Part shown: piece by piece, positions 1 to 64,000 of the stretch
How the letters are laid out: every line of letters starts with the position of its first letter
How positions within the stretch are numbered: the stretch's first letter is position 1
Virus record (IMG/VR): IMGVR_UViG_2630968701_000002
Direction: 5' to 3' (one strand)
Length of the DNA: 64,000 bases
Source of the DNA: a virus
Lineage: Duplodnaviria; Heunggongvirae; Uroviricota; Caudoviricetes
Notes under the pieces: generated by a model
Databases searched by the model: none
Told to the model about the DNA's origin: nothing
Seen by the model: the letters and a program-made list of their open reading frames with translations, nothing else
Translations under genes and position numbers: made by a program

Positions 1-605
1 TTCTTTGCCCCTTCACGAACCTTTTCGATCATACGATCGGTTTCAGAGTTGCTGATTCCTTCTAAACTTCTTGCGGCTTCTAATCTTGCCTGATCAGATT
101 TTAACTGCTGAATTGTAACATCTTTTTCATTTTTTAATGCTTGTAATTCTTCAAACACTTTTGTTTTTAGTTCCTTTTTCTGTGCAACATCAACTTTTGT
201 TTCTTCAATGCTTGTTTTAATGATCTCAAGCTGTTCTTCTAAAGATACCTTCTGAGCTGCATAATATTTTGCATCTTCATCATTACCATCATCTAGACAA
301 CGATTCATATTATTCTGAGCTTTATTTAGTTTCTCATTCACTGAGTATTTATCAGATTTTAACGCATCTAAACGACCTTCGGCTTCAGAATAAAGATTAT
401 TGATCTGTTCGAATTTTTTCTGTTTTTCCTGAATCGCTGCACTAAAGATATCTTCTGCACCCTCTGGTGTTGATGCATTTTCCGCCATAATCGCCTCTGT
501 TCTTCCATGAAATTTCAGATTAAGCTGTTGACGAAACGGTTTATTGATCGCTAAGCCAACTGCTAAGATTCCAAGGAAAATAATGATAAAATAAATAACT
601 GCCAT
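1..605 (-). CDS. PspA/IM30-like coiled-coil protein with N-terminal membrane anchor, cut by the window edge
   Basis: Not in ORF track. Hand translation: MAVIYFIIIFLGILAVGLAINKPFRQQ...AAIQEKQKK...EDAKYYAAQKVSLEEQLE..., a hydrophobic N-terminus followed by a long coiled coil. The RBS sits before an ATG at 627 that is out of frame by 1 nt, so the true start is uncertain. Confidence 0.6.
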   Translation of the reverse strand, partial: MAVIYFIIIFLGILAVGLAINKPFRQQLNLKFHGRTEAIMAENASTPEGAEDIFSAAIQEKQKKFEQINNLYSEAEGRLDALKSDKYSVNEKLNKAQNNMNRCLDDGNDEDAKYYAAQKVSLEEQLEIIKTSIEETKVDVAQKKELKTKVFEELQALKNEKDVTIQQLKSDQARLEAARSLEGISNSETDRMIEKVREGAK

Positions 606-676
606 AGTTTATTGTTGCAAAGCTCATAAGCTCTGCTCTCCTTTCTTAAAATATCAAAATGTTTTAATTTCATTTT

Positions 677-716
677 AAATATGAGAGATTTGAATTTTTT
701 TATTTTTCACATATAA
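677..716 (-). promoter_or_regulatory. Representative copy of the repeated promoter-like motif
   Basis: Minus strand TTATATGTGAAAAA...ATCTCTCATATTT, upstream of an AAGGAG RBS; recurs more than 30 times (see findings). Confidence 0.75.
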
Positions 717-720
717 GAAA

Positions 721-750
721 ATGAGACTATCGAAAAAACGATAATCTCAT
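721..750 (-). terminator. Intrinsic terminator fused to the next promoter
   Basis: Inverted repeat ATGAGA.TATCG/CGATA.TCTCAT followed on the minus strand by a T-run that runs into TTATATGTG. Confidence 0.7.
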
Positions 751-760
751 ACTTTTTCCA

Positions 761-1591
761 TTATTTTTTTTGTAGTTTGTAAGAACTTAGGTCTTTTGGT
801 AATGTTACAGAAACAGATTTTCCAGGATTCTTATAGGTTACATTGATTTTTACTGTTGTCTTTCCATTCGTCAGCCCACTGAACATGTTATTATCCGTTT
901 TGCTTTTTTTCTTATTTTCAACTACAAGTGTTATAGATTCTTTCAATGGAAGATCTTTATCATTTAATGTTCTGGAACCTTTCATTGATTTAATGTTTAC
1001 ATCATCCAGAGAAAGCGTTGAATTTGATGTTCCTTTAGAATTTTTATTAGATTCCTGTTTTAGATATTTTCCAAGTTCTTTTCCATCAATGCTGTAAGCT
1101 ACAACATTATTCCCATCTTTTTTTGTTAATTTGACATCCTTGTAGCAATTTTTAGGAAGTGAAGACTGTCCAGTCATGGAATTCAATTGTTTCTGCAATT
1201 CTTTTGCATCTACTTTTTCCTTTTGTTTTGTTCCCATAGAATCAGTGTAAGAATATCCATCTGCATAATATGTATTAGCATCAAAACTCATACCGAACAT
1301 ATTAATATTCATTTTTAAGGACATTTTAGGATCTTTTTTTAGATTCTGTCCTTTGAGATTAAGATCAAGAGCAAGATTCATGCTGGATCCAGAAGAAGAT
1401 GAACTCTTTTTACCACTTTCAATCTTACAATCGACCTTTCCTGTGGCATCTATATTCTCCTGTTTCGCGCTTGCTTTTAAACTATCTTGCAAGACTTCTT
1501 CTGCAGAACGTTTTTTTGTGCATGCACTCATCGTCAAAAGAAGTGAACATGATAAAACGCCAATGGTTACTTTTTTTACATTTTTTTTCAT
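761..1591 (-). CDS. Lipoprotein (lysine-rich, beta-rich outer domain)
   Basis: MKKNVKK basic N-region, hydrophobic core and lipobox LTMSAC; RBS GGAGG supports a start at 1591. Confidence 0.75.
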   Translation of the reverse strand: MKKNVKKVTIGVLSCSLLLTMSACTKKRSAEEVLQDSLKASAKQENIDATGKVDCKIESGKKSSSSSGSSMNLALDLNLKGQNLKKDPKMSLKMNINMFGMSFDANTYYADGYSYTDSMGTKQKEKVDAKELQKQLNSMTGQSSLPKNCYKDVKLTKKDGNNVVAYSIDGKELGKYLKQESNKNSKGTSNSTLSLDDVNIKSMKGSRTLNDKDLPLKESITLVVENKKKSKTDNNMFSGLTNGKTTVKINVTYKNPGKSVSVTLPKDLSSYKLQKK

Positions 1592-1643
1592 AATGTTTCC
1601 TCCTGTTTTTTGATACATTGTATGTTATTATTCAAAAGTTATA

Positions 1644-2227
1644 TTAGTCTTCGACTAAAATCCCATAAGATTTGCAAAGTGCAGCTAATCCGCCATTATA
1701 TCCCTGTCCAACAGCGCGGAATTTCCATCCGCCATTATGGCGATATAATTCTCCAAATACAACAGCAGATTCTCTGTCATAATCTTCTGTCAGATCATAG
1801 CGAATCTCTTCTTTTCCTGTATCATTATCCACAATACGAATGAAAGCATTGTCTACCATTCCAAATGTCTGATTGCGCTCTTCATACTGATCAATCGTTA
1901 CAGTAAAAGCAATTTTTTCAACGTCCTCAGGAACTTTTGTCAGATCAACAATGATCTGTTCATCATCTCCATCTCCACCACCAGTTCTGTTGTCACCAGT
2001 ATAATGTACTGATTTTGCAAGATCATCAGAATTGTTGTAGAAAATAAAACAGTTTTCGTCCTTTACTTTTCCATTGGATGTTAATAGGAATGCAGATGCG
2101 TCAAGATCAAAATCTGCTCCATCAAATCTGTTTGTATCCCATCCTAATCCTAAAGTGATATTTTTTAAAGAAGCTCCATCTTCTTTTTTTAAGCTAACTC
2201 GGTTTCCTTTTTTAAACTAACACTCAT
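1644..2227 (-). pseudogene. terD: TerD-family stress protein with a 1-nt frameshift near the 5' end
   Basis: Adding one A to the A6 run (2208-2213) gives MSVSLKKGNRVSLKKEDGASLKNITLGLGWD...DFDLDASAF...GDNRTGGGDGDDEQI...GELYRHNGGWKFRAVGQG, a complete TerD. Confidence 0.85.
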
Positions 2228-2298
2228 CTTATGTGCTCCTTTCAAATTTTCTGAAATTAATCTTTCTACTTCAAATATGAGATTTTTAAGAAAAAAAA

Positions 2299-2874
2299 TT
2301 AGTAACTTCTTTCTTTCATTGCTGAAATACTGCCATCCATAGTTCCTTCTCCGATCGCAACAAATTTCCATTCATCGTTGTGACGATAGAGCTCTCCCAT
2401 GATCATCGCTGTTTTTCCATCGTAGTTTTCTGTCAGATCATAACGACATAATTCCTTGCCAGTTTCTTCATTGACTAAGCGGATATAAGCATTTTTGATC
2501 ATTCCAAAATCTTGTTTTCTGGAAAACGCCTGATAGATGTTTACAACACAGATTAATTTTTCAGCTTTTTTCGTAACTTTCTTAAGATCGATAGAGATCT
2601 GTTCGTCATCTCCATCGCCATCTCCGGTCAAATTATCCCCATGATGTTTGATTGCTTCATCATCAGACTCCAAATTTCGATATGAAATTTCATCAATGAC
2701 CCGTTTTGATTTACTAAGAAATCCTTTTTCTCCGACTTCAAAAACAGAAGCATCCAGATCAGCATCTTGCCCACGCTTTGTAGGATCCCATCCAAGACCG
2801 ACCATTAATTTGTTTAAGGAAGCATCTTCCTTTTTTAAACTGACACGCTGCCATTTTTTTAAACTCACACTCAT
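2299..2874 (-). CDS. terD: TerD-family stress protein
   Basis: Motifs VGLGWD, DLDAS, GDNLTGDGDGDDEQI, GELYRHNDEWKF. Confidence 0.92.
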   Translation of the reverse strand: MSVSLKKWQRVSLKKEDASLNKLMVGLGWDPTKRGQDADLDASVFEVGEKGFLSKSKRVIDEISYRNLESDDEAIKHHGDNLTGDGDGDDEQISIDLKKVTKKAEKLICVVNIYQAFSRKQDFGMIKNAYIRLVNEETGKELCRYDLTENYDGKTAMIMGELYRHNDEWKFVAIGEGTMDGSISAMKERSY

Positions 2875-3284
2875 ATGCTTTTCTCCTTTCTATGAGACGT
2901 TTTAAAAAAACTTCATATTAAATATGAGATTTAAGAAAAAAAATCTGACGCTGTAAAAAAGGGGCAAAAAAAGGAAGAACAGCAAAATTACTGATCTTCT
3001 TCAAAATATTTAATGGCAATAGTCTTCATTTGCGAGCATTTTTAGATAAAAATCAGGAGTCTTCGGTCATTTATTGATCGAGATAAAGCGTCAAATTCTT
3101 ATATGTGAAAAATAAATACAAAAAAAAGAACAGTAAAATTACTGCTCTTTCGATTCGTCTGTTTGTTTTTCTTGTTTAGGATTTTTGCAGATCTTATCAT
3201 CGCATTCCAAACATTCAAGGTATAAGACTTTTTCTCCTGTGATCGGACACCATTTTGCCATGATTATTCTACTCCTCTCTGAAA

Positions 3285-4007
3285 TTAGTTTAATAGGAAA
3301 TCCAAGTTCCTTACATATGCAATAGTTTCAAAATCTACCAAAAACTTTCCGAATCGATGAATTGTGTAAACTAGATCACATTTAGAACATTTTGCACACA
3401 ACATATTGCCTTCTGTATATAACAATATATTACCTTCGTCTGTAGCGATAAGACAACCATGACTGATATAAGATGTTCCTGTGATATAAGTTGTGTCTCC
3501 CCAAACTTTATTTGGGTTAAATTTCGACAAACTAAGTTTTAGATTTTCAATGGTATTTCCATCATCACATAATATCCACTGATCATTATCATCCTTTCTT
3601 AAATATATCTGTAGAAAATCGTTTTGGCGGTCAAGATATGGAAGTGTTAATTCGTAGAATACCTGTCCGTCATTTTCTCTTTGGATTTCTTTCATGCTCA
3701 CAGAATCTTGTAATGATTCCAAATATTCTTTTTTGATCTTATATGGAATATCAGTCAACTCTTTTAAATCTGCATTTTCAATGATCCGCAAATATTGGTC
3801 CAAGGTTTCTTCTGAGATATAATCCAATACACAATTGCACGAATATTTGGCATTTAGATGTTTTTGTATTGGACATTGTGGAACATGATATCTCTTACCA
3901 TCCTTTTTACATTTCACATATTCTTGACATTGACAGTTACGAGAACGGCAATATTTTAACAATTTTTCTCCTTTTGGCAATGTTACACCATGAATTTTAT
4001 CATTCAT
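3285..4007 (-). CDS. Cys-rich N-terminus plus DUF1828-like domain
   Basis: ELTLPYLDRQNDFLQIYLRK...ILCDDGNTIENL resembles DUF1828. Confidence 0.5.
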   Translation of the reverse strand: MNDKIHGVTLPKGEKLLKYCRSRNCQCQEYVKCKKDGKRYHVPQCPIQKHLNAKYSCNCVLDYISEETLDQYLRIIENADLKELTDIPYKIKKEYLESLQDSVSMKEIQRENDGQVFYELTLPYLDRQNDFLQIYLRKDDNDQWILCDDGNTIENLKLSLSKFNPNKVWGDTTYITGTSYISHGCLIATDEGNILLYTEGNMLCAKCSKCDLVYTIHRFGKFLVDFETIAYVRNLDFLLN

Positions 4008-4424
4008 CGACAATTTCTCCTTCTTCATTTAATTTAAATTTCTCCGTGTATTCTTCGAATTTTTGTATACATTTATCAAGATCTGTATCACATCCCCATA
4101 TTCGAACCTTGCAATGTTTTTTCTCGATTCATATTCTTTCTCCTTTCGTCATATGAATTGTTTCATTATAAATATGTAGGATTTTCGGCATAATAAAATT
4201 CATATATAAAAAAAAGCCGAAGAAAATTCTCCGACTTCAAATACGTATGCTTTCTATCTTATCTTTCAATTATCTAATGATGGAAGATCGCAATTACCAT
4301 AGTATTCATTTCTTAAATCATCTAAGGTCATACGCCATGGTTTGAGATTCCCATCTGTATTAATTGTCCAAAATACCAATTTTTCCATTATGATTTTCTC
4401 ATTTCTTATTTTACTAGACTATTT

Positions 4425-4754
4425 TTAACAATCAACCTCCAATAAATTATGCTCATAGGCATATATAACTTTTTCCTTCATGTACTCAGGATCATTACTG
4501 GATAACATCTGAATTTTGCTAGGCATCTGATACTGAAATTTCATCATTCCATTCTTGGATTCCTTTTTGCGTTGTTTATCATTGAAAGTTTTATTTCCAA
4601 TAGTTACAGGGCCATAGCCATATTTAATATATGTACCTAGCCATATGTTTGGGACCGATTTATTTGCAAACACACAAAGGTAATCTTTTCCAAGTTTTAC
4701 GTCATAGTAGTTCTGATAATTATTTTCTCCATATTTCCATTCGTATTGATTCAT
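4425..4754 (-). CDS. Hypothetical protein
   Basis: 109-aa ORF with AGGAGA RBS. Confidence 0.6.
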   Translation of the reverse strand: MNQYEWKYGENNYQNYYDVKLGKDYLCVFANKSVPNIWLGTYIKYGYGPVTIGNKTFNDKQRKKESKNGMMKFQYQMPSKIQMLSSNDPEYMKEKVIYAYEHNLLEVDC

Positions 4755-4767
4755 TGATTTTCTCCTT

Positions 4768-5973
4768 TTATGATGCTTTGAAATTGAACACAGGTTTCAT
4801 TACTTCCACAATATTTACTGACTCACTGACCACATCAATGATATCTTCTAATGATTTATAAGCCATCGGTGCTTCATCTAATGTACATTCATTGACTGAT
4901 GTTGTATAAATTCCACTCATAGATTTCTTATACTCTTCCATATCAACTGTTTCTCTGGCTTTTGACCTGGACATTAACCTGCCTGCACCATGTGGTGCTG
5001 ACTGATTCCATTCATCGTTCCCTTTTCCAATAGCAAGAATCGATCCGTCTCGCATATTTACTGGAATTAGAACTTTTTTACCTTTATGTGCTGCGATCGC
5101 ACCTTTTCTTAAGATCATTTCTTCTGTGTCAATGTAATTGTGAATTGTATGAAATGATTCTTCTGCTGTCATACCAGTTCTTTCTAAAATGATCTGAGCC
5201 ATTTTTTCTCTGCTTTTTCTTGCAAATTCCTGACAAATTTCTACATCATGTAAGTAATCTTTGAAAGATTTTCCATATAACCAGCAAAGTGAATTTGGAA
5301 TATTTAAAATTTTTGATTCATATTCTTTTTTCAATTCTACTAATGCTGCTTGTATCTCTTTGCTTTTACCAGTAGATTTGTAAGTTTCGATGATCGCTGC
5401 TTTCTTAGCAGCATATTCTTCTTTTCCCATATGTAATTCAATGGCAAGCTGTTGATAATATTCAGCAACCTGTTTTCCGAGATTACGACTACCGGAATGA
5501 ATGATAAGATAATAGGCTCCATTGGATGCCTGATCGATTTCAATAAAATGGTTCCCGCTGCCTAATGTTCCCATAGATTTTTCTAACCTATCAGGATTTT
5601 TCAAGCTTTTATAACATCTTAATCGTTCAAGATCAAAATCAGAGTTATTTTCTTCCCATACATCTCTTCCAGAAGGAATATAATGACAAACTTCATCGAT
5701 TTTTTTAAAATCAAGCTCTTTTCCTTTTAATTGAATTGTATACATTCCGCATCCGATATCAACACCGACAACATTTGGGCATGCTTTATCAGATACTGTC
5801 ATAGTTGTACCAATAGTACAACCTGCTCCTGCATGTACATCAGGCATAATACGAATCTTGCTGCCTTCTGTTAATCCATAATTACACATGGTCCGAATCT
5901 GTTCAATCGCATCATCTTCGATCACTTTTGCATAACAGATAGCAGTATTTACCTTTCCTTTGATTTCTAACAT
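4768..5973 (-). CDS. rtcB: RtcB RNA ligase (3'-phosphate/5'-OH)
   Basis: MPDVHAG, VGVDIGCG, GTLGSGNHFIE, HSGSR, HNYID, RKGA, PHGAGR, DEAPMAYK. Confidence 0.95.
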   Translation of the reverse strand: MLEIKGKVNTAICYAKVIEDDAIEQIRTMCNYGLTEGSKIRIMPDVHAGAGCTIGTTMTVSDKACPNVVGVDIGCGMYTIQLKGKELDFKKIDEVCHYIPSGRDVWEENNSDFDLERLRCYKSLKNPDRLEKSMGTLGSGNHFIEIDQASNGAYYLIIHSGSRNLGKQVAEYYQQLAIELHMGKEEYAAKKAAIIETYKSTGKSKEIQAALVELKKEYESKILNIPNSLCWLYGKSFKDYLHDVEICQEFARKSREKMAQIILERTGMTAEESFHTIHNYIDTEEMILRKGAIAAHKGKKVLIPVNMRDGSILAIGKGNDEWNQSAPHGAGRLMSRSKARETVDMEEYKKSMSGIYTTSVNECTLDEAPMAYKSLEDIIDVVSESVNIVEVMKPVFNFKAS

Positions 5974-5984
5974 ATTTTCTCCTT

Positions 5985-6737
5985 TTAAAAAGCATTAATT
6001 AATTCACCCATAACATCTACATCTTCATATTTAGGATCAGAATATTCATCCAAATACCCCATATTACAGATACAATGGATGTCATTTGTATCATAGTCAA
6101 ACTGCTTGATAAAATCACTGAATAATCCATCAAAGATATTAGGAAGCTTTTTATGATCACATTCATATTCATTTCCTGTTACCGCTTTTAATTGACTCTT
6201 TTCGATGCCACAAGTCTTCAAAAATATTTTATATCTGGATAATAAAGCATCATCTTCACAAATGGTCATGTTCGTAATTAATCTTTTTCTTTCAGTATTC
6301 CAAAGGATACGATCATATAATTCCAATAAATCGCATTCTGGTAATTTAACATGAAAGTTTAGATGTTTTAATATATCTGTTTCTCCTGCGCCTATGATTT
6401 CATAAGAAATATCTTCTCCTACAGAAACTATATAAGAATCAATGATAGCATTTTGAATATCTTTGAAATTTTCTAGACTGTCATTTTTATAATCTTTCAA
6501 TAACTGATTATAAATAATAGAAATCTTTTCTTCGTTTGAGTAAACATCTGGATTATACATGTTTTCCTCATACATAAAACGTTCATCTACATCCATCAAA
6601 AGAAAAGAGTCCTCCTCATTTACTGTGCATTCAATGCATTCCGTATCTTTATACCAACAAGACTCAAATTCTAATGTTCCAACATCCATTGCGGCATCGA
6701 CCATTTCTTTTGTGAGTAAAAAACCTATTGTTTTCAT
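5985..6737 (-). CDS. Hypothetical protein, paralog family A
   Basis: Shares FHVKLPECDLLELYD...DGLF..F with the next gene. Confidence 0.7.
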   Translation of the reverse strand: MKTIGFLLTKEMVDAAMDVGTLEFESCWYKDTECIECTVNEEDSFLLMDVDERFMYEENMYNPDVYSNEEKISIIYNQLLKDYKNDSLENFKDIQNAIIDSYIVSVGEDISYEIIGAGETDILKHLNFHVKLPECDLLELYDRILWNTERKRLITNMTICEDDALLSRYKIFLKTCGIEKSQLKAVTGNEYECDHKKLPNIFDGLFSDFIKQFDYDTNDIHCICNMGYLDEYSDPKYEDVDVMGELINAF

Positions 6738-6760
6738 AATTTTCTCCTTTTAAAAATAAC

Positions 6761-7726
6761 TCATTCAAATACAAATTCCATTTTTCTTCCGATTAAAACA
6801 CCATCTGCGCATGTAAAATCATGAATACGATAGATCCCATTTGCTTCAAAATTAAATGACTCTAAGAAATGTTTAAACATTCCATCATAAAGTTTTGAAA
6901 ATCTCTCAGGATCTCGTTCATAACAATTTCCAATCAATACATCATTGAATTCGTTTATATTAATTTCTTCTCCGATGGCATTCGCATATTTACTAGCATA
7001 TCGATTACAACAAACATCATTATCACATGAATTAGCGTTAACCATCAGATGATTTCGATCACGATGATAAATAAAAAGGTCATACAATTTCAATAAATCG
7101 CATTCTTGCATTCTTACATGAAAATCTAAAGTATTTGTTTTTTTAATCCCTTCATATGCCATATACTGTATATATTGATCAATGATATTTTCCTGGATTT
7201 CATTAAATAATTTTGCATCCATGCTCCTATACTGTGTTCTTAGATAAGAAAATATGATTTCGACTTTTCTAATGTCAGATGATATAGATAATGATTCTAT
7301 TCCAATTGTAAATCTTACATTGCTTGGATATAGAATTACTTTGATCTTTCCATCACCTTGTTCTTCATAATTGAAAATTGTTTGATAAATTCCAATAGCG
7401 ATCATTTCCTTTGTGATCAGAAAAGGATCTTTTAGATCTGGTTTAGAATATGAATATCTGCAATCATAATTTAACAAATCTGCTTCGTCATCATCAAATC
7501 TATCAACATAGTCATATTCGCTCTCAGGATGGACCACTTTAGATTCAATAAGATTCTTATTTTTTAGTCCGATCGCATATGGATATCCATCTAGTTCTGC
7601 AATTGCGTTTCCAAGCAGATTCTCAATGATCCATTTCTGCTGAGGTCCTGCTTTTTCAAACATATCAGAATTGTATACTGTTTTTTGCATTTCTTTTAAC
7701 ATTCTGACAACTTTTTTCCTTTTCAT
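6761..7726 (-). CDS. Hypothetical protein, paralog family A
   Basis: FHVRMQECDLLKLYD...DGMFKHF; RBS AGGAGA. Confidence 0.7.
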   Translation of the reverse strand: MKRKKVVRMLKEMQKTVYNSDMFEKAGPQQKWIIENLLGNAIAELDGYPYAIGLKNKNLIESKVVHPESEYDYVDRFDDDEADLLNYDCRYSYSKPDLKDPFLITKEMIAIGIYQTIFNYEEQGDGKIKVILYPSNVRFTIGIESLSISSDIRKVEIIFSYLRTQYRSMDAKLFNEIQENIIDQYIQYMAYEGIKKTNTLDFHVRMQECDLLKLYDLFIYHRDRNHLMVNANSCDNDVCCNRYASKYANAIGEEININEFNDVLIGNCYERDPERFSKLYDGMFKHFLESFNFEANGIYRIHDFTCADGVLIGRKMEFVFE

Positions 7727-7738
7727 AAATTTTCTCCT

Positions 7739-8296
7739 TTAAAATTTCACACGATTTGAAAGACGATGCTTTAAAACAGACCATCCTGCTTCATGACTTG
7801 TTTGGATGAATAATGAGATAGTATCACTTTCTCCATCCAACTCATTGTATTTTACTCGTGCTTCTGTATGATCAGATGTAATAAAACATTCTTTTTCATC
7901 TTTCTCTGAATTGTAAGAAAGTACACGATATCGAGGATATCCTTCTTCTTTTATTGCTTCAACAGAGTATGGAATATCAATGTCAGGTAAAATACCGGAA
8001 AGCTTTGATGCGAGTGTCGTATAGGCAATATCATAAGCTTCTTCCAAGTTTTCTGCTTTGACGTTAAAATTACCAAAACAAGCTTTATCATTGATATAAA
8101 GTTTAAAACAATACTCAATTAATGGAATACTTCTTTTCGTTACACCCCATTTGCACAACTTTTCACTCAATTCATTGTACAATTTAGGTCTTGTCTGTTT
8201 ATCGATATGATAACTAAGACATAATTCGATACTATCGATCATATCATCGATAAGATAGCGGCGATTCTGTTCTATGAAATTGTTAGTATTTGTCAT
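7739..8296 (-). CDS. Hypothetical protein, paralog family B
   Basis: LYNELSEKLCKWG...LIEYCFKLYINDK...LPDIDIPY shared with the next gene. Confidence 0.7.
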   Translation of the reverse strand: MTNTNNFIEQNRRYLIDDMIDSIELCLSYHIDKQTRPKLYNELSEKLCKWGVTKRSIPLIEYCFKLYINDKACFGNFNVKAENLEEAYDIAYTTLASKLSGILPDIDIPYSVEAIKEEGYPRYRVLSYNSEKDEKECFITSDHTEARVKYNELDGESDTISLFIQTSHEAGWSVLKHRLSNRVKF

Positions 8297-8394
8297 AATT
8301 TTTCTCCTTTAAATTCTAATCTAAAAATGAAGTTCCACGAACCACATAATAAAAAGTGGCAAGTGGACTTCTACTATTAATTACTTATTTTCTC

Positions 8395-9156
8395 TTATTC
8401 TCCATAGCATTTTAGCTCTGACCAATCTGCTTTGCTGCATGTTTTGATCAGCAGATAAACAACAGTATCATTTTTTTCTTTTTTTACAGCCTTAACTAAT
8501 TGTTCATATTTTTGTGAAGCTGTAGTATATTCATACATTGTAAAAGAACTTCTATGATAGTTTTTATCAATGGAAAGAACACTATATCTTGGATACCATT
8601 CCTCTTCAATGACTTTTAGATAATATGGAATATCAACATCAGGAAGTGCCGCAGACAGATTATTCGAAACAATAGAATATGCTTTGTTGTAAGCTTTTTC
8701 TAAACTTTCTGCTTTAATAGAAATATATCCATTACAAGTTTTATCGTTGATAATAATCTTAAAACAATATTCAATCAACGATGCTACTTGTGTTGAAATA
8801 CCCCATTTGAAGCACTGATGTCCCAACTTATTATATAATCTAGTCTGAGCGTTTTCATCAGTTTCTGTATTCGTACATTCTTCAAAGATTTTGATCATAT
8901 CGCTAAGATACTTTTTCGTATCATTTTCATCAAGCCTTGCAAAAGGATTTTTATCTTCATTTTCTTTCCAACCAAAAATATAGGATGGAGAAAATCCACT
9001 GATTCTTGCAAGATCCTGTATTACGCTTGATGGAACAAGATTTCCGTTTTCATAATCAGATAATCTTTTTTCATCAATGTCTAATTCTTCTGCAAGTTCT
9101 GCCTGAGTCATTCCAAGTTTGCCTCTGATTTCTCTCATTCGGTTTCCAATAGTCAT
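8395..9156 (-). CDS. XRE-family HTH fused to a family B domain
   Basis: IGNRMREIRGKLGMTQAELAEEL...LSDYENG HTH, then LIEYCFKIIINDK...LPDVDIPY. Confidence 0.8.
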   Translation of the reverse strand: MTIGNRMREIRGKLGMTQAELAEELDIDEKRLSDYENGNLVPSSVIQDLARISGFSPSYIFGWKENEDKNPFARLDENDTKKYLSDMIKIFEECTNTETDENAQTRLYNKLGHQCFKWGISTQVASLIEYCFKIIINDKTCNGYISIKAESLEKAYNKAYSIVSNNLSAALPDVDIPYYLKVIEEEWYPRYSVLSIDKNYHRSSFTMYEYTTASQKYEQLVKAVKKEKNDTVVYLLIKTCSKADWSELKCYGE

Positions 9157-9171
9157 AATTTTTCTCCTTTT

Positions 9172-9414
9172 TTAAAATTCAACCACACAAAACGGAATAT
9201 GGGTACACACATTTCCTTTAGATCGAAGCCATTCACAGGTTTCATCTACAAGATAATCTGTATCAGCATATTCTGTTTTCCGTTTTAGAGCTCGGATGTA
9301 ATCTAATATGGAGGAATAATCGAAATCAGATCCAGTAACCTGAATAACGATCTGTACATAATCCCCATTTCCGTCCACATTAAGTTCGTTAAAGCTAAAA
9401 ATTTCTGTTTTCAT
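9172..9414 (-). CDS. Hypothetical protein
   Basis: 80-aa ORF with RBS. Confidence 0.6.
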   Translation of the reverse strand: MKTEIFSFNELNVDGNGDYVQIVIQVTGSDFDYSSILDYIRALKRKTEYADTDYLVDETCEWLRSKGNVCTHIPFCVVEF

Positions 9415-9473
9415 AAGTTTTTCTCCTTTAAATATGATAATTTTTCTGAATACAATTTTTCATATATAAAAAA

Positions 9474-10076
9474 TTATCCAATATGTTCGCAATATCCAAC
9501 GAGATATCGAACAGGAAGTTTTTCTTTCTGTTTCAGATTTTCCTGACAAATTTCGTCTGAAAGCTTCTGGATATTATTCTGATAACGCTGTGTTGTTTCA
9601 ATGACTGTTTTAGAACGCAGATCATGTTTGCATAAAGGACACATATTTCGCAAAATGTATTTTTTATTGATCTTAGATTCACATTTTGGGCATGTGATTA
9701 ATTTCGCCTTGAAATTTTTGCAATCATTTTTCTTGATATAATCGTTTAATTTCTGATGTTCTTTTTCTAAGCGTTCTTTTGAGGTCTTTATACGTTTTGT
9801 TTCTTTTGCAGCACTGGTGTCATAAAAGGCAGCAGCCACATTATATTCTTTTGCCCAACTAGCATATGATTCGCCTAATGCTTTAGAAGCTTCTTCCTGA
9901 GAATCATAAATTTTTCCTTTATGAAAAGGTTTAATTTTCATGATGTCCGTTCCCATATACGGAAATTCCTCCAAATCTGCATTATGTCTTACAGCAGACG
10001 ACAAGGATAAATATGCCTTTTTTAAAGTCTTTTCCGTCATATCATTAATAACAAATTCTCCACTGATCCAACTCAT
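9474..10076 (-). CDS. Hypothetical protein with zinc ribbon
   Basis: CPKC...CPLC motifs. Confidence 0.7.
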   Translation of the reverse strand: MSWISGEFVINDMTEKTLKKAYLSLSSAVRHNADLEEFPYMGTDIMKIKPFHKGKIYDSQEEASKALGESYASWAKEYNVAAAFYDTSAAKETKRIKTSKERLEKEHQKLNDYIKKNDCKNFKAKLITCPKCESKINKKYILRNMCPLCKHDLRSKTVIETTQRYQNNIQKLSDEICQENLKQKEKLPVRYLVGYCEHIG

Positions 10077-10299
10077 TAATTTTTTCTCCTTTTCTTTTAA
10101 ATTATATTTTCATTTGAAATTACACTACTCTCAAACCCTTGAAAGCATAGTATTTAGTTTTTCTCCTTTCTCTAAATCGTCATTATTTGTTTACATGTTA
10201 AATATGAGTGATGGAAGATTTTATAAAAAATACTTGCAGTTCGAACATACTTTCTGTATAATACAAAAGAAGCATAAATTGAATTTGCATGGACGGTTT

Positions 10300-11385
10300 C
10301 TACAACTCTTGGTTTTGTTTGATATATATTTTGTACTCTTTTTCGAGTGTCTCATGTAAGAAAATACGATGAGCATAGTTTTTAATATCTTCATGAACAC
10401 TTTCAATATTACTCTTATCAGAAATATGGTCCGGATCTGTTCGTTTTACAAAATTCAGAATGATTTCCTGAGCTTCGTAATCAGAAATATTTTCTTCAAC
10501 AGTTAAGAAACGAATTGCATCACAGTTTTTCGAAATTCTTTTCTGCTTTTCTAATTTTGCATTTTCAGAACATCCATAAACCAAGCCATATTTTGTGAAT
10601 TGAGGATAATCTTTTGCAAAATGATAACCATTACATCCATCATAGATATAGGTATTATAGTAGCTGATAGCATTTTCAATGCCATCAACAATGAACTTTT
10701 CTATCAAATCTCTTTTTTGATCTTTTACACAGTCATCTTGCCCATAAATAGGATGCATATCCCAACGAATCTTGCACATCGCTTCTGAGTAAATCTCCAA
10801 AGATCGGTCTTCTTCATTTAATGAAAACACATCTTTTAATATCGGATATTTTTTCAAAAGATCCTTCATTTTCATGAGATCGATCGCTGATATTTCATCA
10901 TTATCCAAAACATGCATTACAAAAGGTTCATCAGAAATGCATTGTAAAACTTCTTCTGGAAATTCTGTCCATTTAGGATATTTAGATGCGTTTTTATCAG
11001 CGTTACATAAAGCTCGATTAAGTAGAACATCTTCTGCTTCTATTTCATTATTCCTGTTACGCATAAGCTCAAAGCACACGTATCCGTTTTCTCTATGGAA
11101 CAGTTTTATAATTTTTCTTCCAAGTTCTGGATCACATTCTTCTTTAGAAAGCACTTTCCACGGATTGATCCAAATAGACTCATGAAGAAAATCCCATTCA
11201 TATTTAGAACAATCTTCCATACTTGCTGCACCAATAGATTCTCTTTCCTTTAAATGTTCAACTTCTTCTCCTCTTTTTAATCTTAGGAATTCTTCTGCAA
11301 TATCCAATAAATGCTGATCACATTCACAAAAACCGTCATTGCGGTAAATACATTCCTTGTCACATGTCACCTGAATCTGATTCAT
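10300..11385 (-). CDS. Hypothetical protein
   Basis: 361-aa ORF with an N-terminal Cys cluster and RBS. Confidence 0.65.
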   Translation of the reverse strand: MNQIQVTCDKECIYRNDGFCECDQHLLDIAEEFLRLKRGEEVEHLKERESIGAASMEDCSKYEWDFLHESIWINPWKVLSKEECDPELGRKIIKLFHRENGYVCFELMRNRNNEIEAEDVLLNRALCNADKNASKYPKWTEFPEEVLQCISDEPFVMHVLDNDEISAIDLMKMKDLLKKYPILKDVFSLNEEDRSLEIYSEAMCKIRWDMHPIYGQDDCVKDQKRDLIEKFIVDGIENAISYYNTYIYDGCNGYHFAKDYPQFTKYGLVYGCSENAKLEKQKRISKNCDAIRFLTVEENISDYEAQEIILNFVKRTDPDHISDKSNIESVHEDIKNYAHRIFLHETLEKEYKIYIKQNQEL

Positions 11386-11403
11386 AATTTTTTCTCCTTT
11401 TTC

Positions 11404-11805
11404 TTAGATCATAGCTCTTAATTCATTCACGACTTCGTTTAAAATCGATACATCTCCATCAATAATGTAACGAGAATTAATATCGATTCCTCGATTGAAA
11501 TTTTCTGGAATATCGATTTCTCCTGCCCATTTTTCATTTTCTTTCGAAAACCAATCTTCATAGGTATAATACTGAACTGTATTTGCGATCATAAATACAA
11601 CTCGATCTTCTCCAAAATCATCAAGAAGCTCTTTTACAGCTTGTTTTAAATTGGTTGTTCTATTCCGATCAAGGATATATTCGATCGCTGTTTTGCATGC
11701 AAGATTCCATTGTTTCGAATCAAGATAAAGATCTATACTCAGTTCTTTCCTTGCATCAGCCAATGTTCCTTTGTAAACAGGAAAATACTTCTTATTGTTA
11801 TTCAT
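11404..11805 (-). CDS. DUF3849-domain protein (typical of Firmicutes conjugative elements)
   Basis: PVYKGTLADAR...NLACKTAIE...FGEDRVVFMIANTVQ...FSKENEKWA. Confidence 0.75.
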   Translation of the reverse strand: MNNNKKYFPVYKGTLADARKELSIDLYLDSKQWNLACKTAIEYILDRNRTTNLKQAVKELLDDFGEDRVVFMIANTVQYYTYEDWFSKENEKWAGEIDIPENFNRGIDINSRYIIDGDVSILNEVVNELRAMI

Positions 11806-11828
11806 AACTTTTCTCCTTTTACAAAGCT

Positions 11829-12164
11829 TTACCGGCAACAACCGACAACATATTTTTTACTTCCTGGAAAGATTGAATTAGAAACAGCAAGAATTTCTGC
11901 ATCATCTTTTGTTAAAAGATCAAACAAAGTGTTTTTTGCTTCTGGAAATGGCATCCCATGATCCATTAACATCTGACCGGCACAAGCTATTTTCTTTCTT
12001 AGAACATAACCTACATGGAAATAAAAATTCTCCACAAAATCTTCAAAAGAAATGTTCGAATTCTGTGTTTCTACATATTTTTCATGCATCTCATTTTTGA
12101 TTTCAATGATCAGATCTTTGAATACTTCTGATTCCTTAACTTCTAAGATATTTTCTTTACTCAT
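11829..12164 (-). CDS. Hypothetical protein
   Basis: 111-aa ORF after a promoter motif and RBS. Confidence 0.6.
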   Translation of the reverse strand: MSKENILEVKESEVFKDLIIEIKNEMHEKYVETQNSNISFEDFVENFYFHVGYVLRKKIACAGQMLMDHGMPFPEAKNTLFDLLTKDDAEILAVSNSIFPGSKKYVVGCCR

Positions 12165-12261
12165 AGTAATTTCTCCTTTTTCTCTATATCGTCATCTATG
12201 TTACATTTTAAATATGAAAGATTTTGCAAATGATAAAAAAAGACCAGAGAAATCTCTGATC

Positions 12262-12420
12262 TTATAATGGCACATAGCAGGCTCTCTGATATAATGGAAC
12301 ATCTTCTCTGCGTTCTTCCTGAGTGATTGGCTTTTTTACACATAACTCTTCATTTGGACAAACGATCTTCTGTTCCCCATTGATTCCTGCAAATCTGCAA
12401 TTTTTACATGATACATTCAT
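12262..12420 (-). CDS. Small Cys-rich hypothetical protein
   Basis: MNVSCKNCRFAG...CP; RBS AGGAGA and promoter motif at 12463. Confidence 0.5.
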   Translation of the reverse strand: MNVSCKNCRFAGINGEQKIVCPNEELCVKKPITQEERREDVPLYQRACYVPL

Positions 12421-12489
12421 GTTAATTCTCCTTTTTTCTCTATTCTTCATTTTTTTCATACCAAATATGAGAGATGAAAAAGAAGATGA

Positions 12490-12945
12490 TTATTTTTTGT
12501 TTGCTTTTAAGTAATTTGCTTCTACTTCTTTCCAATGTTCTACCAGTTCTTTGAATTTATCTTCTACTTCATCTGCATATTCGCATTCAAAAGTGGTATC
12601 TTCATCTTTTCCATAGATCGGGCCTCTTGCAAGAGACACTTCTACCTTGCCATGAAACTTCTGATCGGTTGTATAATAATTTACTGATCCATAATAGTCA
12701 TCATAGAAGAGAGCATTTTTGGCATTTCCATATCTTTCTTTGATCGCTTTTTCCGAATATGGCATTGGCTGAGACATTTCTTTGATCATTCGAAATAAGC
12801 TAAGTCCGATAGTAATTCCAACGATCAGCTTTAACGAGCCTTCTGGATATGTTCCTGTGATCAATAAATACATAAAGTAAATTTCAAAGATCAGCATAAA
12901 GACTTTCATTGTCTTCATAACTGTTACTTGTGCACTTCGACTCAT
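12490..12945 (-). CDS. Membrane protein
   Basis: Two N-terminal hydrophobic segments. Confidence 0.65.
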   Translation of the reverse strand: MSRSAQVTVMKTMKVFMLIFEIYFMYLLITGTYPEGSLKLIVGITIGLSLFRMIKEMSQPMPYSEKAIKERYGNAKNALFYDDYYGSVNYYTTDQKFHGKVEVSLARGPIYGKDEDTTFECEYADEVEDKFKELVEHWKEVEANYLKANKK

Positions 12946-12968
12946 AAATATGTTAGCAGAGGAGAGAA

Positions 12969-13160
12969 TTACTCCCCTGCTTCTCCTTTCTTAAGATAAA
13001 ATGATATTTGTAAGAATGTTGCTACAAAAAAGCTGATAATAGCACCAATCGTAAACGCTTTTAAATTATCATAGGTCGCTTGATTATTGATCACTTGAAA
13101 CAAAATTTTTGAATAATACCCACTAATGAAAATTAAGAACAATATTCTTACTAATTTCAT
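12969..13160 (-). CDS. Small two-TM membrane protein
   Basis: MKLVRILFLIF...; RBS AAGGA. Confidence 0.5.
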   Translation of the reverse strand: MKLVRILFLIFISGYYSKILFQVINNQATYDNLKAFTIGAIISFFVATFLQISFYLKKGEAGE

Positions 13161-13174
13161 GAAACCATCCTTTC

Positions 13175-15754
13175 TTATTTTGACGCAATACGTTTTCTTG
13201 CAAGATCGATCGGAACAACGATCATAGATAATATGATGATCACTAACCACTGCATTCCATTTAATGGAGCAAGTCCTAATAATCCATATAAAAGCTGTGC
13301 AATGATCACTGCACCTGCTAAGATTCCAAAAGCGATCGCAGGGAATAATTTATTTTTTGTGATTCCTTTCAATAAATTAGCTCCTTCAACACGTACACAG
13401 AATCCGTTCATTACAGCCATAAAACATAATAAGACAAAACGTGCGGTTAGCTGTTCTACTTCTCCATGGAACATGGTTGCACATGGAAACATTAAAATAA
13501 TGTAAGCAAGGATGAAAGATGTTGTTGCCGTTCCGATTCTTAATTTTGACTGTTTATCAAATAATCCGGTTCCTTTTACAAATGGTTTTTCTTTCATGTA
13601 CTCTTCTTTTTCTGGTTCAGATCCAAAACTTAAGGAGTTTAAAGAATCCATGATGATATTAATGATCAGAATCAGTGCTGATGTTAAAAAGGCTCCTGTA
13701 CTAAAGAATGGGAATATCAGATTCAGCAGTAACAAGGAAATATTGATCGGTAACTGAAAATCAAGGAACATATTAATGTTATGCATAAATGTTCTTCCTA
13801 ATTTAATGCCACGAATGATCGATGTAAAATTATCATCTGTTAAAATGATATCTCCAGCTGCTTTTGCAACATCTGTTCCGGAATTCATAGCAAATCCAAC
13901 ATCTGCTCTTGCTAATGCAGGAGAATCATTGGTTCCGTCTCCAGTCATTGCAACAGACATTCCTGTTTCCTGTGCTAAAGTAACTAATCGAAGCTTTGTG
14001 CTTGGAGCACATCGTGCGATCACTTTTAGTCTTGGGAGAATATCTTTGATCTTATCATCTTTCATTTCAGAAAATTCCTGATCTGTTAATGCAATATCTC
14101 CATCTTCATAAATACCAGCTTCTCTTGCGATCGCAATAGCTGTTTCTAATGCATCTCCTGTCATTTCAATGACCTGAATACCAGCTTCTTTTGCTGTCTG
14201 AACAGCTTCTTTTACACCTTCTCTTAAAGGATCTCTGACTCCAACAAAGCCTTCAAACACCATATCATCTGGTAAAATATCTTTTTCAAGCTGACCATTT
14301 TTTCTTGCAAAAGCAACACAGCGAATTGCTTTATGATTGGCTTCTGATAACTGCTGTTGAATTTCTGATCTTCTGATCACATCCAAATCCATGATATCTC
14401 CGCCAACTGGATCGATATATTTGGTACAGTGTTCTAAGATTCTTTCTGGAGCCCCTTTATAATAAGAAAAAACAACATCATTTTCTTTGACTGAGACACC
14501 AGAAAATTTTAATTTACTGCTAAATGGCTGTCTGGCAACAATTTCTTTCTTCATTGCTTCATCGTAAACTTTCATCTTATCTTTTAATAAAAGAATAGAT
14601 AACATAGCTCGATCAATAGAATTTCCACCAGTGATATTCCCGTCTTTATCGAAAACAGCCTCATTGTTTAAAACAAGATTTTCCTGAAAGGCATCTCCAG
14701 AAATGATCTCTGGAGTCATAATTCCAGTTGTTAATGTTCCAGTTTTATCAGTACAAACAAGATTTAAATATGCCATTTCTGGGATCTTATTTGGATTGAC
14801 TGCAAGAATATTTGCTTTTTCCATATTCACAACATTCTGCTGAGTTACTAATTTGACGATCATTGGTAATCCTTCTGGAACTGCAGCAACGATGATCGTT
14901 AAAGCAACACTTGCTTTTTCAACAATATCTTTAAAGATCATCATCCATTCCTGGTTCTGATATCCACCACCAATGACTTCAATTACAACCATTAATGCAA
15001 ATGCTACAAATGCAGCAATGGATCCCCAGCGAGTAATGAAATCACTTAATTTATTTAATGCGATCGTTAGTGCTGTTTCTGGAGCTTCTAATGTTTGAGA
15101 ATCAACCAGCGTTTTTCCATTTACTGTGTCAATTCCCACTGTCGTGACGATCATTTTTCCACTGCCTTCCATCACAGTTGTTCCTGCAAATAAGCAGTTT
15201 TCATTGTTATAAGAATCTGATGTGATCTTTTCTGGAATATAACCTTTGATCGGCTTTTTATGGATCTCAATGGTTTCTCCATTGATCGCAGCATTACTAA
15301 CTGATACTTCGCCATCTACGATATATCCATCTGCGTAAATATCCTGTCCTAATTCGATACAGACAAGATCACCAACCACGATATCATCTTTATTGATCGT
15401 CTGAACCTTTCCGTCACGAATAACATTGCAATATTTTAAAGATGATTTTTCCTTTAATTTTCGGTTCGCTTCCTGAACGCCTTTTCCTGTTTTTACTCCA
15501 ATAGCAGTAATGATTCCTAATACAACTGCGATCATAACTGGTTCTGAAAATGTGCCAAATCCAGTGATCGCTAAAAATAACTGGATCAGAGCCATGACCA
15601 TTAACAAGATAACAATCTTATCAGAAAACAAAGCGTCCTTTACAAAATCTAAAGTTGTCTGTAATTCTGGCTCTGGCAATTTATTGGTTCCAAATTTTTC
15701 TCTTTGCGACTGCACTTCTGATGAGCACAGTCCCTGTTCTTTTTCCTGTTTCAT
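13175..15754 (-). CDS. P-type ATPase, type II (probably Ca2+-translocating)
   Basis: VPEGLP, phosphorylation motif DKTGTLT, KGAPE, DPLR, TGD, GDGTNDSPAL, multiple TM segments. Confidence 0.93.
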   Translation of the reverse strand: MKQEKEQGLCSSEVQSQREKFGTNKLPEPELQTTLDFVKDALFSDKIVILLMVMALIQLFLAITGFGTFSEPVMIAVVLGIITAIGVKTGKGVQEANRKLKEKSSLKYCNVIRDGKVQTINKDDIVVGDLVCIELGQDIYADGYIVDGEVSVSNAAINGETIEIHKKPIKGYIPEKITSDSYNNENCLFAGTTVMEGSGKMIVTTVGIDTVNGKTLVDSQTLEAPETALTIALNKLSDFITRWGSIAAFVAFALMVVIEVIGGGYQNQEWMMIFKDIVEKASVALTIIVAAVPEGLPMIVKLVTQQNVVNMEKANILAVNPNKIPEMAYLNLVCTDKTGTLTTGIMTPEIISGDAFQENLVLNNEAVFDKDGNITGGNSIDRAMLSILLLKDKMKVYDEAMKKEIVARQPFSSKLKFSGVSVKENDVVFSYYKGAPERILEHCTKYIDPVGGDIMDLDVIRRSEIQQQLSEANHKAIRCVAFARKNGQLEKDILPDDMVFEGFVGVRDPLREGVKEAVQTAKEAGIQVIEMTGDALETAIAIAREAGIYEDGDIALTDQEFSEMKDDKIKDILPRLKVIARCAPSTKLRLVTLAQETGMSVAMTGDGTNDSPALARADVGFAMNSGTDVAKAAGDIILTDDNFTSIIRGIKLGRTFMHNINMFLDFQLPINISLLLLNLIFPFFSTGAFLTSALILIINIIMDSLNSLSFGSEPEKEEYMKEKPFVKGTGLFDKQSKLRIGTATTSFILAYIILMFPCATMFHGEVEQLTARFVLLCFMAVMNGFCVRVEGANLLKGITKNKLFPAIAFGILAGAVIIAQLLYGLLGLAPLNGMQWLVIIILSMIVVPIDLARKRIASK

Positions 15755-15766
15755 AAAAATTCCTTC

Positions 15767-16528
15767 CTAATAATAAGTACAATTTGATGCAATCTCATAA
15801 TCTACATTGACCTTATGTATCGCATCATCCAATGACAATCCTCGCAGCATCCATTTCAAAACATTATTGTAGCTTGATGGATCATGAATTCCTTTTTCAA
15901 TGGTCTCTTTCATTTCAGATAGGATCATATCTTCCAGATCTTCTTCTTTTAATCGAGAAAACCGATCGATTCCACCAACCTTCAACTGCATAAAATCTTT
16001 AAATTTATGATCTTTTTTTTGATAAAATCTTCGAATGGCAGCAGAACATTCCGGTTTGATTCCACGATCTTTTGCATCATATGTGTCAACTTCCTGGATC
16101 TTTTCTTCTTTCTTTCCAAGAACAGCATTGATCGCCAGATCATCTGCTTTTTCATTCCATCGATCTCCAGTATGTGCTTCCACATGATGAAATTGAATAT
16201 CGATCATTCCTTTGAAAAAATTCATCTGATCACGATATGCCATTGTTTCTTTTTTCTTTGCTCTCCATACTCCAGTCGCCCAATATGCAATTCCTGTGTA
16301 ATCATAAAAGATATCAATCGAAGAGCATCCATATTCCAAAGCTTTATTTACTGCAAAGAGAGAAGCTTCAATTTCTCCAGAAACATTGTTCATAGAAGCA
16401 TTTTTACATCGTCCACTAAAATATTCTGGTTCTTTTGCATCTTCATAAAAGAACACAACACCATATCCGGCAGTATTGTTCGAGTAACTTCCATCTACAT
16501 ATGCGACAGCATGATTTTTCTTTTCCAT
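15767..16528 (-). CDS. rnhA: Ribonuclease HI with C-terminal extension
   Basis: YVDGSY, NVSGEIEA, YDYTGI..W, HVEAHTG...NEKADDLA (D-E-D-D set). The start is placed at MEKKN by the RBS. Confidence 0.88.
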   Translation of the reverse strand: MEKKNHAVAYVDGSYSNNTAGYGVVFFYEDAKEPEYFSGRCKNASMNNVSGEIEASLFAVNKALEYGCSSIDIFYDYTGIAYWATGVWRAKKKETMAYRDQMNFFKGMIDIQFHHVEAHTGDRWNEKADDLAINAVLGKKEEKIQEVDTYDAKDRGIKPECSAAIRRFYQKKDHKFKDFMQLKVGGIDRFSRLKEEDLEDMILSEMKETIEKGIHDPSSYNNVLKWMLRGLSLDDAIHKVNVDYEIASNCTYY

Positions 16529-16729
16529 GTCTTTTTCTCCTTTCGCTTTATTTTTTCTACATATCAAATATGAGAGATTTTGGAGAAAAAGTTTTTCATA
16601 TATAAAAAAACGAGCAGATACTGATGTAAATAATGTCAAATTAACTATTTAGTAGTAAAGTTAAAAAGACAGACACATTCCAATTAACGGAAAAGCGTCT
16701 GTCTTTTTTTTAATTTTACTTATATTTTT

Positions 16730-17617
16730 TCAATATTTTGACTGAATAATATAATGATATAACTTTTCATAATATAACTCTTCATCTTTTTTTTCAATAA
16801 CAGTCTGCTTATTAAATCGACTTAAATTGGGATTTCTTCCATATATAAAACGTCCGTTATTTCGAAAAATTCGCTCATTAATAAAGTAAGTAAAGTCTTT
16901 ATTTATATCCACATATAGTTGAATCTCTTCATCAGGCAATCCCTTTTCATCAACCAACCCAATACAATGATTCTTTGTAATTGGTAAAAACCATTTGCAA
17001 TTATTGATATCATTAGTGTCAAATAATTTTAGACATAAAACTGGACGCTCTCCGTTTAATATGAAATCATATTCAGAACGATAAATAATAATATTTTTAT
17101 TTGCTAAAATATTATTAAGCAAAACATTCAATATCCAATTTGACTCTGGTTCAACATCTCCCCACACGAAAGAAGCCAACTTCATATATCTATCAGCTTC
17201 ATTTTGTGTTACAGGTTTTCCAATATTCATAGATGTATCGTATATCCATCTTGATGTAAATTTCATAACTTCTGGCACACGTATTAACTGTAAAACTAAT
17301 AAAACGCCCAATCTGCATCTATCATTTTGATTAATAGTTTTGTTTTGCTCAATTTTATCAATAATTTTATTCCATACAGATTCTAAACGTGAAAAACCAT
17401 TTTCAATTAAATTGATTTCTTTATGTGAAATAATTCCTGATTCATTCTTAATCTCGTACAGATTTTTTTTTCGACATATATCATAAATATCAACCAATCG
17501 CTCAATATCTTTGTTTTTATCATATTGATAAATCAATGGTTTTCTCATTGGAACATGAAATGTTGTAAAACGTTTCAATAACATACGAGGAATATAATGT
17601 TGTTTCTTTGTAGGCAT
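16730..17617 (-). CDS. DUF4238-domain protein
   Basis: N-terminal KKQHYIPRMLLKRF signature; AT-rich relative to neighbours. Confidence 0.75.
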   Translation of the reverse strand: MPTKKQHYIPRMLLKRFTTFHVPMRKPLIYQYDKNKDIERLVDIYDICRKKNLYEIKNESGIISHKEINLIENGFSRLESVWNKIIDKIEQNKTINQNDRCRLGVLLVLQLIRVPEVMKFTSRWIYDTSMNIGKPVTQNEADRYMKLASFVWGDVEPESNWILNVLLNNILANKNIIIYRSEYDFILNGERPVLCLKLFDTNDINNCKWFLPITKNHCIGLVDEKGLPDEEIQLYVDINKDFTYFINERIFRNNGRFIYGRNPNLSRFNKQTVIEKKDEELYYEKLYHYIIQSKY

Positions 17618-17682
17618 TTTTTAACCAACCTTTCAATAATTTCATAAATCGGGCTGTCCATAGCTAGACAGCCCATACTATT

Positions 17683-19998
17683 TTATTTCAACAGTTCATA
17701 CTGAAACATCTTGTCAGTGATATGACTCTTATAATACGCTTTCAGATTAGTGCGTAATGTTTGTAAATATCCATTGAGTGTAGGATAATCATATACTGTT
17801 TTCTTGGATCTTCCAGTTCCTGTTTTGTAGGATGTATTCAGTTCTTTTGTAATCTGATATACACCGTATGTAAGTCTGCTGTCATAATTTGCAGTTCTCT
17901 TTGCTTCTACAAGAATATCTTCCCAGAGTTTTATAAGAGCCTTCTCATCTGCATCTAAGGTCATCTTTGTAAGATCATCAGATGCAACGGTATCTCCATT
18001 TGTGGTATCGAAACAGAGTTCGTTGCGATAATATCTACCATCAGAACCGTCAAATGATAAGCACTTATTCTGATTTGAAAGACATGTGTAAATCAGACAT
18101 GATTTTAAGAAATCATTGTCATGTGTATAGGCGTCGCCACCATCGGAATTTGTATAATAAATATCCTTTTCGTACCATTCATCTTGCGGTAACTTTTTAG
18201 CAACAAATAAAGGTAGTTTATTTAAATAATTGTCACTTCTTAAATAAAATCCTCTTGTTCCAAAATAAGTTTCTCTAATTAAAATTGAGTTCATCGCATC
18301 TGCACTATACCCAATTACTCTTAAATACCCTATGATATTGTCATTATATATAGACTTACCATCTTTTTTATGTGTAGTATCTTCTTCTCCATCACGACCA
18401 AGATAAACCGCATTTTTAATATCTGAAGGAAATTTACGTTTATCAAAATAATTAAGAAATGTTGTATTAACCTTTTTAACAATTAAATTACCTTGTGAGA
18501 CACATTTACTATCTTCTATATCTATGATTTCTAACACATAGTTATCCTCAGGAATATCAACTTTTGTGTTGTTCCAATAAACACAAGAAATAATGCTTGG
18601 CGTTGCATGAAAATATTTTCGGTTAAAAACATAACCCTTTTCAAATTTGACATTATCTGTAAGACCAATAGTTTTAAAATATTTACAAGGGCTAAATAAA
18701 ATATAGCTATCAGTATTTTGGCGTAAATAATATTTAAAACCTGACCATATAAATAAATTTGTTAATTCTCTAAAAGAACCTTTACTCTCTCTCAAGGCAT
18801 TCATATTTGCAACATATTCTTGTGTTACAAAATTATTTTTTCTTCCTGTTCCTGGTCTGTCACCATTATCATCCACATAAGTAATGGCAGAACTATCTTG
18901 ATATGGTGGATTTTCAAACAGAATAATCGTACACCCATCATCATCCACATACTGTTTCATCAATGGATTTTCGATAAAGTCTTTACTCATAGCATCTGCA
19001 TTAGAAACTTTACCATTCTCGTAAATGACATTTGCTTCTGTTGGTGGAATGATATTTCGTACCTTATCACCAATTCTTTCTGATAAGACTTTATACTCAT
19101 AATACTCATATGTAGATACAACACAATGAGAAATAAGCTCATCCCCATTTTTATCAAATTTACCGATAAGAGCAGCTTCGAGATTCCCTGTGCCTGCTGC
19201 CCTATCTATGATAACATAATCATTGCCATCCGGCACACGTTCCACGGCTTTCATTACAAGTTCAGATGCTTTCTCACAATAAGCCTTTGGCGTATAAAAT
19301 GCACCTAAATCTTTTTTATTTAAACGGTCATTCAGACAGTCCATGAGATACTTGAATTTCTCATTGGTAGGTTCTGTGTATGGATTGATAAGGTCTTTAA
19401 AATGTCTTGGATCACGGATTTCTCCATTTGTGTTAATTTTACCAGTACCATCTCCAAGAAAATCGCCTTTTGTAGCAGTAGGCACTTCTCTATAATATCT
19501 TTCAGCCCATCCGACAATACAGTTTTCATCAATGTCTATCGGAACATACCAATCTGTCTCATCTGAAACACGATTAATAAGAAGTTTTTGCACCTCTGCC
19601 GAATCAACCATATCCATATAATCATACTCTGCGACAGGCGTTACATTTGAATTGAATGCATTGTTGCCTACAGATGCCGCTCCGATGTAAACTTTCTGAA
19701 TATCATCAATATAATCCATGGAATTATAGACATAAACCTTTGTTGCGTTTAAATCGATGAGTAAAATCCTTGCAGGAACCGATTCACCTTTAATGCGCAT
19801 CTTTGACAGATACTTAATCGCCTGAAATAGCACTTTTCCTGTATTATTGATGTTCAGCTTAAATTCTAAAATATTTCCGTGATACACACCGTCTGTATTG
19901 TCCACAAGTACAGATGCATCATCATTATATGGCACACGATAATTATCAAAAAAATCCATTTGACCAACGCGTTCTACAGTATATTGTTTCTTAACCAT
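17683..19998 (-). CDS. Single-chain restriction-modification enzyme (type IIG-like): PD-(D/E)xK nuclease + N6-adenine MTase + TRD
   Basis: TDG...ILEFK nuclease motif, GAFYTP, DRAAGTGNLE (SAM binding), ENPPY. Confidence 0.8.
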   Translation of the reverse strand: MVKKQYTVERVGQMDFFDNYRVPYNDDASVLVDNTDGVYHGNILEFKLNINNTGKVLFQAIKYLSKMRIKGESVPARILLIDLNATKVYVYNSMDYIDDIQKVYIGAASVGNNAFNSNVTPVAEYDYMDMVDSAEVQKLLINRVSDETDWYVPIDIDENCIVGWAERYYREVPTATKGDFLGDGTGKINTNGEIRDPRHFKDLINPYTEPTNEKFKYLMDCLNDRLNKKDLGAFYTPKAYCEKASELVMKAVERVPDGNDYVIIDRAAGTGNLEAALIGKFDKNGDELISHCVVSTYEYYEYKVLSERIGDKVRNIIPPTEANVIYENGKVSNADAMSKDFIENPLMKQYVDDDGCTIILFENPPYQDSSAITYVDDNGDRPGTGRKNNFVTQEYVANMNALRESKGSFRELTNLFIWSGFKYYLRQNTDSYILFSPCKYFKTIGLTDNVKFEKGYVFNRKYFHATPSIISCVYWNNTKVDIPEDNYVLEIIDIEDSKCVSQGNLIVKKVNTTFLNYFDKRKFPSDIKNAVYLGRDGEEDTTHKKDGKSIYNDNIIGYLRVIGYSADAMNSILIRETYFGTRGFYLRSDNYLNKLPLFVAKKLPQDEWYEKDIYYTNSDGGDAYTHDNDFLKSCLIYTCLSNQNKCLSFDGSDGRYYRNELCFDTTNGDTVASDDLTKMTLDADEKALIKLWEDILVEAKRTANYDSRLTYGVYQITKELNTSYKTGTGRSKKTVYDYPTLNGYLQTLRTNLKAYYKSHITDKMFQYELLK

Positions 19999-20116
19999 TT
20001 TCCTTTTCTCCTTGTATATTTGTTCTCATTTCAAATATGCAAGATTTGAGAAAAAAAGTGGTTCCTATAAAAAACGAGCAGATTACAGCACATTTACTTA
20101 TCTTTCTATATTTTTC

Positions 20117-20308
20117 TTATAGTGTTGTTTCTCCATTTGGCAAAATGAATTCAAAATATCCATCGGATGGATTTTGAGACCCTGATTTTATATTTTCAAG
20201 ATTCATTTCTTCAAAAAGTTGTTTGGCTCTTTCTTTATCTTCTGGCGTCCAATTTTTGACTTCATTTATACATTGCTGCAAAAATTCCAATGATTCTTGC
20301 TGATTCAT
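20117..20308 (-). CDS. Small hypothetical protein
   Basis: RBS AGGAG before MNQQES. Confidence 0.5.
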   Translation of the reverse strand: MNQQESLEFLQQCINEVKNWTPEDKERAKQLFEEMNLENIKSGSQNPSDGYFEFILPNGETTL

Positions 20309-20312
20309 ATGA

Positions 20313-20792
20313 TCACTCCTTTTTTCGATTCTTGTCATTTTGGTAAAACAATGTTCGAATCAGACTTCGTTTTAGAAGCTCTTTTTCTTCTTTTGGAATA
20401 TCTATGTATTCTGGGCGTTTTACCACTTCCTTGTGTTTGTATTCCGCATCTGCGTTAACAAAAATAATTCCAACATGTTTTGGAACCTGTTCTTTCCATT
20501 TTTCTAATGACTGCTGCATATATAAGTCTCTTGATAAGACTAAGTAATTGTAATTTCCATACCATGATTTTGCAGCTTTACTGTGAAAATCATTCATACT
20601 AACTTTGATCTCATAACATCGAAAAATATCTTTTCTTGCTTCGTAGCTCATGAAATCTACAAGTTCTTTTTTCTTTTTTGGAAATTGGATCGTTACTTCT
20701 GTTGTGCCATATTCTTTTGCAAGAGATGGATTAGTACCAAAAAGATCTTGATATAGTACACTTTCAATGATGATAGTTTCTGATCGTTTCAT
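20313..20792 (-). CDS. PD-(D/E)xK nuclease, MmcB-like
   Basis: EV...VDFM...CYEIKVSMNDF...GNYNYLV. Confidence 0.65.
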   Translation of the reverse strand: MKRSETIIIESVLYQDLFGTNPSLAKEYGTTEVTIQFPKKKKELVDFMSYEARKDIFRCYEIKVSMNDFHSKAAKSWYGNYNYLVLSRDLYMQQSLEKWKEQVPKHVGIIFVNADAEYKHKEVVKRPEYIDIPKEEKELLKRSLIRTLFYQNDKNRKKE

Positions 20793-20922
20793 TATTTATT
20801 TCCTCCACCAATTCTTATAGTTTTGTTTTTTTTACTTTCTAATACAAATATGAGGGATTTGATTTTTCCGCTTTTTCACATATAAAAAACAGACAAGATC
20901 AATTCCTGTCTGTTTTCCCAAA

Positions 20923-21345
20923 TTATGCTGCAACAACACTTTTCTGATTCATTTCAAACCCCTTCCATTCGACATAAGCCATGACAAGTTTATAAACAAA
21001 CTCATTTCTGCTGCCATCCTGGTTACGATATTTTTCAATCAGCTCATTTCCATTCATGCAAAGTCCACCAAAATAATGTTCGGTATTTTCTGCAATCCCA
21101 AATTGACACATGTAATTCCAATAATCTGAAAAAATAGATTTTAAAGGACCGGATGGACCGATTTCTAATGCTTTAATCAATCGAACTGCATAATAATCAT
21201 TATCTTCTCTTGCATATTGGATCAAAAAATCATCTTTTTGATTTTCATAGTTATTGAAATATTTTAAAAATGTAACTGTCAGGTTCATATAATCCTGAAA
21301 TAAATGAAATGGTAAACTATTTGTTGCGAATTGAATTGCTGCCAT
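20923..21345 (-). CDS. Hypothetical protein
   Basis: GGAGG RBS before MAAIQ; own promoter motif. Confidence 0.6.
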   Translation of the reverse strand: MAAIQFATNSLPFHLFQDYMNLTVTFLKYFNNYENQKDDFLIQYAREDNDYYAVRLIKALEIGPSGPLKSIFSDYWNYMCQFGIAENTEHYFGGLCMNGNELIEKYRNQDGSRNEFVYKLVMAYVEWKGFEMNQKSVVAA

Positions 21346-21476
21346 AGCAAAACCTCCTTTTTCTCTCTTCGTCATATGTTTTTATATGATAAATATGAGA
21401 GATAGGAGAAAAAATAAAAAAACAGAGAAGAATTGAATCTTCCCTGCTTTGATTTGTAGTTTTGTATTTTGTTTTC

Positions 21477-22430
21477 TTATGACAGATATTTCTTGAACTC
21501 TTCTTCCGTCATATTTGCTTCTTCAGCTGCATCTGTGATAGAAAGTCGATTTTTTTTAACAAGTGCAACTAAAGTTTCAATAGTTCCTTTGTTAAATCCC
21601 TTATCAAAACCTTTAATTTCAGCTCTCTCTGCAATTGTCTGTGATAAATTACACATAGTCTCCACTTCCTTTCTGATTTCTGGAGTCCATACATTATATT
21701 CCTGATTCAGAATATCTTTCTTTTCTTGGAAAGGCACTTTTTCTGGATCGGCAAACAATGCACACAGGAATCTGTAAAATTTACTTTCATCTGCTTCCGG
21801 GACACAACTGTCATTAACTCCGATCATGATCAGATTAAAAATATCGATATCTCCCTTCCAATGATGGTTTCCAATGATATTATCATTGACCAGATGAATA
21901 TGATTCATACAATTTTCTCCGGTATTCATACAGATCCAGATACTGTAGGTTCTCTTGATATCCTGATAGTTCGATTTTGAAAATTCGCGTTCTTTCTGTG
22001 AAGCAAGCACTCGGCAGTCATAAAAGATTGCTCGATTCAAAAGTGGATATGCGGTATTCTCATTTCGCTGAGCCTCCACATTGATGATAATCTTATTTTT
22101 TCCATCTTTTGTCAAAACATAAAATATAACATCAAATCGGATCAATCCCTCATATCTTTCTGAATTTTCTGTGTTGAAGCCAACGATCCTTTCTCCATTT
22201 ACGGTCTTTTCCGCATTTGTTAATCCTGGTTCCACAGGGACAATACTGATGTATGGATCGCTCTCGATCAAAGGAATGACATCTTCTGGTTTCATTTTCT
22301 TATATTCATCTACCGTATTGGTCAGAATATGAGACAGAACCTCTTTGTTTCCAAGGATCCTTTTTGCAGCTTCATCGTACTGATTATTACCTTCAGTACT
22401 ATCCATGGCATTATTTAGATCATTTCCCAT
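21477..22430 (-). CDS. Rpn/YhgA-like PD-(D/E)xK nuclease-family putative transposase
   Basis: YDEAAKRILGNK, RFDVIF, NVEAQR, RAIFY, YSIWIC and a typical C-terminal repeat/HTH tail. Confidence 0.8.
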   Translation of the reverse strand: MGNDLNNAMDSTEGNNQYDEAAKRILGNKEVLSHILTNTVDEYKKMKPEDVIPLIESDPYISIVPVEPGLTNAEKTVNGERIVGFNTENSERYEGLIRFDVIFYVLTKDGKNKIIINVEAQRNENTAYPLLNRAIFYDCRVLASQKEREFSKSNYQDIKRTYSIWICMNTGENCMNHIHLVNDNIIGNHHWKGDIDIFNLIMIGVNDSCVPEADESKFYRFLCALFADPEKVPFQEKKDILNQEYNVWTPEIRKEVETMCNLSQTIAERAEIKGFDKGFNKGTIETLVALVKKNRLSITDAAEEANMTEEEFKKYLS

Positions 22431-22591
22431 TAGTTTCCCTTCCTTCTATATTATAATACATTTCTTGTGATCATACAACTAGAAGGAAGTCGTAGGGGTA
22501 AGATTGCATACAAAATACATGTCTAACATCTCCTTTCTCTCAATCGTCATTTAAGTTACATCTTAAATATGAAAGATGAAAGATTTTGTAA

Positions 22592-23299
22592 TTATTCATC
22601 TACGTTTTCTGAGAGAATATAATACAACTGTTCTTCAATATCCTTCAAAGACAAAATCTCTTTTTTATATCGTTTGAGTTCAATAGAATACAGTATTTTT
22701 TCATATTCTTTCTCATTTTTGCAACGCTCACAAATCAGTTTTTTAAGTCGTTCAGAATACTTCATATGATATCTGTTCTGAAAGATCATTCCTCTTAAAA
22801 TATTCAAATCAACATGAGGATTTTCTTCTAATACAATATCCAAAACATTACTTTCTTTTGTTTCTTTGTAAAGATCATCATACCATATATTGTTTTTGAT
22901 ATCGTAAACCAAGGAATCCATATTATAAAATACCGTATAAGGCAAATTCTTTAAGTAATCTTCTTCAGAACATTTGATGATATTTTTCTTGTATGCCCAT
23001 GTGCTTTCAATTCTCCATAGATCAATTGTAAAGTCATCGCAGTTAATTTTATATCCGCCAAAAGAATTCTTTTTGGTATGATATTTTGCACAGATTTCAT
23101 GAAACTGACCAACTTTTTTTGTGCTGATTACAAGATCAATATCTCTTACATTTTCAATATCACCTGTTTCCAAGAATTCTCTTAGAACTCCACCAATTAG
23201 ATAAAGTTCTCCAATATTGTATAATTTCATAAATAGTTGATCTGCTATGGGATGATGATTCAAATATTCTTTTAAATTACTTCTTATTGATACTTCCAT
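22592..23299 (-). CDS. Class II (CCA-adding/poly(A) polymerase head-like) nucleotidyltransferase
   Basis: LYLIGGVLRE...RDIDLV catalytic signature; short, with no HD tail. Confidence 0.7.
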   Translation of the reverse strand: MEVSIRSNLKEYLNHHPIADQLFMKLYNIGELYLIGGVLREFLETGDIENVRDIDLVISTKKVGQFHEICAKYHTKKNSFGGYKINCDDFTIDLWRIESTWAYKKNIIKCSEEDYLKNLPYTVFYNMDSLVYDIKNNIWYDDLYKETKESNVLDIVLEENPHVDLNILRGMIFQNRYHMKYSERLKKLICERCKNEKEYEKILYSIELKRYKKEILSLKDIEEQLYYILSENVDE

Positions 23300-23309
23300 A
23301 AGAACATTC

Positions 23310-23714
23310 TCATTTTTTATTTAACTTTGCATTCATCGAATTAAGAAAATCTGCAGCTTCTTGCATTGCATTCTTTCCTGTGAAAACTTTTGCGATACCA
23401 TTGTCTTTACACAAATTTTCAACGGCTTTGAGGTCGTGTACAATGGCATCTCCATCATATAAATTTAAGAAGATTGTTTTTTCTGGACGTTTGTTTGCAT
23501 CGTCGATCAATTCTGCTATGGAATAGACTCCTTTAATTCCTTTCGTAATGCCATATACAACATAATCAGCAGTTTTTCTTTCATAAACTTCTTTCTGCCG
23601 ATCTTTTTCATTCCAACCGTGAGTCATTGGATTGTAATAATCACATTTAAGCATTTTCTGAAATTTGTTTCGCCATTTCCATCCAGAACATGTCCCTCCC
23701 AAAAATACTTTCAT
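23310..23714 (-). CDS. Nucleoside 2-deoxyribosyltransferase-like protein
   Basis: KVFLGGTC...WR...YYNP...E...ADYVVY...YSIAE pattern. Confidence 0.7.
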   Translation of the reverse strand: MKVFLGGTCSGWKWRNKFQKMLKCDYYNPMTHGWNEKDRQKEVYERKTADYVVYGITKGIKGVYSIAELIDDANKRPEKTIFLNLYDGDAIVHDLKAVENLCKDNGIAKVFTGKNAMQEAADFLNSMNAKLNKK

Positions 23715-23986
23715 TTCTCTTCCTCCTTTGTGTTCTTCGGTTTCTGGTTATTCATTACACTGACATCAACAAAAGTTCCTGCTTTGTTTTCATAATATAG
23801 GTATGCAAGTAAGGTATTAATCGCATTGTAGACCTCTTCTTCTGTTGGATGATGAAAATTCATTGCATGAAGGATGTTTGAGCATTCTTCTTCTGATAAA
23901 GTTGACCAATCCATACAATATGCAGGCATATGCAATGGGCCGTCTACATCAACTAACGCAATATTTAACATTTTACTCATGCGCAC
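23711..23986 (-). CDS. Hypothetical protein
   Basis: 91-aa ORF overlapping the next start. Confidence 0.55.
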   Translation of the reverse strand: MRMSKMLNIALVDVDGPLHMPAYCMDWSTLSEEECSNILHAMNFHHPTEEEVYNAINTLLAYLYYENKAGTFVDVSVMNNQKPKNTKEEEK

Positions 23987-24084
23987 ATTTCTCCTTTTCC
24001 TGTTGATTTTTTCTTTTTCTATAAATATGAGAGAATTTTTAAAATTTATTTTTCACATATAAGATTCTCACACTTCAAAGGAAG

Positions 24085-24139
24085 ACCGCATTCATCCCCG
24101 TCCAACTTTCATTATGGACGGGGTATTCTGCTTAGATCA
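24085..24139 (-). mobile_element. Solo IS200/IS605-type left end with no transposase or tnpB
   Basis: TTAT|...GCAGAATA-CCCCGTCC/GGACGGGG hairpin-ATGAATGC, same layout as the left end at 61225-61287. Confidence 0.6.
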
Positions 24140-24198
24140 ATAAAAAAGGACTCATCGTTCCTATAAAAGGAAAAAGATGAATCCCATAACTCCAACAC

Positions 24199-26454
24199 TT
24201 AGAAAGCAAAATATGTCTCCACTGCTTTGTATTTCATTTCATTGATCGTCTCCTCGAATAACCTGTATCCTTGGATCTTGTAATAATCAAGAGGATTTTT
24301 TCCTAATCCCTGATAACGAGATACTTTTTGCAGATCTTCTACTTTCTGAATATGTTCTGTCCATTCAGAAATGATCGCATATGCCAAACATGATTTTAAT
24401 CTCTGTGTGATCATACCTTCTTCATTGTCATTCTCAAGTGATCCTTTTAAGAAGTCTTTTAATTTTCTGGCAGCTTTCTTCTGTTCTACATCTTCTTTTG
24501 TGATATGAAGATCCTGTAAAGGTAATCTTTTTGCCAACTTGTCATAATCAAACGATTTGCACATCATGTCAATGATCTGATAAAACAGTCCTGCAACAGA
24601 AAACTGATTTAAAACTTTTGATTTTGCATCAATCACAGCTTCAAACTGAAGATTGTCGATCTTGTCATAATCAAACAGATTTTTTCGAATTCCATAGTAG
24701 TTCTGTTCAATTTTCTTCTGTGTCTTCAACACATGGTTTCGCATGGTCTTATTATTTAATTCTTCTGTTTCATTTTCTAAGATTTTAGAAGAAAGTTCAC
24801 TGTTTCCATACTGTTTCATAAAATCATCTTCTAAGGAAACGAAGAACATGCTTTCCCCAGGATCTCCCTGTCTTCCAGCTCTACCGCGAAGCTGATCATC
24901 AATACGTCTGGCTTCATGCTTTCCACATCCAATTACATATAGGCCACCAAGATCAGCGACTCCATCTCCAAGTAAAATATCAGTTCCACGTCCTGCCATA
25001 TTCGTTGCGACAGTAATCGCATCAATCTGTCCGGCTTTTGCAATGATCTCAGCTTCTTTTAAATGATTTTTTGCATTTAAAACTTCATGAGCAAGCCCTT
25101 CTTTTGTTAATAGATCACTGATTCGTTCAGACATCTGTACGCTTGTTGTACCAATCAAAACTGGTCGGTGCAATTCATGAATTCCTTTGACTCGTTCAAT
25201 GATCGCATTTTCTTTTGCTTTCTTTGTAGCGTAAATCTGATCATTATGATCAACTCTGATCACAGGTTTGTTTGTAGGAATCTGTTCAACTTTTAAATGA
25301 TAGATCTCTTTAAATTCTTTCCGATCTTTGTAAACAGTTCCACTCATACCAGCTTTCCTGTCATACAGATTAAAGAGACTCTGATAAGTGATCTTTGCAG
25401 CCGTTTTTGTCTGGTCCTGTACCTCAACGCCTTCTTTTGCTTCAATCGCTTCATGCAAACCATCAGAATATCTACGATCCTGTAAGATACGTCCTGTAAA
25501 CTCATCAACGATCTGGATCGTTCCACGATCGACAATGTAATCCTTATCTTTATGCATCAGTTCTTTTGCTTTGATCGCTGTTACAACATGATGCTGATAT
25601 TTTACATTTTCCGGGGCAGAATAATTATCAATTCCAAAATATTTTTCAATCTTTGATACCCCATCCTCTGTTAAGATCACAGCTTTATCCTTTTCATTGA
25701 TCAGATAATCTCCATCTTCATCCGGTAAGATTCCACTGATCGCATCGATCTTACTTAATTCTGTTTCTCCTGTTCCTCTGACTAATCTTTCAGCTAATAC
25801 TTTTGCAGAGATAAATAACTGTTCGCCCTCTTCATTTTCATCCGAAATGATCAAAGGCGTTCTGGCTTCATCAATAAGAATGGAGTCCACTTCATCAATA
25901 ATACAGTAATGTAATGCATTTTCAGATCTTAGCGTCTTTGTCCCTAAAAAACCTCTTAAATAATCAAATCCGATCTCTGTATTTGTTACATAAGTAACAT
26001 CACAGGAATAAGCATTTCTTTTATCAATAGATGACATATCATTTAAAGAAACTCCAACAGATAATCCAAGGAATTCTAATACCTGTCCCATCCATTCTGC
26101 ATCACGCTGTGCCAGATATTCATTGACCGTTACGATATGAACACCTTTTTCTTCTAATGCTCTGACATAAGCAGGAAAGATCGAAACCAGAGTTTTACCT
26201 TCTCCAGTTTTCATTTCTACGACTTTTCCATCATATAATGCTAAAGCTCCCATTAACTGTACTGGGAAAGCATCTAACCCGATCACACGTTTTGCAGCTT
26301 CTTTTACGACTGCAAAAGCTTCCAATTTAATATCTTTCACAGGCTTTTTACGAAATTCTTCTGTTTTTGCTTTTAATTCATCATCAGAAAGCTGAGAAAT
26401 TTTTTTCTGCAGCTGTAAGATCTTATCGACTTCTGATTTTCTTTTCTGATTCAT
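24199..26454 (-). CDS. secA: SecA translocation ATPase, compact 751-aa form lacking the C-terminal Zn-binding tail
   Basis: EMKTGEGKT, VTVNEYLAQRDAEWM, DEVDSILIDEARTPLIIS, TNMAGRGTDI, RRIDDQLRGRAGRQGDPG. Confidence 0.95.
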   Translation of the reverse strand: MNQKRKSEVDKILQLQKKISQLSDDELKAKTEEFRKKPVKDIKLEAFAVVKEAAKRVIGLDAFPVQLMGALALYDGKVVEMKTGEGKTLVSIFPAYVRALEEKGVHIVTVNEYLAQRDAEWMGQVLEFLGLSVGVSLNDMSSIDKRNAYSCDVTYVTNTEIGFDYLRGFLGTKTLRSENALHYCIIDEVDSILIDEARTPLIISDENEEGEQLFISAKVLAERLVRGTGETELSKIDAISGILPDEDGDYLINEKDKAVILTEDGVSKIEKYFGIDNYSAPENVKYQHHVVTAIKAKELMHKDKDYIVDRGTIQIVDEFTGRILQDRRYSDGLHEAIEAKEGVEVQDQTKTAAKITYQSLFNLYDRKAGMSGTVYKDRKEFKEIYHLKVEQIPTNKPVIRVDHNDQIYATKKAKENAIIERVKGIHELHRPVLIGTTSVQMSERISDLLTKEGLAHEVLNAKNHLKEAEIIAKAGQIDAITVATNMAGRGTDILLGDGVADLGGLYVIGCGKHEARRIDDQLRGRAGRQGDPGESMFFVSLEDDFMKQYGNSELSSKILENETEELNNKTMRNHVLKTQKKIEQNYYGIRKNLFDYDKIDNLQFEAVIDAKSKVLNQFSVAGLFYQIIDMMCKSFDYDKLAKRLPLQDLHITKEDVEQKKAARKLKDFLKGSLENDNEEGMITQRLKSCLAYAIISEWTEHIQKVEDLQKVSRYQGLGKNPLDYYKIQGYRLFEETINEMKYKAVETYFAF

Positions 26455-26456
26455 TG

Positions 26457-27200
26457 TTACTTTTCCCTCCTTAATACTTCTTCAAGTGTTGTATAAATTA
26501 AGTTCTTTTCTGGTTCCATTCGTGTTCCATCAGGTCTTGTACAATGAGCGTTTAGCATTGCTTCTTTGGAAACAGATATGAATTTTCCTTTTGTACAAAA
26601 AACTCCAAACAACTGATCATTTTTCTTTTCATTTCCTTGAACTCTGACAACGATCGCTCCGTTATTTTTCAATGCCTCCAGACAGATTTCGCCAAAATAT
26701 GATTTCATGAATTTTACTTCTGATTCCGCAAACGCACCTGGCATATGGTAAACATCAACATCAGAATTCACATCATCCGTACAATTCAGAATTTTATCCT
26801 GATGAATCCGTAAAAGCTGATCTCTGAATTTTTTAGCCTCTTTGATTTCTTCCGAAGTGGCTTGCTCTACCAGTTTTTTTCGTTCTTTTTCCCGATCCTG
26901 CATATACAGATTTTCCGTATATCGAAAGATCAAAGGTTCCTGTCCCCATTCTCTCATACGGGCTTTATATGTTTTTTCTCCATATTTTTCTAAGAACCAG
27001 TCATGAAATTCATACAGGGTTTCTTTTTCTTCTTTTGTGAACTCTTTTTTTGTTGCTATCATTGCGAGCAGAGTTGCATTATAAGCACTCAAAAAACGGA
27101 GCATCTTGTCATTTGAAAAAGATCTTCCCATATAATTTTGAAAAGCATTGATCAAAGATTCTTTTTTCAGATCGATGATCGGAACATTATTTGCATTCAT
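26457..27200 (-). CDS. Hypothetical protein in the secB-secA unit
   Basis: 247-aa soluble ORF, 2 nt from the secA start. Confidence 0.7.
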   Translation of the reverse strand: MNANNVPIIDLKKESLINAFQNYMGRSFSNDKMLRFLSAYNATLLAMIATKKEFTKEEKETLYEFHDWFLEKYGEKTYKARMREWGQEPLIFRYTENLYMQDREKERKKLVEQATSEEIKEAKKFRDQLLRIHQDKILNCTDDVNSDVDVYHMPGAFAESEVKFMKSYFGEICLEALKNNGAIVVRVQGNEKKNDQLFGVFCTKGKFISVSKEAMLNAHCTRPDGTRMEPEKNLIYTTLEEVLRREK

Positions 27201-27210
27201 ATTCTTCTCC

Positions 27211-27609
27211 TTATTCGTTTAGATTGATAAATGGCAGATTATATGCTGGGAATTTTGAAACATTTGTAATGTTTGCAACGATCGGCCTTAAATATCCGAT
27301 CAGCAGTGCCTGAGCATTTTTTTCTAACAAAACATCAATCTTCCCACCATTTTGTATCTTTTCACTCCATTCAAATTCTGCTTCTACGGTGCATTTTAAT
27401 GCAAAAGGTTGATTATTTTCAAAATCGTCAAGATCACCTAATACCAAAGACACACTGATCACTGCATGATTTCCTTCAAGTTTTTTGATATTTGAAAGAA
27501 TATTTTCTGTTATTTCAATTTTTTCTTTGTTCATTACAAAATTAGGATTTTCCATAAATACCATTTCTGTTAAATGAGGATTTGTGTACTGGAATTCACT
27601 TACTTTCAT
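27211..27609 (-). CDS. SecB-like chaperone
   Basis: 132 aa; VSLVLG...LKCTVEAEFEW...NAQALLIGYLRPIVANIT...FPAYNLPFINL matches the SecB-family C-terminal pattern. Confidence 0.75.
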   Translation of the reverse strand: MKVSEFQYTNPHLTEMVFMENPNFVMNKEKIEITENILSNIKKLEGNHAVISVSLVLGDLDDFENNQPFALKCTVEAEFEWSEKIQNGGKIDVLLEKNAQALLIGYLRPIVANITNVSKFPAYNLPFINLNE

Positions 27610-27714
27610 ACATTCTCCACCTTTCTTATTTTATCTACATTACAAATATGAGTTTTTTTAAAAAAAAGATTTTTCACATATAAAAAACAGGTAGAAAAAT
27701 CCACCTGTTTTTGT

Positions 27715-27840
27715 TTAGATCTTTGAGATCACAAAGTTTGCTGCATAACTGACAACTGTTATAAATCCAGAACATAAAGCTGTTCCAGCAACGATTGTGA
27801 CAAAGTATTTAGCAAGATTTTTTGCGTTTGGAAGATACAT
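27715..27840 (-). CDS. SecE-like single-TM protein, 41 aa, not in ORF track
   Basis: MYLPNAKNLAKYFVTIVAGTALCSGFITVVSYAANFVISKI; strong RBS AAAGGAGAAAAAAC; overlaps the secY 3' end; resembles the WPxxxELxxYT hinge plus TM of SecE. Confidence 0.55.
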   Translation of the reverse strand: MYLPNAKNLAKYFVTIVAGTALCSGFITVVSYAANFVISKI

Positions 27841-29134
27841 GTTTTTTCTCCTTTCTGAGCCAGGATTTTTTGCGATAATTTACAATTAAACGTTCTCCTT
27901 TGAATGAACGAACCGTTTCTAACATCGCTCCAACAATAATGATCAGTGTTGTTCCGCCAGAATTTAAAGAAGATACATTAGATAATCCTGTAATTGCCAT
28001 TGGAACTGTGATCAGTACAAATAATAACCCGATACAGATCCATACAATCTGATTCACGGATTTTTTCAGATATTTGATCGTTTCCTCTCCAGGTCTTACA
28101 TTTTCGATCACAACGCCCTCTTTCTTTAAATTGAAAGCCATTTGATATGGATTAAACGTGATAGAAATATAAAAATAAGAAAATGCAATCATAAGGATCA
28201 GGTAAACTGCAAATCCAATCATATATTCTGGATGTTTTTTCATGAACCAGTTTGACATATTAAAATACTGCACCCATTTGATATTGCTGCCACCAAAAGC
28301 TGAAAACAATGTGATCATCTGAAATACGGTACTTGTTAAGATCGCAGGCATAACGCTGATCAATCTTCCGCTGATAGATAAATAAGAAGATTCTCTAACA
28401 GAATCACTTTCTACAGGAGCACTGCTGTACTGTAATTTGATTCTTTTTTCTATCTCATTCATGAAAATCGCAAGAATGATCAGAATGATGACAACAGCAA
28501 TTGTTGCTACCCACATCCATGCAGGATGTTTTTTCATAAATCCATAATATAAACTCTGCACATCATTTGGAATGTAAGTGATCATATTCATCATTAATAC
28601 AACCGTAATACCATTTCCAATACCTTTTTTATCAATAACTTTTCCAAGTAAGATCAGTAATAAAGATCCAAAACAAAGGCATCCAACGGTGATCAGATAT
28701 GTTGTCCATTTTTGATCTTTTAAGATCCCATTTGCTCGCAGCATGATTCCAAAAGAAAATGCGCCAACAACACTTAAAAAAATACTGAATGAAACTGTGA
28801 TACGTTCTAACTGTTTCTTTCCATAAGCTCCATTTCGTTCTAATTCTTCTAATTTTCGAAATACAACAGTAAGCATCTGAATAACAATACTTGCAGATAT
28901 GTAGATAGAGATGCCCAATGCACATAATGTCATATTCTGAAACGCTCCACCACTAAATCGGTTCATCATTCCCAAAACACTTGTTTTACTAACTAAATAA
29001 CTAAAATATGCTGTATTGATTGTCGGAATAGGAATAATATTTCCAAGCTGTACCACGGTCAGACAAAGGATCGTGATCAAGACTTTTATTCCAAATCGTT
29101 CTTCTAGTCGTTCTTTTTTCATAGTTCCCTCCAA
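27809..29134 (-). CDS. secY: SecY translocon subunit, divergent
   Basis: About 10 TM segments; IPIP, FSGGAF, ALGISIYISASI, GIGNG, VRPGEET (conserved RPG), GGTTLIIIVG. Confidence 0.92.
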   Translation of the reverse strand: MEGTMKKERLEERFGIKVLITILCLTVVQLGNIIPIPTINTAYFSYLVSKTSVLGMMNRFSGGAFQNMTLCALGISIYISASIVIQMLTVVFRKLEELERNGAYGKKQLERITVSFSIFLSVVGAFSFGIMLRANGILKDQKWTTYLITVGCLCFGSLLLILLGKVIDKKGIGNGITVVLMMNMITYIPNDVQSLYYGFMKKHPAWMWVATIAVVIILIILAIFMNEIEKRIKLQYSSAPVESDSVRESSYLSISGRLISVMPAILTSTVFQMITLFSAFGGSNIKWVQYFNMSNWFMKKHPEYMIGFAVYLILMIAFSYFYISITFNPYQMAFNLKKEGVVIENVRPGEETIKYLKKSVNQIVWICIGLLFVLITVPMAITGLSNVSSLNSGGTTLIIIVGAMLETVRSFKGERLIVNYRKKSWLRKEKKHVSSKRKKSC

Positions 29135-29136
29135 AA

Positions 29137-29721
29137 TTACATTGCTTTTTTGCAGATTAATCTGCTGATGATATCTCTACGTTTCAGATCGATCTCATTC
29201 AGATATACATCTAATGATTTTTTCGACTCTTTGATCCCGGCTTTCCTATTTTCATAATCACGGATCAATTTCTGATGTTCTTCGATCTTTTCATCACATT
29301 CTTCCATCTCCTGATCCATTTCAAGAACCGAGTTACGGATATCTTCTTCCTGTTCCTGATATTCCTGATCAATGCTCTTCAATTTTTCCAAAAATTTCTG
29401 AATATAATCTTTATTGAAATCTTCATCTAACCCCAGATCAATCTTATACATAGTGATCGCGGTTTGTGAATCCTTTCCGACAAAAACTAACCAGGCTCCA
29501 TTTAAAATAATATGTATGATCTTATTGTCTTTTGCCTCGAAGTTTTTTCCTGTGTAGATAATTTCGCCAAATTGTAGCATTTTCCGAATATTTTGAATGA
29601 TATCCTGCTCATACAAAACAATATATCTACGCAACTCTTGTCGATCAGTAATGTCTTTGATGCGCTCTACATATCGTTGTTTGCAATGCTCACTGATGTT
29701 GATATTTTCGAAACCTTTCAT
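29137..29721 (-). CDS. Hypothetical protein with C-terminal coiled coil, first gene of the secY unit
   Basis: ISEHCKQRYVERI N-terminus; 2 nt upstream of secY. Confidence 0.7.
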   Translation of the reverse strand: MKGFENINISEHCKQRYVERIKDITDRQELRRYIVLYEQDIIQNIRKMLQFGEIIYTGKNFEAKDNKIIHIILNGAWLVFVGKDSQTAITMYKIDLGLDEDFNKDYIQKFLEKLKSIDQEYQEQEEDIRNSVLEMDQEMEECDEKIEEHQKLIRDYENRKAGIKESKKSLDVYLNEIDLKRRDIISRLICKKAM

Positions 29722-29842
29722 ATAAAACTCCTTTCTTATTTTTTTCTACATTACAAATATGAGTTTTTTTAAAAAAAAGATTTTTCATATATAAAAAAAC
29801 AGATAGTAATTACACTACCTGTTTCGTTGATTAAATTTCATT

Positions 29843-30238
29843 TTAATCCCATGTATCGTACACAGTCTCATATAAGCATTCTTCAGTTAATATATTTTCT
29901 ACTACAGATTCCGGAAAAATCTTTTTTACACAATCTTCACAGAAAACATCATAAGCACAATTTTCCATATATTCTTCCAAATCAATGCTATTCTTTAAAG
30001 AATAGCTTGGTTGGTACAAGTTCTCTCCTATTTTCATTTTTTTAAATCAGTTTCCACATCTGCAACTACCTGCTGTTTCATATGCTTCATATTCATTTCC
30101 ATCACAGTATCCAATTAAATCCACAGCAGTCCGGATCAGATCTTTTGCTGTATCTTTTCCAAATTCTCCATTATCGTATTTTTTAAAGATGCAGTTTACC
30201 ATATGGTTCGCTGCATGTCCAATCTGATGGCAACTCAT
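29843..30238 (-). pseudogene. Zn-finger protein interrupted by an in-frame TGA at 30047-30049
   Basis: MSCHQIG...CRCGN*FKKMKIGE...CEDC; the two track ORFs are in the same frame. Confidence 0.55.
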
Positions 30239-30562
30239 TTTCTTTACTCCTTTCGATTTTCCTTTTCTAATATAAATATGAGATTTTTCGCGAAAAAGAT
30301 TCTTCATATATAAAAAACAGACAATCATTACACTGCCTGTTTCATCACTCCAATTAAGGGTAAAGCAGGACCTCTCTATTTTACGGTATGACGCCCCTGA
30401 TAATACCAGCCTGTATGCCCGGAACAAGCTGCTTTCGCAAATTCCTCTTTCGTGAAACACCCTACCAGTTTGTCGTGATTGTCAAATACAATCCAGACAA
30501 TCCCATTAGAAATATTCATGTTGTCATTTTCACCTCCAAATGGTACAAATCCTCTTGCAAGT

Positions 30563-31312
30563 TTATAAAACTCGGATTATCTGTTCGTGAATACATGTTG
30601 CTCTTTCCCAATGATAAGTCTGGTTAATGTGCATATGACCAAACAACCAATGCTTATAATCAACTGTCTGTTTAATTTTCTGCAAATAATCGGTCAACCT
30701 ATCACTATCATACAATCCAGAACCACCATCCATCTGTTTAAGAAGTGAAGTATACGGACAATGAGTAATAATGTAATCAACTCTATTATTATATTTCTCC
30801 AAATTTTTCAGTCCGTTATTCATTTCTTCTTCATTTGGTAATTCTCTATCCCACCATGAAACATGATTGATACGAAACAACTTTGTATAATCCTTATACC
30901 AGGACTTAATTCTCGGATCATCTGCTTCTAAAATACCATCACGAATGTCATGACTACTTGCTCCGCCAAATGTAAAAAAAGTTTTATCTTCTATATTAAA
31001 TACTTCTCCACGCATAAGATGAATTACTGATGGTCTTACAAAATTCACTTTACCACCATGCAACTCAGAAACTGGAAGTGAATCGAGAATATCATAATTT
31101 TCATGATTACCTGACACAAACAATGTAGTAAATGGTTTGTCTTCTAACCAATCGAGATTATATTTTTCTCTGTTAGAATTATCCCAAAGTCCAAAATCTC
31201 CACAGATAATCACATAATCATCTTTTGTCATTTCTTTCTGTTCTGGAAATGAGTCAGTTTTAAGCCTGTTCATCCAATCTCCATGAGTATCACCTGTTAC
31301 ATAAACTGCCAT
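30563..31312 (-). CDS. Calcineurin-like metallophosphoesterase
   Basis: GDTHG, CGDFG, GNHEN, THCP, FGHMH. Confidence 0.9.
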   Translation of the reverse strand: MAVYVTGDTHGDWMNRLKTDSFPEQKEMTKDDYVIICGDFGLWDNSNREKYNLDWLEDKPFTTLFVSGNHENYDILDSLPVSELHGGKVNFVRPSVIHLMRGEVFNIEDKTFFTFGGASSHDIRDGILEADDPRIKSWYKDYTKLFRINHVSWWDRELPNEEEMNNGLKNLEKYNNRVDYIITHCPYTSLLKQMDGGSGLYDSDRLTDYLQKIKQTVDYKHWLFGHMHINQTYHWERATCIHEQIIRVL

Positions 31313-31435
31313 AATTTCACCTACTTTCTACTATATTATTCTCTTCTGTCTTCAATAACCTTTTCCACATCACACGCTGTCAGCTGTGCTTCCACGATTC
31401 TGTAAATATCCACGCTGCAATCAACTCCGTCAAAC

Positions 31436-32017
31436 TTATCCCATTATCGAGCAACCACATTTATTGCAATGATATGACTTGTGACCGTTGTATTTCGACA
31501 CATGTATTACAACATCTGCACCGCAATTAAAGCAATTACCGTTTATTGTTTGTGGTGTTGCGTATTCTTCCACTTCTTCGTCCTGCACGAATCTCTGACC
31601 GCACCAATAACATTGTTCTGTGCTATATGGCATTTCTCCGCATATAGGACACTCTGGAATCATTCCGTACCCATCGTTCACTATTGGAAGTTTGATTGGA
31701 TCTTTCTTTGCGTATATCTTCCATAATTCTTTACGTCTGTTCTCTTGTGCTTCATCATTCAGTCTTTCAATTCTTTCATGTTCTTCTTTATTCCACCAAT
31801 GAACGCAAGCCTTATCCGTTGGGTCAATGTCTATATCATAATTTTGCATCATACAGTGATAACCATATTTTTTGCGACCATAACTATTTCTTTTTTCGCA
31901 TCTTACGCACCCAGCGCATTTTTTATCTAACAGTTCTTCTGGATAAATAATCTTGTTATAATCTTCTTTTATTTTTTCAATCCCATCTGAAAATTTTATT
32001 TCACTCATCATTTTCAC
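31436..32017 (-). CDS. Multi-zinc-ribbon hypothetical protein
   Basis: Several CxxC pairs. Confidence 0.65.
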   Translation of the reverse strand: MKMMSEIKFSDGIEKIKEDYNKIIYPEELLDKKCAGCVRCEKRNSYGRKKYGYHCMMQNYDIDIDPTDKACVHWWNKEEHERIERLNDEAQENRRKELWKIYAKKDPIKLPIVNDGYGMIPECPICGEMPYSTEQCYWCGQRFVQDEEVEEYATPQTINGNCFNCGADVVIHVSKYNGHKSYHCNKCGCSIMG

Positions 32018-32597
32018 TCCAATCTAATTTCTGACAACACTCTTGACAGTATTTCATCTTCTTTCTTGCAAGCATTTCTGTTGTGCATAGGTTGGTTTTG
32101 CAGTTCGGGCATAAATCGTATGGTACTCCATCAATCCCATAATATCCTAAATTTAATTTTATGCTCTTTTCTTTATCATATTGTTCCGATGCAAAGAACT
32201 CTTTATCAAATTTTTGCACATACTCTTTTATATGTTTCTGAAGGATTTTAAACTTTGCATCCTTCTCCGGCAAATCTTGATGATTTATATAATCAATTGG
32301 ATATTCATTTACAATATCATTTTTTATTTCGTCACCAGAAACAACTTTCCAAAATATTTTCTGATTTAAGATTACATCCCTCATTGCAATATTTCCATGT
32401 AATAAGTTATAAACATTTAATAAAGATATCTTTACAACAATATATTCTCCATTTTCTATATCTGTACATAATGCCAAATAATATTGACACTCATCATCTT
32501 TACATAAGAAAAAAATTGGAACATATTCATAATCAACTAATATATGATCTAAATATATATTTTTATTATCCAAAATAAAACACAATTCTTTATTCAT
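32001..32597 (-). CDS. Hypothetical protein with C-terminal zinc ribbon
   Basis: CPNC...YCQECCQKLDWS phage-type tail. Confidence 0.6.
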   Translation of the reverse strand: MNKELCFILDNKNIYLDHILVDYEYVPIFFLCKDDECQYYLALCTDIENGEYIVVKISLLNVYNLLHGNIAMRDVILNQKIFWKVVSGDEIKNDIVNEYPIDYINHQDLPEKDAKFKILQKHIKEYVQKFDKEFFASEQYDKEKSIKLNLGYYGIDGVPYDLCPNCKTNLCTTEMLARKKMKYCQECCQKLDWSENDE

Positions 32598-32599
32598 TT

Positions 32600-33682
32600 T
32601 TATCCTCCATATTCTTTTACGAATCTTTTCAAAAGCATGACTGCTTTCTTTGGGGGAATTCCTCTTTTTCTTTCAGCACCAATTTCTTCAGTGATTTTTC
32701 CAAGACAGTGATCACTGATATTTTCATTAATATGAAAATCGTATCCTTCTAAGGAATACATATCTCTGTTAGCGTCTGGAAATTCATGATATCCAACTGG
32801 CTGCAAATTCCATAAATCGATTGCAAGATGCAACGCTTCATCCTTTAAATCATATAATTTAAATTTCTCATTTTTCGCACGATGTAACTGATAATGGGCA
32901 GCAGGATATTCTTTACGAAAACTGTGATACGCTCGATCAATGCTATTATGCTGAATATCTCTTTTTCTTTTTGCTTCCTTATTAATGCTGTATAAGCATT
33001 CTGCTACAATTTTTTGCGTTAGCTCTATGGAATTAATCTTTTCCAGTTCCTTTTCTGCTTTTTCTTTTAATTCATCCAGATACTTTTGCTCTCGATCAGA
33101 AAAATCATTCGGAATGATATTGACAACGATTGGTTTTACACGATATCGCGAATCATCAAATCCTATACATGCTTTGTAATGCGGAATTTTATTTTTTTTG
33201 ATCTGAGTCACAGTAAGTGTTGTCTCATGCCATCCATCCGGAAAAATTCTAAACGCATCGACATTCCCAAATTTGTTAACAGGTAACTTATATCCCATTT
33301 CCTTTGGAGCCAGAGGATTTGTACATTTTTTCATTGCATGCGAGATCCAATCACGCTGTAATTCCTGTGTTTCTTCAAAACGGTAATATATTTTGTCTGA
33401 TTTCAGATAACCACATAGTTTCTTCAATTTTACCTGATCCATTCGATTCTTCTCAGGATCTAAGGACGCATAGAAAATTCTCTTCTTGGAATTTGATAAG
33501 ATTCCTTTTTCCTGTTTGCAAGAAAGCCATTCAAAATTTTCTAATATATGTGTTGCCATATGAGAAAATGCCCGACCAAATTCCATTTTAAAGTTTGAAT
33601 CATCCAGGATCGTCACAACAATACAATCTTCTTTCTTTTCTAATTCACCCAGACAAACACAAGATTTTTTACTATTATCCAT
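32600..33682 (-). CDS. Hypothetical protein with YkyB-like C-terminal domain
   Basis: LYSINKEAK...LYDLKDEAL...GYH pattern. Confidence 0.5.
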   Translation of the reverse strand: MDNSKKSCVCLGELEKKEDCIVVTILDDSNFKMEFGRAFSHMATHILENFEWLSCKQEKGILSNSKKRIFYASLDPEKNRMDQVKLKKLCGYLKSDKIYYRFEETQELQRDWISHAMKKCTNPLAPKEMGYKLPVNKFGNVDAFRIFPDGWHETTLTVTQIKKNKIPHYKACIGFDDSRYRVKPIVVNIIPNDFSDREQKYLDELKEKAEKELEKINSIELTQKIVAECLYSINKEAKRKRDIQHNSIDRAYHSFRKEYPAAHYQLHRAKNEKFKLYDLKDEALHLAIDLWNLQPVGYHEFPDANRDMYSLEGYDFHINENISDHCLGKITEEIGAERKRGIPPKKAVMLLKRFVKEYGG

Positions 33683-33710
33683 GATCTTTCTCCTTCCTTA
33701 TTAGAAAAGA

Positions 33711-34022
33711 TTACAACCCCTGTACTTTTTCAGTTAACAGATCATCCATTTCTTTTCTGAGTTTTGCAATATAATCAACAATTTCTTTTAATTCTGTATC
33801 AGCATTGTTATTAATCTGATCACGGACCATTTCTTCCATCGCAGCTTTAATTGCAGTTTCAATCTTAGAATAATATCCAATATTCTTGTAACCTTTTACA
33901 TGATCTTCAGCTTCTTCTGTAAATTCTAAGTCTGATGTGTCTTTCTTGGAAAGTTTTTTCATTAGAATATAAGATTTTGTTCCTGCTTTGATATAATAAT
34001 CATTTTTAATATGTAACATCAC
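33711..34022 (-). CDS. Phage-type hypothetical protein (DUF5405-like)
   Basis: YYIKA...YIL...GYYSKIETAI. Confidence 0.5.
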   Translation of the reverse strand: MMLHIKNDYYIKAGTKSYILMKKLSKKDTSDLEFTEEAEDHVKGYKNIGYYSKIETAIKAAMEEMVRDQINNNADTELKEIVDYIAKLRKEMDDLLTEKVQGL

Positions 34023-34297
34023 GCTTCTTCCTTTCTTGTTTGATTGATTTCTTTTGCCTGTTCACTGATTTTTTTAATATCCCCGCAACTGACTACATTT
34101 GCAATTCCAAAATTATCCAAATGACCATATAAACAAAGGTCTCTTGCAATGATCAGCTCACTATACAGTTTACTGAATATAGGATTATCTTCGTTGTCGT
34201 AGTAAGCACTATAAAGCGCTTCACAAAGACATTTGACTTCTTCTGCATCAAGTTTCGTTTCTACAAAATTGTCATGCTCTATTTTCTCAATATGCAT
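34019..34297 (-). CDS. Hypothetical protein
   Basis: 92-aa ORF, first of its unit. Confidence 0.55.
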   Translation of the reverse strand: MHIEKIEHDNFVETKLDAEEVKCLCEALYSAYYDNEDNPIFSKLYSELIIARDLCLYGHLDNFGIANVVSCGDIKKISEQAKEINQTRKEEA

Positions 34298-34420
34298 ACT
34301 TAATCTCCTTTCGATTTACTTTCTAATATAAATATGAGAGAAATTTCAGGTTTTGTTTTTCACATATAAAAAAATGGACAAGCAGTACGCTCATCCATTC
34401 TTTTTGAGAAAATTATAAGA

Positions 34421-36175
34421 CTAGATTCCAAAGTCTGCAAATGACATCTGATGCACATTCGTAATTTTGATCCCGATTTCTTTCGAAACATGAAGTTTCG
34501 CTTCTGGCGTTTCAAACTCATATGCTTCGATTGGATCATGAAGATATCCGATTTCTTTTAATCCCTGGATCATCTCATCCATTTTTTGATCAAACCGTTT
34601 TCTTTCTTTCCCAACCGGATAGACATAAATTGTTTTTCCTTGATGCTCCGCTTTTCCAATATCAGCATGACCAACTAAGTAATCATTTCTTCCAGAAAGC
34701 TTGTCTTTTACATAACAGGCAAACGCTCTTGCAAATAGCTCCTCATTACTTGTCCAATAACCATGACCAGATGCATTAAACATTTCACCAAAAGTACTGG
34801 AATCTGAATAATACTTTGTGATTCCATGATTTTCATTCAGACACAAAGCATGAATAACAGAACGAAAGCATTCTGGGATTTTTGGATCAATCAGAGCCAT
34901 AGATGCAAGTTTTCCAAATCTATGAATTTCAGACATTTTTCCGATATAATCATCCAATGCGTGTCCCCATTCATGAGCAAGCGATCCTGCTCCTTTCATT
35001 TTAGTGAGATTGATCACTTCTCTTTCAGGTTCATAATGAGCTAATGCTCCACTGCGACCCCTTGCTCCAAATGCGATTGCAAGTGCTCCTGTTTCTAAAC
35101 CGATCAATCCAATATCTCTTCTTGAAATATTTAAAGCGTCAGCCATATCACAAAAGGCATCAAATGCCATATTCAGATTGACCTGGCGATCGTGATCATT
35201 GGTCCAGTTTCCAAATTCTCCGCCACGGATTCCAAAGCATTTCATAAAATCATCTCCTGTCACATTGTGACCATGACGATGATCTTTCCCCTCTCTTTTT
35301 AAATGAGTCAGTTGAGGTGGAATCCATTTTCCTTTTTTCTGTTTTCGTGGATTAGATTTTTTTGGTTTTTTTGCTTCAGATTCAACTCTTAATTTTACTA
35401 ATCGATCGATTATATCTTCCAAAATCTCTTTGTATTTATCAAATGCAATCACTGAATGAGATTGTTTATTCAATAATACATATTGGTCGATTGAAACACC
35501 TGATAAATCCATATCCTTCAAGGAATAAAAAAATTTTGAATATCCTTTTCGAATGACTAAATATGTTTCTTTCAAATCAGCTTTTTCAATTCTACAATTT
35601 ATTCCATCCATGTATTGGATTTCATAATCGTGTCGATAGAATTCTTCTTTGGTCCAACCAAATCCCTTCTTGTCCATTTCCTCTTTTAAACGGGAAAAAG
35701 AGTTATTGCTTTTATTATGCAACTTTAACAATTTACGACCATTGATCACCCCATGGAATTCATCGTTTAATTCATAATATACTCCATGGGAATGATGAAA
35801 TATCTTTCCATACAGCATATCTTCATTTAATTTTGCAGCTTCGACAGCATTTACAGCGCCTAAGATATAATCACGAAAAGAAGTAACTCCTTTGATATAT
35901 TTCTCAATTGCTGCTTCATCCGATCCAATATATTTCAGATCAGGATAAATACAGGAATGAATCTGTTTCAGCCAATATACGTAAATTCTTGGCTGTGTCT
36001 TTAAAAGAGATTTCTCATCGATTTTTTTCCAGATATTATCTCTTTTAATGTATTTTACTTTTTCTCCTGATGTCATTTTAAGAATATCATCTAAGATCAG
36101 TCCTCTTAATGCCCATACATCTTTTCTTGCGCCTCCGATTTTTTCTCCGAAATCTTTGATCTCTTTCATTATCAT
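34421..36175 (-). CDS. Large-polyvalent-protein domain protein (LPD1 plus zincin-like HExxH)
   Basis: DFGEKIGGARKD, FGIRGGEFGNW, AFGARG, AHYEP, SLAHEWGHALD, YW...ELFARAFACYV. Confidence 0.8.
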   Translation of the reverse strand: MIMKEIKDFGEKIGGARKDVWALRGLILDDILKMTSGEKVKYIKRDNIWKKIDEKSLLKTQPRIYVYWLKQIHSCIYPDLKYIGSDEAAIEKYIKGVTSFRDYILGAVNAVEAAKLNEDMLYGKIFHHSHGVYYELNDEFHGVINGRKLLKLHNKSNNSFSRLKEEMDKKGFGWTKEEFYRHDYEIQYMDGINCRIEKADLKETYLVIRKGYSKFFYSLKDMDLSGVSIDQYVLLNKQSHSVIAFDKYKEILEDIIDRLVKLRVESEAKKPKKSNPRKQKKGKWIPPQLTHLKREGKDHRHGHNVTGDDFMKCFGIRGGEFGNWTNDHDRQVNLNMAFDAFCDMADALNISRRDIGLIGLETGALAIAFGARGRSGALAHYEPEREVINLTKMKGAGSLAHEWGHALDDYIGKMSEIHRFGKLASMALIDPKIPECFRSVIHALCLNENHGITKYYSDSSTFGEMFNASGHGYWTSNEELFARAFACYVKDKLSGRNDYLVGHADIGKAEHQGKTIYVYPVGKERKRFDQKMDEMIQGLKEIGYLHDPIEAYEFETPEAKLHVSKEIGIKITNVHQMSFADFGI

Positions 36176-36311
36176 TTTCTCCTTTCTCTCTATTCGTCAT
36201 GTTCTACATGGTAAATATGAAAGATGGGAAAATTAATAAAAAAAAGAACAGCGAAAAAGTTGCTGTTCTAATTGACATGTTGCAACAAATGATGCAACAA
36301 TTGTGTTTATA

Positions 36312-36905
36312 TTATTTCAGATGCTTATCAATTGCATTAACAGATGCAGATTGGTCTTCCATATAAAAATGTACGGGATCATGTGTATTCATTCGTTGTC
36401 GAAACTTAATTTCAAAATATTTTACATTATGACTCTCCAAAAATTTAAGGTTCCCTGCTCGAATTGAACACATGTGTTTACGTATCTCTTTGTCTGGATA
36501 TAATTGTTCGAATGCTTTATAAAAATATTCTTGAAAATATAAAATAGAATAAGGATGATTTAATTCGTTGACAAACAAAAATTCTATTTTCGTATTTTCC
36601 ATTCGCTTTGTTAAAATGGATAAAGATTTTTGATCTAGCTTCACATTAATGGGAGTCTTAAATTTTATAGAGTTTCCATAAATTCGACCGCTGACAATAT
36701 TGTTATTTTCATCTTTTACAAGAGTTATATTTTCTTTTTTTAGATTTAGAATATCTTTTTCATGTAATCCTGTACGAAATGCGATTTCGAAAAAATCGAT
36801 GAAATCTTTTGGAAAATTCATTCTTCGAATTGCATCAAATTCTTCTACGGTAACATACCATTCGTCAGTAAGATACCATGGTTTCTCCTGATTCAATGAA
36901 TACAT
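36312..36905 (-). CDS. Tyrosine recombinase catalytic-domain-only protein, degenerate
   Basis: RTGLHEKDILNLK (box I Arg replaced by His); CSIR in place of HxxR. Confidence 0.75.
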   Translation of the reverse strand: MYSLNQEKPWYLTDEWYVTVEEFDAIRRMNFPKDFIDFFEIAFRTGLHEKDILNLKKENITLVKDENNNIVSGRIYGNSIKFKTPINVKLDQKSLSILTKRMENTKIEFLFVNELNHPYSILYFQEYFYKAFEQLYPDKEIRKHMCSIRAGNLKFLESHNVKYFEIKFRQRMNTHDPVHFYMEDQSASVNAIDKHLK

Positions 36906-36917
36906 AATTATTCTCCT

Positions 36918-37511
36918 TTATTTTAGATATTTGTTAATTGCATTAACAGATGCTGATTGTTCTGCCATATAGGTATATGTAGGTCCATATATCGTTAAGC
37001 ATTGTCGAAATTCGATTTCAGAATGATTAACATTGTACATTTCCAAGAATTTACGATTTCCTGAACGTATCGTATGAATGCTTTTATGAAACTTCACATC
37101 TGGATATAATTGATCAAATGCTTTTCGGAAATATTTTTTAAAGTATTCAATTGTATAAGAATCTCCAGATCTGTTAAAAAACAAGAAATCTGATTTTGTA
37201 TTCTCCAAACGATTTTTCAAAATGGATAATGATATTTGATCCAATTTAATATTGATCGGAGTCTGTGATTTTGTCTTTAAAGCAGTTCCATGAATCCGTC
37301 CAGTCGAATTTCCATTATCATCTTTTTTGAGTTTAACATTCTCTTTCTTTAAATTCAAAATATCGGCAGCTCTTAATCCGGTTCTGAATCCAATCTCCAA
37401 GAAATCCAAAAAGTCTTTTGGAAAATCCATTCTTCGGATTGTATTAAACTCTTCGACCGTTAGATAGTTTTTATCATTTTCTGGATCTGTTTTAGTATTT
37501 TTTTTAATCAT
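36918..37511 (-). CDS. Tyrosine recombinase catalytic-domain-only protein
   Basis: RTGLRAADILNLK, HTIR, terminal TYTY; the best-preserved active site of the three. Confidence 0.8.
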   Translation of the reverse strand: MIKKNTKTDPENDKNYLTVEEFNTIRRMDFPKDFLDFLEIGFRTGLRAADILNLKKENVKLKKDDNGNSTGRIHGTALKTKSQTPINIKLDQISLSILKNRLENTKSDFLFFNRSGDSYTIEYFKKYFRKAFDQLYPDVKFHKSIHTIRSGNRKFLEMYNVNHSEIEFRQCLTIYGPTYTYMAEQSASVNAINKYLK

Positions 37512-37551
37512 AATTGGCACTCCTTTCATATCTTTGATTTTTCAAAATTTT

Positions 37552-38106
37552 TCACTTCAAAAACTTGTTAATTACATAAAGTGAATTCGATTGATCTTCT
37601 ACATATAAATCATTATCATAAGCACTACGAAAACATTGACGATACTCTATCTCTGCAACTGAAACATTATGCATATATAAAAAATCACGATTCCCTCTAC
37701 GGATTGAAGTAATATCTTTGTGGATTAGTAAATCAGGATACATGCTTTTATGAGCTTCTTCATAATATTTTCCAAAATAACCAGGTTTATAAATATTTCC
37801 GAATTTATCGACAAACAAATTATTGACTTCAGCATTCTTTAGACGACGTTTTAAGATGTCCAAGGATATTTTATCTAATGCAACATCCATTGAGAGATTT
37901 GTTTTTTGTGCATTTCCAATAATTCTTTCTTTTTTTAGATTAATATTTTCCTTTTTTAAATTCAAGATATCGTTTAATCTTAATCCTGTTCGAAACCCGA
38001 TCTCTAAGAAATCAAGAAAATCCTGCGGAAGATCCATTTTTCGGATCAGATGAAATTCTTCTACTGTAAGATATTCATCTGGATTTAAAAATAAATGCTC
38101 TCTCAT
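37552..38106 (-). CDS. Tyrosine recombinase catalytic-domain-only protein, degenerate
   Basis: RTGLRLNDILNLK; TSIR in place of HxxR. Confidence 0.75.
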   Translation of the reverse strand: MREHLFLNPDEYLTVEEFHLIRKMDLPQDFLDFLEIGFRTGLRLNDILNLKKENINLKKERIIGNAQKTNLSMDVALDKISLDILKRRLKNAEVNNLFVDKFGNIYKPGYFGKYYEEAHKSMYPDLLIHKDITSIRRGNRDFLYMHNVSVAEIEYRQCFRSAYDNDLYVEDQSNSLYVINKFLK

Positions 38107-38108
38107 AG

Positions 38109-38378
38109 CTAATTCTCCTTTTTATTTTCACGCTTCTTTTCTTCATTATAATGTTTCCAAAATTCTTTCTCAAGCTTCTCCAGATTCTGATCATAGATTT
38201 CTGGCAAAAAGATTTCTTTTCCACATTCATTACAGAATCCAAATACTTCTTTCCATGCAAATCGAATACCTTTGATATTTTCTTCTGCCTTTCGATCATG
38301 GATCTTATAAGAAGTTCTTTTTCTGCAATGTGGACAAAGTAGCTGCGGGTATTTTTGTTTGTATGATGTATATGACAT
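38109..38378 (-). CDS. YgiT/MqsA-type zinc finger without HTH
   Basis: CPHC...FCNECGKEIF..E..DQNL. Confidence 0.65.
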   Translation of the reverse strand: MSYTSYKQKYPQLLCPHCRKRTSYKIHDRKAEENIKGIRFAWKEVFGFCNECGKEIFLPEIYDQNLEKLEKEFWKHYNEEKKRENKKEN

Positions 38379-38391
38379 GATTTTCCTCCTA

Positions 38392-38718
38392 TTAATCTTT
38401 CTGTTCTACAACTCTTCCGTTGATATATTTGCATGGTTTTAAGTGCTTTCCTACGTATTGAACCATACGTCCAGCTCTACCTTCCTGATAATATACTGCT
38501 TTTGTATAATCATCATAATATAAATAGTTATTGATTTTCACAAATTTTACTTCCCGTTGAATCCCATTTTCATCAGTATAATATCGATCTGATTTTTGAT
38601 GATTATCGGCCTTGTAAAGCCAGAAGCCTCCAATTAATACAACGATACATATAATTGTTAAGACAATATATTCACCTAAAAGCTTATTATCAATCCAATG
38701 AAAAAATTTTTTAAACAT
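38392..38718 (-). CDS. Single-TM membrane-anchored protein, family C
   Basis: TM then YYTDENGIQREVK...KHLKPCKYINGRVVE. Confidence 0.7.
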   Translation of the reverse strand: MFKKFFHWIDNKLLGEYIVLTIICIVVLIGGFWLYKADNHQKSDRYYTDENGIQREVKFVKINNYLYYDDYTKAVYYQEGRAGRMVQYVGKHLKPCKYINGRVVEQKD

Positions 38719-38742
38719 CGTTCTTTTTCCTTTCATTTTTTT

Positions 38743-38865
38743 TCACGACATCATATATATAACAATATTTGCTGCTATTGCAATCGTTGCAACGACCACA
38801 ATGATAGTGCATGAGACGATTGCAAGCCAATTATCCTTACACCATATATATAACCTTTTTAACAT
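38743..38865 (-). CDS. 40-aa TM peptide, N-terminus resembles family C
   Basis: Hand translation MLKRLYIWCKDNWLAIVSCTIIVVVATIAIAANIVIYMMS; not in track. Confidence 0.45.
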   Translation of the reverse strand: MLKRLYIWCKDNWLAIVSCTIIVVVATIAIAANIVIYMMS

Positions 38866-38867
38866 GA

Positions 38868-39212
38868 TTAATCTCCCTTCTTCTCCACAATTCTTCCATT
38901 AACATATTTACATGGTCTTAGATGTTCTCCAAGATATGAAGTCATATGTCCATCATTCCCATGTGCTTTATCATTCCAATAAACAGCTTTTGTTGCGCTG
39001 TCATAGACAAGTCGGTCATTAATCCTTATCAACTTTACTTGTCGTTCTACACCATTTGCATCAATATAATATTGAGGGGTAACATCCTGTTTAACTAATG
39101 CAAAGGCTTCAAAACCAACCATTATGATTGCTATTAATAATAATATAACAAGTGGGGCAATTGGAGAAGGACAATTTTCTTTTACCCATTTTCGTAGTTT
39201 TTTTAACATCAT
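38868..39212 (-). CDS. Single-TM membrane-anchored protein, family C
   Basis: YYIDANGVERQVK...EHLRPCKYVNGRIVE. Confidence 0.7.
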   Translation of the reverse strand: MMLKKLRKWVKENCPSPIAPLVILLLIAIIMVGFEAFALVKQDVTPQYYIDANGVERQVKLIRINDRLVYDSATKAVYWNDKAHGNDGHMTSYLGEHLRPCKYVNGRIVEKKGD

Positions 39213-39375
39213 TCATCACTCCTTTTTTATTCTTCATCATTATAAATATGAGTGAAATTATCGCTTTCATTTTTCACATATAAAAAAGTCAGTCCCGATA
39301 AATTATCGAAACTGACTACAAAATAATGATTCATTCCTTTTTCCTTATCTGATCTTTAATTTAATACAAGAACAT

Positions 39376-39585
39376 CTATAAAATCATATGACATGGTTTT
39401 AAGATCCAAAAAGCATCTGGATATTTTGGAGCATTCGCAGATAAAAATGCATTTGCTTCATCAATAGATCCTGTATTAATTTCCTCATGAATATCGATAC
39501 CACCAGTGACACCAAACTCCATGCAAATTAATGTGTAAAAATTTATATTTTTCTCATTCAGCATATCGATCAGCTCCCCTTTCAC
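39376..39585 (-). CDS. Small hypothetical protein
   Basis: 69-aa ORF. Confidence 0.45.
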   Translation of the reverse strand: MKGELIDMLNEKNINFYTLICMEFGVTGGIDIHEEINTGSIDEANAFLSANAPKYPDAFWILKPCHMIL

Positions 39586-39681
39586 ATTAAATGTAAAGCT
39601 GAATCAAATTGCATGGAATGAATCATCTGTTAGAGTATAACAGACAAAATATATCAATGTATACAGGAAATTACTGGTAGT

Positions 39682-39861
39682 TTATCCTTCCATCAGAAAT
39701 GATTCTACATCTTTCATGGAACCCAACTGAAATTTTTCTCCATTCCCAATAGCTCCGTAATACATTCCATTCTCATCTACAAAAAAGTTGTAATCTGAAT
39801 TTGAATATATTTCATATGCTTCTTTTCCCAACTGATCTGGTGCAAATTCTACTTTTCTCAT
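39682..39861 (-). CDS. Small hypothetical protein
   Basis: RBS GAGGAG before MRKVEF. Confidence 0.5.
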   Translation of the reverse strand: MRKVEFAPDQLGKEAYEIYSNSDYNFFVDENGMYYGAIGNGEKFQLGSMKDVESFLMEG

Positions 39862-39862
39862 A

Positions 39863-40264
39863 TTATTTCTCCTCATTTTTATCATATTTATGTTTCAATT
39901 CTGGATTATCGAAAATATTTCCTATGATTACACACTCTTCTGGATCTTGTGCTTCTCCGAAGAAATGGTTATACATCCATCCTTTTCTTGTAAGTGTCCA
40001 AGATGCATACTTCTCGTTCCAATGGACAATTGTACAACTTCCACATTTAAGAATGTCATTTTCAAAAATCAGCCTTCCATTCTTATCTCTTAGTCCTGTG
40101 CATTGACAGATGGTAGACTCATCTACTTGATGAGTCAGATTATTATTTTCAAAAGGTTGCTCAAAAATATAATGTTTTCCCATGAATACATAGTAAAATC
40201 CTTGCACCCATTCTCCATTGTCAATCCGTTTCGCTTTAAACAAAAATCTATTGTTAATTTCCAC
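39863..40264 (-). CDS. YopX-family protein
   Basis: FKAKRIDNGEWVQG...CQCTGLRDKNGRLIFENDI...IGNIFDNPEL. Confidence 0.9.
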   Translation of the reverse strand: MEINNRFLFKAKRIDNGEWVQGFYYVFMGKHYIFEQPFENNNLTHQVDESTICQCTGLRDKNGRLIFENDILKCGSCTIVHWNEKYASWTLTRKGWMYNHFFGEAQDPEECVIIGNIFDNPELKHKYDKNEEK

Positions 40265-49314: not shown

Positions 49315-49770
49315 TTAAAACTCTAAGACTTTGTTTGTGTTTGGATCAACATAAAGGTCATCTTCCAATCCCCAGTCATAAAGATAGACCATCTTTTCAT
49401 TCACTGGTAATGGATCAGCCAATGAAGATGTAATCGCATCTTTTCCTTTTAATCCTTGCTCTTCTGTTTCTTCTATAAATTTCTGAATCATATCTCCATC
49501 TAATTCATCATCATAAAAGAAATTTTCATCAAGTCCTTTTCGTTTTGAATGAAAAATATCTTCTTGACACTTTGGACAATATCCAGATTTAACAAATTCT
49601 CTCTCAAATTTGTTAAAAGATTTTAGTTTGTTCTGAATTGGTCCTTTATAGCAGCAGTAATCAGTATATTCTTTATCCTGTTGTTTACTAAGTTTCAGGT
49701 AAAAGTATCTACCACATGCTGGGCATCTTTCTCCACCGATTAATTTTACTTTTTTTGAATTTTTCTCCAT
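49315..49770 (-). CDS. Zinc-finger hypothetical protein
   Basis: CPAC...ERE...SGYCPKCQ. Confidence 0.6.
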   Translation of the reverse strand: MEKNSKKVKLIGGERCPACGRYFYLKLSKQQDKEYTDYCCYKGPIQNKLKSFNKFEREFVKSGYCPKCQEDIFHSKRKGLDENFFYDDELDGDMIQKFIEETEEQGLKGKDAITSSLADPLPVNEKMVYLYDWGLEDDLYVDPNTNKVLEF

Positions 49771-50003
49771 TTTCTTTGCCTCTTTCTCTGTATCATCATT
49801 TAATATTTACGATATAAATATGAGAGATGAGGCAATGGATAATTTTCGATATCAAAGATCTTTTATTTCGCTCAATTTCTCCCAATCTTCCTTGTTTCCG
49901 TAACGTCTTACATACTCTTTTCCTCCATCAACTGCTACTTTTTCATCGATTTCCAAATTCATATATAAGATTTCATACAAAAAAAAAGAGAGCCGAAGCC
50001 CTC

Positions 50004-51278
50004 TTAATCTGCAGTCAATACCATAATCTCACGATCGCTGCATAACTCTGAAAATCCAATTTTTTCATAAAACGATTTTAACTTTTCATCATAAGGCAAA
50101 TCTCCTGTAATACCCATTGCATGTAGGTATACAGTATTCTTTTCTCCGTCCATTTTCCATCTGGTTTCTATGGATTCTTTGATCATTTGTGATCCATATC
50201 CTTGATTTCGATATTCAGGAAGTATGAAAACATCGCTTAGTAATAAAGAAGAATCTTCTTTATAAGCTTCATGTTCTTCAACAAGAGGATCTGCATCATC
50301 CGCAATCCCAATGGAACAATATCCAATTAGTTTGTCATTATGAAAGAGCCCCCATGCAAAATCAACATTATCATCAAGCCACTGCTCCATACAGAATCCT
50401 GACATTTGATCCATCGTTTTAACCTTGGAAAGCTGGTATATTGATAATGGAGCGGCAAATGCATTTGAATGATTCTGTCTATGAATTGTAATGATATCCC
50501 ATACTTCCCATTCTAATCCATCATCAAGTATCCATTGATCGTCTTCTTCATATTGTTTCACTTCATCAGGAGATACTTCAGACAGTTTCAGATAAGTCTC
50601 TTGAAAATCATCTTTTGTAAAACTACTGCACTCTTCATGAGTCCCTGATTTTCTGATCTCAAAACGGACACCATCATATGCATGATGCCAGACACAAAAC
50701 GACATTTTATCTTTTTTCGTATGGATTGGAAAAATATAATTTACCTCAAAAGAATTCCCATAGATATAATCAATCCTTACAGCTTTATGTCCATCCTCAT
50801 GATAAAAACTATTTTCTTTAAATTGAAGATCTTCATCAGGATAATTTTCTTTCGCAAACTGATAGCAGAACTCTTTTGCTTCTGTCATGGATGAAAATGT
50901 GAAATATTGAGCTGAAGTATAATTTTCATCATCCAAGCAGCAAAGCAAATAACAATCTGGTTCTTCAAGATTGATATCATCTGTGTCCAGCCAATTGGAT
51001 TCTTGATAATGTTCTTTGCAAAATTCGATAGATGAATCAATAGGAGATTCATCATCTTCTAAAATTTCTCCTCCAAGCCCAAGAAAAGCTCCCCAGTATT
51101 CATTATGATTTTGTTTTGATTGTTTGCTGACTTCTTTTGCTTGTTCTTTTGATAGATGATAAGTACATAAAGCCCTTTTGTCATTATAAGAAAATACATA
51201 AATCTCTAATCCCGGATGATAAAGGTCATGTCCACTGTTCAAATATTCATACATTTCTTTCGCATTATTAAATCTCAT
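50004..51278 (-). CDS. Multidomain protein with C-terminal GNAT acetyltransferase
   Basis: LLSDVFILPEYRNQGYGS acetyl-CoA motif; FYEKIGF. Confidence 0.75.
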   Translation of the reverse strand: MRFNNAKEMYEYLNSGHDLYHPGLEIYVFSYNDKRALCTYHLSKEQAKEVSKQSKQNHNEYWGAFLGLGGEILEDDESPIDSSIEFCKEHYQESNWLDTDDINLEEPDCYLLCCLDDENYTSAQYFTFSSMTEAKEFCYQFAKENYPDEDLQFKENSFYHEDGHKAVRIDYIYGNSFEVNYIFPIHTKKDKMSFCVWHHAYDGVRFEIRKSGTHEECSSFTKDDFQETYLKLSEVSPDEVKQYEEDDQWILDDGLEWEVWDIITIHRQNHSNAFAAPLSIYQLSKVKTMDQMSGFCMEQWLDDNVDFAWGLFHNDKLIGYCSIGIADDADPLVEEHEAYKEDSSLLLSDVFILPEYRNQGYGSQMIKESIETRWKMDGEKNTVYLHAMGITGDLPYDEKLKSFYEKIGFSELCSDREIMVLTAD

Positions 51279-51391
51279 TTTTTTCTCCTTTTTTTCTCTA
51301 AATCGTCAATCAGTTGTTACATGATAAATATGAGAGATGAAGAAAAATATAAAAAAAAGAGAGCTTTTGCTCCCTTTGTGTAAAGATGATA

Positions 51392-51643
51392 CTATTTATT
51401 CAAATTCTTTAAAGTTTCTCTGGTTATTTCAATGATCTTAATATATTCTTTTAATTCTTTCATTAAGCAATCTTTCACAAGATTTAAAAACATTTCAGAA
51501 TTTCCATATACTTGCCATTCCTGCAAAGCTATTTTGTAATTATTTTCAGGCCCATGTTTGATAATGATTGGAGGATATCCGAATTGTTGTAACATGTAAT
51601 TCAGAACCAATCTCCCAGTTCGTCCATTCCCATCTTGAAACGG
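51392..51643 (-). pseudogene. fic: Fic-domain gene, 3' part, interrupted by IS
   Basis: PFQDGNGRTGRLVLNYMLQQFGYPP begins exactly at the IS right end. Confidence 0.8.
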
Positions 51644-51840
51644 GTCAATTGCCCCGCCCCATAAAGGGACGAGGCTTGTGACTCATCCGCAAAGTCCTAA
51701 CGTCATATCTTAAGATATGCTCCTTTGCTATATCAGATCTGATATACACACGGTACAGTGTGCCTGTGGTCACATCGCCGGACGATTGACAGCGCCCGTT
51801 TCTTTGTTCCGGCAGAAGCATGTCCGCCAGAAGATCTTAT
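51624..51840 (-). ncRNA. Predicted TnpB omega/reRNA with 3' guide CCGUUUCAAGAUGGGAAUGG
   Basis: Region from the tnpB 3' end through the right-end hairpin plus about 20 nt of flank; the 5' boundary is a guess. Confidence 0.6.
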
Positions 51841-53183
51841 CAATGTTCTTCTATTTTAAAACTAGGATACCTGTCACCAGATACATATCTCAGACCAAGC
51901 TCAAAGAGATTCATGGCTCCGACACGATCGTCATTGGAACGATATCCGCAGACATCGCAGATATATTCGTGTATTTCTCGATGCCGGTTCTCCTTGTGGA
52001 TCCTTCCGCATTTTGGACATCTTTGGGATGTATAGGCTGGGGATACTTTGATCACATCAGCGCCGATCTCTTTTGCTTTATATGTAAACAGCTGTTCCAA
52101 CTGATAAAATGCCCAGGATCGAGTCTGCCTTCTCTGTGTCTTGGATCGTTTGGAAAGATTCTCTTCTTCAAAGCTGACGCCTTTTAAATCTTCCAGAACA
52201 AACAGTGTCTCTGGTCCGTATTCTGTTACGAGTGTCTTTGTGATCTGATGGTTCACATCAGTCATCCAGCGGTTCTCTCGTCCGGAGATACGTTTTAAGG
52301 CGCGTTTTGCTGATCTGCTTCCTTTCGACTGGAGTTCAGCTCTGACATTTGCAAAAGTGTCTCGTTTTTTCATAAGATCTTTTCCATTGATAAAGTGACT
52401 TTTTTCCTGTTCATCATATGTAACGGCAAGGAAACGCAGCCCACGATCGATCCCGACAAGTTGCTCTGGATTTGTACGATCGAATGTGTCTGGTGTAGTC
52501 TTTGTCATTGGAATATGGAAATACCATCTTCCTTTCAGAGAGACAAGTTTTCCTGTCCCAAAAGACCAGGATCCGTCAAAATACGGCTGAAAGACTTCTG
52601 ATACATGGAAAGACACTTTCACTCTCTTTTTCAAGGTATTGATGGATAGTTTCGTGCCATTTTTTACAAAAGAGTAATCCCTTCCACGGACAAGATCCGC
52701 CTGAGGCCTGCGAAAATGGATCGGCCGCCATAACCATTCCAGAGTCCGATCGATGCTCTGCCATTCTCCATCTGCATCTTTGTAACGGAATGGGCGATCT
52801 GACAATTGTGTTTGAACTGTCTTATATCTCGCAATGACGGTCTTAAAGCTGGAAAGTGTCATCTGTGACTTCAATCCATAACAATCTCGAAGTTGATGAT
52901 ACATGACATTCTTCAGCTCGACAAAGTTCATTGGAAACTCATGGTCAAACATATATTGAGAGATCTCATTGCATGCTGAAGCATAACGTTCTGTTAATTC
53001 TCGAAAGAGACGATCTGCCGCTTCATCGGTATCGATCCGTAATTTCATTGTCTTGACGATCTTTCCCATAGACTTCTCCTTTCCTGTTCTACCACAAATA
53101 TGAGATTTTTCATAAGAAATATTTTTCTATAAAAAATAAAACCGCCCCATAAAGGGGCGTGGTTTCAACCGAATTAATTACTT
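51644..53183 (-). mobile_element. Non-autonomous IS200/IS605 element (tnpB only, IS1341-like), TAM TCAT, right end TGAC
   Basis: Related hairpins at both ends (CGCCCCTTTATGGGGCG; CGTCCCTTTATGGGGCG); guide tetranucleotides GAAA and CAAG predict TCAT and TGAC; excision restores a His-Pro-Phe frame. Confidence 0.88.
51840..53069 (-). CDS. tnpB: TnpB RNA-guided endonuclease
   Basis: RuvC-I VGIDRG, RuvC-II VLEDL, CPKCG/CDVCG zinc finger, RuvC-III NDDRVGAMN. Confidence 0.93.
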   Translation of the reverse strand: MGKIVKTMKLRIDTDEAADRLFRELTERYASACNEISQYMFDHEFPMNFVELKNVMYHQLRDCYGLKSQMTLSSFKTVIARYKTVQTQLSDRPFRYKDADGEWQSIDRTLEWLWRPIHFRRPQADLVRGRDYSFVKNGTKLSINTLKKRVKVSFHVSEVFQPYFDGSWSFGTGKLVSLKGRWYFHIPMTKTTPDTFDRTNPEQLVGIDRGLRFLAVTYDEQEKSHFINGKDLMKKRDTFANVRAELQSKGSRSAKRALKRISGRENRWMTDVNHQITKTLVTEYGPETLFVLEDLKGVSFEEENLSKRSKTQRRQTRSWAFYQLEQLFTYKAKEIGADVIKVSPAYTSQRCPKCGRIHKENRHREIHEYICDVCGYRSNDDRVGAMNLFELGLRYVSGDRYPSFKIEEH

Positions 53184-53213
53184 ATGAAAAGCTTTGTAAA
53201 TTCTATCTCGCAT
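53184..53213 (-). pseudogene. fic: Fic-domain gene, 5' part (MRDRIYKAFH)
   Basis: GGAGA RBS; the frame ends in TTT CAT at the IS left end and joins CCG TTT CAA. Confidence 0.65.
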
Positions 53214-53231
53214 ATCTTTCTCCATTTCTAT

Positions 53232-53708
53232 TTAATCTTCAAATCTGGCCATGCCTTCTTCTCTGATACTGAAATGCCCAACATCGCCAATGATAATGCT
53301 GTCAACCATAGGAATTCCCATTAATTTTCCAGCTTCGATCAATCTTTGTGTAGCTTGACAATCCATACTTGATGGAGAATCATCTCCTGACGGATGATTG
53401 TGGATCATAACAAACTGAGCCGCACCGCTTAGTAGTAAACGGACAAAGATTTCTCTTACTCCACACACTGATCTATCAATACTTCCATGCGATATTTCAA
53501 ATACTCCAAGTACATGATTTTTGCTTGTTAGTCCAAGAATGTATACATATTCTTCTGCTCTCATATCGAGGTGCAGCTTTTCTCTTGCAAAATCTGCAAA
53601 TTTTTGTGGACTATTGTATTTTTCTTTGACGATTACGTAATGTCCTACTTCTCTCAATACGTTTTTCTTATCGACATCTAATTCCGTTGTGTATTCTTTG
53701 ATTTTCAT
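53232..53708 (-). CDS. radC: RadC-like JAB/MPN domain protein
   Basis: EEY...REIF...HNHPSGDDSPSSMD...MVDSIIIG. Confidence 0.85.
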   Translation of the reverse strand: MKIKEYTTELDVDKKNVLREVGHYVIVKEKYNSPQKFADFAREKLHLDMRAEEYVYILGLTSKNHVLGVFEISHGSIDRSVCGVREIFVRLLLSGAAQFVMIHNHPSGDDSPSSMDCQATQRLIEAGKLMGIPMVDSIIIGDVGHFSIREEGMARFED

Positions 53709-53719
53709 AACTTTTCTCC

Positions 53720-54073
53720 TTATTTTCCATTTTCTTCTGTAAGTAACAAAAGTATAAGCTCTCGTTTTTGTTCAAATGATAACTGATAAGTATTCTTTTT
53801 GATCCAGTGATATATCTTCCAATAGTCTGTATCTGCTGTATTATCATCATGGCCATAAATTAGATAATCAGTGCTTACGTGCAGAGCATTTGCGATACTT
53901 CCAATGATTTTCCCATTCGGAGTACGATCAGAATTGATATATCGTGAAATAGCTGCTTCTGTAATTCCAACTTTTTGAGCCAATTTTCTTTGCGAAATAT
54001 TCGATGATTTTAACAATTCAGAAAGACGCTGACCAAATTCTGAACTAGAATTATTATTTTTTGCGATTACCAT
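53720..54073 (-). CDS. XRE-family transcriptional regulator
   Basis: SQRKLAQKVGITEAAISRYINSDRTP...VSTDYL. Confidence 0.9.
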   Translation of the reverse strand: MVIAKNNNSSSEFGQRLSELLKSSNISQRKLAQKVGITEAAISRYINSDRTPNGKIIGSIANALHVSTDYLIYGHDDNTADTDYWKIYHWIKKNTYQLSFEQKRELILLLLTEENGK

Positions 54074-54082
54074 TTTCTCTCC

Positions 54083-54307
54083 CTATTCGTTGATTTTTCT
54101 ACAAAGATCTTCTCCATAAATGATACTTAAGTGACTACCACTGTCCCAAGAAACCATGATGCTTCCTGCATCATCTACTCCAAATACAGTTCCTTTGGTT
54201 CCGATTGGCGGGGCTTGCTTATCATTCATTTTCACAAGCTCTACACGACATCCTTCTGGATATCTCTTTTTTAATTTTTCAACAATTTTTTCGTTTGCAT
54301 ATCTCAT
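54083..54307 (-). CDS. DUF4314-domain protein
   Basis: YPEGCRVELVKMND...GTKGTVFGVDDAGSIMVSWDSGS.L....GED. Confidence 0.85.
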   Translation of the reverse strand: MRYANEKIVEKLKKRYPEGCRVELVKMNDKQAPPIGTKGTVFGVDDAGSIMVSWDSGSHLSIIYGEDLCRKINE

Positions 54308-54321
54308 AAGTTTTCTCCTTT

Positions 54322-54747
54322 TTAATCGATAAAGACCTTGTAATCTTCGTTAATTGGAAATTGATAATCACTACTATTTGAAAAATGAAATGTTATTTGT
54401 TTCAAAACCAGTTTAATGTCATTTTCTTTTCCAATAAAGTCAGCATATGTATGAATTTCTTCAATTTTTGCGTTTTTTAACTTCTCAGCAATTACAGAAT
54501 CCGAAAAATCTTCTTCATCTTCATGTTTTGAGTAAAAAGAGATATCTTTGAATTCGGCATGAATCTCTTTAAACTCATCCTTTTTATCACTGATTGGATT
54601 AAAATGATCATCCCAATCGTATCCATCTCCATTCCAATAATTCAGTACAAGCTCTTCACCTTTCATTGTTCTGAATGTGATACTAGCGAGGGATGGATAA
54701 TCACAAACAACTGCATTTACAAGAAAATCAAGATTCATGTCAATCAT
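54322..54747 (-). CDS. Hypothetical protein, family E
   Basis: SITFRTMKGEELVLN...LKNAKIEEI resembles 57163-57609. Confidence 0.6.
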   Translation of the reverse strand: MIDMNLDFLVNAVVCDYPSLASITFRTMKGEELVLNYWNGDGYDWDDHFNPISDKKDEFKEIHAEFKDISFYSKHEDEEDFSDSVIAEKLKNAKIEEIHTYADFIGKENDIKLVLKQITFHFSNSSDYQFPINEDYKVFID

Positions 54748-55006
54748 CTTTGTTTTCTCCTTTCACAAATCCTAGCATTGCATGATTAGGAATCCCACCT
54801 TTCACAATATCTGGGTTCCAAACACCATGAATCGCATCCAGATTTTTCTTTGCATATTTCTGAATATTGTGATTCAAATATTTGAGCATTTGTTCGACTT
54901 CTTTTGGATCCTCTGTAAGGGCAATACGATTTAATTCTCCATTAATGGTGTCTCGCAAAGCATCAATTTCCTTACGCTGTTCCTGAAAAGATACATATTT
55001 TCTCAT
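54740..55006 (-). CDS. Hypothetical protein
   Basis: 88-aa ORF with RBS. Confidence 0.55.
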   Translation of the reverse strand: MRKYVSFQEQRKEIDALRDTINGELNRIALTEDPKEVEQMLKYLNHNIQKYAKKNLDAIHGVWNPDIVKGGIPNHAMLGFVKGENKDD

Positions 55007-55021
55007 AGCTTTTCTCCTTTT

Positions 55022-55621
55022 TTAAATTAAAGTAATATTTCCTGTGATGTAGTACCCAAGATCTACAGGAATTGCATCATCTTGATTGATAAGTGCTTCA
55101 TTTCCATCCTCATGGATCATTCTTGTCAGTTCGTAAATTTTATATCTACTTGCGCCTTCATCGATCAAACGATGCAATGTGTCTTCTAATGCATCTGCTG
55201 TAAATTCAGCATCCTCATCTATAATGCAGCCAAAAGTCAGACATGGATCTTCTGCAAATACATATTTCTGGATTTTTTCGCCAGATTCCAATAGATTTTC
55301 CAAATGAATGTCTACATGATCTTTTAACCATCCACAAGCTTCTAATAATCTAAAATCATGAAAAGATACCATAAATAAATCATCTTTCATTTTTATCAGA
55401 TTGCTTGCTTCTTGCAGTTCTTGAATACGAGGATCTTCTTTGTCTAGTGGAAGAAATACAGATGTATTATATTCATCACCATTTACTTCCATAAAATAAA
55501 AATCTTCGTCACAGTTCAAACACTGAAGCGGATAGTCTCTATAGGCAGACTCTGTAACTAATGTTTTCCCACATTTTGGACAAATTACTGTTGCTTTGAA
55601 TTTTAATTTACTTCTTCTCAT
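55022..55621 (-). CDS. Zinc-ribbon hypothetical protein
   Basis: CPKC...CLNC. Confidence 0.6.
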   Translation of the reverse strand: MRRSKLKFKATVICPKCGKTLVTESAYRDYPLQCLNCDEDFYFMEVNGDEYNTSVFLPLDKEDPRIQELQEASNLIKMKDDLFMVSFHDFRLLEACGWLKDHVDIHLENLLESGEKIQKYVFAEDPCLTFGCIIDEDAEFTADALEDTLHRLIDEGASRYKIYELTRMIHEDGNEALINQDDAIPVDLGYYITGNITLI

Positions 55622-55742
55622 TTTTACATTTCCTTTCTCTTATCGTCATTTATATTTGCATCTTAAATATGACGGATGGAAGAAAAGATAAAACCCATAT
55701 ATAAAAAGAGGCATTGCTGCCCCTTGAAAAGTAATTATGAAA

Positions 55743-56630
55743 TTATTTTGTAACGATATCAAATCCATCATGACAGAAATCATAATGAGATGTTAACCAT
55801 TCAGATACGTCATCTAGGAATTCATCATCATAATCCAGATCTTTAGATGGATCATATTTTGATAGATCGATATCCATGTCCAAAACATCAACTTCATCAG
55901 GAAGTTTTGCCCAGACTTTTGCATCTTCGGATGTATCCCATTTGATATTGGTAATCTTAATATTACTCCATGTTCGATCGAAATGATCTCCTGGTTCTTT
56001 CAAAAATACTTTTAGAATATCTTCATCATTTACAACGGTATGATGTTCCACAATCCAGTCACCATAAGGAACTTTTGGAAATGGAATATCGTCTACGATT
56101 CCATGCCATAAAATATTCATGGTGTTATTATCATAAACAATCACCTTTGTTAATCCACCTGCAAATGTTATAAAACTTGCAAAATTAACGGAATGAACAT
56201 CTTCTGATAATTCTCGTTCCATGTCTTTTTGATCTCGTTTGACAGTAAATCCAGCTTTCATTAATAAAAGCTGTTCTAAAGAAGCTTCTTTATCTTCGTA
56301 AGAACGATTTTTAAATTCATCGATTAACTTTTGTTTTAATATATGCTTCTTTGCGTCTTTTTCTGAAAAACATAGAACCTGTGAAATGCCAAAAAGGTTA
56401 TTTTCCAATGAAGGAATTCCAAATTCATAAACATCTTCTTTTGGCAGAAAAGTAATATGATAAGGATTTACAACGATATTTCCCTCTTCTGTGATATCAC
56501 AGATTTCTGCAGGCATGATCGTATATTTTGTTTTTTCACCATTTAGGTAAGCTGCTAATTCACTTTCTTCATGCTCTGCTGTTACAATAAATACAATTTC
56601 TCCTACATGAACATTATTTGTCATCTTCAT
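55743..56630 (-). CDS. Composite hypothetical protein, family D N-terminal part
   Basis: LCFSEKDAKKHILKQ...LEQLLLMKAG; C-terminal ITNIKWDT...LP...YDFCHDGF module. Confidence 0.65.
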   Translation of the reverse strand: MKMTNNVHVGEIVFIVTAEHEESELAAYLNGEKTKYTIMPAEICDITEEGNIVVNPYHITFLPKEDVYEFGIPSLENNLFGISQVLCFSEKDAKKHILKQKLIDEFKNRSYEDKEASLEQLLLMKAGFTVKRDQKDMERELSEDVHSVNFASFITFAGGLTKVIVYDNNTMNILWHGIVDDIPFPKVPYGDWIVEHHTVVNDEDILKVFLKEPGDHFDRTWSNIKITNIKWDTSEDAKVWAKLPDEVDVLDMDIDLSKYDPSKDLDYDDEFLDDVSEWLTSHYDFCHDGFDIVTK

Positions 56631-56644
56631 AGTTTTTCTCCTTC

Positions 56645-56893
56645 TTAATAATCTTCATCAACATATGGAAAAGCAGCATCTGTATCGATTCCATACTCTC
56701 CACATTTTTGGATGATAGTTTCCAAAATAGATTTACTGATATCGATACGTGCATCCTCATTAATCTGAGATGTATCTGCATTAGCATAATTGGAAAGAAT
56801 CGTGTTCAGAATTTCTCTGCATTCTTCTTCCATATTATCCCAGTATTCCATATTTCTTTTCTTATCACTTTTTATTCTTAAATCTAGTTTCAT
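56645..56893 (-). CDS. Hypothetical protein
   Basis: RBS AGGAGA before MKLDLR. Confidence 0.5.
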   Translation of the reverse strand: MKLDLRIKSDKKRNMEYWDNMEEECREILNTILSNYANADTSQINEDARIDISKSILETIIQKCGEYGIDTDAAFPYVDEDY

Positions 56894-56906
56894 TGTTTTC
56901 TCCTTC

Positions 56907-57146
56907 TTAATCTCCAATTGGATAATAATCTTCGTATCCATCTTCATAGATTGTTACGTCATAATATGTATCCATTCGTCTGGCAACAATTTTTCCATGA
57001 GCTTTTTCTAAAGGTGTAAGATGTGGTCTTGATGGAGTAATATATCCTTCCATAAAGCCCAAAGCGATGTCAAAATCATCTGCACCTTGTGCAATTGCCT
57101 CGTCTTCTGTGATTACAGTTCCCTCTGGTGGCTTAGTGAATCCCAT
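56907..57146 (-). CDS. Hypothetical protein
   Basis: RBS GGAGG before MGFTKP. Confidence 0.55.
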   Translation of the reverse strand: MGFTKPPEGTVITEDEAIAQGADDFDIALGFMEGYITPSRPHLTPLEKAHGKIVARRMDTYYDVTIYEDGYEDYYPIGD

Positions 57147-57162
57147 AACTTTTCGCCTCCTC

Positions 57163-57609
57163 TTATTTTTCAATAACCAATGTGAAATTTTCATCATATT
57201 TGATCGGTAAATCATACGGACTATATTTTGTCTGTCCAGATTCCTGTTTTCGAAAAACAAAACCCATTGATTTAAGGTCAAATTTAATTTCCTCAGGATC
57301 CCCTGCAAAATCCGGTATATATAACTGGATTTCTAAGATTGTTGCATCTTTTAAAGCTTTCTTTTTCTTTAAATCTGAAACTGGATTTCCTTCTTCTTCA
57401 TCATCGAAAAAGACATTCTCATAAAATGTTTCAAATTTTCTCATAGATTTTAAAATCGAATGGGGAGAATTGAATGGTTCAAAAGGCGTATAATGGCTAT
57501 ATTCCCAGTTTAAATCAATCTCTTTTCCATCTTTAGTTAAAATCGTAATATAATCGATTTGAATACATTCATCTACATTTGTTTTTGCTGTTATTGATAA
57601 ATTTGTCAT
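57163..57609 (-). CDS. Hypothetical protein, family E
   Basis: YITILTKDGKEIDLN...LKDATILEI. Confidence 0.6.
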   Translation of the reverse strand: MTNLSITAKTNVDECIQIDYITILTKDGKEIDLNWEYSHYTPFEPFNSPHSILKSMRKFETFYENVFFDDEEEGNPVSDLKKKKALKDATILEIQLYIPDFAGDPEEIKFDLKSMGFVFRKQESGQTKYSPYDLPIKYDENFTLVIEK

Positions 57610-57623
57610 AATTTTCTCCCTTT

Positions 57624-57893
57624 TTAAAATACACGAAATTCAAAAATTTTATCAAAAGACTCTTCATCTAAGCAAGGATATTGTTCACGAGTGCATTTTT
57701 TAGCTTCTTCCAATGAAATGTCATAATAATCAGCGACTAGGGCTGGACACTTAATCTCTACCCATGTACTTTCATATTCATGACTTTCATAGTCATTTTT
57801 TGTCTTTCGTTTCAATGGGCTTCCAGAAACCTGTGCCTGTGCATCCCTAATATACGCAGGTCGAATAAATACTAAAATTTCTTTTTCTTTCAT
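57624..57893 (-). CDS. Hypothetical protein
   Basis: First ORF after a promoter motif. Confidence 0.55.
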   Translation of the reverse strand: MKEKEILVFIRPAYIRDAQAQVSGSPLKRKTKNDYESHEYESTWVEIKCPALVADYYDISLEEAKKCTREQYPCLDEESFDKIFEFRVF

Positions 57894-58017
57894 AATTTGT
57901 TTTCCTTTCTCTCAATCGTCATTAAAATGTTTCAATGTAAATATGAAAGATGAAAGGAAAGATAAAAATCATATATAAAAAAGAGACCTTTCGGTCTCTC
58001 TTAAAATTTTCTCCATA

Positions 58018-58320
58018 CTACATGTACAGTGAATACAAAGGATCATCATTGACCCAAACTTGAATCCAACCATTACAGTAAACAGTAATTCTTATGATTT
58101 GCTTTTCATTTGTATAAAACTGAAATTTATGGTTGCCATCATGTTTTTCGCTAATACATTCATTTGTTGAAATCCCAAGAATCTTTAGCAATTCAGCTGC
58201 TGTATCTGCATTACATTTTTTGAAAATGCAAGGGGATGGCTGGTTTTCTTTGATCAGCTGATCAATGTACTTGTTCAGTTCCATAATATTTTCTTCTTTG
58301 ATTTCAATTGATTTTGTCAT
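58018..58320 (-). CDS. Hypothetical protein, family F
   Basis: HKFQFYT...IRITVYCNGWIQV shared with the next gene. Confidence 0.6.
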   Translation of the reverse strand: MTKSIEIKEENIMELNKYIDQLIKENQPSPCIFKKCNADTAAELLKILGISTNECISEKHDGNHKFQFYTNEKQIIRITVYCNGWIQVWVNDDPLYSLYM

Positions 58321-58398
58321 GATTTTTTCTCCTTTTCTCTCTAAATCGTCATCTATTTTACAAAACAAATATGAGAGATGAAGGAAAAGATAAAAGTA

Positions 58399-58698
58399 TC
58401 AGAATATTAGCTGAAATACACATTCCTCATTCATAAGAATTTGGATATTTCCGTTGTAGAACAAAGAAAGTTTGATAATATCTTCTTTATTGTCTGCTGT
58501 TAGGAATTCAAATTGATGGATCTGAGATTCTGGATCATGTTCTTCTTTTGTGCATGTGTCTGCCTGTATATCGATCATGGCTAGCATCTTTTTGGCTTCA
58601 TTGATATCGCACATTTCAAAAATATTTGTTTCTGGATGTTTTTCATTTTTCAGATCAATGATGTATTTTGTAAGTGCTGGCATTTGAAATTCTTTCAT
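58399..58698 (-). CDS. Hypothetical protein, family F
   Basis: HQFEFLT...IKLSLFYNGNIQI. Confidence 0.6.
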   Translation of the reverse strand: MKEFQMPALTKYIIDLKNEKHPETNIFEMCDINEAKKMLAMIDIQADTCTKEEHDPESQIHQFEFLTADNKEDIIKLSLFYNGNIQILMNEECVFQLIF

Positions 58699-58799
58699 AG
58701 TTTGTCTCCTTTGGTGTGCTTTTTTTTATTATACCCCATTTTTTCTTTGAAACAAAAGAAAAAGAGCTACAAAAAAATGACTCTTTTGAAAATTAGAAT

Positions 58800-59003
58800 C
58801 TAATTGAGAAGAATGTAACGCAAAATCTCTCCGCTTTTGATCTTCTGATCCATATCATGTAATGCTTCTTCTTCAGATGCAAAACGGCATGGACAGATAT
58901 GTCCTTTTGTTAAGTTCACATAGGAGTATGTATGATCTGATTTATTGCTCAAAATGGTTACAATAACATTACCATTTGGGCGTTCTACAAGATACTGTTT
59001 CAT
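58800..59003 (-). CDS. Small phage/plasmid-type hypothetical protein
   Basis: YSYVNLTKGHICPCRF.SEEEAL.DM. Confidence 0.55.
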   Translation of the reverse strand: MKQYLVERPNGNVIVTILSNKSDHTYSYVNLTKGHICPCRFASEEEALHDMDQKIKSGEILRYILLN

Positions 59004-59168
59004 GTTGATCAATCCTTTCTGGTTATGACGTCAGACATGACATTCATGAATTTTTGATATAGATTTGTATTCTGGATACTGTTTTCAATAGGGTCAATGC
59101 CCGTGGCAGATGCTGCAAATCTACATTGCGTGGCAATTTCTATTACATGTTTTTCGGCTTTCTTCTTT

Positions 59169-59525
59169 CTCTGGTTTCGATTGATCCAGTGAGGCTCCAC
59201 CAGTCATTCAGAAGAATGACAAGTGGCTTCCAATGATGGTATGGCAATCGTCACTTCGTTCTCCTCACTTCGTGCGATCCTTTTTGATAGAGTTTATCCT
59301 CTATCAGAACACAAGTCGCTACATCCCTGAACCGATCTGAGAACGCCTGCCCTCTTAAAAAGAAGCCATTTGCCATCAGAAAGGTGATCCATTGATCCGG
59401 TCACAGACAGTCCCTGTGTTCCAGTCATCCTGCAATGCATCCGAGATAGGACGAAGTTTTCTCTGAGGGACTCCGGCTCACGCCCGGTACAGGATGGCTC
59501 CATATATGAATTTATAATCTGTTTA
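59169..59525 (-). ncRNA. Predicted long omega-like RNA of the TnpB-related element; guide UGGAUCAAUCGAAACCAGAG
   Basis: 337-nt GC-rich non-coding stretch between the stop codon and the right end; CAUCCUG/CAGGAUG helix; terminal hairpin then TCAC. Confidence 0.6.
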
Positions 59526-61287
59526 CTAGTTTCTATGTAAAACAGGATCCTGATATGTCAGGAGGTCCTGTGTGGTGACTTTGTTGATGAGTTTCGTTAA
59601 GGATCCCCATTGCTGCGGGATCAGGGCGCGGACTTTTTTATTCGTCAGGTAAGGTTTTAGATAGGATGGGATCGATTCTTTATATCCCTGTCCTCTTCTT
59701 GCGATACAGAGAGCTGCGGCTTCATGAACAGTGAGTCCGTACCTCCTCAGATATCGCATCTTTCCAACTTTTGAGGTATACGCTGGATGGACAAATTTGA
59801 CGCCGATGTGATGCTTAACTGCTTTTGAGATCAGAAGTTCCCGGATACAGGCACTGGCAAACATACTGATATGCCGGTGTCTCTTCCGGTGCTTGTCGTA
59901 AAATTTCTTTCTCTGGATACTCTTAATGTTTTCTGCAGTGACCGGTTTATGCTGTTGATCTGCATATTGAAAAATCTTTTCGAGAGATTCCGAGATCTGA
60001 TGTTTGATCTGGCCGCTTCTCTTTCCTTCCATGTCATAACGGAAAATTTCATGATGTAAGAGATTTCCACTCTGGTCCGTCTCTGTCATCGCGATATGAT
60101 CATAGTTGATGTCGATACCGATGGTTCCATCTCCATAGTAGTTATTCATATTTTCTTCCTCTTCTGTCAGGATACAGCGGATCTGCCAGGCATTTCCACA
60201 ATCTACGATCTCCCATGCGATCGCGCCCTTTCGTTCCTTTAACCAAGATTCGATCCATGTCTGTCCGTAAGGGAATGTGACATTTGGAAAACAGATTCTG
60301 TTTCCATCCCAATCTGTCATACTCCGATACTCTAATGTTTTTGTCTCAGTGTCATATCGGAAAACCCAGTTTCCATACTTGCAGTCCTTTCTTCCAGAGA
60401 TCATCATCCTTCGATTCCTCCGTTTATCCAATACACGGTGTCGTTCCGGAATCGTCCGGTTCTTTGTCAGTTTCTTTCCACCAAACCGTACTTTGAGAGG
60501 ATAATCTTTCAGTCTCTGCTGTTTGATCTCTAATCGTTTCATCTTATGTTCCATGTTGGCGATCTGCGTTTTTATTTGTCGAAGCTTTCGATCCAGCCAC
60601 TGATGTTCGAACAGATACAGCGTTTCATAGACCCAGATCTTTTGGAAGAACTGTACCGTTACACTGCCGTCTTTCTGATACTGGATATTAGCCGATCCTT
60701 TCAACGGTTTCTTCGGGTCTTTCGTATGTTTGATGATCGATTCTTTGATCTTTAACAGCTTTTTTCGATAGTTTTTCTTTTTTCGCAGGGCTTTTCGTAT
60801 CGCCTTGATATCTTCTTTGGCATCCTCAATATATAACTTTGCAAGTTCCTGTCCAGACTTGATCATCGCTGCGGCTGCCATCCTGGCGGAATTTGCAAAG
60901 TAATCCTTACATTCGAACACCTCCTTCAACTTCAGCTGATGTGATAGCTCTTTTCCGTCATCCCTGAAGAATTTTCGATCCTGTCTCTGCCATAGGAAAG
61001 AAGTACGTTTCATGGAATTGAACGCAAAGAGATCCTGCAAGATACGTTTATTCTCTTCTGGTCGCAGATCCGTCTTTTTGATATATCTTGATGCGAGACA
61101 TTTCTTCATCTCCGTACTCCTTTCTGATCTTTCTACTATAAGTATGAGATATTTGAGAGAAAAACTTTTTCATATATAAGATTCTTATTTTTAAAAAGAA
61201 AACGGGCGAGAATCCCCGCCCTGGCATTCATCCACCAGCCATTCCTAGTTTCTAGGAATGACAACTGGTCTTCTGCCTATGTACATG
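59189..61287 (-). mobile_element. Non-autonomous IS200/IS605 element, TAM TTAT, right end TCAC
   Basis: Related GTCATTC..GAATG hairpins at both ends; left guide AAGA at +16..+19 after TTAT; right guide GAAG predicts TCAC. Confidence 0.82.
59526..61109 (-). CDS. IS200/IS605 TnpB-related protein, large clade without zinc finger
   Basis: FGGKK, GRKDCKYGN, RuvC-I GIDINYDH, RuvC-II TAENI, PAYTSKVG, HEAAALCIARRG. Confidence 0.85.
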   Translation of the reverse strand: MKKCLASRYIKKTDLRPEENKRILQDLFAFNSMKRTSFLWQRQDRKFFRDDGKELSHQLKLKEVFECKDYFANSARMAAAAMIKSGQELAKLYIEDAKEDIKAIRKALRKKKNYRKKLLKIKESIIKHTKDPKKPLKGSANIQYQKDGSVTVQFFQKIWVYETLYLFEHQWLDRKLRQIKTQIANMEHKMKRLEIKQQRLKDYPLKVRFGGKKLTKNRTIPERHRVLDKRRNRRMMISGRKDCKYGNWVFRYDTETKTLEYRSMTDWDGNRICFPNVTFPYGQTWIESWLKERKGAIAWEIVDCGNAWQIRCILTEEEENMNNYYGDGTIGIDINYDHIAMTETDQSGNLLHHEIFRYDMEGKRSGQIKHQISESLEKIFQYADQQHKPVTAENIKSIQRKKFYDKHRKRHRHISMFASACIRELLISKAVKHHIGVKFVHPAYTSKVGKMRYLRRYGLTVHEAAALCIARRGQGYKESIPSYLKPYLTNKKVRALIPQQWGSLTKLINKVTTQDLLTYQDPVLHRN

Positions 61288-61374
61288 ATAATATCTTTAT
61301 ATAAAAAACTGCAGCTGCAGAATCCAAACCAACAACGGACAATTCTTTTGTCGCCATAGGACGCTTTGTACCCT

Positions 61375-62235
61375 CTAACTGATCTGCCACCTATTGGTGT
61401 GCAGATCAGTTAGCAAATCAATGAATTCCTCTTTTGTTGTTATGAAATCACATTTCGAATGGATAAGCTTTTTTGCATCCTTAATCCATTCCTTGTATTC
61501 TTCTGATTCTTTGAACCGAAACCATTCATTAAATGATTTTTCGTTTGTTGGATAGCCTTTTACATTTGACATACTTAATGTTTTGATCAATTCTTTTGTT
61601 TGATCTTCCTCATTTTTAATATGAATCGTTTCATCAGAAATGACAAATTTCGGAAAAACATTGTTTATATCAAAGAGTTCCACACAAAATCCATGCTTAC
61701 ATGGAACATAATCTGGACCGATTGCCTTTCTCCAATCTATGCATCGTCTATTCCATTCTTCCTCAGAAATCGCATCTGGTTTCTCACATTGATTTTGATA
61801 ATGATAGTCATCGAAATGTCCTGTATTTTCCAAATAGTTTTGGATATCCTTACTTCCAAAAAACATGACAAGAATTTTATCCTGCAATGGAAAGATCTGA
61901 ATGATCTCCCTTTTTCTCTGATTTTGAAGATTTCGTCCAAAAGCCATATCAGAGATATTCCAATACAGACTATCCCATCTATCTACATCCACCAATTTCC
62001 ATGTCTCATGCATTTCTTTGGAATTTTTCGTTTCCTTTATCATGTCCTGCACAACCTGAGAACCATGAAGCTTTTTGAAGTTGTAGTAGTACAAAGTCTT
62101 ATTAGCTACCCAGTCGAGAGCCATTTGTTCACTAATCTTTGTCACTTCCTTCCGAAGATTATCACAAAATTCATTTAACGAAATGAGATCGTAATCTCCT
62201 TTTAATCTATATGCATTATATATTTTCATACTCAT
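61375..62235 (-). CDS. Hypothetical protein
   Basis: 286-aa ORF after a promoter motif; FDDYHYQNQCEKPD.ISEEEW. Confidence 0.7.
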   Translation of the reverse strand: MSMKIYNAYRLKGDYDLISLNEFCDNLRKEVTKISEQMALDWVANKTLYYYNFKKLHGSQVVQDMIKETKNSKEMHETWKLVDVDRWDSLYWNISDMAFGRNLQNQRKREIIQIFPLQDKILVMFFGSKDIQNYLENTGHFDDYHYQNQCEKPDAISEEEWNRRCIDWRKAIGPDYVPCKHGFCVELFDINNVFPKFVISDETIHIKNEEDQTKELIKTLSMSNVKGYPTNEKSFNEWFRFKESEEYKEWIKDAKKLIHSKCDFITTKEEFIDLLTDLHTNRWQIS

Positions 62236-62339
62236 AGTTTTTCCCTTCTGCTACAAAATTAAGATTGCTTTCAATACAAATATGAGAGATTCTTCAAAAA
62301 GAAAAAATCACATATAAAAAAAGAGAGCATGACGCTCTC

Positions 62340-62528
62340 TTAAACTTCTCCAGCAATTTTTCGTACATAGTTTACATATCTTGTGCTATATAATTGTTTT
62401 TTCCCATTTCGAATGATAGCATTCCATTCTTCTAAATCATCATGAAATTTTTGATAAAATCCACAATTTGCATGACAAGTACTTGAATGAAACTCACATT
62501 TGTAACATGGGGACATTGGCTTTCTCAT
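62340..62528 (-). CDS. Small Cys-rich phage-type protein
   Basis: PCYKC...CHANC..Y. Confidence 0.55.
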   Translation of the reverse strand: MRKPMSPCYKCEFHSSTCHANCGFYQKFHDDLEEWNAIIRNGKKQLYSTRYVNYVRKIAGEV

Positions 62529-63076
62529 AAATTCTCTCCCTTTGTAACCTCTTCTAATGCAGAAAATACCCAGTGATAAACTTCTGAATGTTCAGCGATA
62601 ATTTTTAATGCTGTCTCACGATCTAATGCCTTTCGATAAACACGGTCACTTGTTAATGCATCATACATATCTGCTGCGATCAAGATTGGATAATATTTTT
62701 TTGCAAAGTTTCCGATCTGATCATCCTTTAATTTGCGATATTTATTCATTCCGTGATGTAATAAAACTAACTCTTTAACTTCTTCTGTTCCATAATTTAA
62801 TTCTTTGCAAGCTTCATATCCATAGTAAGCATGCATATCAATAACTTCACGCTCTAATCGAGTTAAAGGTCTTGGGGCGTCTAATATGTTGTCAGGAATA
62901 TAAAACTTTCCAATATCATGGATTTGTGCTGCTGCAAGTATAGTTTTCTGATCAATCCCCAATATGTTCAATTGTTTTGTGAGTAGTTCTACATAGTGTG
63001 TTACACGATTGCAATGTTTTCTAGTTTCTTCTGTAAAATAATTTTCAATCTTATCATATCTAGCTTCTTTCATCAT
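62525..63076 (-). CDS. HD-domain phosphohydrolase (HD-GYP-like, GYP loop absent)
   Basis: HCNRV, HDIGK, HAYYG, HH, ADMYDALTSDRVYR. Confidence 0.85.
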   Translation of the reverse strand: MMKEARYDKIENYFTEETRKHCNRVTHYVELLTKQLNILGIDQKTILAAAQIHDIGKFYIPDNILDAPRPLTRLEREVIDMHAYYGYEACKELNYGTEEVKELVLLHHGMNKYRKLKDDQIGNFAKKYYPILIAADMYDALTSDRVYRKALDRETALKIIAEHSEVYHWVFSALEEVTKGENL

Positions 63077-63226
63077 GTTTTCTCCCTTCGCAGAAATATT
63101 TCTGCTATGAATATCGAAGAAATTTAATTTCTCCTATCGTCAACTGTCTACAAAGCAAATATGAGTGTTAGAAGTTTTAATAACTACAAAAAGACCCAAC
63201 GATATGCTGAGTCTTTTTACTGAAAA

Positions 63227-63901
63227 TTAATGTAAATTTTTTAAGATAATATCTAATGGGGTACTTGGTGGCATGACCAACATATGACTGGCATATTTCA
63301 TCATCTGTTCAAATTCTTTTTCATTCATTCCTTCTGGAACTTCAAATTCGATGGAAACCCTTTTCGGTTCTGCTTTTTTTAATCCATGCTCTGCTGCAAG
63401 AACTAATGCACGATTTCGTAGGTCTTTGACTGTTTCATTATTATATACCGTAATATCATACTGATAATCATTGATATTGGCATCCGCATGATTACTTGCA
63501 GGAAGATCTTTGATACAATTACGAACAACCTGAATCGTCACGATGTCTGGATGAGCTTTTTTGAGTCTGTCAATCTCCTGAGGCTCTCTTACATGAATGA
63601 AAAGCATCATATCTTTTTCAGAATTAGAGGCTGTTTTCAGTGTTTCAGAAATTTTGCTCTGGACCTCCAAGAATGGCAGATCGAATTTTTTTGTCAGATA
63701 ATCTTTCATATCAGATAATACTTTTCGTGACTCAGCATCTTTTTTACCATCCCATCCAGCTACTTTATATAGCTCTTTGACGGAATCAATGGTAGAAAAA
63801 TTTACAACCTGATCAGGAAATTCTTTCTGTAGCTGACGTACAAATGTGTCCTTTCCACTCATTGGTGCTCCATTGATAATAAAAGTACTTAATTTTCCCA
63901 T
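63227..63901 (-). CDS. Deoxynucleoside monophosphate kinase-like P-loop protein
   Basis: NGAPMSGKDTF, WDGKKD...RKVL, HVREPQEI, H.D. Confidence 0.7.
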   Translation of the reverse strand: MGKLSTFIINGAPMSGKDTFVRQLQKEFPDQVVNFSTIDSVKELYKVAGWDGKKDAESRKVLSDMKDYLTKKFDLPFLEVQSKISETLKTASNSEKDMMLFIHVREPQEIDRLKKAHPDIVTIQVVRNCIKDLPASNHADANINDYQYDITVYNNETVKDLRNRALVLAAEHGLKKAEPKRVSIEFEVPEGMNEKEFEQMMKYASHMLVMPPSTPLDIILKNLH

Positions 63902-64000
63902 GTTTATATTCTCCTTTCGTCTTTAAAAAAGTATCAATATAAATATGAGATTTTAAATGAATCATAATTTTCATATATAAGAAATTAAATTTCCAAATTT

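Follow-up and report, generated by a model that had tools for sequence, protein, structure and literature searches.

A likely accessory Sec translocon on a probable large mobile element of human-gut Lachnospiraceae

We analysed a 64,000-nt stretch of DNA (hereafter the window) and found that it encodes, at 24199-29721 on the minus strand, a SecY channel and a SecA motor that are separate from every named SecA2/SecY2 family and from the host's housekeeping copies, as seen in relatives of the element. On balance, we consider it likely that the locus specifies an accessory Sec translocon on a mobile element, in which SecY with its small partner and SecA form a co-inherited, co-evolving pair. The carrier is probably a large mobile element, and its host a human-gut member of the Lachnospiraceae, with Anaerostipes the likeliest genus.

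The five linked genes described in an earlier note on this DNA were all present on the minus strand in two adjacent units, and a sixth was added. The first unit comprises a 194-aa protein (29137..29721), SecY (437 aa; 27809..29122) and a 41-aa single-pass, SecE-like membrane ORF (27715..27840), and the second comprises a 132-aa SecB-family chaperone (27211..27609), a 247-aa protein of an unnamed family (26457..27200) and SecA (751 aa; 24199..26454). Both units are headed by one common promoter-like repeat of about 58 bp, present as near-identical minus-strand copies at 29742..29799 (unit 1) and 27631..27688 (unit 2). The 20-mer AAAAACTCATATTTGTAATG occurs in exact copies at 29749-29768 and 27638-27657, against a chance expectation of 0.08 matches, and a terminator-like hairpin (29825-29796) precedes the unit 1 repeat. 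The added 194-aa ORF (29721-29137), the first gene of the secY unit, has a ribosome-binding site (AGGAG) and a C-terminal coiled coil, is restricted to window-type copies, and matched no family above cut-off in Pfam or NCBIfam.

Selection was assessed on independent gut metagenome copies; each gene was represented by 7-15 near-identical copies, all on different contigs. All six genes were under purifying selection with zero stop codons. The pN/pS ratio was 0.05-0.08 in five genes (secA and secY, 0.05; 41-aa gene, 0.06; 194-aa gene, 0.06 over 13 loci; 247-aa gene, 0.08) and 0.26 in the SecB-like gene, which evolves faster than its neighbours. An identical SecA protein was indexed in 487 blocks of the metagenome collection.

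The identity of SecY is unambiguous. This divergent channel subunit scored 206.5 bits against Pfam SecY (PF00344; cut-off 32.2), fell 3 bits short of equivalog level in TIGR00967 (250.5 versus 253.6), and carried all three motifs ascribed to it in the earlier note (GIGNG at 167, RPG at 343 and GGT at 389). We placed its start at the ATG at position 29122, which is preceded by GGAGGG and yields a 437-aa protein as long as the database copies, and rejected the TTG at 29134. SecA is equally unambiguous, with four SecA Pfam domains (SecA_DEAD, 336.6 bits; P-loop_SecA, 222.9; SecA_PP_bind, 122.3; SecA_SW, 71.3). Walker A (MKTGEGKT at 81), Walker B (DEVDS at 187) and the other helicase motifs (TVNEYL, GMSGT, TNMAGRGTDI and RGRAGRQGD) were found intact, as had been claimed. 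The protein scored just over the cut-off of TIGR00963 (802.1 versus 800) and under that of NF009538 (805.7 versus 814). No C-terminal SEC-C zinc motif was found in it, with one Cys within the last 100 residues, and the corresponding domain (PF02810) was missing from SecA of the whole clade and present in nearly all of the full-length Lachnospiraceae housekeeping SecA proteins listed.

In trees built without C. difficile SecA2, B. anthracis SecA2/SecY2 and Hodor SecY, the window's SecY and SecA each fell in a long-stemmed clade of their own (support 100/100; stem 0.66-0.69); the phylogeny proposed in the earlier note did set them apart from the SecA2/SecY2 sequences included. The SecA clade was nested in a clostridial SecA group at 100/100, and both clades were separate from Bacilli SecA1, from S. 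aureus SecA2/SecY2 and from Listeria SecA2. As judged from these trees, SecY and SecA lie within or beside clostridial housekeeping sequences. Profile scores likewise supported the claim that the pair is not SecA2/SecY2, since SecA was far under the cut-off in all four SecA2 models (TIGR03714, of the aSec system, 633.6 versus 930; TIGR04397, 717.9 versus 1085; NF012136, 565.4 versus 1100; TIGR04221, 549.5 versus 725) and SecY was far under it in both SecY2 models (TIGR02920, 103.7 versus 249.6; NF009082, 110.4 versus 353).

Additionally, judged from relatives, the pair is not the host's only housekeeping copy. Of 401 Lachnospiraceae species genomes sampled, one contained a clade member, an Anaerostipes metagenome-assembled genome (MAG G001) that also has a housekeeping SecA; in the other Lachnospiraceae genomes, the best matches listed were 32-39% identical. 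This MAG encodes an 856-aa SecA on one contig (C31) and, on another (C222), a 739-aa SecA adjoining the clade SecY. Anaerostipes also has its own SecY, as 17 of 20 genomes carry a 438-440-aa protein scoring 360-367 bits; a 440-aa SecY at 365 bits lies in its own context. A second SecY at 208 bits was found in one of the genomes (G010), and the clade-type SecY stood alone in G001 (204 bits), where a housekeeping SecY went undetected, probably because the MAG is incomplete. Neither the window nor the genes called on identical contigs showed a ribosomal operon, nusG, asp or gtf, which agrees with the earlier statement that both the chromosomal spc/nusG context and the asp/gtf neighbours are missing.

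The part of the locus conserved in relatives consists of SecY, the small ORF and SecA. This core adjoins a class A penicillin-binding protein (PBP) and a topoisomerase in relatives, and G001 additionally carries signal peptidase I and an MBG(YGX)/Big-domain surface protein near the module. The relatives with PBP, signal peptidase and surface-protein neighbours are 61-65% identical to the window's proteins, and these neighbours were not seen in the window type. Comparable regions of the relatives share only SecY and SecA with the window, plus RNase H in one relative. Among their own genes, the relatives encode a DnaE-type polymerase, SSB, topoisomerase, RNase H and signal peptidase I. Thus the near-complete translocase proposed in the earlier note holds for SecY, the small ORF and SecA, but the SecB-like and 247-aa genes are not in the relatives' module.

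The 41-aa ORF, which overlaps the 3' end of secY by 32 nt, has a ribosome-binding site (AGGAGA) and one TM helix. In every relative, a small ORF equipped with a ribosome-binding site is found between secY and secA; these ORFs share the motif M-x-Y-[LIV]-P and have a single TM helix. Its sole Pfam match was SecE (PF00584; 16.0 bits versus a cut-off of 22.7, E 0.011; profile positions 17-53 of 55), and its sole NCBIfam match was secE_bact (TIGR00964; 16.6 versus 27.55, E 0.0054). Two of the five family members matched SecE (best E 4.9e-4). Alignment of the family with Anaerostipes SecE by hhalign gave no alignment, and a PDB profile search with the family returned just one chance aquaporin match. 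The hidden ORF is a real, conserved gene, as suspected, but its SecE identity, below all cut-offs, is at best weakly suggested by these profile matches.

The 132-aa protein alone gave a sole, sub-threshold Pfam match to SecB (14.6 bits versus 26; E 0.032). Its relatives at 39-45% identity carry Pfam SecB above cut-off, 8 of the 13 family members match PF02556 (best E 1e-12), and the family profile found only SecB in the PDB (1fx3, E 1.8e-6). Similarly, the AF2 model (pLDDT 82) gave Foldseek matches of which the top 19 were all SecB or Rv1957, at query TM 0.55-0.71, with SecB itself matched at TM 0.65-0.71. On transitive homology, profile search and predicted fold, we firmly assign the protein to the SecB family, bearing out the earlier suggestion. 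Family and fold are thus held in common with SecB of Proteobacteria and with Rv1957-type toxin-antitoxin chaperones. However, unlike the SecB of Proteobacteria, this protein sits in the mobile element of a monoderm. The zinc-binding C-terminal tail of SecA is the main SecB docking site (PMC4257090), and the neighbouring element SecA lacks that tail, whereas host-type SecA has it. In contrast to Rv1957-type chaperones, no toxin-antitoxin pair was recognised beside the gene. Its closest relatives lie in non-Sec contexts after two small genes. Among Sec loci, the SecB-like and 247-aa genes occur in the window type only; elsewhere they occur without Sec genes, and the two families were not found paired there. 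A 135-aa gene that follows the PBP gene in relatives was considered as a counterpart and rejected, as its product has no similarity to the SecB-like protein.

The 247-aa protein belongs to a family of 91 representative clusters, and distant relatives lie on other mobile-element-like contigs without Sec genes. It had no sequence match in Pfam, NCBIfam or the PDB. AF2 modelled it with a pLDDT of 95.3; Foldseek against the PDB and a search of the Atlas gave no convincing match to it, the AFDB clusters matched were uncharacterised proteins only, and VIA-align returned generic helical matches (best Z 6.5). The model thus points confidently to a predicted new fold.

The mobile-element context proposed in the earlier note was borne out by gene content. 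The locus lies in a one-strand array with LPD1, RadC, DUF3849, DUF4314, YopX, TnpB and strain-variable defence cassettes, the element's conflict genes include TIR, GmrSD, HNH, methylase, PARP, TnpB and HicB-like cassettes, and GC content is about 33% (29-39% across the window). The 64-kb window holds few candidate export substrates, namely a P-type ATPase and some small membrane proteins, and virion genes were seen neither there nor in the readable flanks. The recommended search of plasmid and phage collections for the same locus returned no clade member in either: megablast of both gave no match, tblastn of the phage collection gave matches of at most 47% identity, and tblastn of the plasmid collection gave no clade member. 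The phage matches were host chromosome fragments filed as 'UNVERIFIED_ORG' phages, which we used as reference sequences only, and a SecY match on a C. difficile 'plasmid' turned out to be a ribosomal operon. Scans of IMG/VR, with both the protein and the clade alignment as queries, also yielded no clade member.

The element's Sec set does not resemble the accessory Sec systems known so far, and its only rival is the SecYGE set of the recently reported Hodor conjugative megaplasmids of the human gut, which by analogy is its closest counterpart. Hodor elements encode hyp-SecY-SecG-SecE, trigger factor, sortase B and giant MBG-domain surface proteins, and are defined by a GC content of 44.6-47.1%, Rep_3, ParABM, T4SS and sortases (PMC12934698, Yuan et al., bioRxiv 2026). 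Compared by that paper's description and not by SecY sequences, both are giant gut Bacillota mobile elements with their own SecY, small partner subunit(s) and a chaperone, both have a gene of unknown function ahead of secY, and both are usually unbinned or mis-sorted in metagenomes; the MBG(YGX)/Big-domain protein near the module of G001 adds to the likeness. They differ in GC content (44.6-47.1% in Hodor versus about 33%), in the chaperone (trigger factor in Hodor versus a SecB-family protein) and in SecG, which Hodor has; neither SecG nor trigger factor was seen in the 64-kb window. Furthermore, SecA is unmentioned in the text describing Hodor (PMC12934698), whereas the element's conserved core includes it. 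The suggestion that the arrangement was uncharacterised gives way to a published analogue.

The streptococcal and staphylococcal aSec systems (SecA2, SecY2, Asp1-5, GtfA/B and a serine-rich repeat (SRR) adhesin) resemble the locus in that a second SecA and SecY are encoded together, in the small membrane partners of the extra SecY and in a dedicated-substrate logic. Asp4 and Asp5 of aSec have been described as SecE- and SecG-like. However, the element's proteins score well under TIGR03714 (634 versus 930) and TIGR02920 (104 versus 250), its SecA branches with clostridial SecA and away from S. aureus SecA2/SecY2, its pair is carried on a mobile element, and neither the window nor the genes called on identical contigs yielded Asp1-3, Gtf or SRR genes; the S. 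aureus aSec locus, taken as a comparison, does carry asp, gtf and substrate genes. SecA2-only systems (Listeria, NF012136; mycobacterial, TIGR04221; Bacillus anthracis-type, TIGR04397) share the extra SecA paralogue, but the element SecA fails all three models (565/1100, 550/725 and 718/1085, respectively), and those systems have no dedicated SecY beside SecA. A secA gene can also sit on a true circular megaplasmid: BTB_502p of Bacillus thuringiensis Bt407 carries a lone secA among hypothetical genes, whose product is 41.7% identical to the element SecA, with no secY annotated within 6 kb.

In the reading we favour, SecY with the 41-aa single-helix protein in the SecE position would form the channel and the C-terminally shortened SecA the motor, and the module would be transcribed from the element's own promoter type. 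The pair may form a second translocon working beside that of the host, which would insert or export element-encoded envelope proteins; we infer this dedicated role, and candidate substrates next to the module in relatives would be the class A PBP, a lipoprotein, the MBG/Big-domain surface protein and signal peptidase I. The window-type secA unit would have gained the SecB-like and 247-aa genes, and the SecB-family protein probably holds unfolded clients. As the element SecA lacks the zinc tail, the SecB-like protein may dock by another surface, or on host SecA, or serve a non-export client. Of the four-part machine previously proposed (motor, channel, clamp and chaperone), motor and channel stand, but the SecE clamp is weak and the chaperone faces a SecA without the SecB docking tail.

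A bolder form of this reading, which we hold only tentatively, is that SecY, a 41-aa SecE remnant and the tail-less SecA constitute a portable, self-sufficient minimal translocase, passed as a cassette between otherwise unrelated giant gut Lachnospiraceae elements and independent of host Sec, and that the window type recruited a SecB-family chaperone docking without the zinc tail. If true, this would give monoderms their first case of a SecB that works with a Sec motor, and the channel would represent a SecYE minimised by nature.

We regard it as rather unlikely that the element is phage-like or a takeover element whose own SecYE and SecA serve as a general back-up, rather than a dedicated channel, and keep up the supply of membrane and secreted proteins when host expression or Sec is shut down or overloaded in an active phase. 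A general-purpose machine would fit the SecA score over the generic model and the SecY score just under it, the repeat common to both units suggests a private transcription programme, and the relatives duplicate other housekeeping functions, from DnaE-type polymerase to signal peptidase I. However, neither virion genes in the window or readable flanks nor clade members in IMG/VR or the phage collection were found, and YidC, SRP, SecDF and SecG were not seen, which makes this a partial duplicate of the pathway. Less probable still is a role in conflict, with SecY/SecA as a resistant replacement or decoy against Sec-targeting agents (competing elements, bacteriocins or abortive infection), or with the SecB-like protein as a toxin-antitoxin-type chaperone of a nearby client and with no export role. 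The element is rich in conflict cassettes, and such SecB-like chaperones are well documented (PMC4257090); the Rv1957 fold matches, the non-Sec contexts of the closest relatives and the faster evolution of the SecB-like gene (0.26 versus 0.05) also point this way. Nevertheless, Pfam and NCBIfam searches turned up no toxin or antitoxin family next to that gene, and SecY, the small ORF and SecA are co-inherited over 35-40% divergence under strong purifying selection with intact catalytic motifs, as expected of a working translocon and not of a decoy. That these are ordinary chromosomal secA/secY genes of an unusual bacterium, or a known SecA2/SecY2 member, is hardly credible: SecA passes the generic model, but this reading is already contradicted by the locus context, the wide margins in the SecA2 and SecY2 models, the separate clade, its occurrence in 1 of 401 family genomes and the housekeeping SecA beside the element-type copy in G001.

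Sec translocation is usually viewed as core, chromosomal and immobile, and the known second Sec copies are chromosomal adhesin-export systems. The present channel and motor pair is carried by mobile DNA found commonly in human-gut metagenomes, with all catalytic features kept under strong selection. The 41-aa partner would offer a natural test of the minimum SecE that SecY needs, and the tail-less SecA beside a SecB-family protein would offer a direct test of whether SecB and SecA can work via another interface. Together with Hodor SecYGE, the locus suggests that giant gut Firmicute elements commonly bring their own export route, which would bear on how such elements remodel the host surface, spread and compete.

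In the window, which has a GC content of ~33% and carries nearly every long ORF on the minus strand, the region from 29721 to 24199 comprised six successive minus-strand genes, each preceded by a good ribosome-binding site. They encode a 194-aa protein of no named family (29721-29137), SecY (437 aa, 29122-27809), a 41-aa ORF that overlaps the 3' end of secY (27840-27715), a 132-aa SecB-like protein (27609-27211), a 247-aa protein (27200-26457) and SecA (751 aa, 26454-24199). For SecY, a TTG at 29134 was rejected as the start in favor of the ATG at 29122. A promoter-like repeat of ~58 bp was located before the 194-aa gene (29742-29799, minus strand) and, as a near-exact second copy, before the 132-aa gene (27631-27688, minus strand); its 20-mer core occurred exactly 2 times, compared with 0.08 expected by chance. 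The position of this repeat before both genes divides the region into a 194 aa/SecY/41 aa unit and a 132 aa/247 aa/SecA unit. The earlier note had proposed five linked genes in two adjacent units; the two units were retained, but the count rose to six with the 194-aa gene, the first of the SecY unit.

To establish the identity of SecA and SecY, we compared both proteins with Pfam and NCBIfam profiles. The results showed that SecA contained four of four SecA Pfam domains and all ATPase motifs, and that SecY scored 206.5 bits on Pfam SecY with the RPG, GIGNG and GGT motifs retained, as had been read from the sequence before. SecA exceeded the cut-off of the general family (TIGR00963, 802.1 vs 800) and remained far below those of the SecA2 types of B. 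anthracis (718 vs 1085), the streptococcal/staphylococcal accessory Sec system (634 vs 930), Listeria (565 vs 1100) and mycobacteria (550 vs 725). SecY fell just short of the cut-off of TIGR00967 (250.5 vs 253.6) and scored low on SecY2 (NF009082: 110 vs 353; TIGR02920: 104 vs 250). The scaffold domain was the last part of SecA, and the SEC-C zinc tail was missing; among the matches listed, this tail was present on nearly all full-length Lachnospiraceae housekeeping SecA proteins and on no member of the element-type clade.

Maximum likelihood trees of SecA and SecY (24 rows each, LG+G4, outgroup Salmonella) were built without C. difficile SecA2, B. anthracis SecA2/SecY2 and the sequences of Hodor, the conjugative megaplasmids of the human gut. 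In both trees, the element clade received 100/100 support on a long stem (0.66-0.69). The SecA clade was nested among clostridial SecA proteins (100/100), away from Bacilli SecA1 and from the SecA2 proteins of S. aureus and Listeria, and the SecY clade was separate from S. aureus SecY2 and Anaerostipes housekeeping SecY; thus, the phylogeny called for earlier separated the element pair from the accessory proteins of S. aureus and Listeria. A second SecY/SecA pair, in another Anaerostipes genome (G010), was sister to the element clade (support 97/94 and 96/95), a join of long branches that could be artefactual. The internal shapes of the two trees were alike, consistent with SecY and SecA having evolved together.

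The small proteins were then considered. The 41-aa ORF has one TM helix, and SecE was its sole match in Pfam (E 0.011) and NCBIfam (E 0.0054), with the match spanning the profile's hinge and TM region. A counterpart bearing an M-x-Y-[LIV]-P motif and preceded by a ribosome-binding site lay between secY and secA in all relatives examined, one of them distant, and two of five members of this small-ORF family matched SecE (best E 4.9e-4). Profile-profile comparison of the family with Anaerostipes housekeeping SecE gave no match. The secE-like label given earlier therefore holds for position, topology and weak similarity, but falls short of a proven SecE. The 132-aa protein by itself matched SecB weakly (E 0.032, its sole Pfam match). 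Its relatives at 39-45% identity bear Pfam SecB, PF02556 was matched by 8 of 13 aligned family members (best E 1e-12), within the PDB the family profile matched SecB alone (1fx3, E 1.8e-6), and the top 19 Foldseek matches of its AlphaFold model (pLDDT 82) were all SecB or SecB-like Rv1957 (TM by query 0.55-0.71). These results place the protein in the SecB family, as first suggested. The nearest SecB-like relatives beyond the element (L038, 6721-8390) follow two genes, one of 195 aa and one of 230 aa with DUF6575, within a locus of cell-wall polysaccharide, sortase and LytR genes; together the three genes may form a chaperone-dependent module. The 247-aa protein is a member of an unnamed family that comprises about 90 representative clusters at 50% identity, and sequence and structure searches, PDB included, matched its very confidently predicted fold (pLDDT 95.3) to no known fold or family; members of this family were found on assorted mobile-element-like contigs. 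The 194-aa protein has a coiled-coil C-terminal half and matched no Pfam or NCBIfam family.

To assess selection, near-identical copies from separate metagenome contigs were compared and distinct codon changes were counted. The pN/pS ratio was 0.05 for SecY (62 synonymous, 12 non-synonymous) and SecA (39 and 7), 0.06 for the 41-aa ORF (10 and 2) and the 194-aa gene (22 and 6), 0.08 for the 247-aa gene (6 and 2) and 0.26 for the SecB-like gene (20 and 21). No stop codon was found in any compared copy of the six genes. The low ratios and the lack of stop codons indicate that all six are selected coding genes, with constraint on the SecB-like gene (27211-27609) weaker or partly diversifying. Copies of this gene carry indels in an acidic loop (DLDDFEN region), beside neighbors with pN/pS of about 0.05.

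The distribution of the locus was examined in metagenomes and genomes. In the metagenome collection, 487 blocks contained the identical SecA protein; its contigs reached the 0.2-1 Mb class, their titles and run labels indicated human and animal gut, and some isolate-sized assemblies contained 85% of the locus's words. SecY homologues formed a small clade of 61-100% identity and then fell to 35%, the level of housekeeping Clostridia SecY; SecA identity fell from 65-99% to 45-50%, except for a few truncated sequences (53-71%). Among GTDB species genomes, the single clade member was in an uncultured Anaerostipes MAG (G001), which has a separate normal 856-aa SecA elsewhere in the genome. This was also the only member among 401 Lachnospiraceae species genomes sampled, with 32-39% identity elsewhere among the matches listed. 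A SecY of 438-440 aa at about 365 bits was present in 17 of 20 Anaerostipes species genomes, and the low-scoring extra type in only two of the 20. LPD1, RadC, DUF3849, DUF4314, YopX, D12 methylase, TnpB, PARP, RtcB and P-type ATPase genes occur in the window and identical contigs, together with TIR, GmrSD, HNH and methylase cassettes that vary in presence. By gene content, the carrier appears to be a large, strain-variable mobile element and not chromosome core; it may be a plasmid, an integrated conjugative element or a phage-like element, and Anaerostipes is indirectly supported as the host genus. The separate SecA of G001 and the one genome in 401 agree with the proposal that these are not the host's only housekeeping copies.

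Among the copies compared (L006, L007, L008 and L010), a variable cassette site at ~16700-20000, between a 63-aa gene and an RNase H gene, held a 771-aa gene and DUF4238 in the window and L007, EcoRI-type methylase, TIR, GmrSD/HNH and HNH genes in L010, and was empty in some copies. A 526-aa TnpB-type gene lay between a 198-aa and a 190-aa gene in some copies (L008 and L009 compared) and was absent there in the window (~31400-32600). Two further products of the window are an 859-aa P-type cation ATPase with 10 TM helices (13175-15754) and a 488-aa PARP-domain protein (47309-48775).

The neighborhoods of the relatives were compared to define the core of the locus. The 61-65% identity relatives (L001, L005, L011 and L034) carried, in this order, SSB, SecY, the small ORF, SecA, a class A PBP (frameshifted in the G001 MAG), a small gene, AIM24, a topoisomerase III-like gene and further genes. 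In G001 (L034, G001:C222 1-20000), the next genes encode a lipoprotein, an unknown protein of 679 aa and a 1271-aa YDG/MBG(YGX)/Big-domain surface protein, followed by an RNase H, a Peptidase_S26 signal peptidase I (E 4e-37) and a polymerase of the DnaE type. The G010 set (L033, G010:C66:100915-120900, 6291-15930) comprised a 1136-aa ORF of no Pfam family whose N-terminus resembles a putative signal peptide by eye, a 418-aa SecY, a 51-aa single-TM-helix ORF bearing an FYVP motif, a 734-aa SecA and a topoisomerase. Between the regions compared and the window, the common genes were limited to SecY and SecA, apart from an RNase H in one relative. Among the relatives compared, the SecB-like, 247-aa and 194-aa genes occurred only in window-type copies; distant SecB-like and 247-aa family members lay apart from each other in contexts without Sec genes. 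The shared gene content defines the core as SecY, the small ORF and SecA, which behaves as a module placed in differing neighborhoods; in the window type, a promoter-like sequence, the SecB-family gene and the 247-aa gene have been inserted between the small ORF and secA. Of the near-complete translocase proposed earlier, this core is conserved in relatives, and the chaperone is confined to the window type.

Several database records were set aside. Phage records OR844989.1, OR844990.1, OR846764.1 and others (Staphylococcus, Listeria and Enterococcus; 'UNVERIFIED_ORG') are host chromosome fragments, some including an entire SraP-SecY2-Asp-SecA2-Gtf locus, and the C. difficile 'plasmid' NZ_CP033217.1 was rejected as a case of plasmid-borne SecY, as it bears the ribosomal spc operon. 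Matches to such mislabelled records are not evidence of phage- or plasmid-borne Sec genes. Extra SecA/SecY pairs are already known, and a lone secA is present on a B. thuringiensis megaplasmid. In the literature searched and the phage, plasmid and IMG/VR collections, we found no mobile SecY/mini-SecE/SecA module of clostridial descent, none distinct from every named SecA2 and SecY2 family, and none whose secA operon includes a SecB-family gene. The view that the arrangement is uncharacterised therefore held for this module in the literature searched, but related SecYGE genes on gut megaplasmids, those of Hodor, were reported in 2026 (PMC12934698).

Mobile DNA thus carries, under the element's own promoter type, a channel and motor pair that is intact, under selection, inherited together and supplementary to the host's own. 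The element of the 61-65% relatives duplicates several host housekeeping functions; for a takeover-type element, the pair might back up the Sec pathway in general, which we consider less likely. Alternatively, and with lower probability still, the element's Sec proteins may act in conflict, as a resistant copy or a decoy. The SecB-family protein would probably hold unfolded clients. The zinc-binding C-terminal peptide of SecA is the main SecB docking site (PMC4257090), and the element SecA lacks this tail, so the SecB-like protein would have to dock through another surface or on the host's tailed SecA, or else serve a non-export client of the kind served by toxin-antitoxin-type SecB-like chaperones. 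We favor a role of the SecY/SecA pair in export. Possible substrates and processing genes (PBP, lipoprotein, surface protein and signal peptidase) lie beside the module in relatives, and the P-type cation ATPase, the window's largest membrane protein, is a possible client. An export role of this kind has also been suggested for the Hodor megaplasmids, whose genes include hyp-SecY-SecG-SecE, trigger factor, sortase B and giant MBG-domain proteins (PMC12934698). The SecY/SecA pair would provide the element with a second translocon for the envelope proteins that it encodes.

Follow-up and report, generated by a model that had tools for sequence, protein, structure and literature searches.

Where does a SecY channel encoded by a mobile element find its SecE? 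SecE has been described as an amphipathic helix and a tilted membrane helix that jointly brace SecY (PMC3604715). In the window, the 64,000-nucleotide stretch of DNA analysed here (33% GC, nearly all genes on one strand, no ribosomal-operon context), an initial annotation had pointed to a hidden SecE-like ORF at the end of a secY gene, lacking the amphipathic helix and perhaps joined to SecY by a frameshift. The comparisons described below lead us to regard this ORF, mini-secE, as probably encoding a SecE that is shortened at its N-terminus, is translated separately and partners the divergent SecY of the element, in a secY–secE–secA export cassette standing beside the Sec genes of the host.

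The ORF is real and does overlap the end of secY: it starts at an ATG and shares the last 32 nt of that gene, in the +1 frame (Table 1). It is led by the standard RBS of the element, 7 nt 5′ of the ATG, and the run of six A residues (A6) that had been noted lies between the two, followed by a single C. The protein has one hydrophobic segment (best 19-mer at residues 13–31, Kyte–Doolittle 1.94) with two lysines on its N-terminal side, and its predicted structure is a single helix spanning residues 4–40 (pLDDT 81). The hairpin that begins 2 nt past the stop codon was missed by a consensus terminator scan. Mini-secE has been overlooked by annotation: gene callers skipped it in most of the loci and contigs fetched, and a one-residue variant of the protein is annotated as a ‘hypothetical protein’ (WP_273701102.1). 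Elsewhere in the window (38743–38865, minus strand) there is another RBS-led ORF under the usual gene-calling size, of 40 aa with one strong TM segment.

Table 1. Features of the sec locus, in coordinates of the window.
Feature	Position	Strand	Remarks
Element secA, 751 aa	24199..26454	-	directly after secE in L001, L002, L004, L007, L008, L125, L190
SecB-like gene, 132 aa	27211..27609	-	weak match, Pfam SecB E 0.032, below cut-off
Terminator-like hairpin with U tail	27683..27712	-	-16.7 kcal/mol, z -6.1, 0/200 shuffles
mini-secE, 41 aa	27715..27840	-	3 residues, hinge Pro, one long TM helix; family match, conservation, selection
A6 run, the RBS spacer; no conserved shift site	27842..27847	-	absent or broken in relatives
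Shine-Dalgarno AAGGAG of mini-secE	27848..27853	-	standard RBS of the element
Site of the secY stop in four related lineages, lost in the window	27854..27856	-	15-residue read-through tail over the secE start
Element secY, 437 aa from ATG	27809..29122	-	Pfam SecY E 8e-61; ~35% identical to chromosomal Lachnospiraceae SecY

The SecE chain of PDB entries 8ya0 and 5eul aligns with mini-SecE in the register proposed by the initial annotation, with the hinge Pro kept, Leu in place of Trp and no N-terminal helix. More generally, mini-SecE resembles the single-TM SecE of Bacillota (PF00584, TIGR00964; PDB 5eul/8ya0 chain E; chromosomal SecE of Lachnospiraceae) in the hinge Pro followed by P-N/x-x-K-x-L-x-x-Y, in the positive charges N-terminal of the helix and in one long hydrophobic helix that runs in gap-free register to the C-terminus. 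It differs in its length (39–43 aa in the mini-SecE family, compared with at least 61 and a median of 69), in the replacement of Trp by Leu, Ile or Val, the loss of Asp and the lack of an amphipathic helix, and in its location behind secY on a mobile element, whereas chromosomal secE lies beside nusG. The Trp, Gly and Asp shared without exception by 24 Lachnospiraceae SecE are either missing from mini-SecE or displaced.

Profile searches, named in the initial annotation as a check, singled out SecE as the only family but with scores under the curated cut-offs. In a Pfam scan of 24,736 families SecE was the sole match of mini-SecE (E 0.011, profile positions 17–53 of 55), at 16 bits for a cut-off of 22.7, and the sole NCBIfam match was secE_bact (TIGR00964, E 0.005), at 16.6 bits for a cut-off of 27.55. 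TIGR00964 matches four of the seven members of the mini-SecE family. Pfam SecE was also the only match for P0124, L002, L190 and L191, and it gave no match in five of the nine relatives scanned. More distant elements with the same gene arrangement carry longer ORFs (51 aa in L125, 54 aa in L190, 71 aa in L191 and 52 aa in L192). Among these, L191 passes the curated Pfam SecE cut-off at 23.0 bits, L190 reaches an E of 7e-4, and L192, for which a SecE match is recorded, has an intact helix core and a Trp-Pro hinge and is a near-canonical SecE. L190 forms a bridge, as it has the PN-x-K-x-x-x-KY pattern in common with mini-SecE and the Asp motif in common with SecE. At L192 (5234–9505), which belongs to a third family of elements, secA and a PemK-type toxin gene accompany secY and a secE that overlaps the secY stop by 1 nt.

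A profile built from nine element ORFs, with zero chromosomal SecE and with L192 left out, placed SecE chains in the top four positions among 177,635 PDB sequences (best E 7e-4), and these chains align with it gap-free from the hinge Pro; the profile of the close family alone found nothing in the PDB. Likewise, mini-SecE reaches 12.5 bits against a profile made from four ORFs of distant elements, a score that none of 2000 shuffles and none of 382 SecY membrane windows attains; the best of the small hydrophobic ORFs in the fetched loci that are not SecE has 8.3 bits. Alignment with chromosomal SecE by hhalign gave probabilities of 8% and 32% (P 0.004 and 0.0005). A profile of chromosomal SecE scores mini-SecE at only 6.9 bits, a value reached by nine of the 382 SecY windows and by a few unrelated ORFs. 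Together with the sub-threshold family scores, this is what might be expected of an unrelated small membrane protein whose likeness to SecE, a Pro followed by a hydrophobic helix, arose by chance. Nor were informative matches found by a Foldseek search with the single predicted helix (no match), by an Atlas search with mini-SecE (only unnamed clusters, below 0.9) or by whole-genome searches with the element profile (chromosomal secE not retrieved). Such a coincidence is nevertheless very unlikely, given that the ORF occupies the same position as sister-element ORFs with scores above or near the SecE cut-off, that L190 links the motifs of the two groups and that the PDB search, which is not circular, puts SecE first. 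Mini-SecE is most likely homologous to the hinge and the C-terminal, tilted TM helix of SecE, as judged from its sequence, with its position and the graded series of ORFs carrying much of the argument.

Conservation of the ORF in homologous loci, the absence of which would have spoken against the initial proposal, was found throughout. In all six lineages of the close element family (SecY 61–100% identical, the 64-kb window included), a separate ORF of 39–43 aa lies directly 3′ of secY, with its own RBS and an N-terminus of the form M(L/F)Y(L/I/V)P. The GGAG core of the RBS is present in five of the six, L007 having AGGAGG. More widely, a small ORF follows secY in all ten element lineages for which complete DNA is available, and at least 1000 contigs encode a protein identical to mini-SecE. 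The dN/dS between the mini-secE of the window and that of L001, its nearest diverged relative, is about 0.33; deeper pairs show a pS of 0.60–0.86 for a pN of 0.25–0.47, and in ten of ten pairs the fewest changes fall at codon position 2. On these substitution patterns, mini-secE is under purifying selection and is more than a chance ORF. Its protein is only 32–49% identical between lineages with SecY 61% identical. Among 1.8 billion representatives, a profile search recovered no clusters beyond the three already known for the mini-SecE family, and a sample of 401 Lachnospiraceae genomes contained no additional close element SecY.

What the family lacks is the surface arm. Only three or four residues precede the hinge Pro in the six close lineages, compared with at least 21 in chromosomal Lachnospiraceae SecE, whose amphipathic helix has a moment of 0.38–0.64. 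An earlier start cannot supply such a helix, since the open frame 5′ of the secE ATG is only 4–13 codons long in these lineages. The x-Trp-Pro motif of the hinge is altered too, with an invariant Pro and Leu, Ile or Val for Trp throughout the family. Because both the amphipathic helix and the hinge Trp belong to the family definition, we call mini-SecE a truncated SecE variant and not a canonical member. The proposal of a minimal SecE without the amphipathic helix is thus backed by synteny, conservation, selection and profile matches, while it falls short of the family cut-offs. We infer from the sequence that mini-SecE would work like the membrane arm of SecE. In E. coli, genetics has mapped essential residues of SecE to the cytoplasmic part that mini-SecE lacks, so that mini-SecE may not function as a full clamp. 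Translating the RBS spacer of L004, L007 and L008 in the secE frame yields a Phe that corresponds to position −6 of the canonical helix, and L008 has Phe-Lys there; a remnant of the lost end of the helix, or merely a T-rich spacer, could explain this residue.

The initial annotation offered a different way of supplying the helix: the basic tail of SecY might replace it, and a frameshift in the A6 run might fuse the two proteins. The relatives do not support the first idea. Four of the six lineages end SecY at KKKWL or KKDWI, 21 residues past the Glu-Thr of TM10, which is the tail length of chromosomal SecY, and their SecE is helix-less all the same; loss of the helix thus predates the tail and is independent of it. 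In three of these four lineages the secY stop lies inside the secE RBS or abuts it. The stop has been lost in the window lineage and in L001, where SecY continues through the RBS and 11 codons into secE, so that the 32-nt overlap results from this loss and the RKEK residues of the SecY tail are simply the secE RBS read through.

The fusion itself fares no better, as neither the A6 run nor the frame relation is conserved. L001 keeps the overlap but has AAATGTT instead of A6, and L015, L018 and run X9 each have a G within the A run. Over ten lineages the phase of secE relative to secY is 0 in three, +1 in three and +2 in four; as all three phases occur, no recoding event is conserved. A Shine–Dalgarno sequence next to an A run, which could be read as favouring a programmed +1 frameshift (prfB type) or transcriptional slip, is routine in this element: GGAG followed by at least five A occurs 20 times on the minus strand of the window, and runs of at least six A are found at 2.7 per kb of coding DNA, with nine in secY alone. 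By arithmetic alone a +1 slip in A6 would join SecY to the ORF, and its open product is topologically possible; moreover, in three lineages a single stop codon separates secY from a secE in the same frame, and the Phe at −6 mentioned above also counts in favour of this idea. The codons at the shift site are Lys-Lys-His, with no stop or rare codon as a pause signal, and no stable structure was detected there (z +0.9). The hypothetical joined segment, with a moment of 0.21, is not amphipathic and adds at most 0.5 bit against the chromosomal SecE profile. None of the 29 near-identical SecY records fetched has a longer, fused form, and the contigs of four sequencing runs show no indel at the A6 run, although contigs cannot reveal rare variants. 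A literature search found no paper on a SecY–SecE fusion. Low-level accidental slippage at A6 is possible. A programmed event that makes the fusion, or a SecY tail that stands in for the helix, is in our view extremely improbable, and we reject the recoded SecY–SecE fusion.

Several apparent exceptions were discarded. A shifted junction in L023 comes from a 1× coverage contig with several homopolymer insertions within 200 nt and is attributed to sequencing error. Assembly chimeras at the C-terminus explain P0160 (89 aa) and P0168 (47 aa), which are not SecY fusions. Stop-codon reassignment is rejected, as TAA, TGA and TAG all terminate genes within the window. The predicted model of the element SecY is poor (pLDDT 64, below 50 in the tail) and is therefore uninformative on the tail.

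The surroundings of mini-secE are those of an export cassette. In five of the six close lineages secA follows secE directly, and only in the window lineage are the SecB-like gene and a gene of 247 aa (26457–27200) inserted between them. In related loci, a penicillin-binding protein or large surface proteins adjoin the sec cassette. A promoter-like repeat of 59 nt occurs at 27629–27687, 29740–29798 and 24008–24066, two of the copies being 97% identical; it brackets a unit made of a 194-aa gene, secY and secE, and further copies lie elsewhere in the element. Other genes of the element encode an RtcB RNA ligase, an RlaP-type nucleotidyltransferase, a PARP-domain protein and TnpB (4768–5973, 40254–41294, 47309–48775 and 51840–53069, respectively).

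The element SecY proteins form a tight group of seven database clusters (61–100% identity), beyond which come chromosomal SecY, about 35% identical. Trees place the element SecY groups together and apart from chromosomal SecY, a topology to be read with a long-branch warning. Members of the SecY cluster are annotated as Anaerostipes hadrus, and the DNA of the element was found in gut metagenomes and in isolate-like sequencing runs of about 4 million letters. Searches of IMG/VR found no relative of the element secY, PLSDB held no near DNA match to the window, and plasmid and phage collections contained no close SecY. Element-type secY is present in two of 20 genomes of Anaerostipes species. One of these genomes (G010) has chromosomal secY, secE and secA alongside the element copies; G001 has an element-type secY plus chromosomal secE and secA. 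The element Sec genes are thus extras on a patchily distributed element, and the host keeps its own. In L004/L005 (1–11290), the sec cassette lies about 3.5 kb from genes of housekeeping type (methionine synthase, pseudouridine synthase) and from a transposase fragment, which suggests that it is chromosomally integrated there. In another Anaerostipes genome (G011:C1:3238139-3239189; L124, L126) the chromosomal-type secY is split over two frames, probably through an assembly error.

The presence of a canonical secE in the host raises a further alternative, namely that mini-SecE derives from SecE without being a clamp, the element SecY using the full-length SecE of the host and the small protein serving as an accessory, either as a temporary chaperone or as a competitor that tunes which SecY receives SecE. 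The missing helix and hinge Trp, and the rapid evolution of the protein, would agree with this. On the other hand, in every lineage mini-secE is strictly linked to the element secY and appears to be translationally coupled to it, which points to a stoichiometric partner, and the long branch that separates the element SecY from host SecY fits co-evolution with a SecE of its own. We consider an accessory role unlikely.

A truncated SecE dedicated to the element SecY would fit what is known of the complex. SecY without SecE is degraded by FtsH (PMC8082313), and the tilted SecE helix stabilizes the SecY hinge via TM1, 5, 6 and 10 (PMC3604715); an element with a divergent SecY would therefore need a matching helix, made in step with it. 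Since the secY stop lies in or against the secE RBS in three relatives, we infer that ribosomes ending secY could re-initiate at this RBS, giving roughly 1:1 synthesis. The mini-SecE helix would then pack across the back of SecY, against the TM helices contacted in solved complexes, and shield SecY from proteolysis, its short Tyr-Leu-Pro start being perhaps a remnant of the cytoplasmic contact. The surface helix may have been lost by stepwise N-terminal erosion, from the 52–71 aa of distant elements to 39–43 aa. Loss of the secY stop in the window lineage would have come later, leaving the overlap and a SecY tail that is probably a by-product. The channel and the element SecA probably export element-encoded surface proteins, and SecG may be borrowed from the host or be unnecessary.

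The literature searched contains no report of a helix-less SecE. Whether the Anaerostipes elements run a working, largely orthogonal translocon, with their own SecA and SecY and a SecE that naturally lacks the amphipathic arm, seems to us an evenly balanced proposition. If they do, the arm would be dispensable once SecY has adapted, and the ORFs of 71, 54, 52, 51, 43, 41 and 39 aa would provide a natural length series for mapping its role. A selected family of SecE reduced to the membrane helix, always coupled to its own SecY, would test the need of the surface arm for the stability and gating of the channel. It would also widen the Sec systems of mobile elements, beyond the SecYEG of the Hodor megaplasmids, to a SecA-containing type in a common butyrate producer of the human gut.

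The Hodor conjugative megaplasmids carry co-transcribed sec channel genes, for which export of surface proteins of the element has been proposed (Yuan et al., bioRxiv 2026, PMC12934698). Element-borne SecY, SecE and SecG are thus already known, and the truncated SecE is the new variant. In both cases a large element of gut Bacillota has its own sec channel genes. The Hodor elements, however, combine secY–secG–secE with a trigger factor and a sortase at 45–47% GC, the paper making no mention of SecA (PMC12934698), whereas the element of the window has the order secY–secE–secB-like–unknown–secA, a GC content of 33% and no adjacent secG. The loci L043:11255-11760, L062:11258-11760 and some 20 others like them, in human-gut contigs of up to 374 kb and 44–49% GC, fit the description of Hodor G1/G2; there, secG-like and secE-like genes come after secY at a site away from the ribosomal operon. 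Unlike mini-SecE, the SecE of L043 and L062 has 83–105 aa and a Trp-Pro hinge. As a separate observation, secA is present in many other Bacillota plasmid records; the Lactobacillus iners plasmid pC0011D1 (NZ_CP049227.1; L105:6944-11964) has a gene annotated as secG, secA and a very divergent secY, with no small secE after secY and with a hydrophobic ORF of 54 aa just 5′ of secA (7780–7944).

The accessory SecA2/SecY2 systems of streptococci and staphylococci set a second SecY and SecA beside the housekeeping proteins, and the small single-helix proteins Asp4 and Asp5 are thought to fill the roles of SecE and SecG in them. In general outline the element likewise joins an extra SecY and SecA to a probable small single-helix partner. 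Asp1–3, the glycosyltransferases GtfAB and a serine-rich repeat substrate were not seen among the scanned neighbours or the annotated genes of the window, which is part of the element. Moreover, the element SecY matches the canonical SecY of Lachnospiraceae, in which it differs from the SecY2 system.
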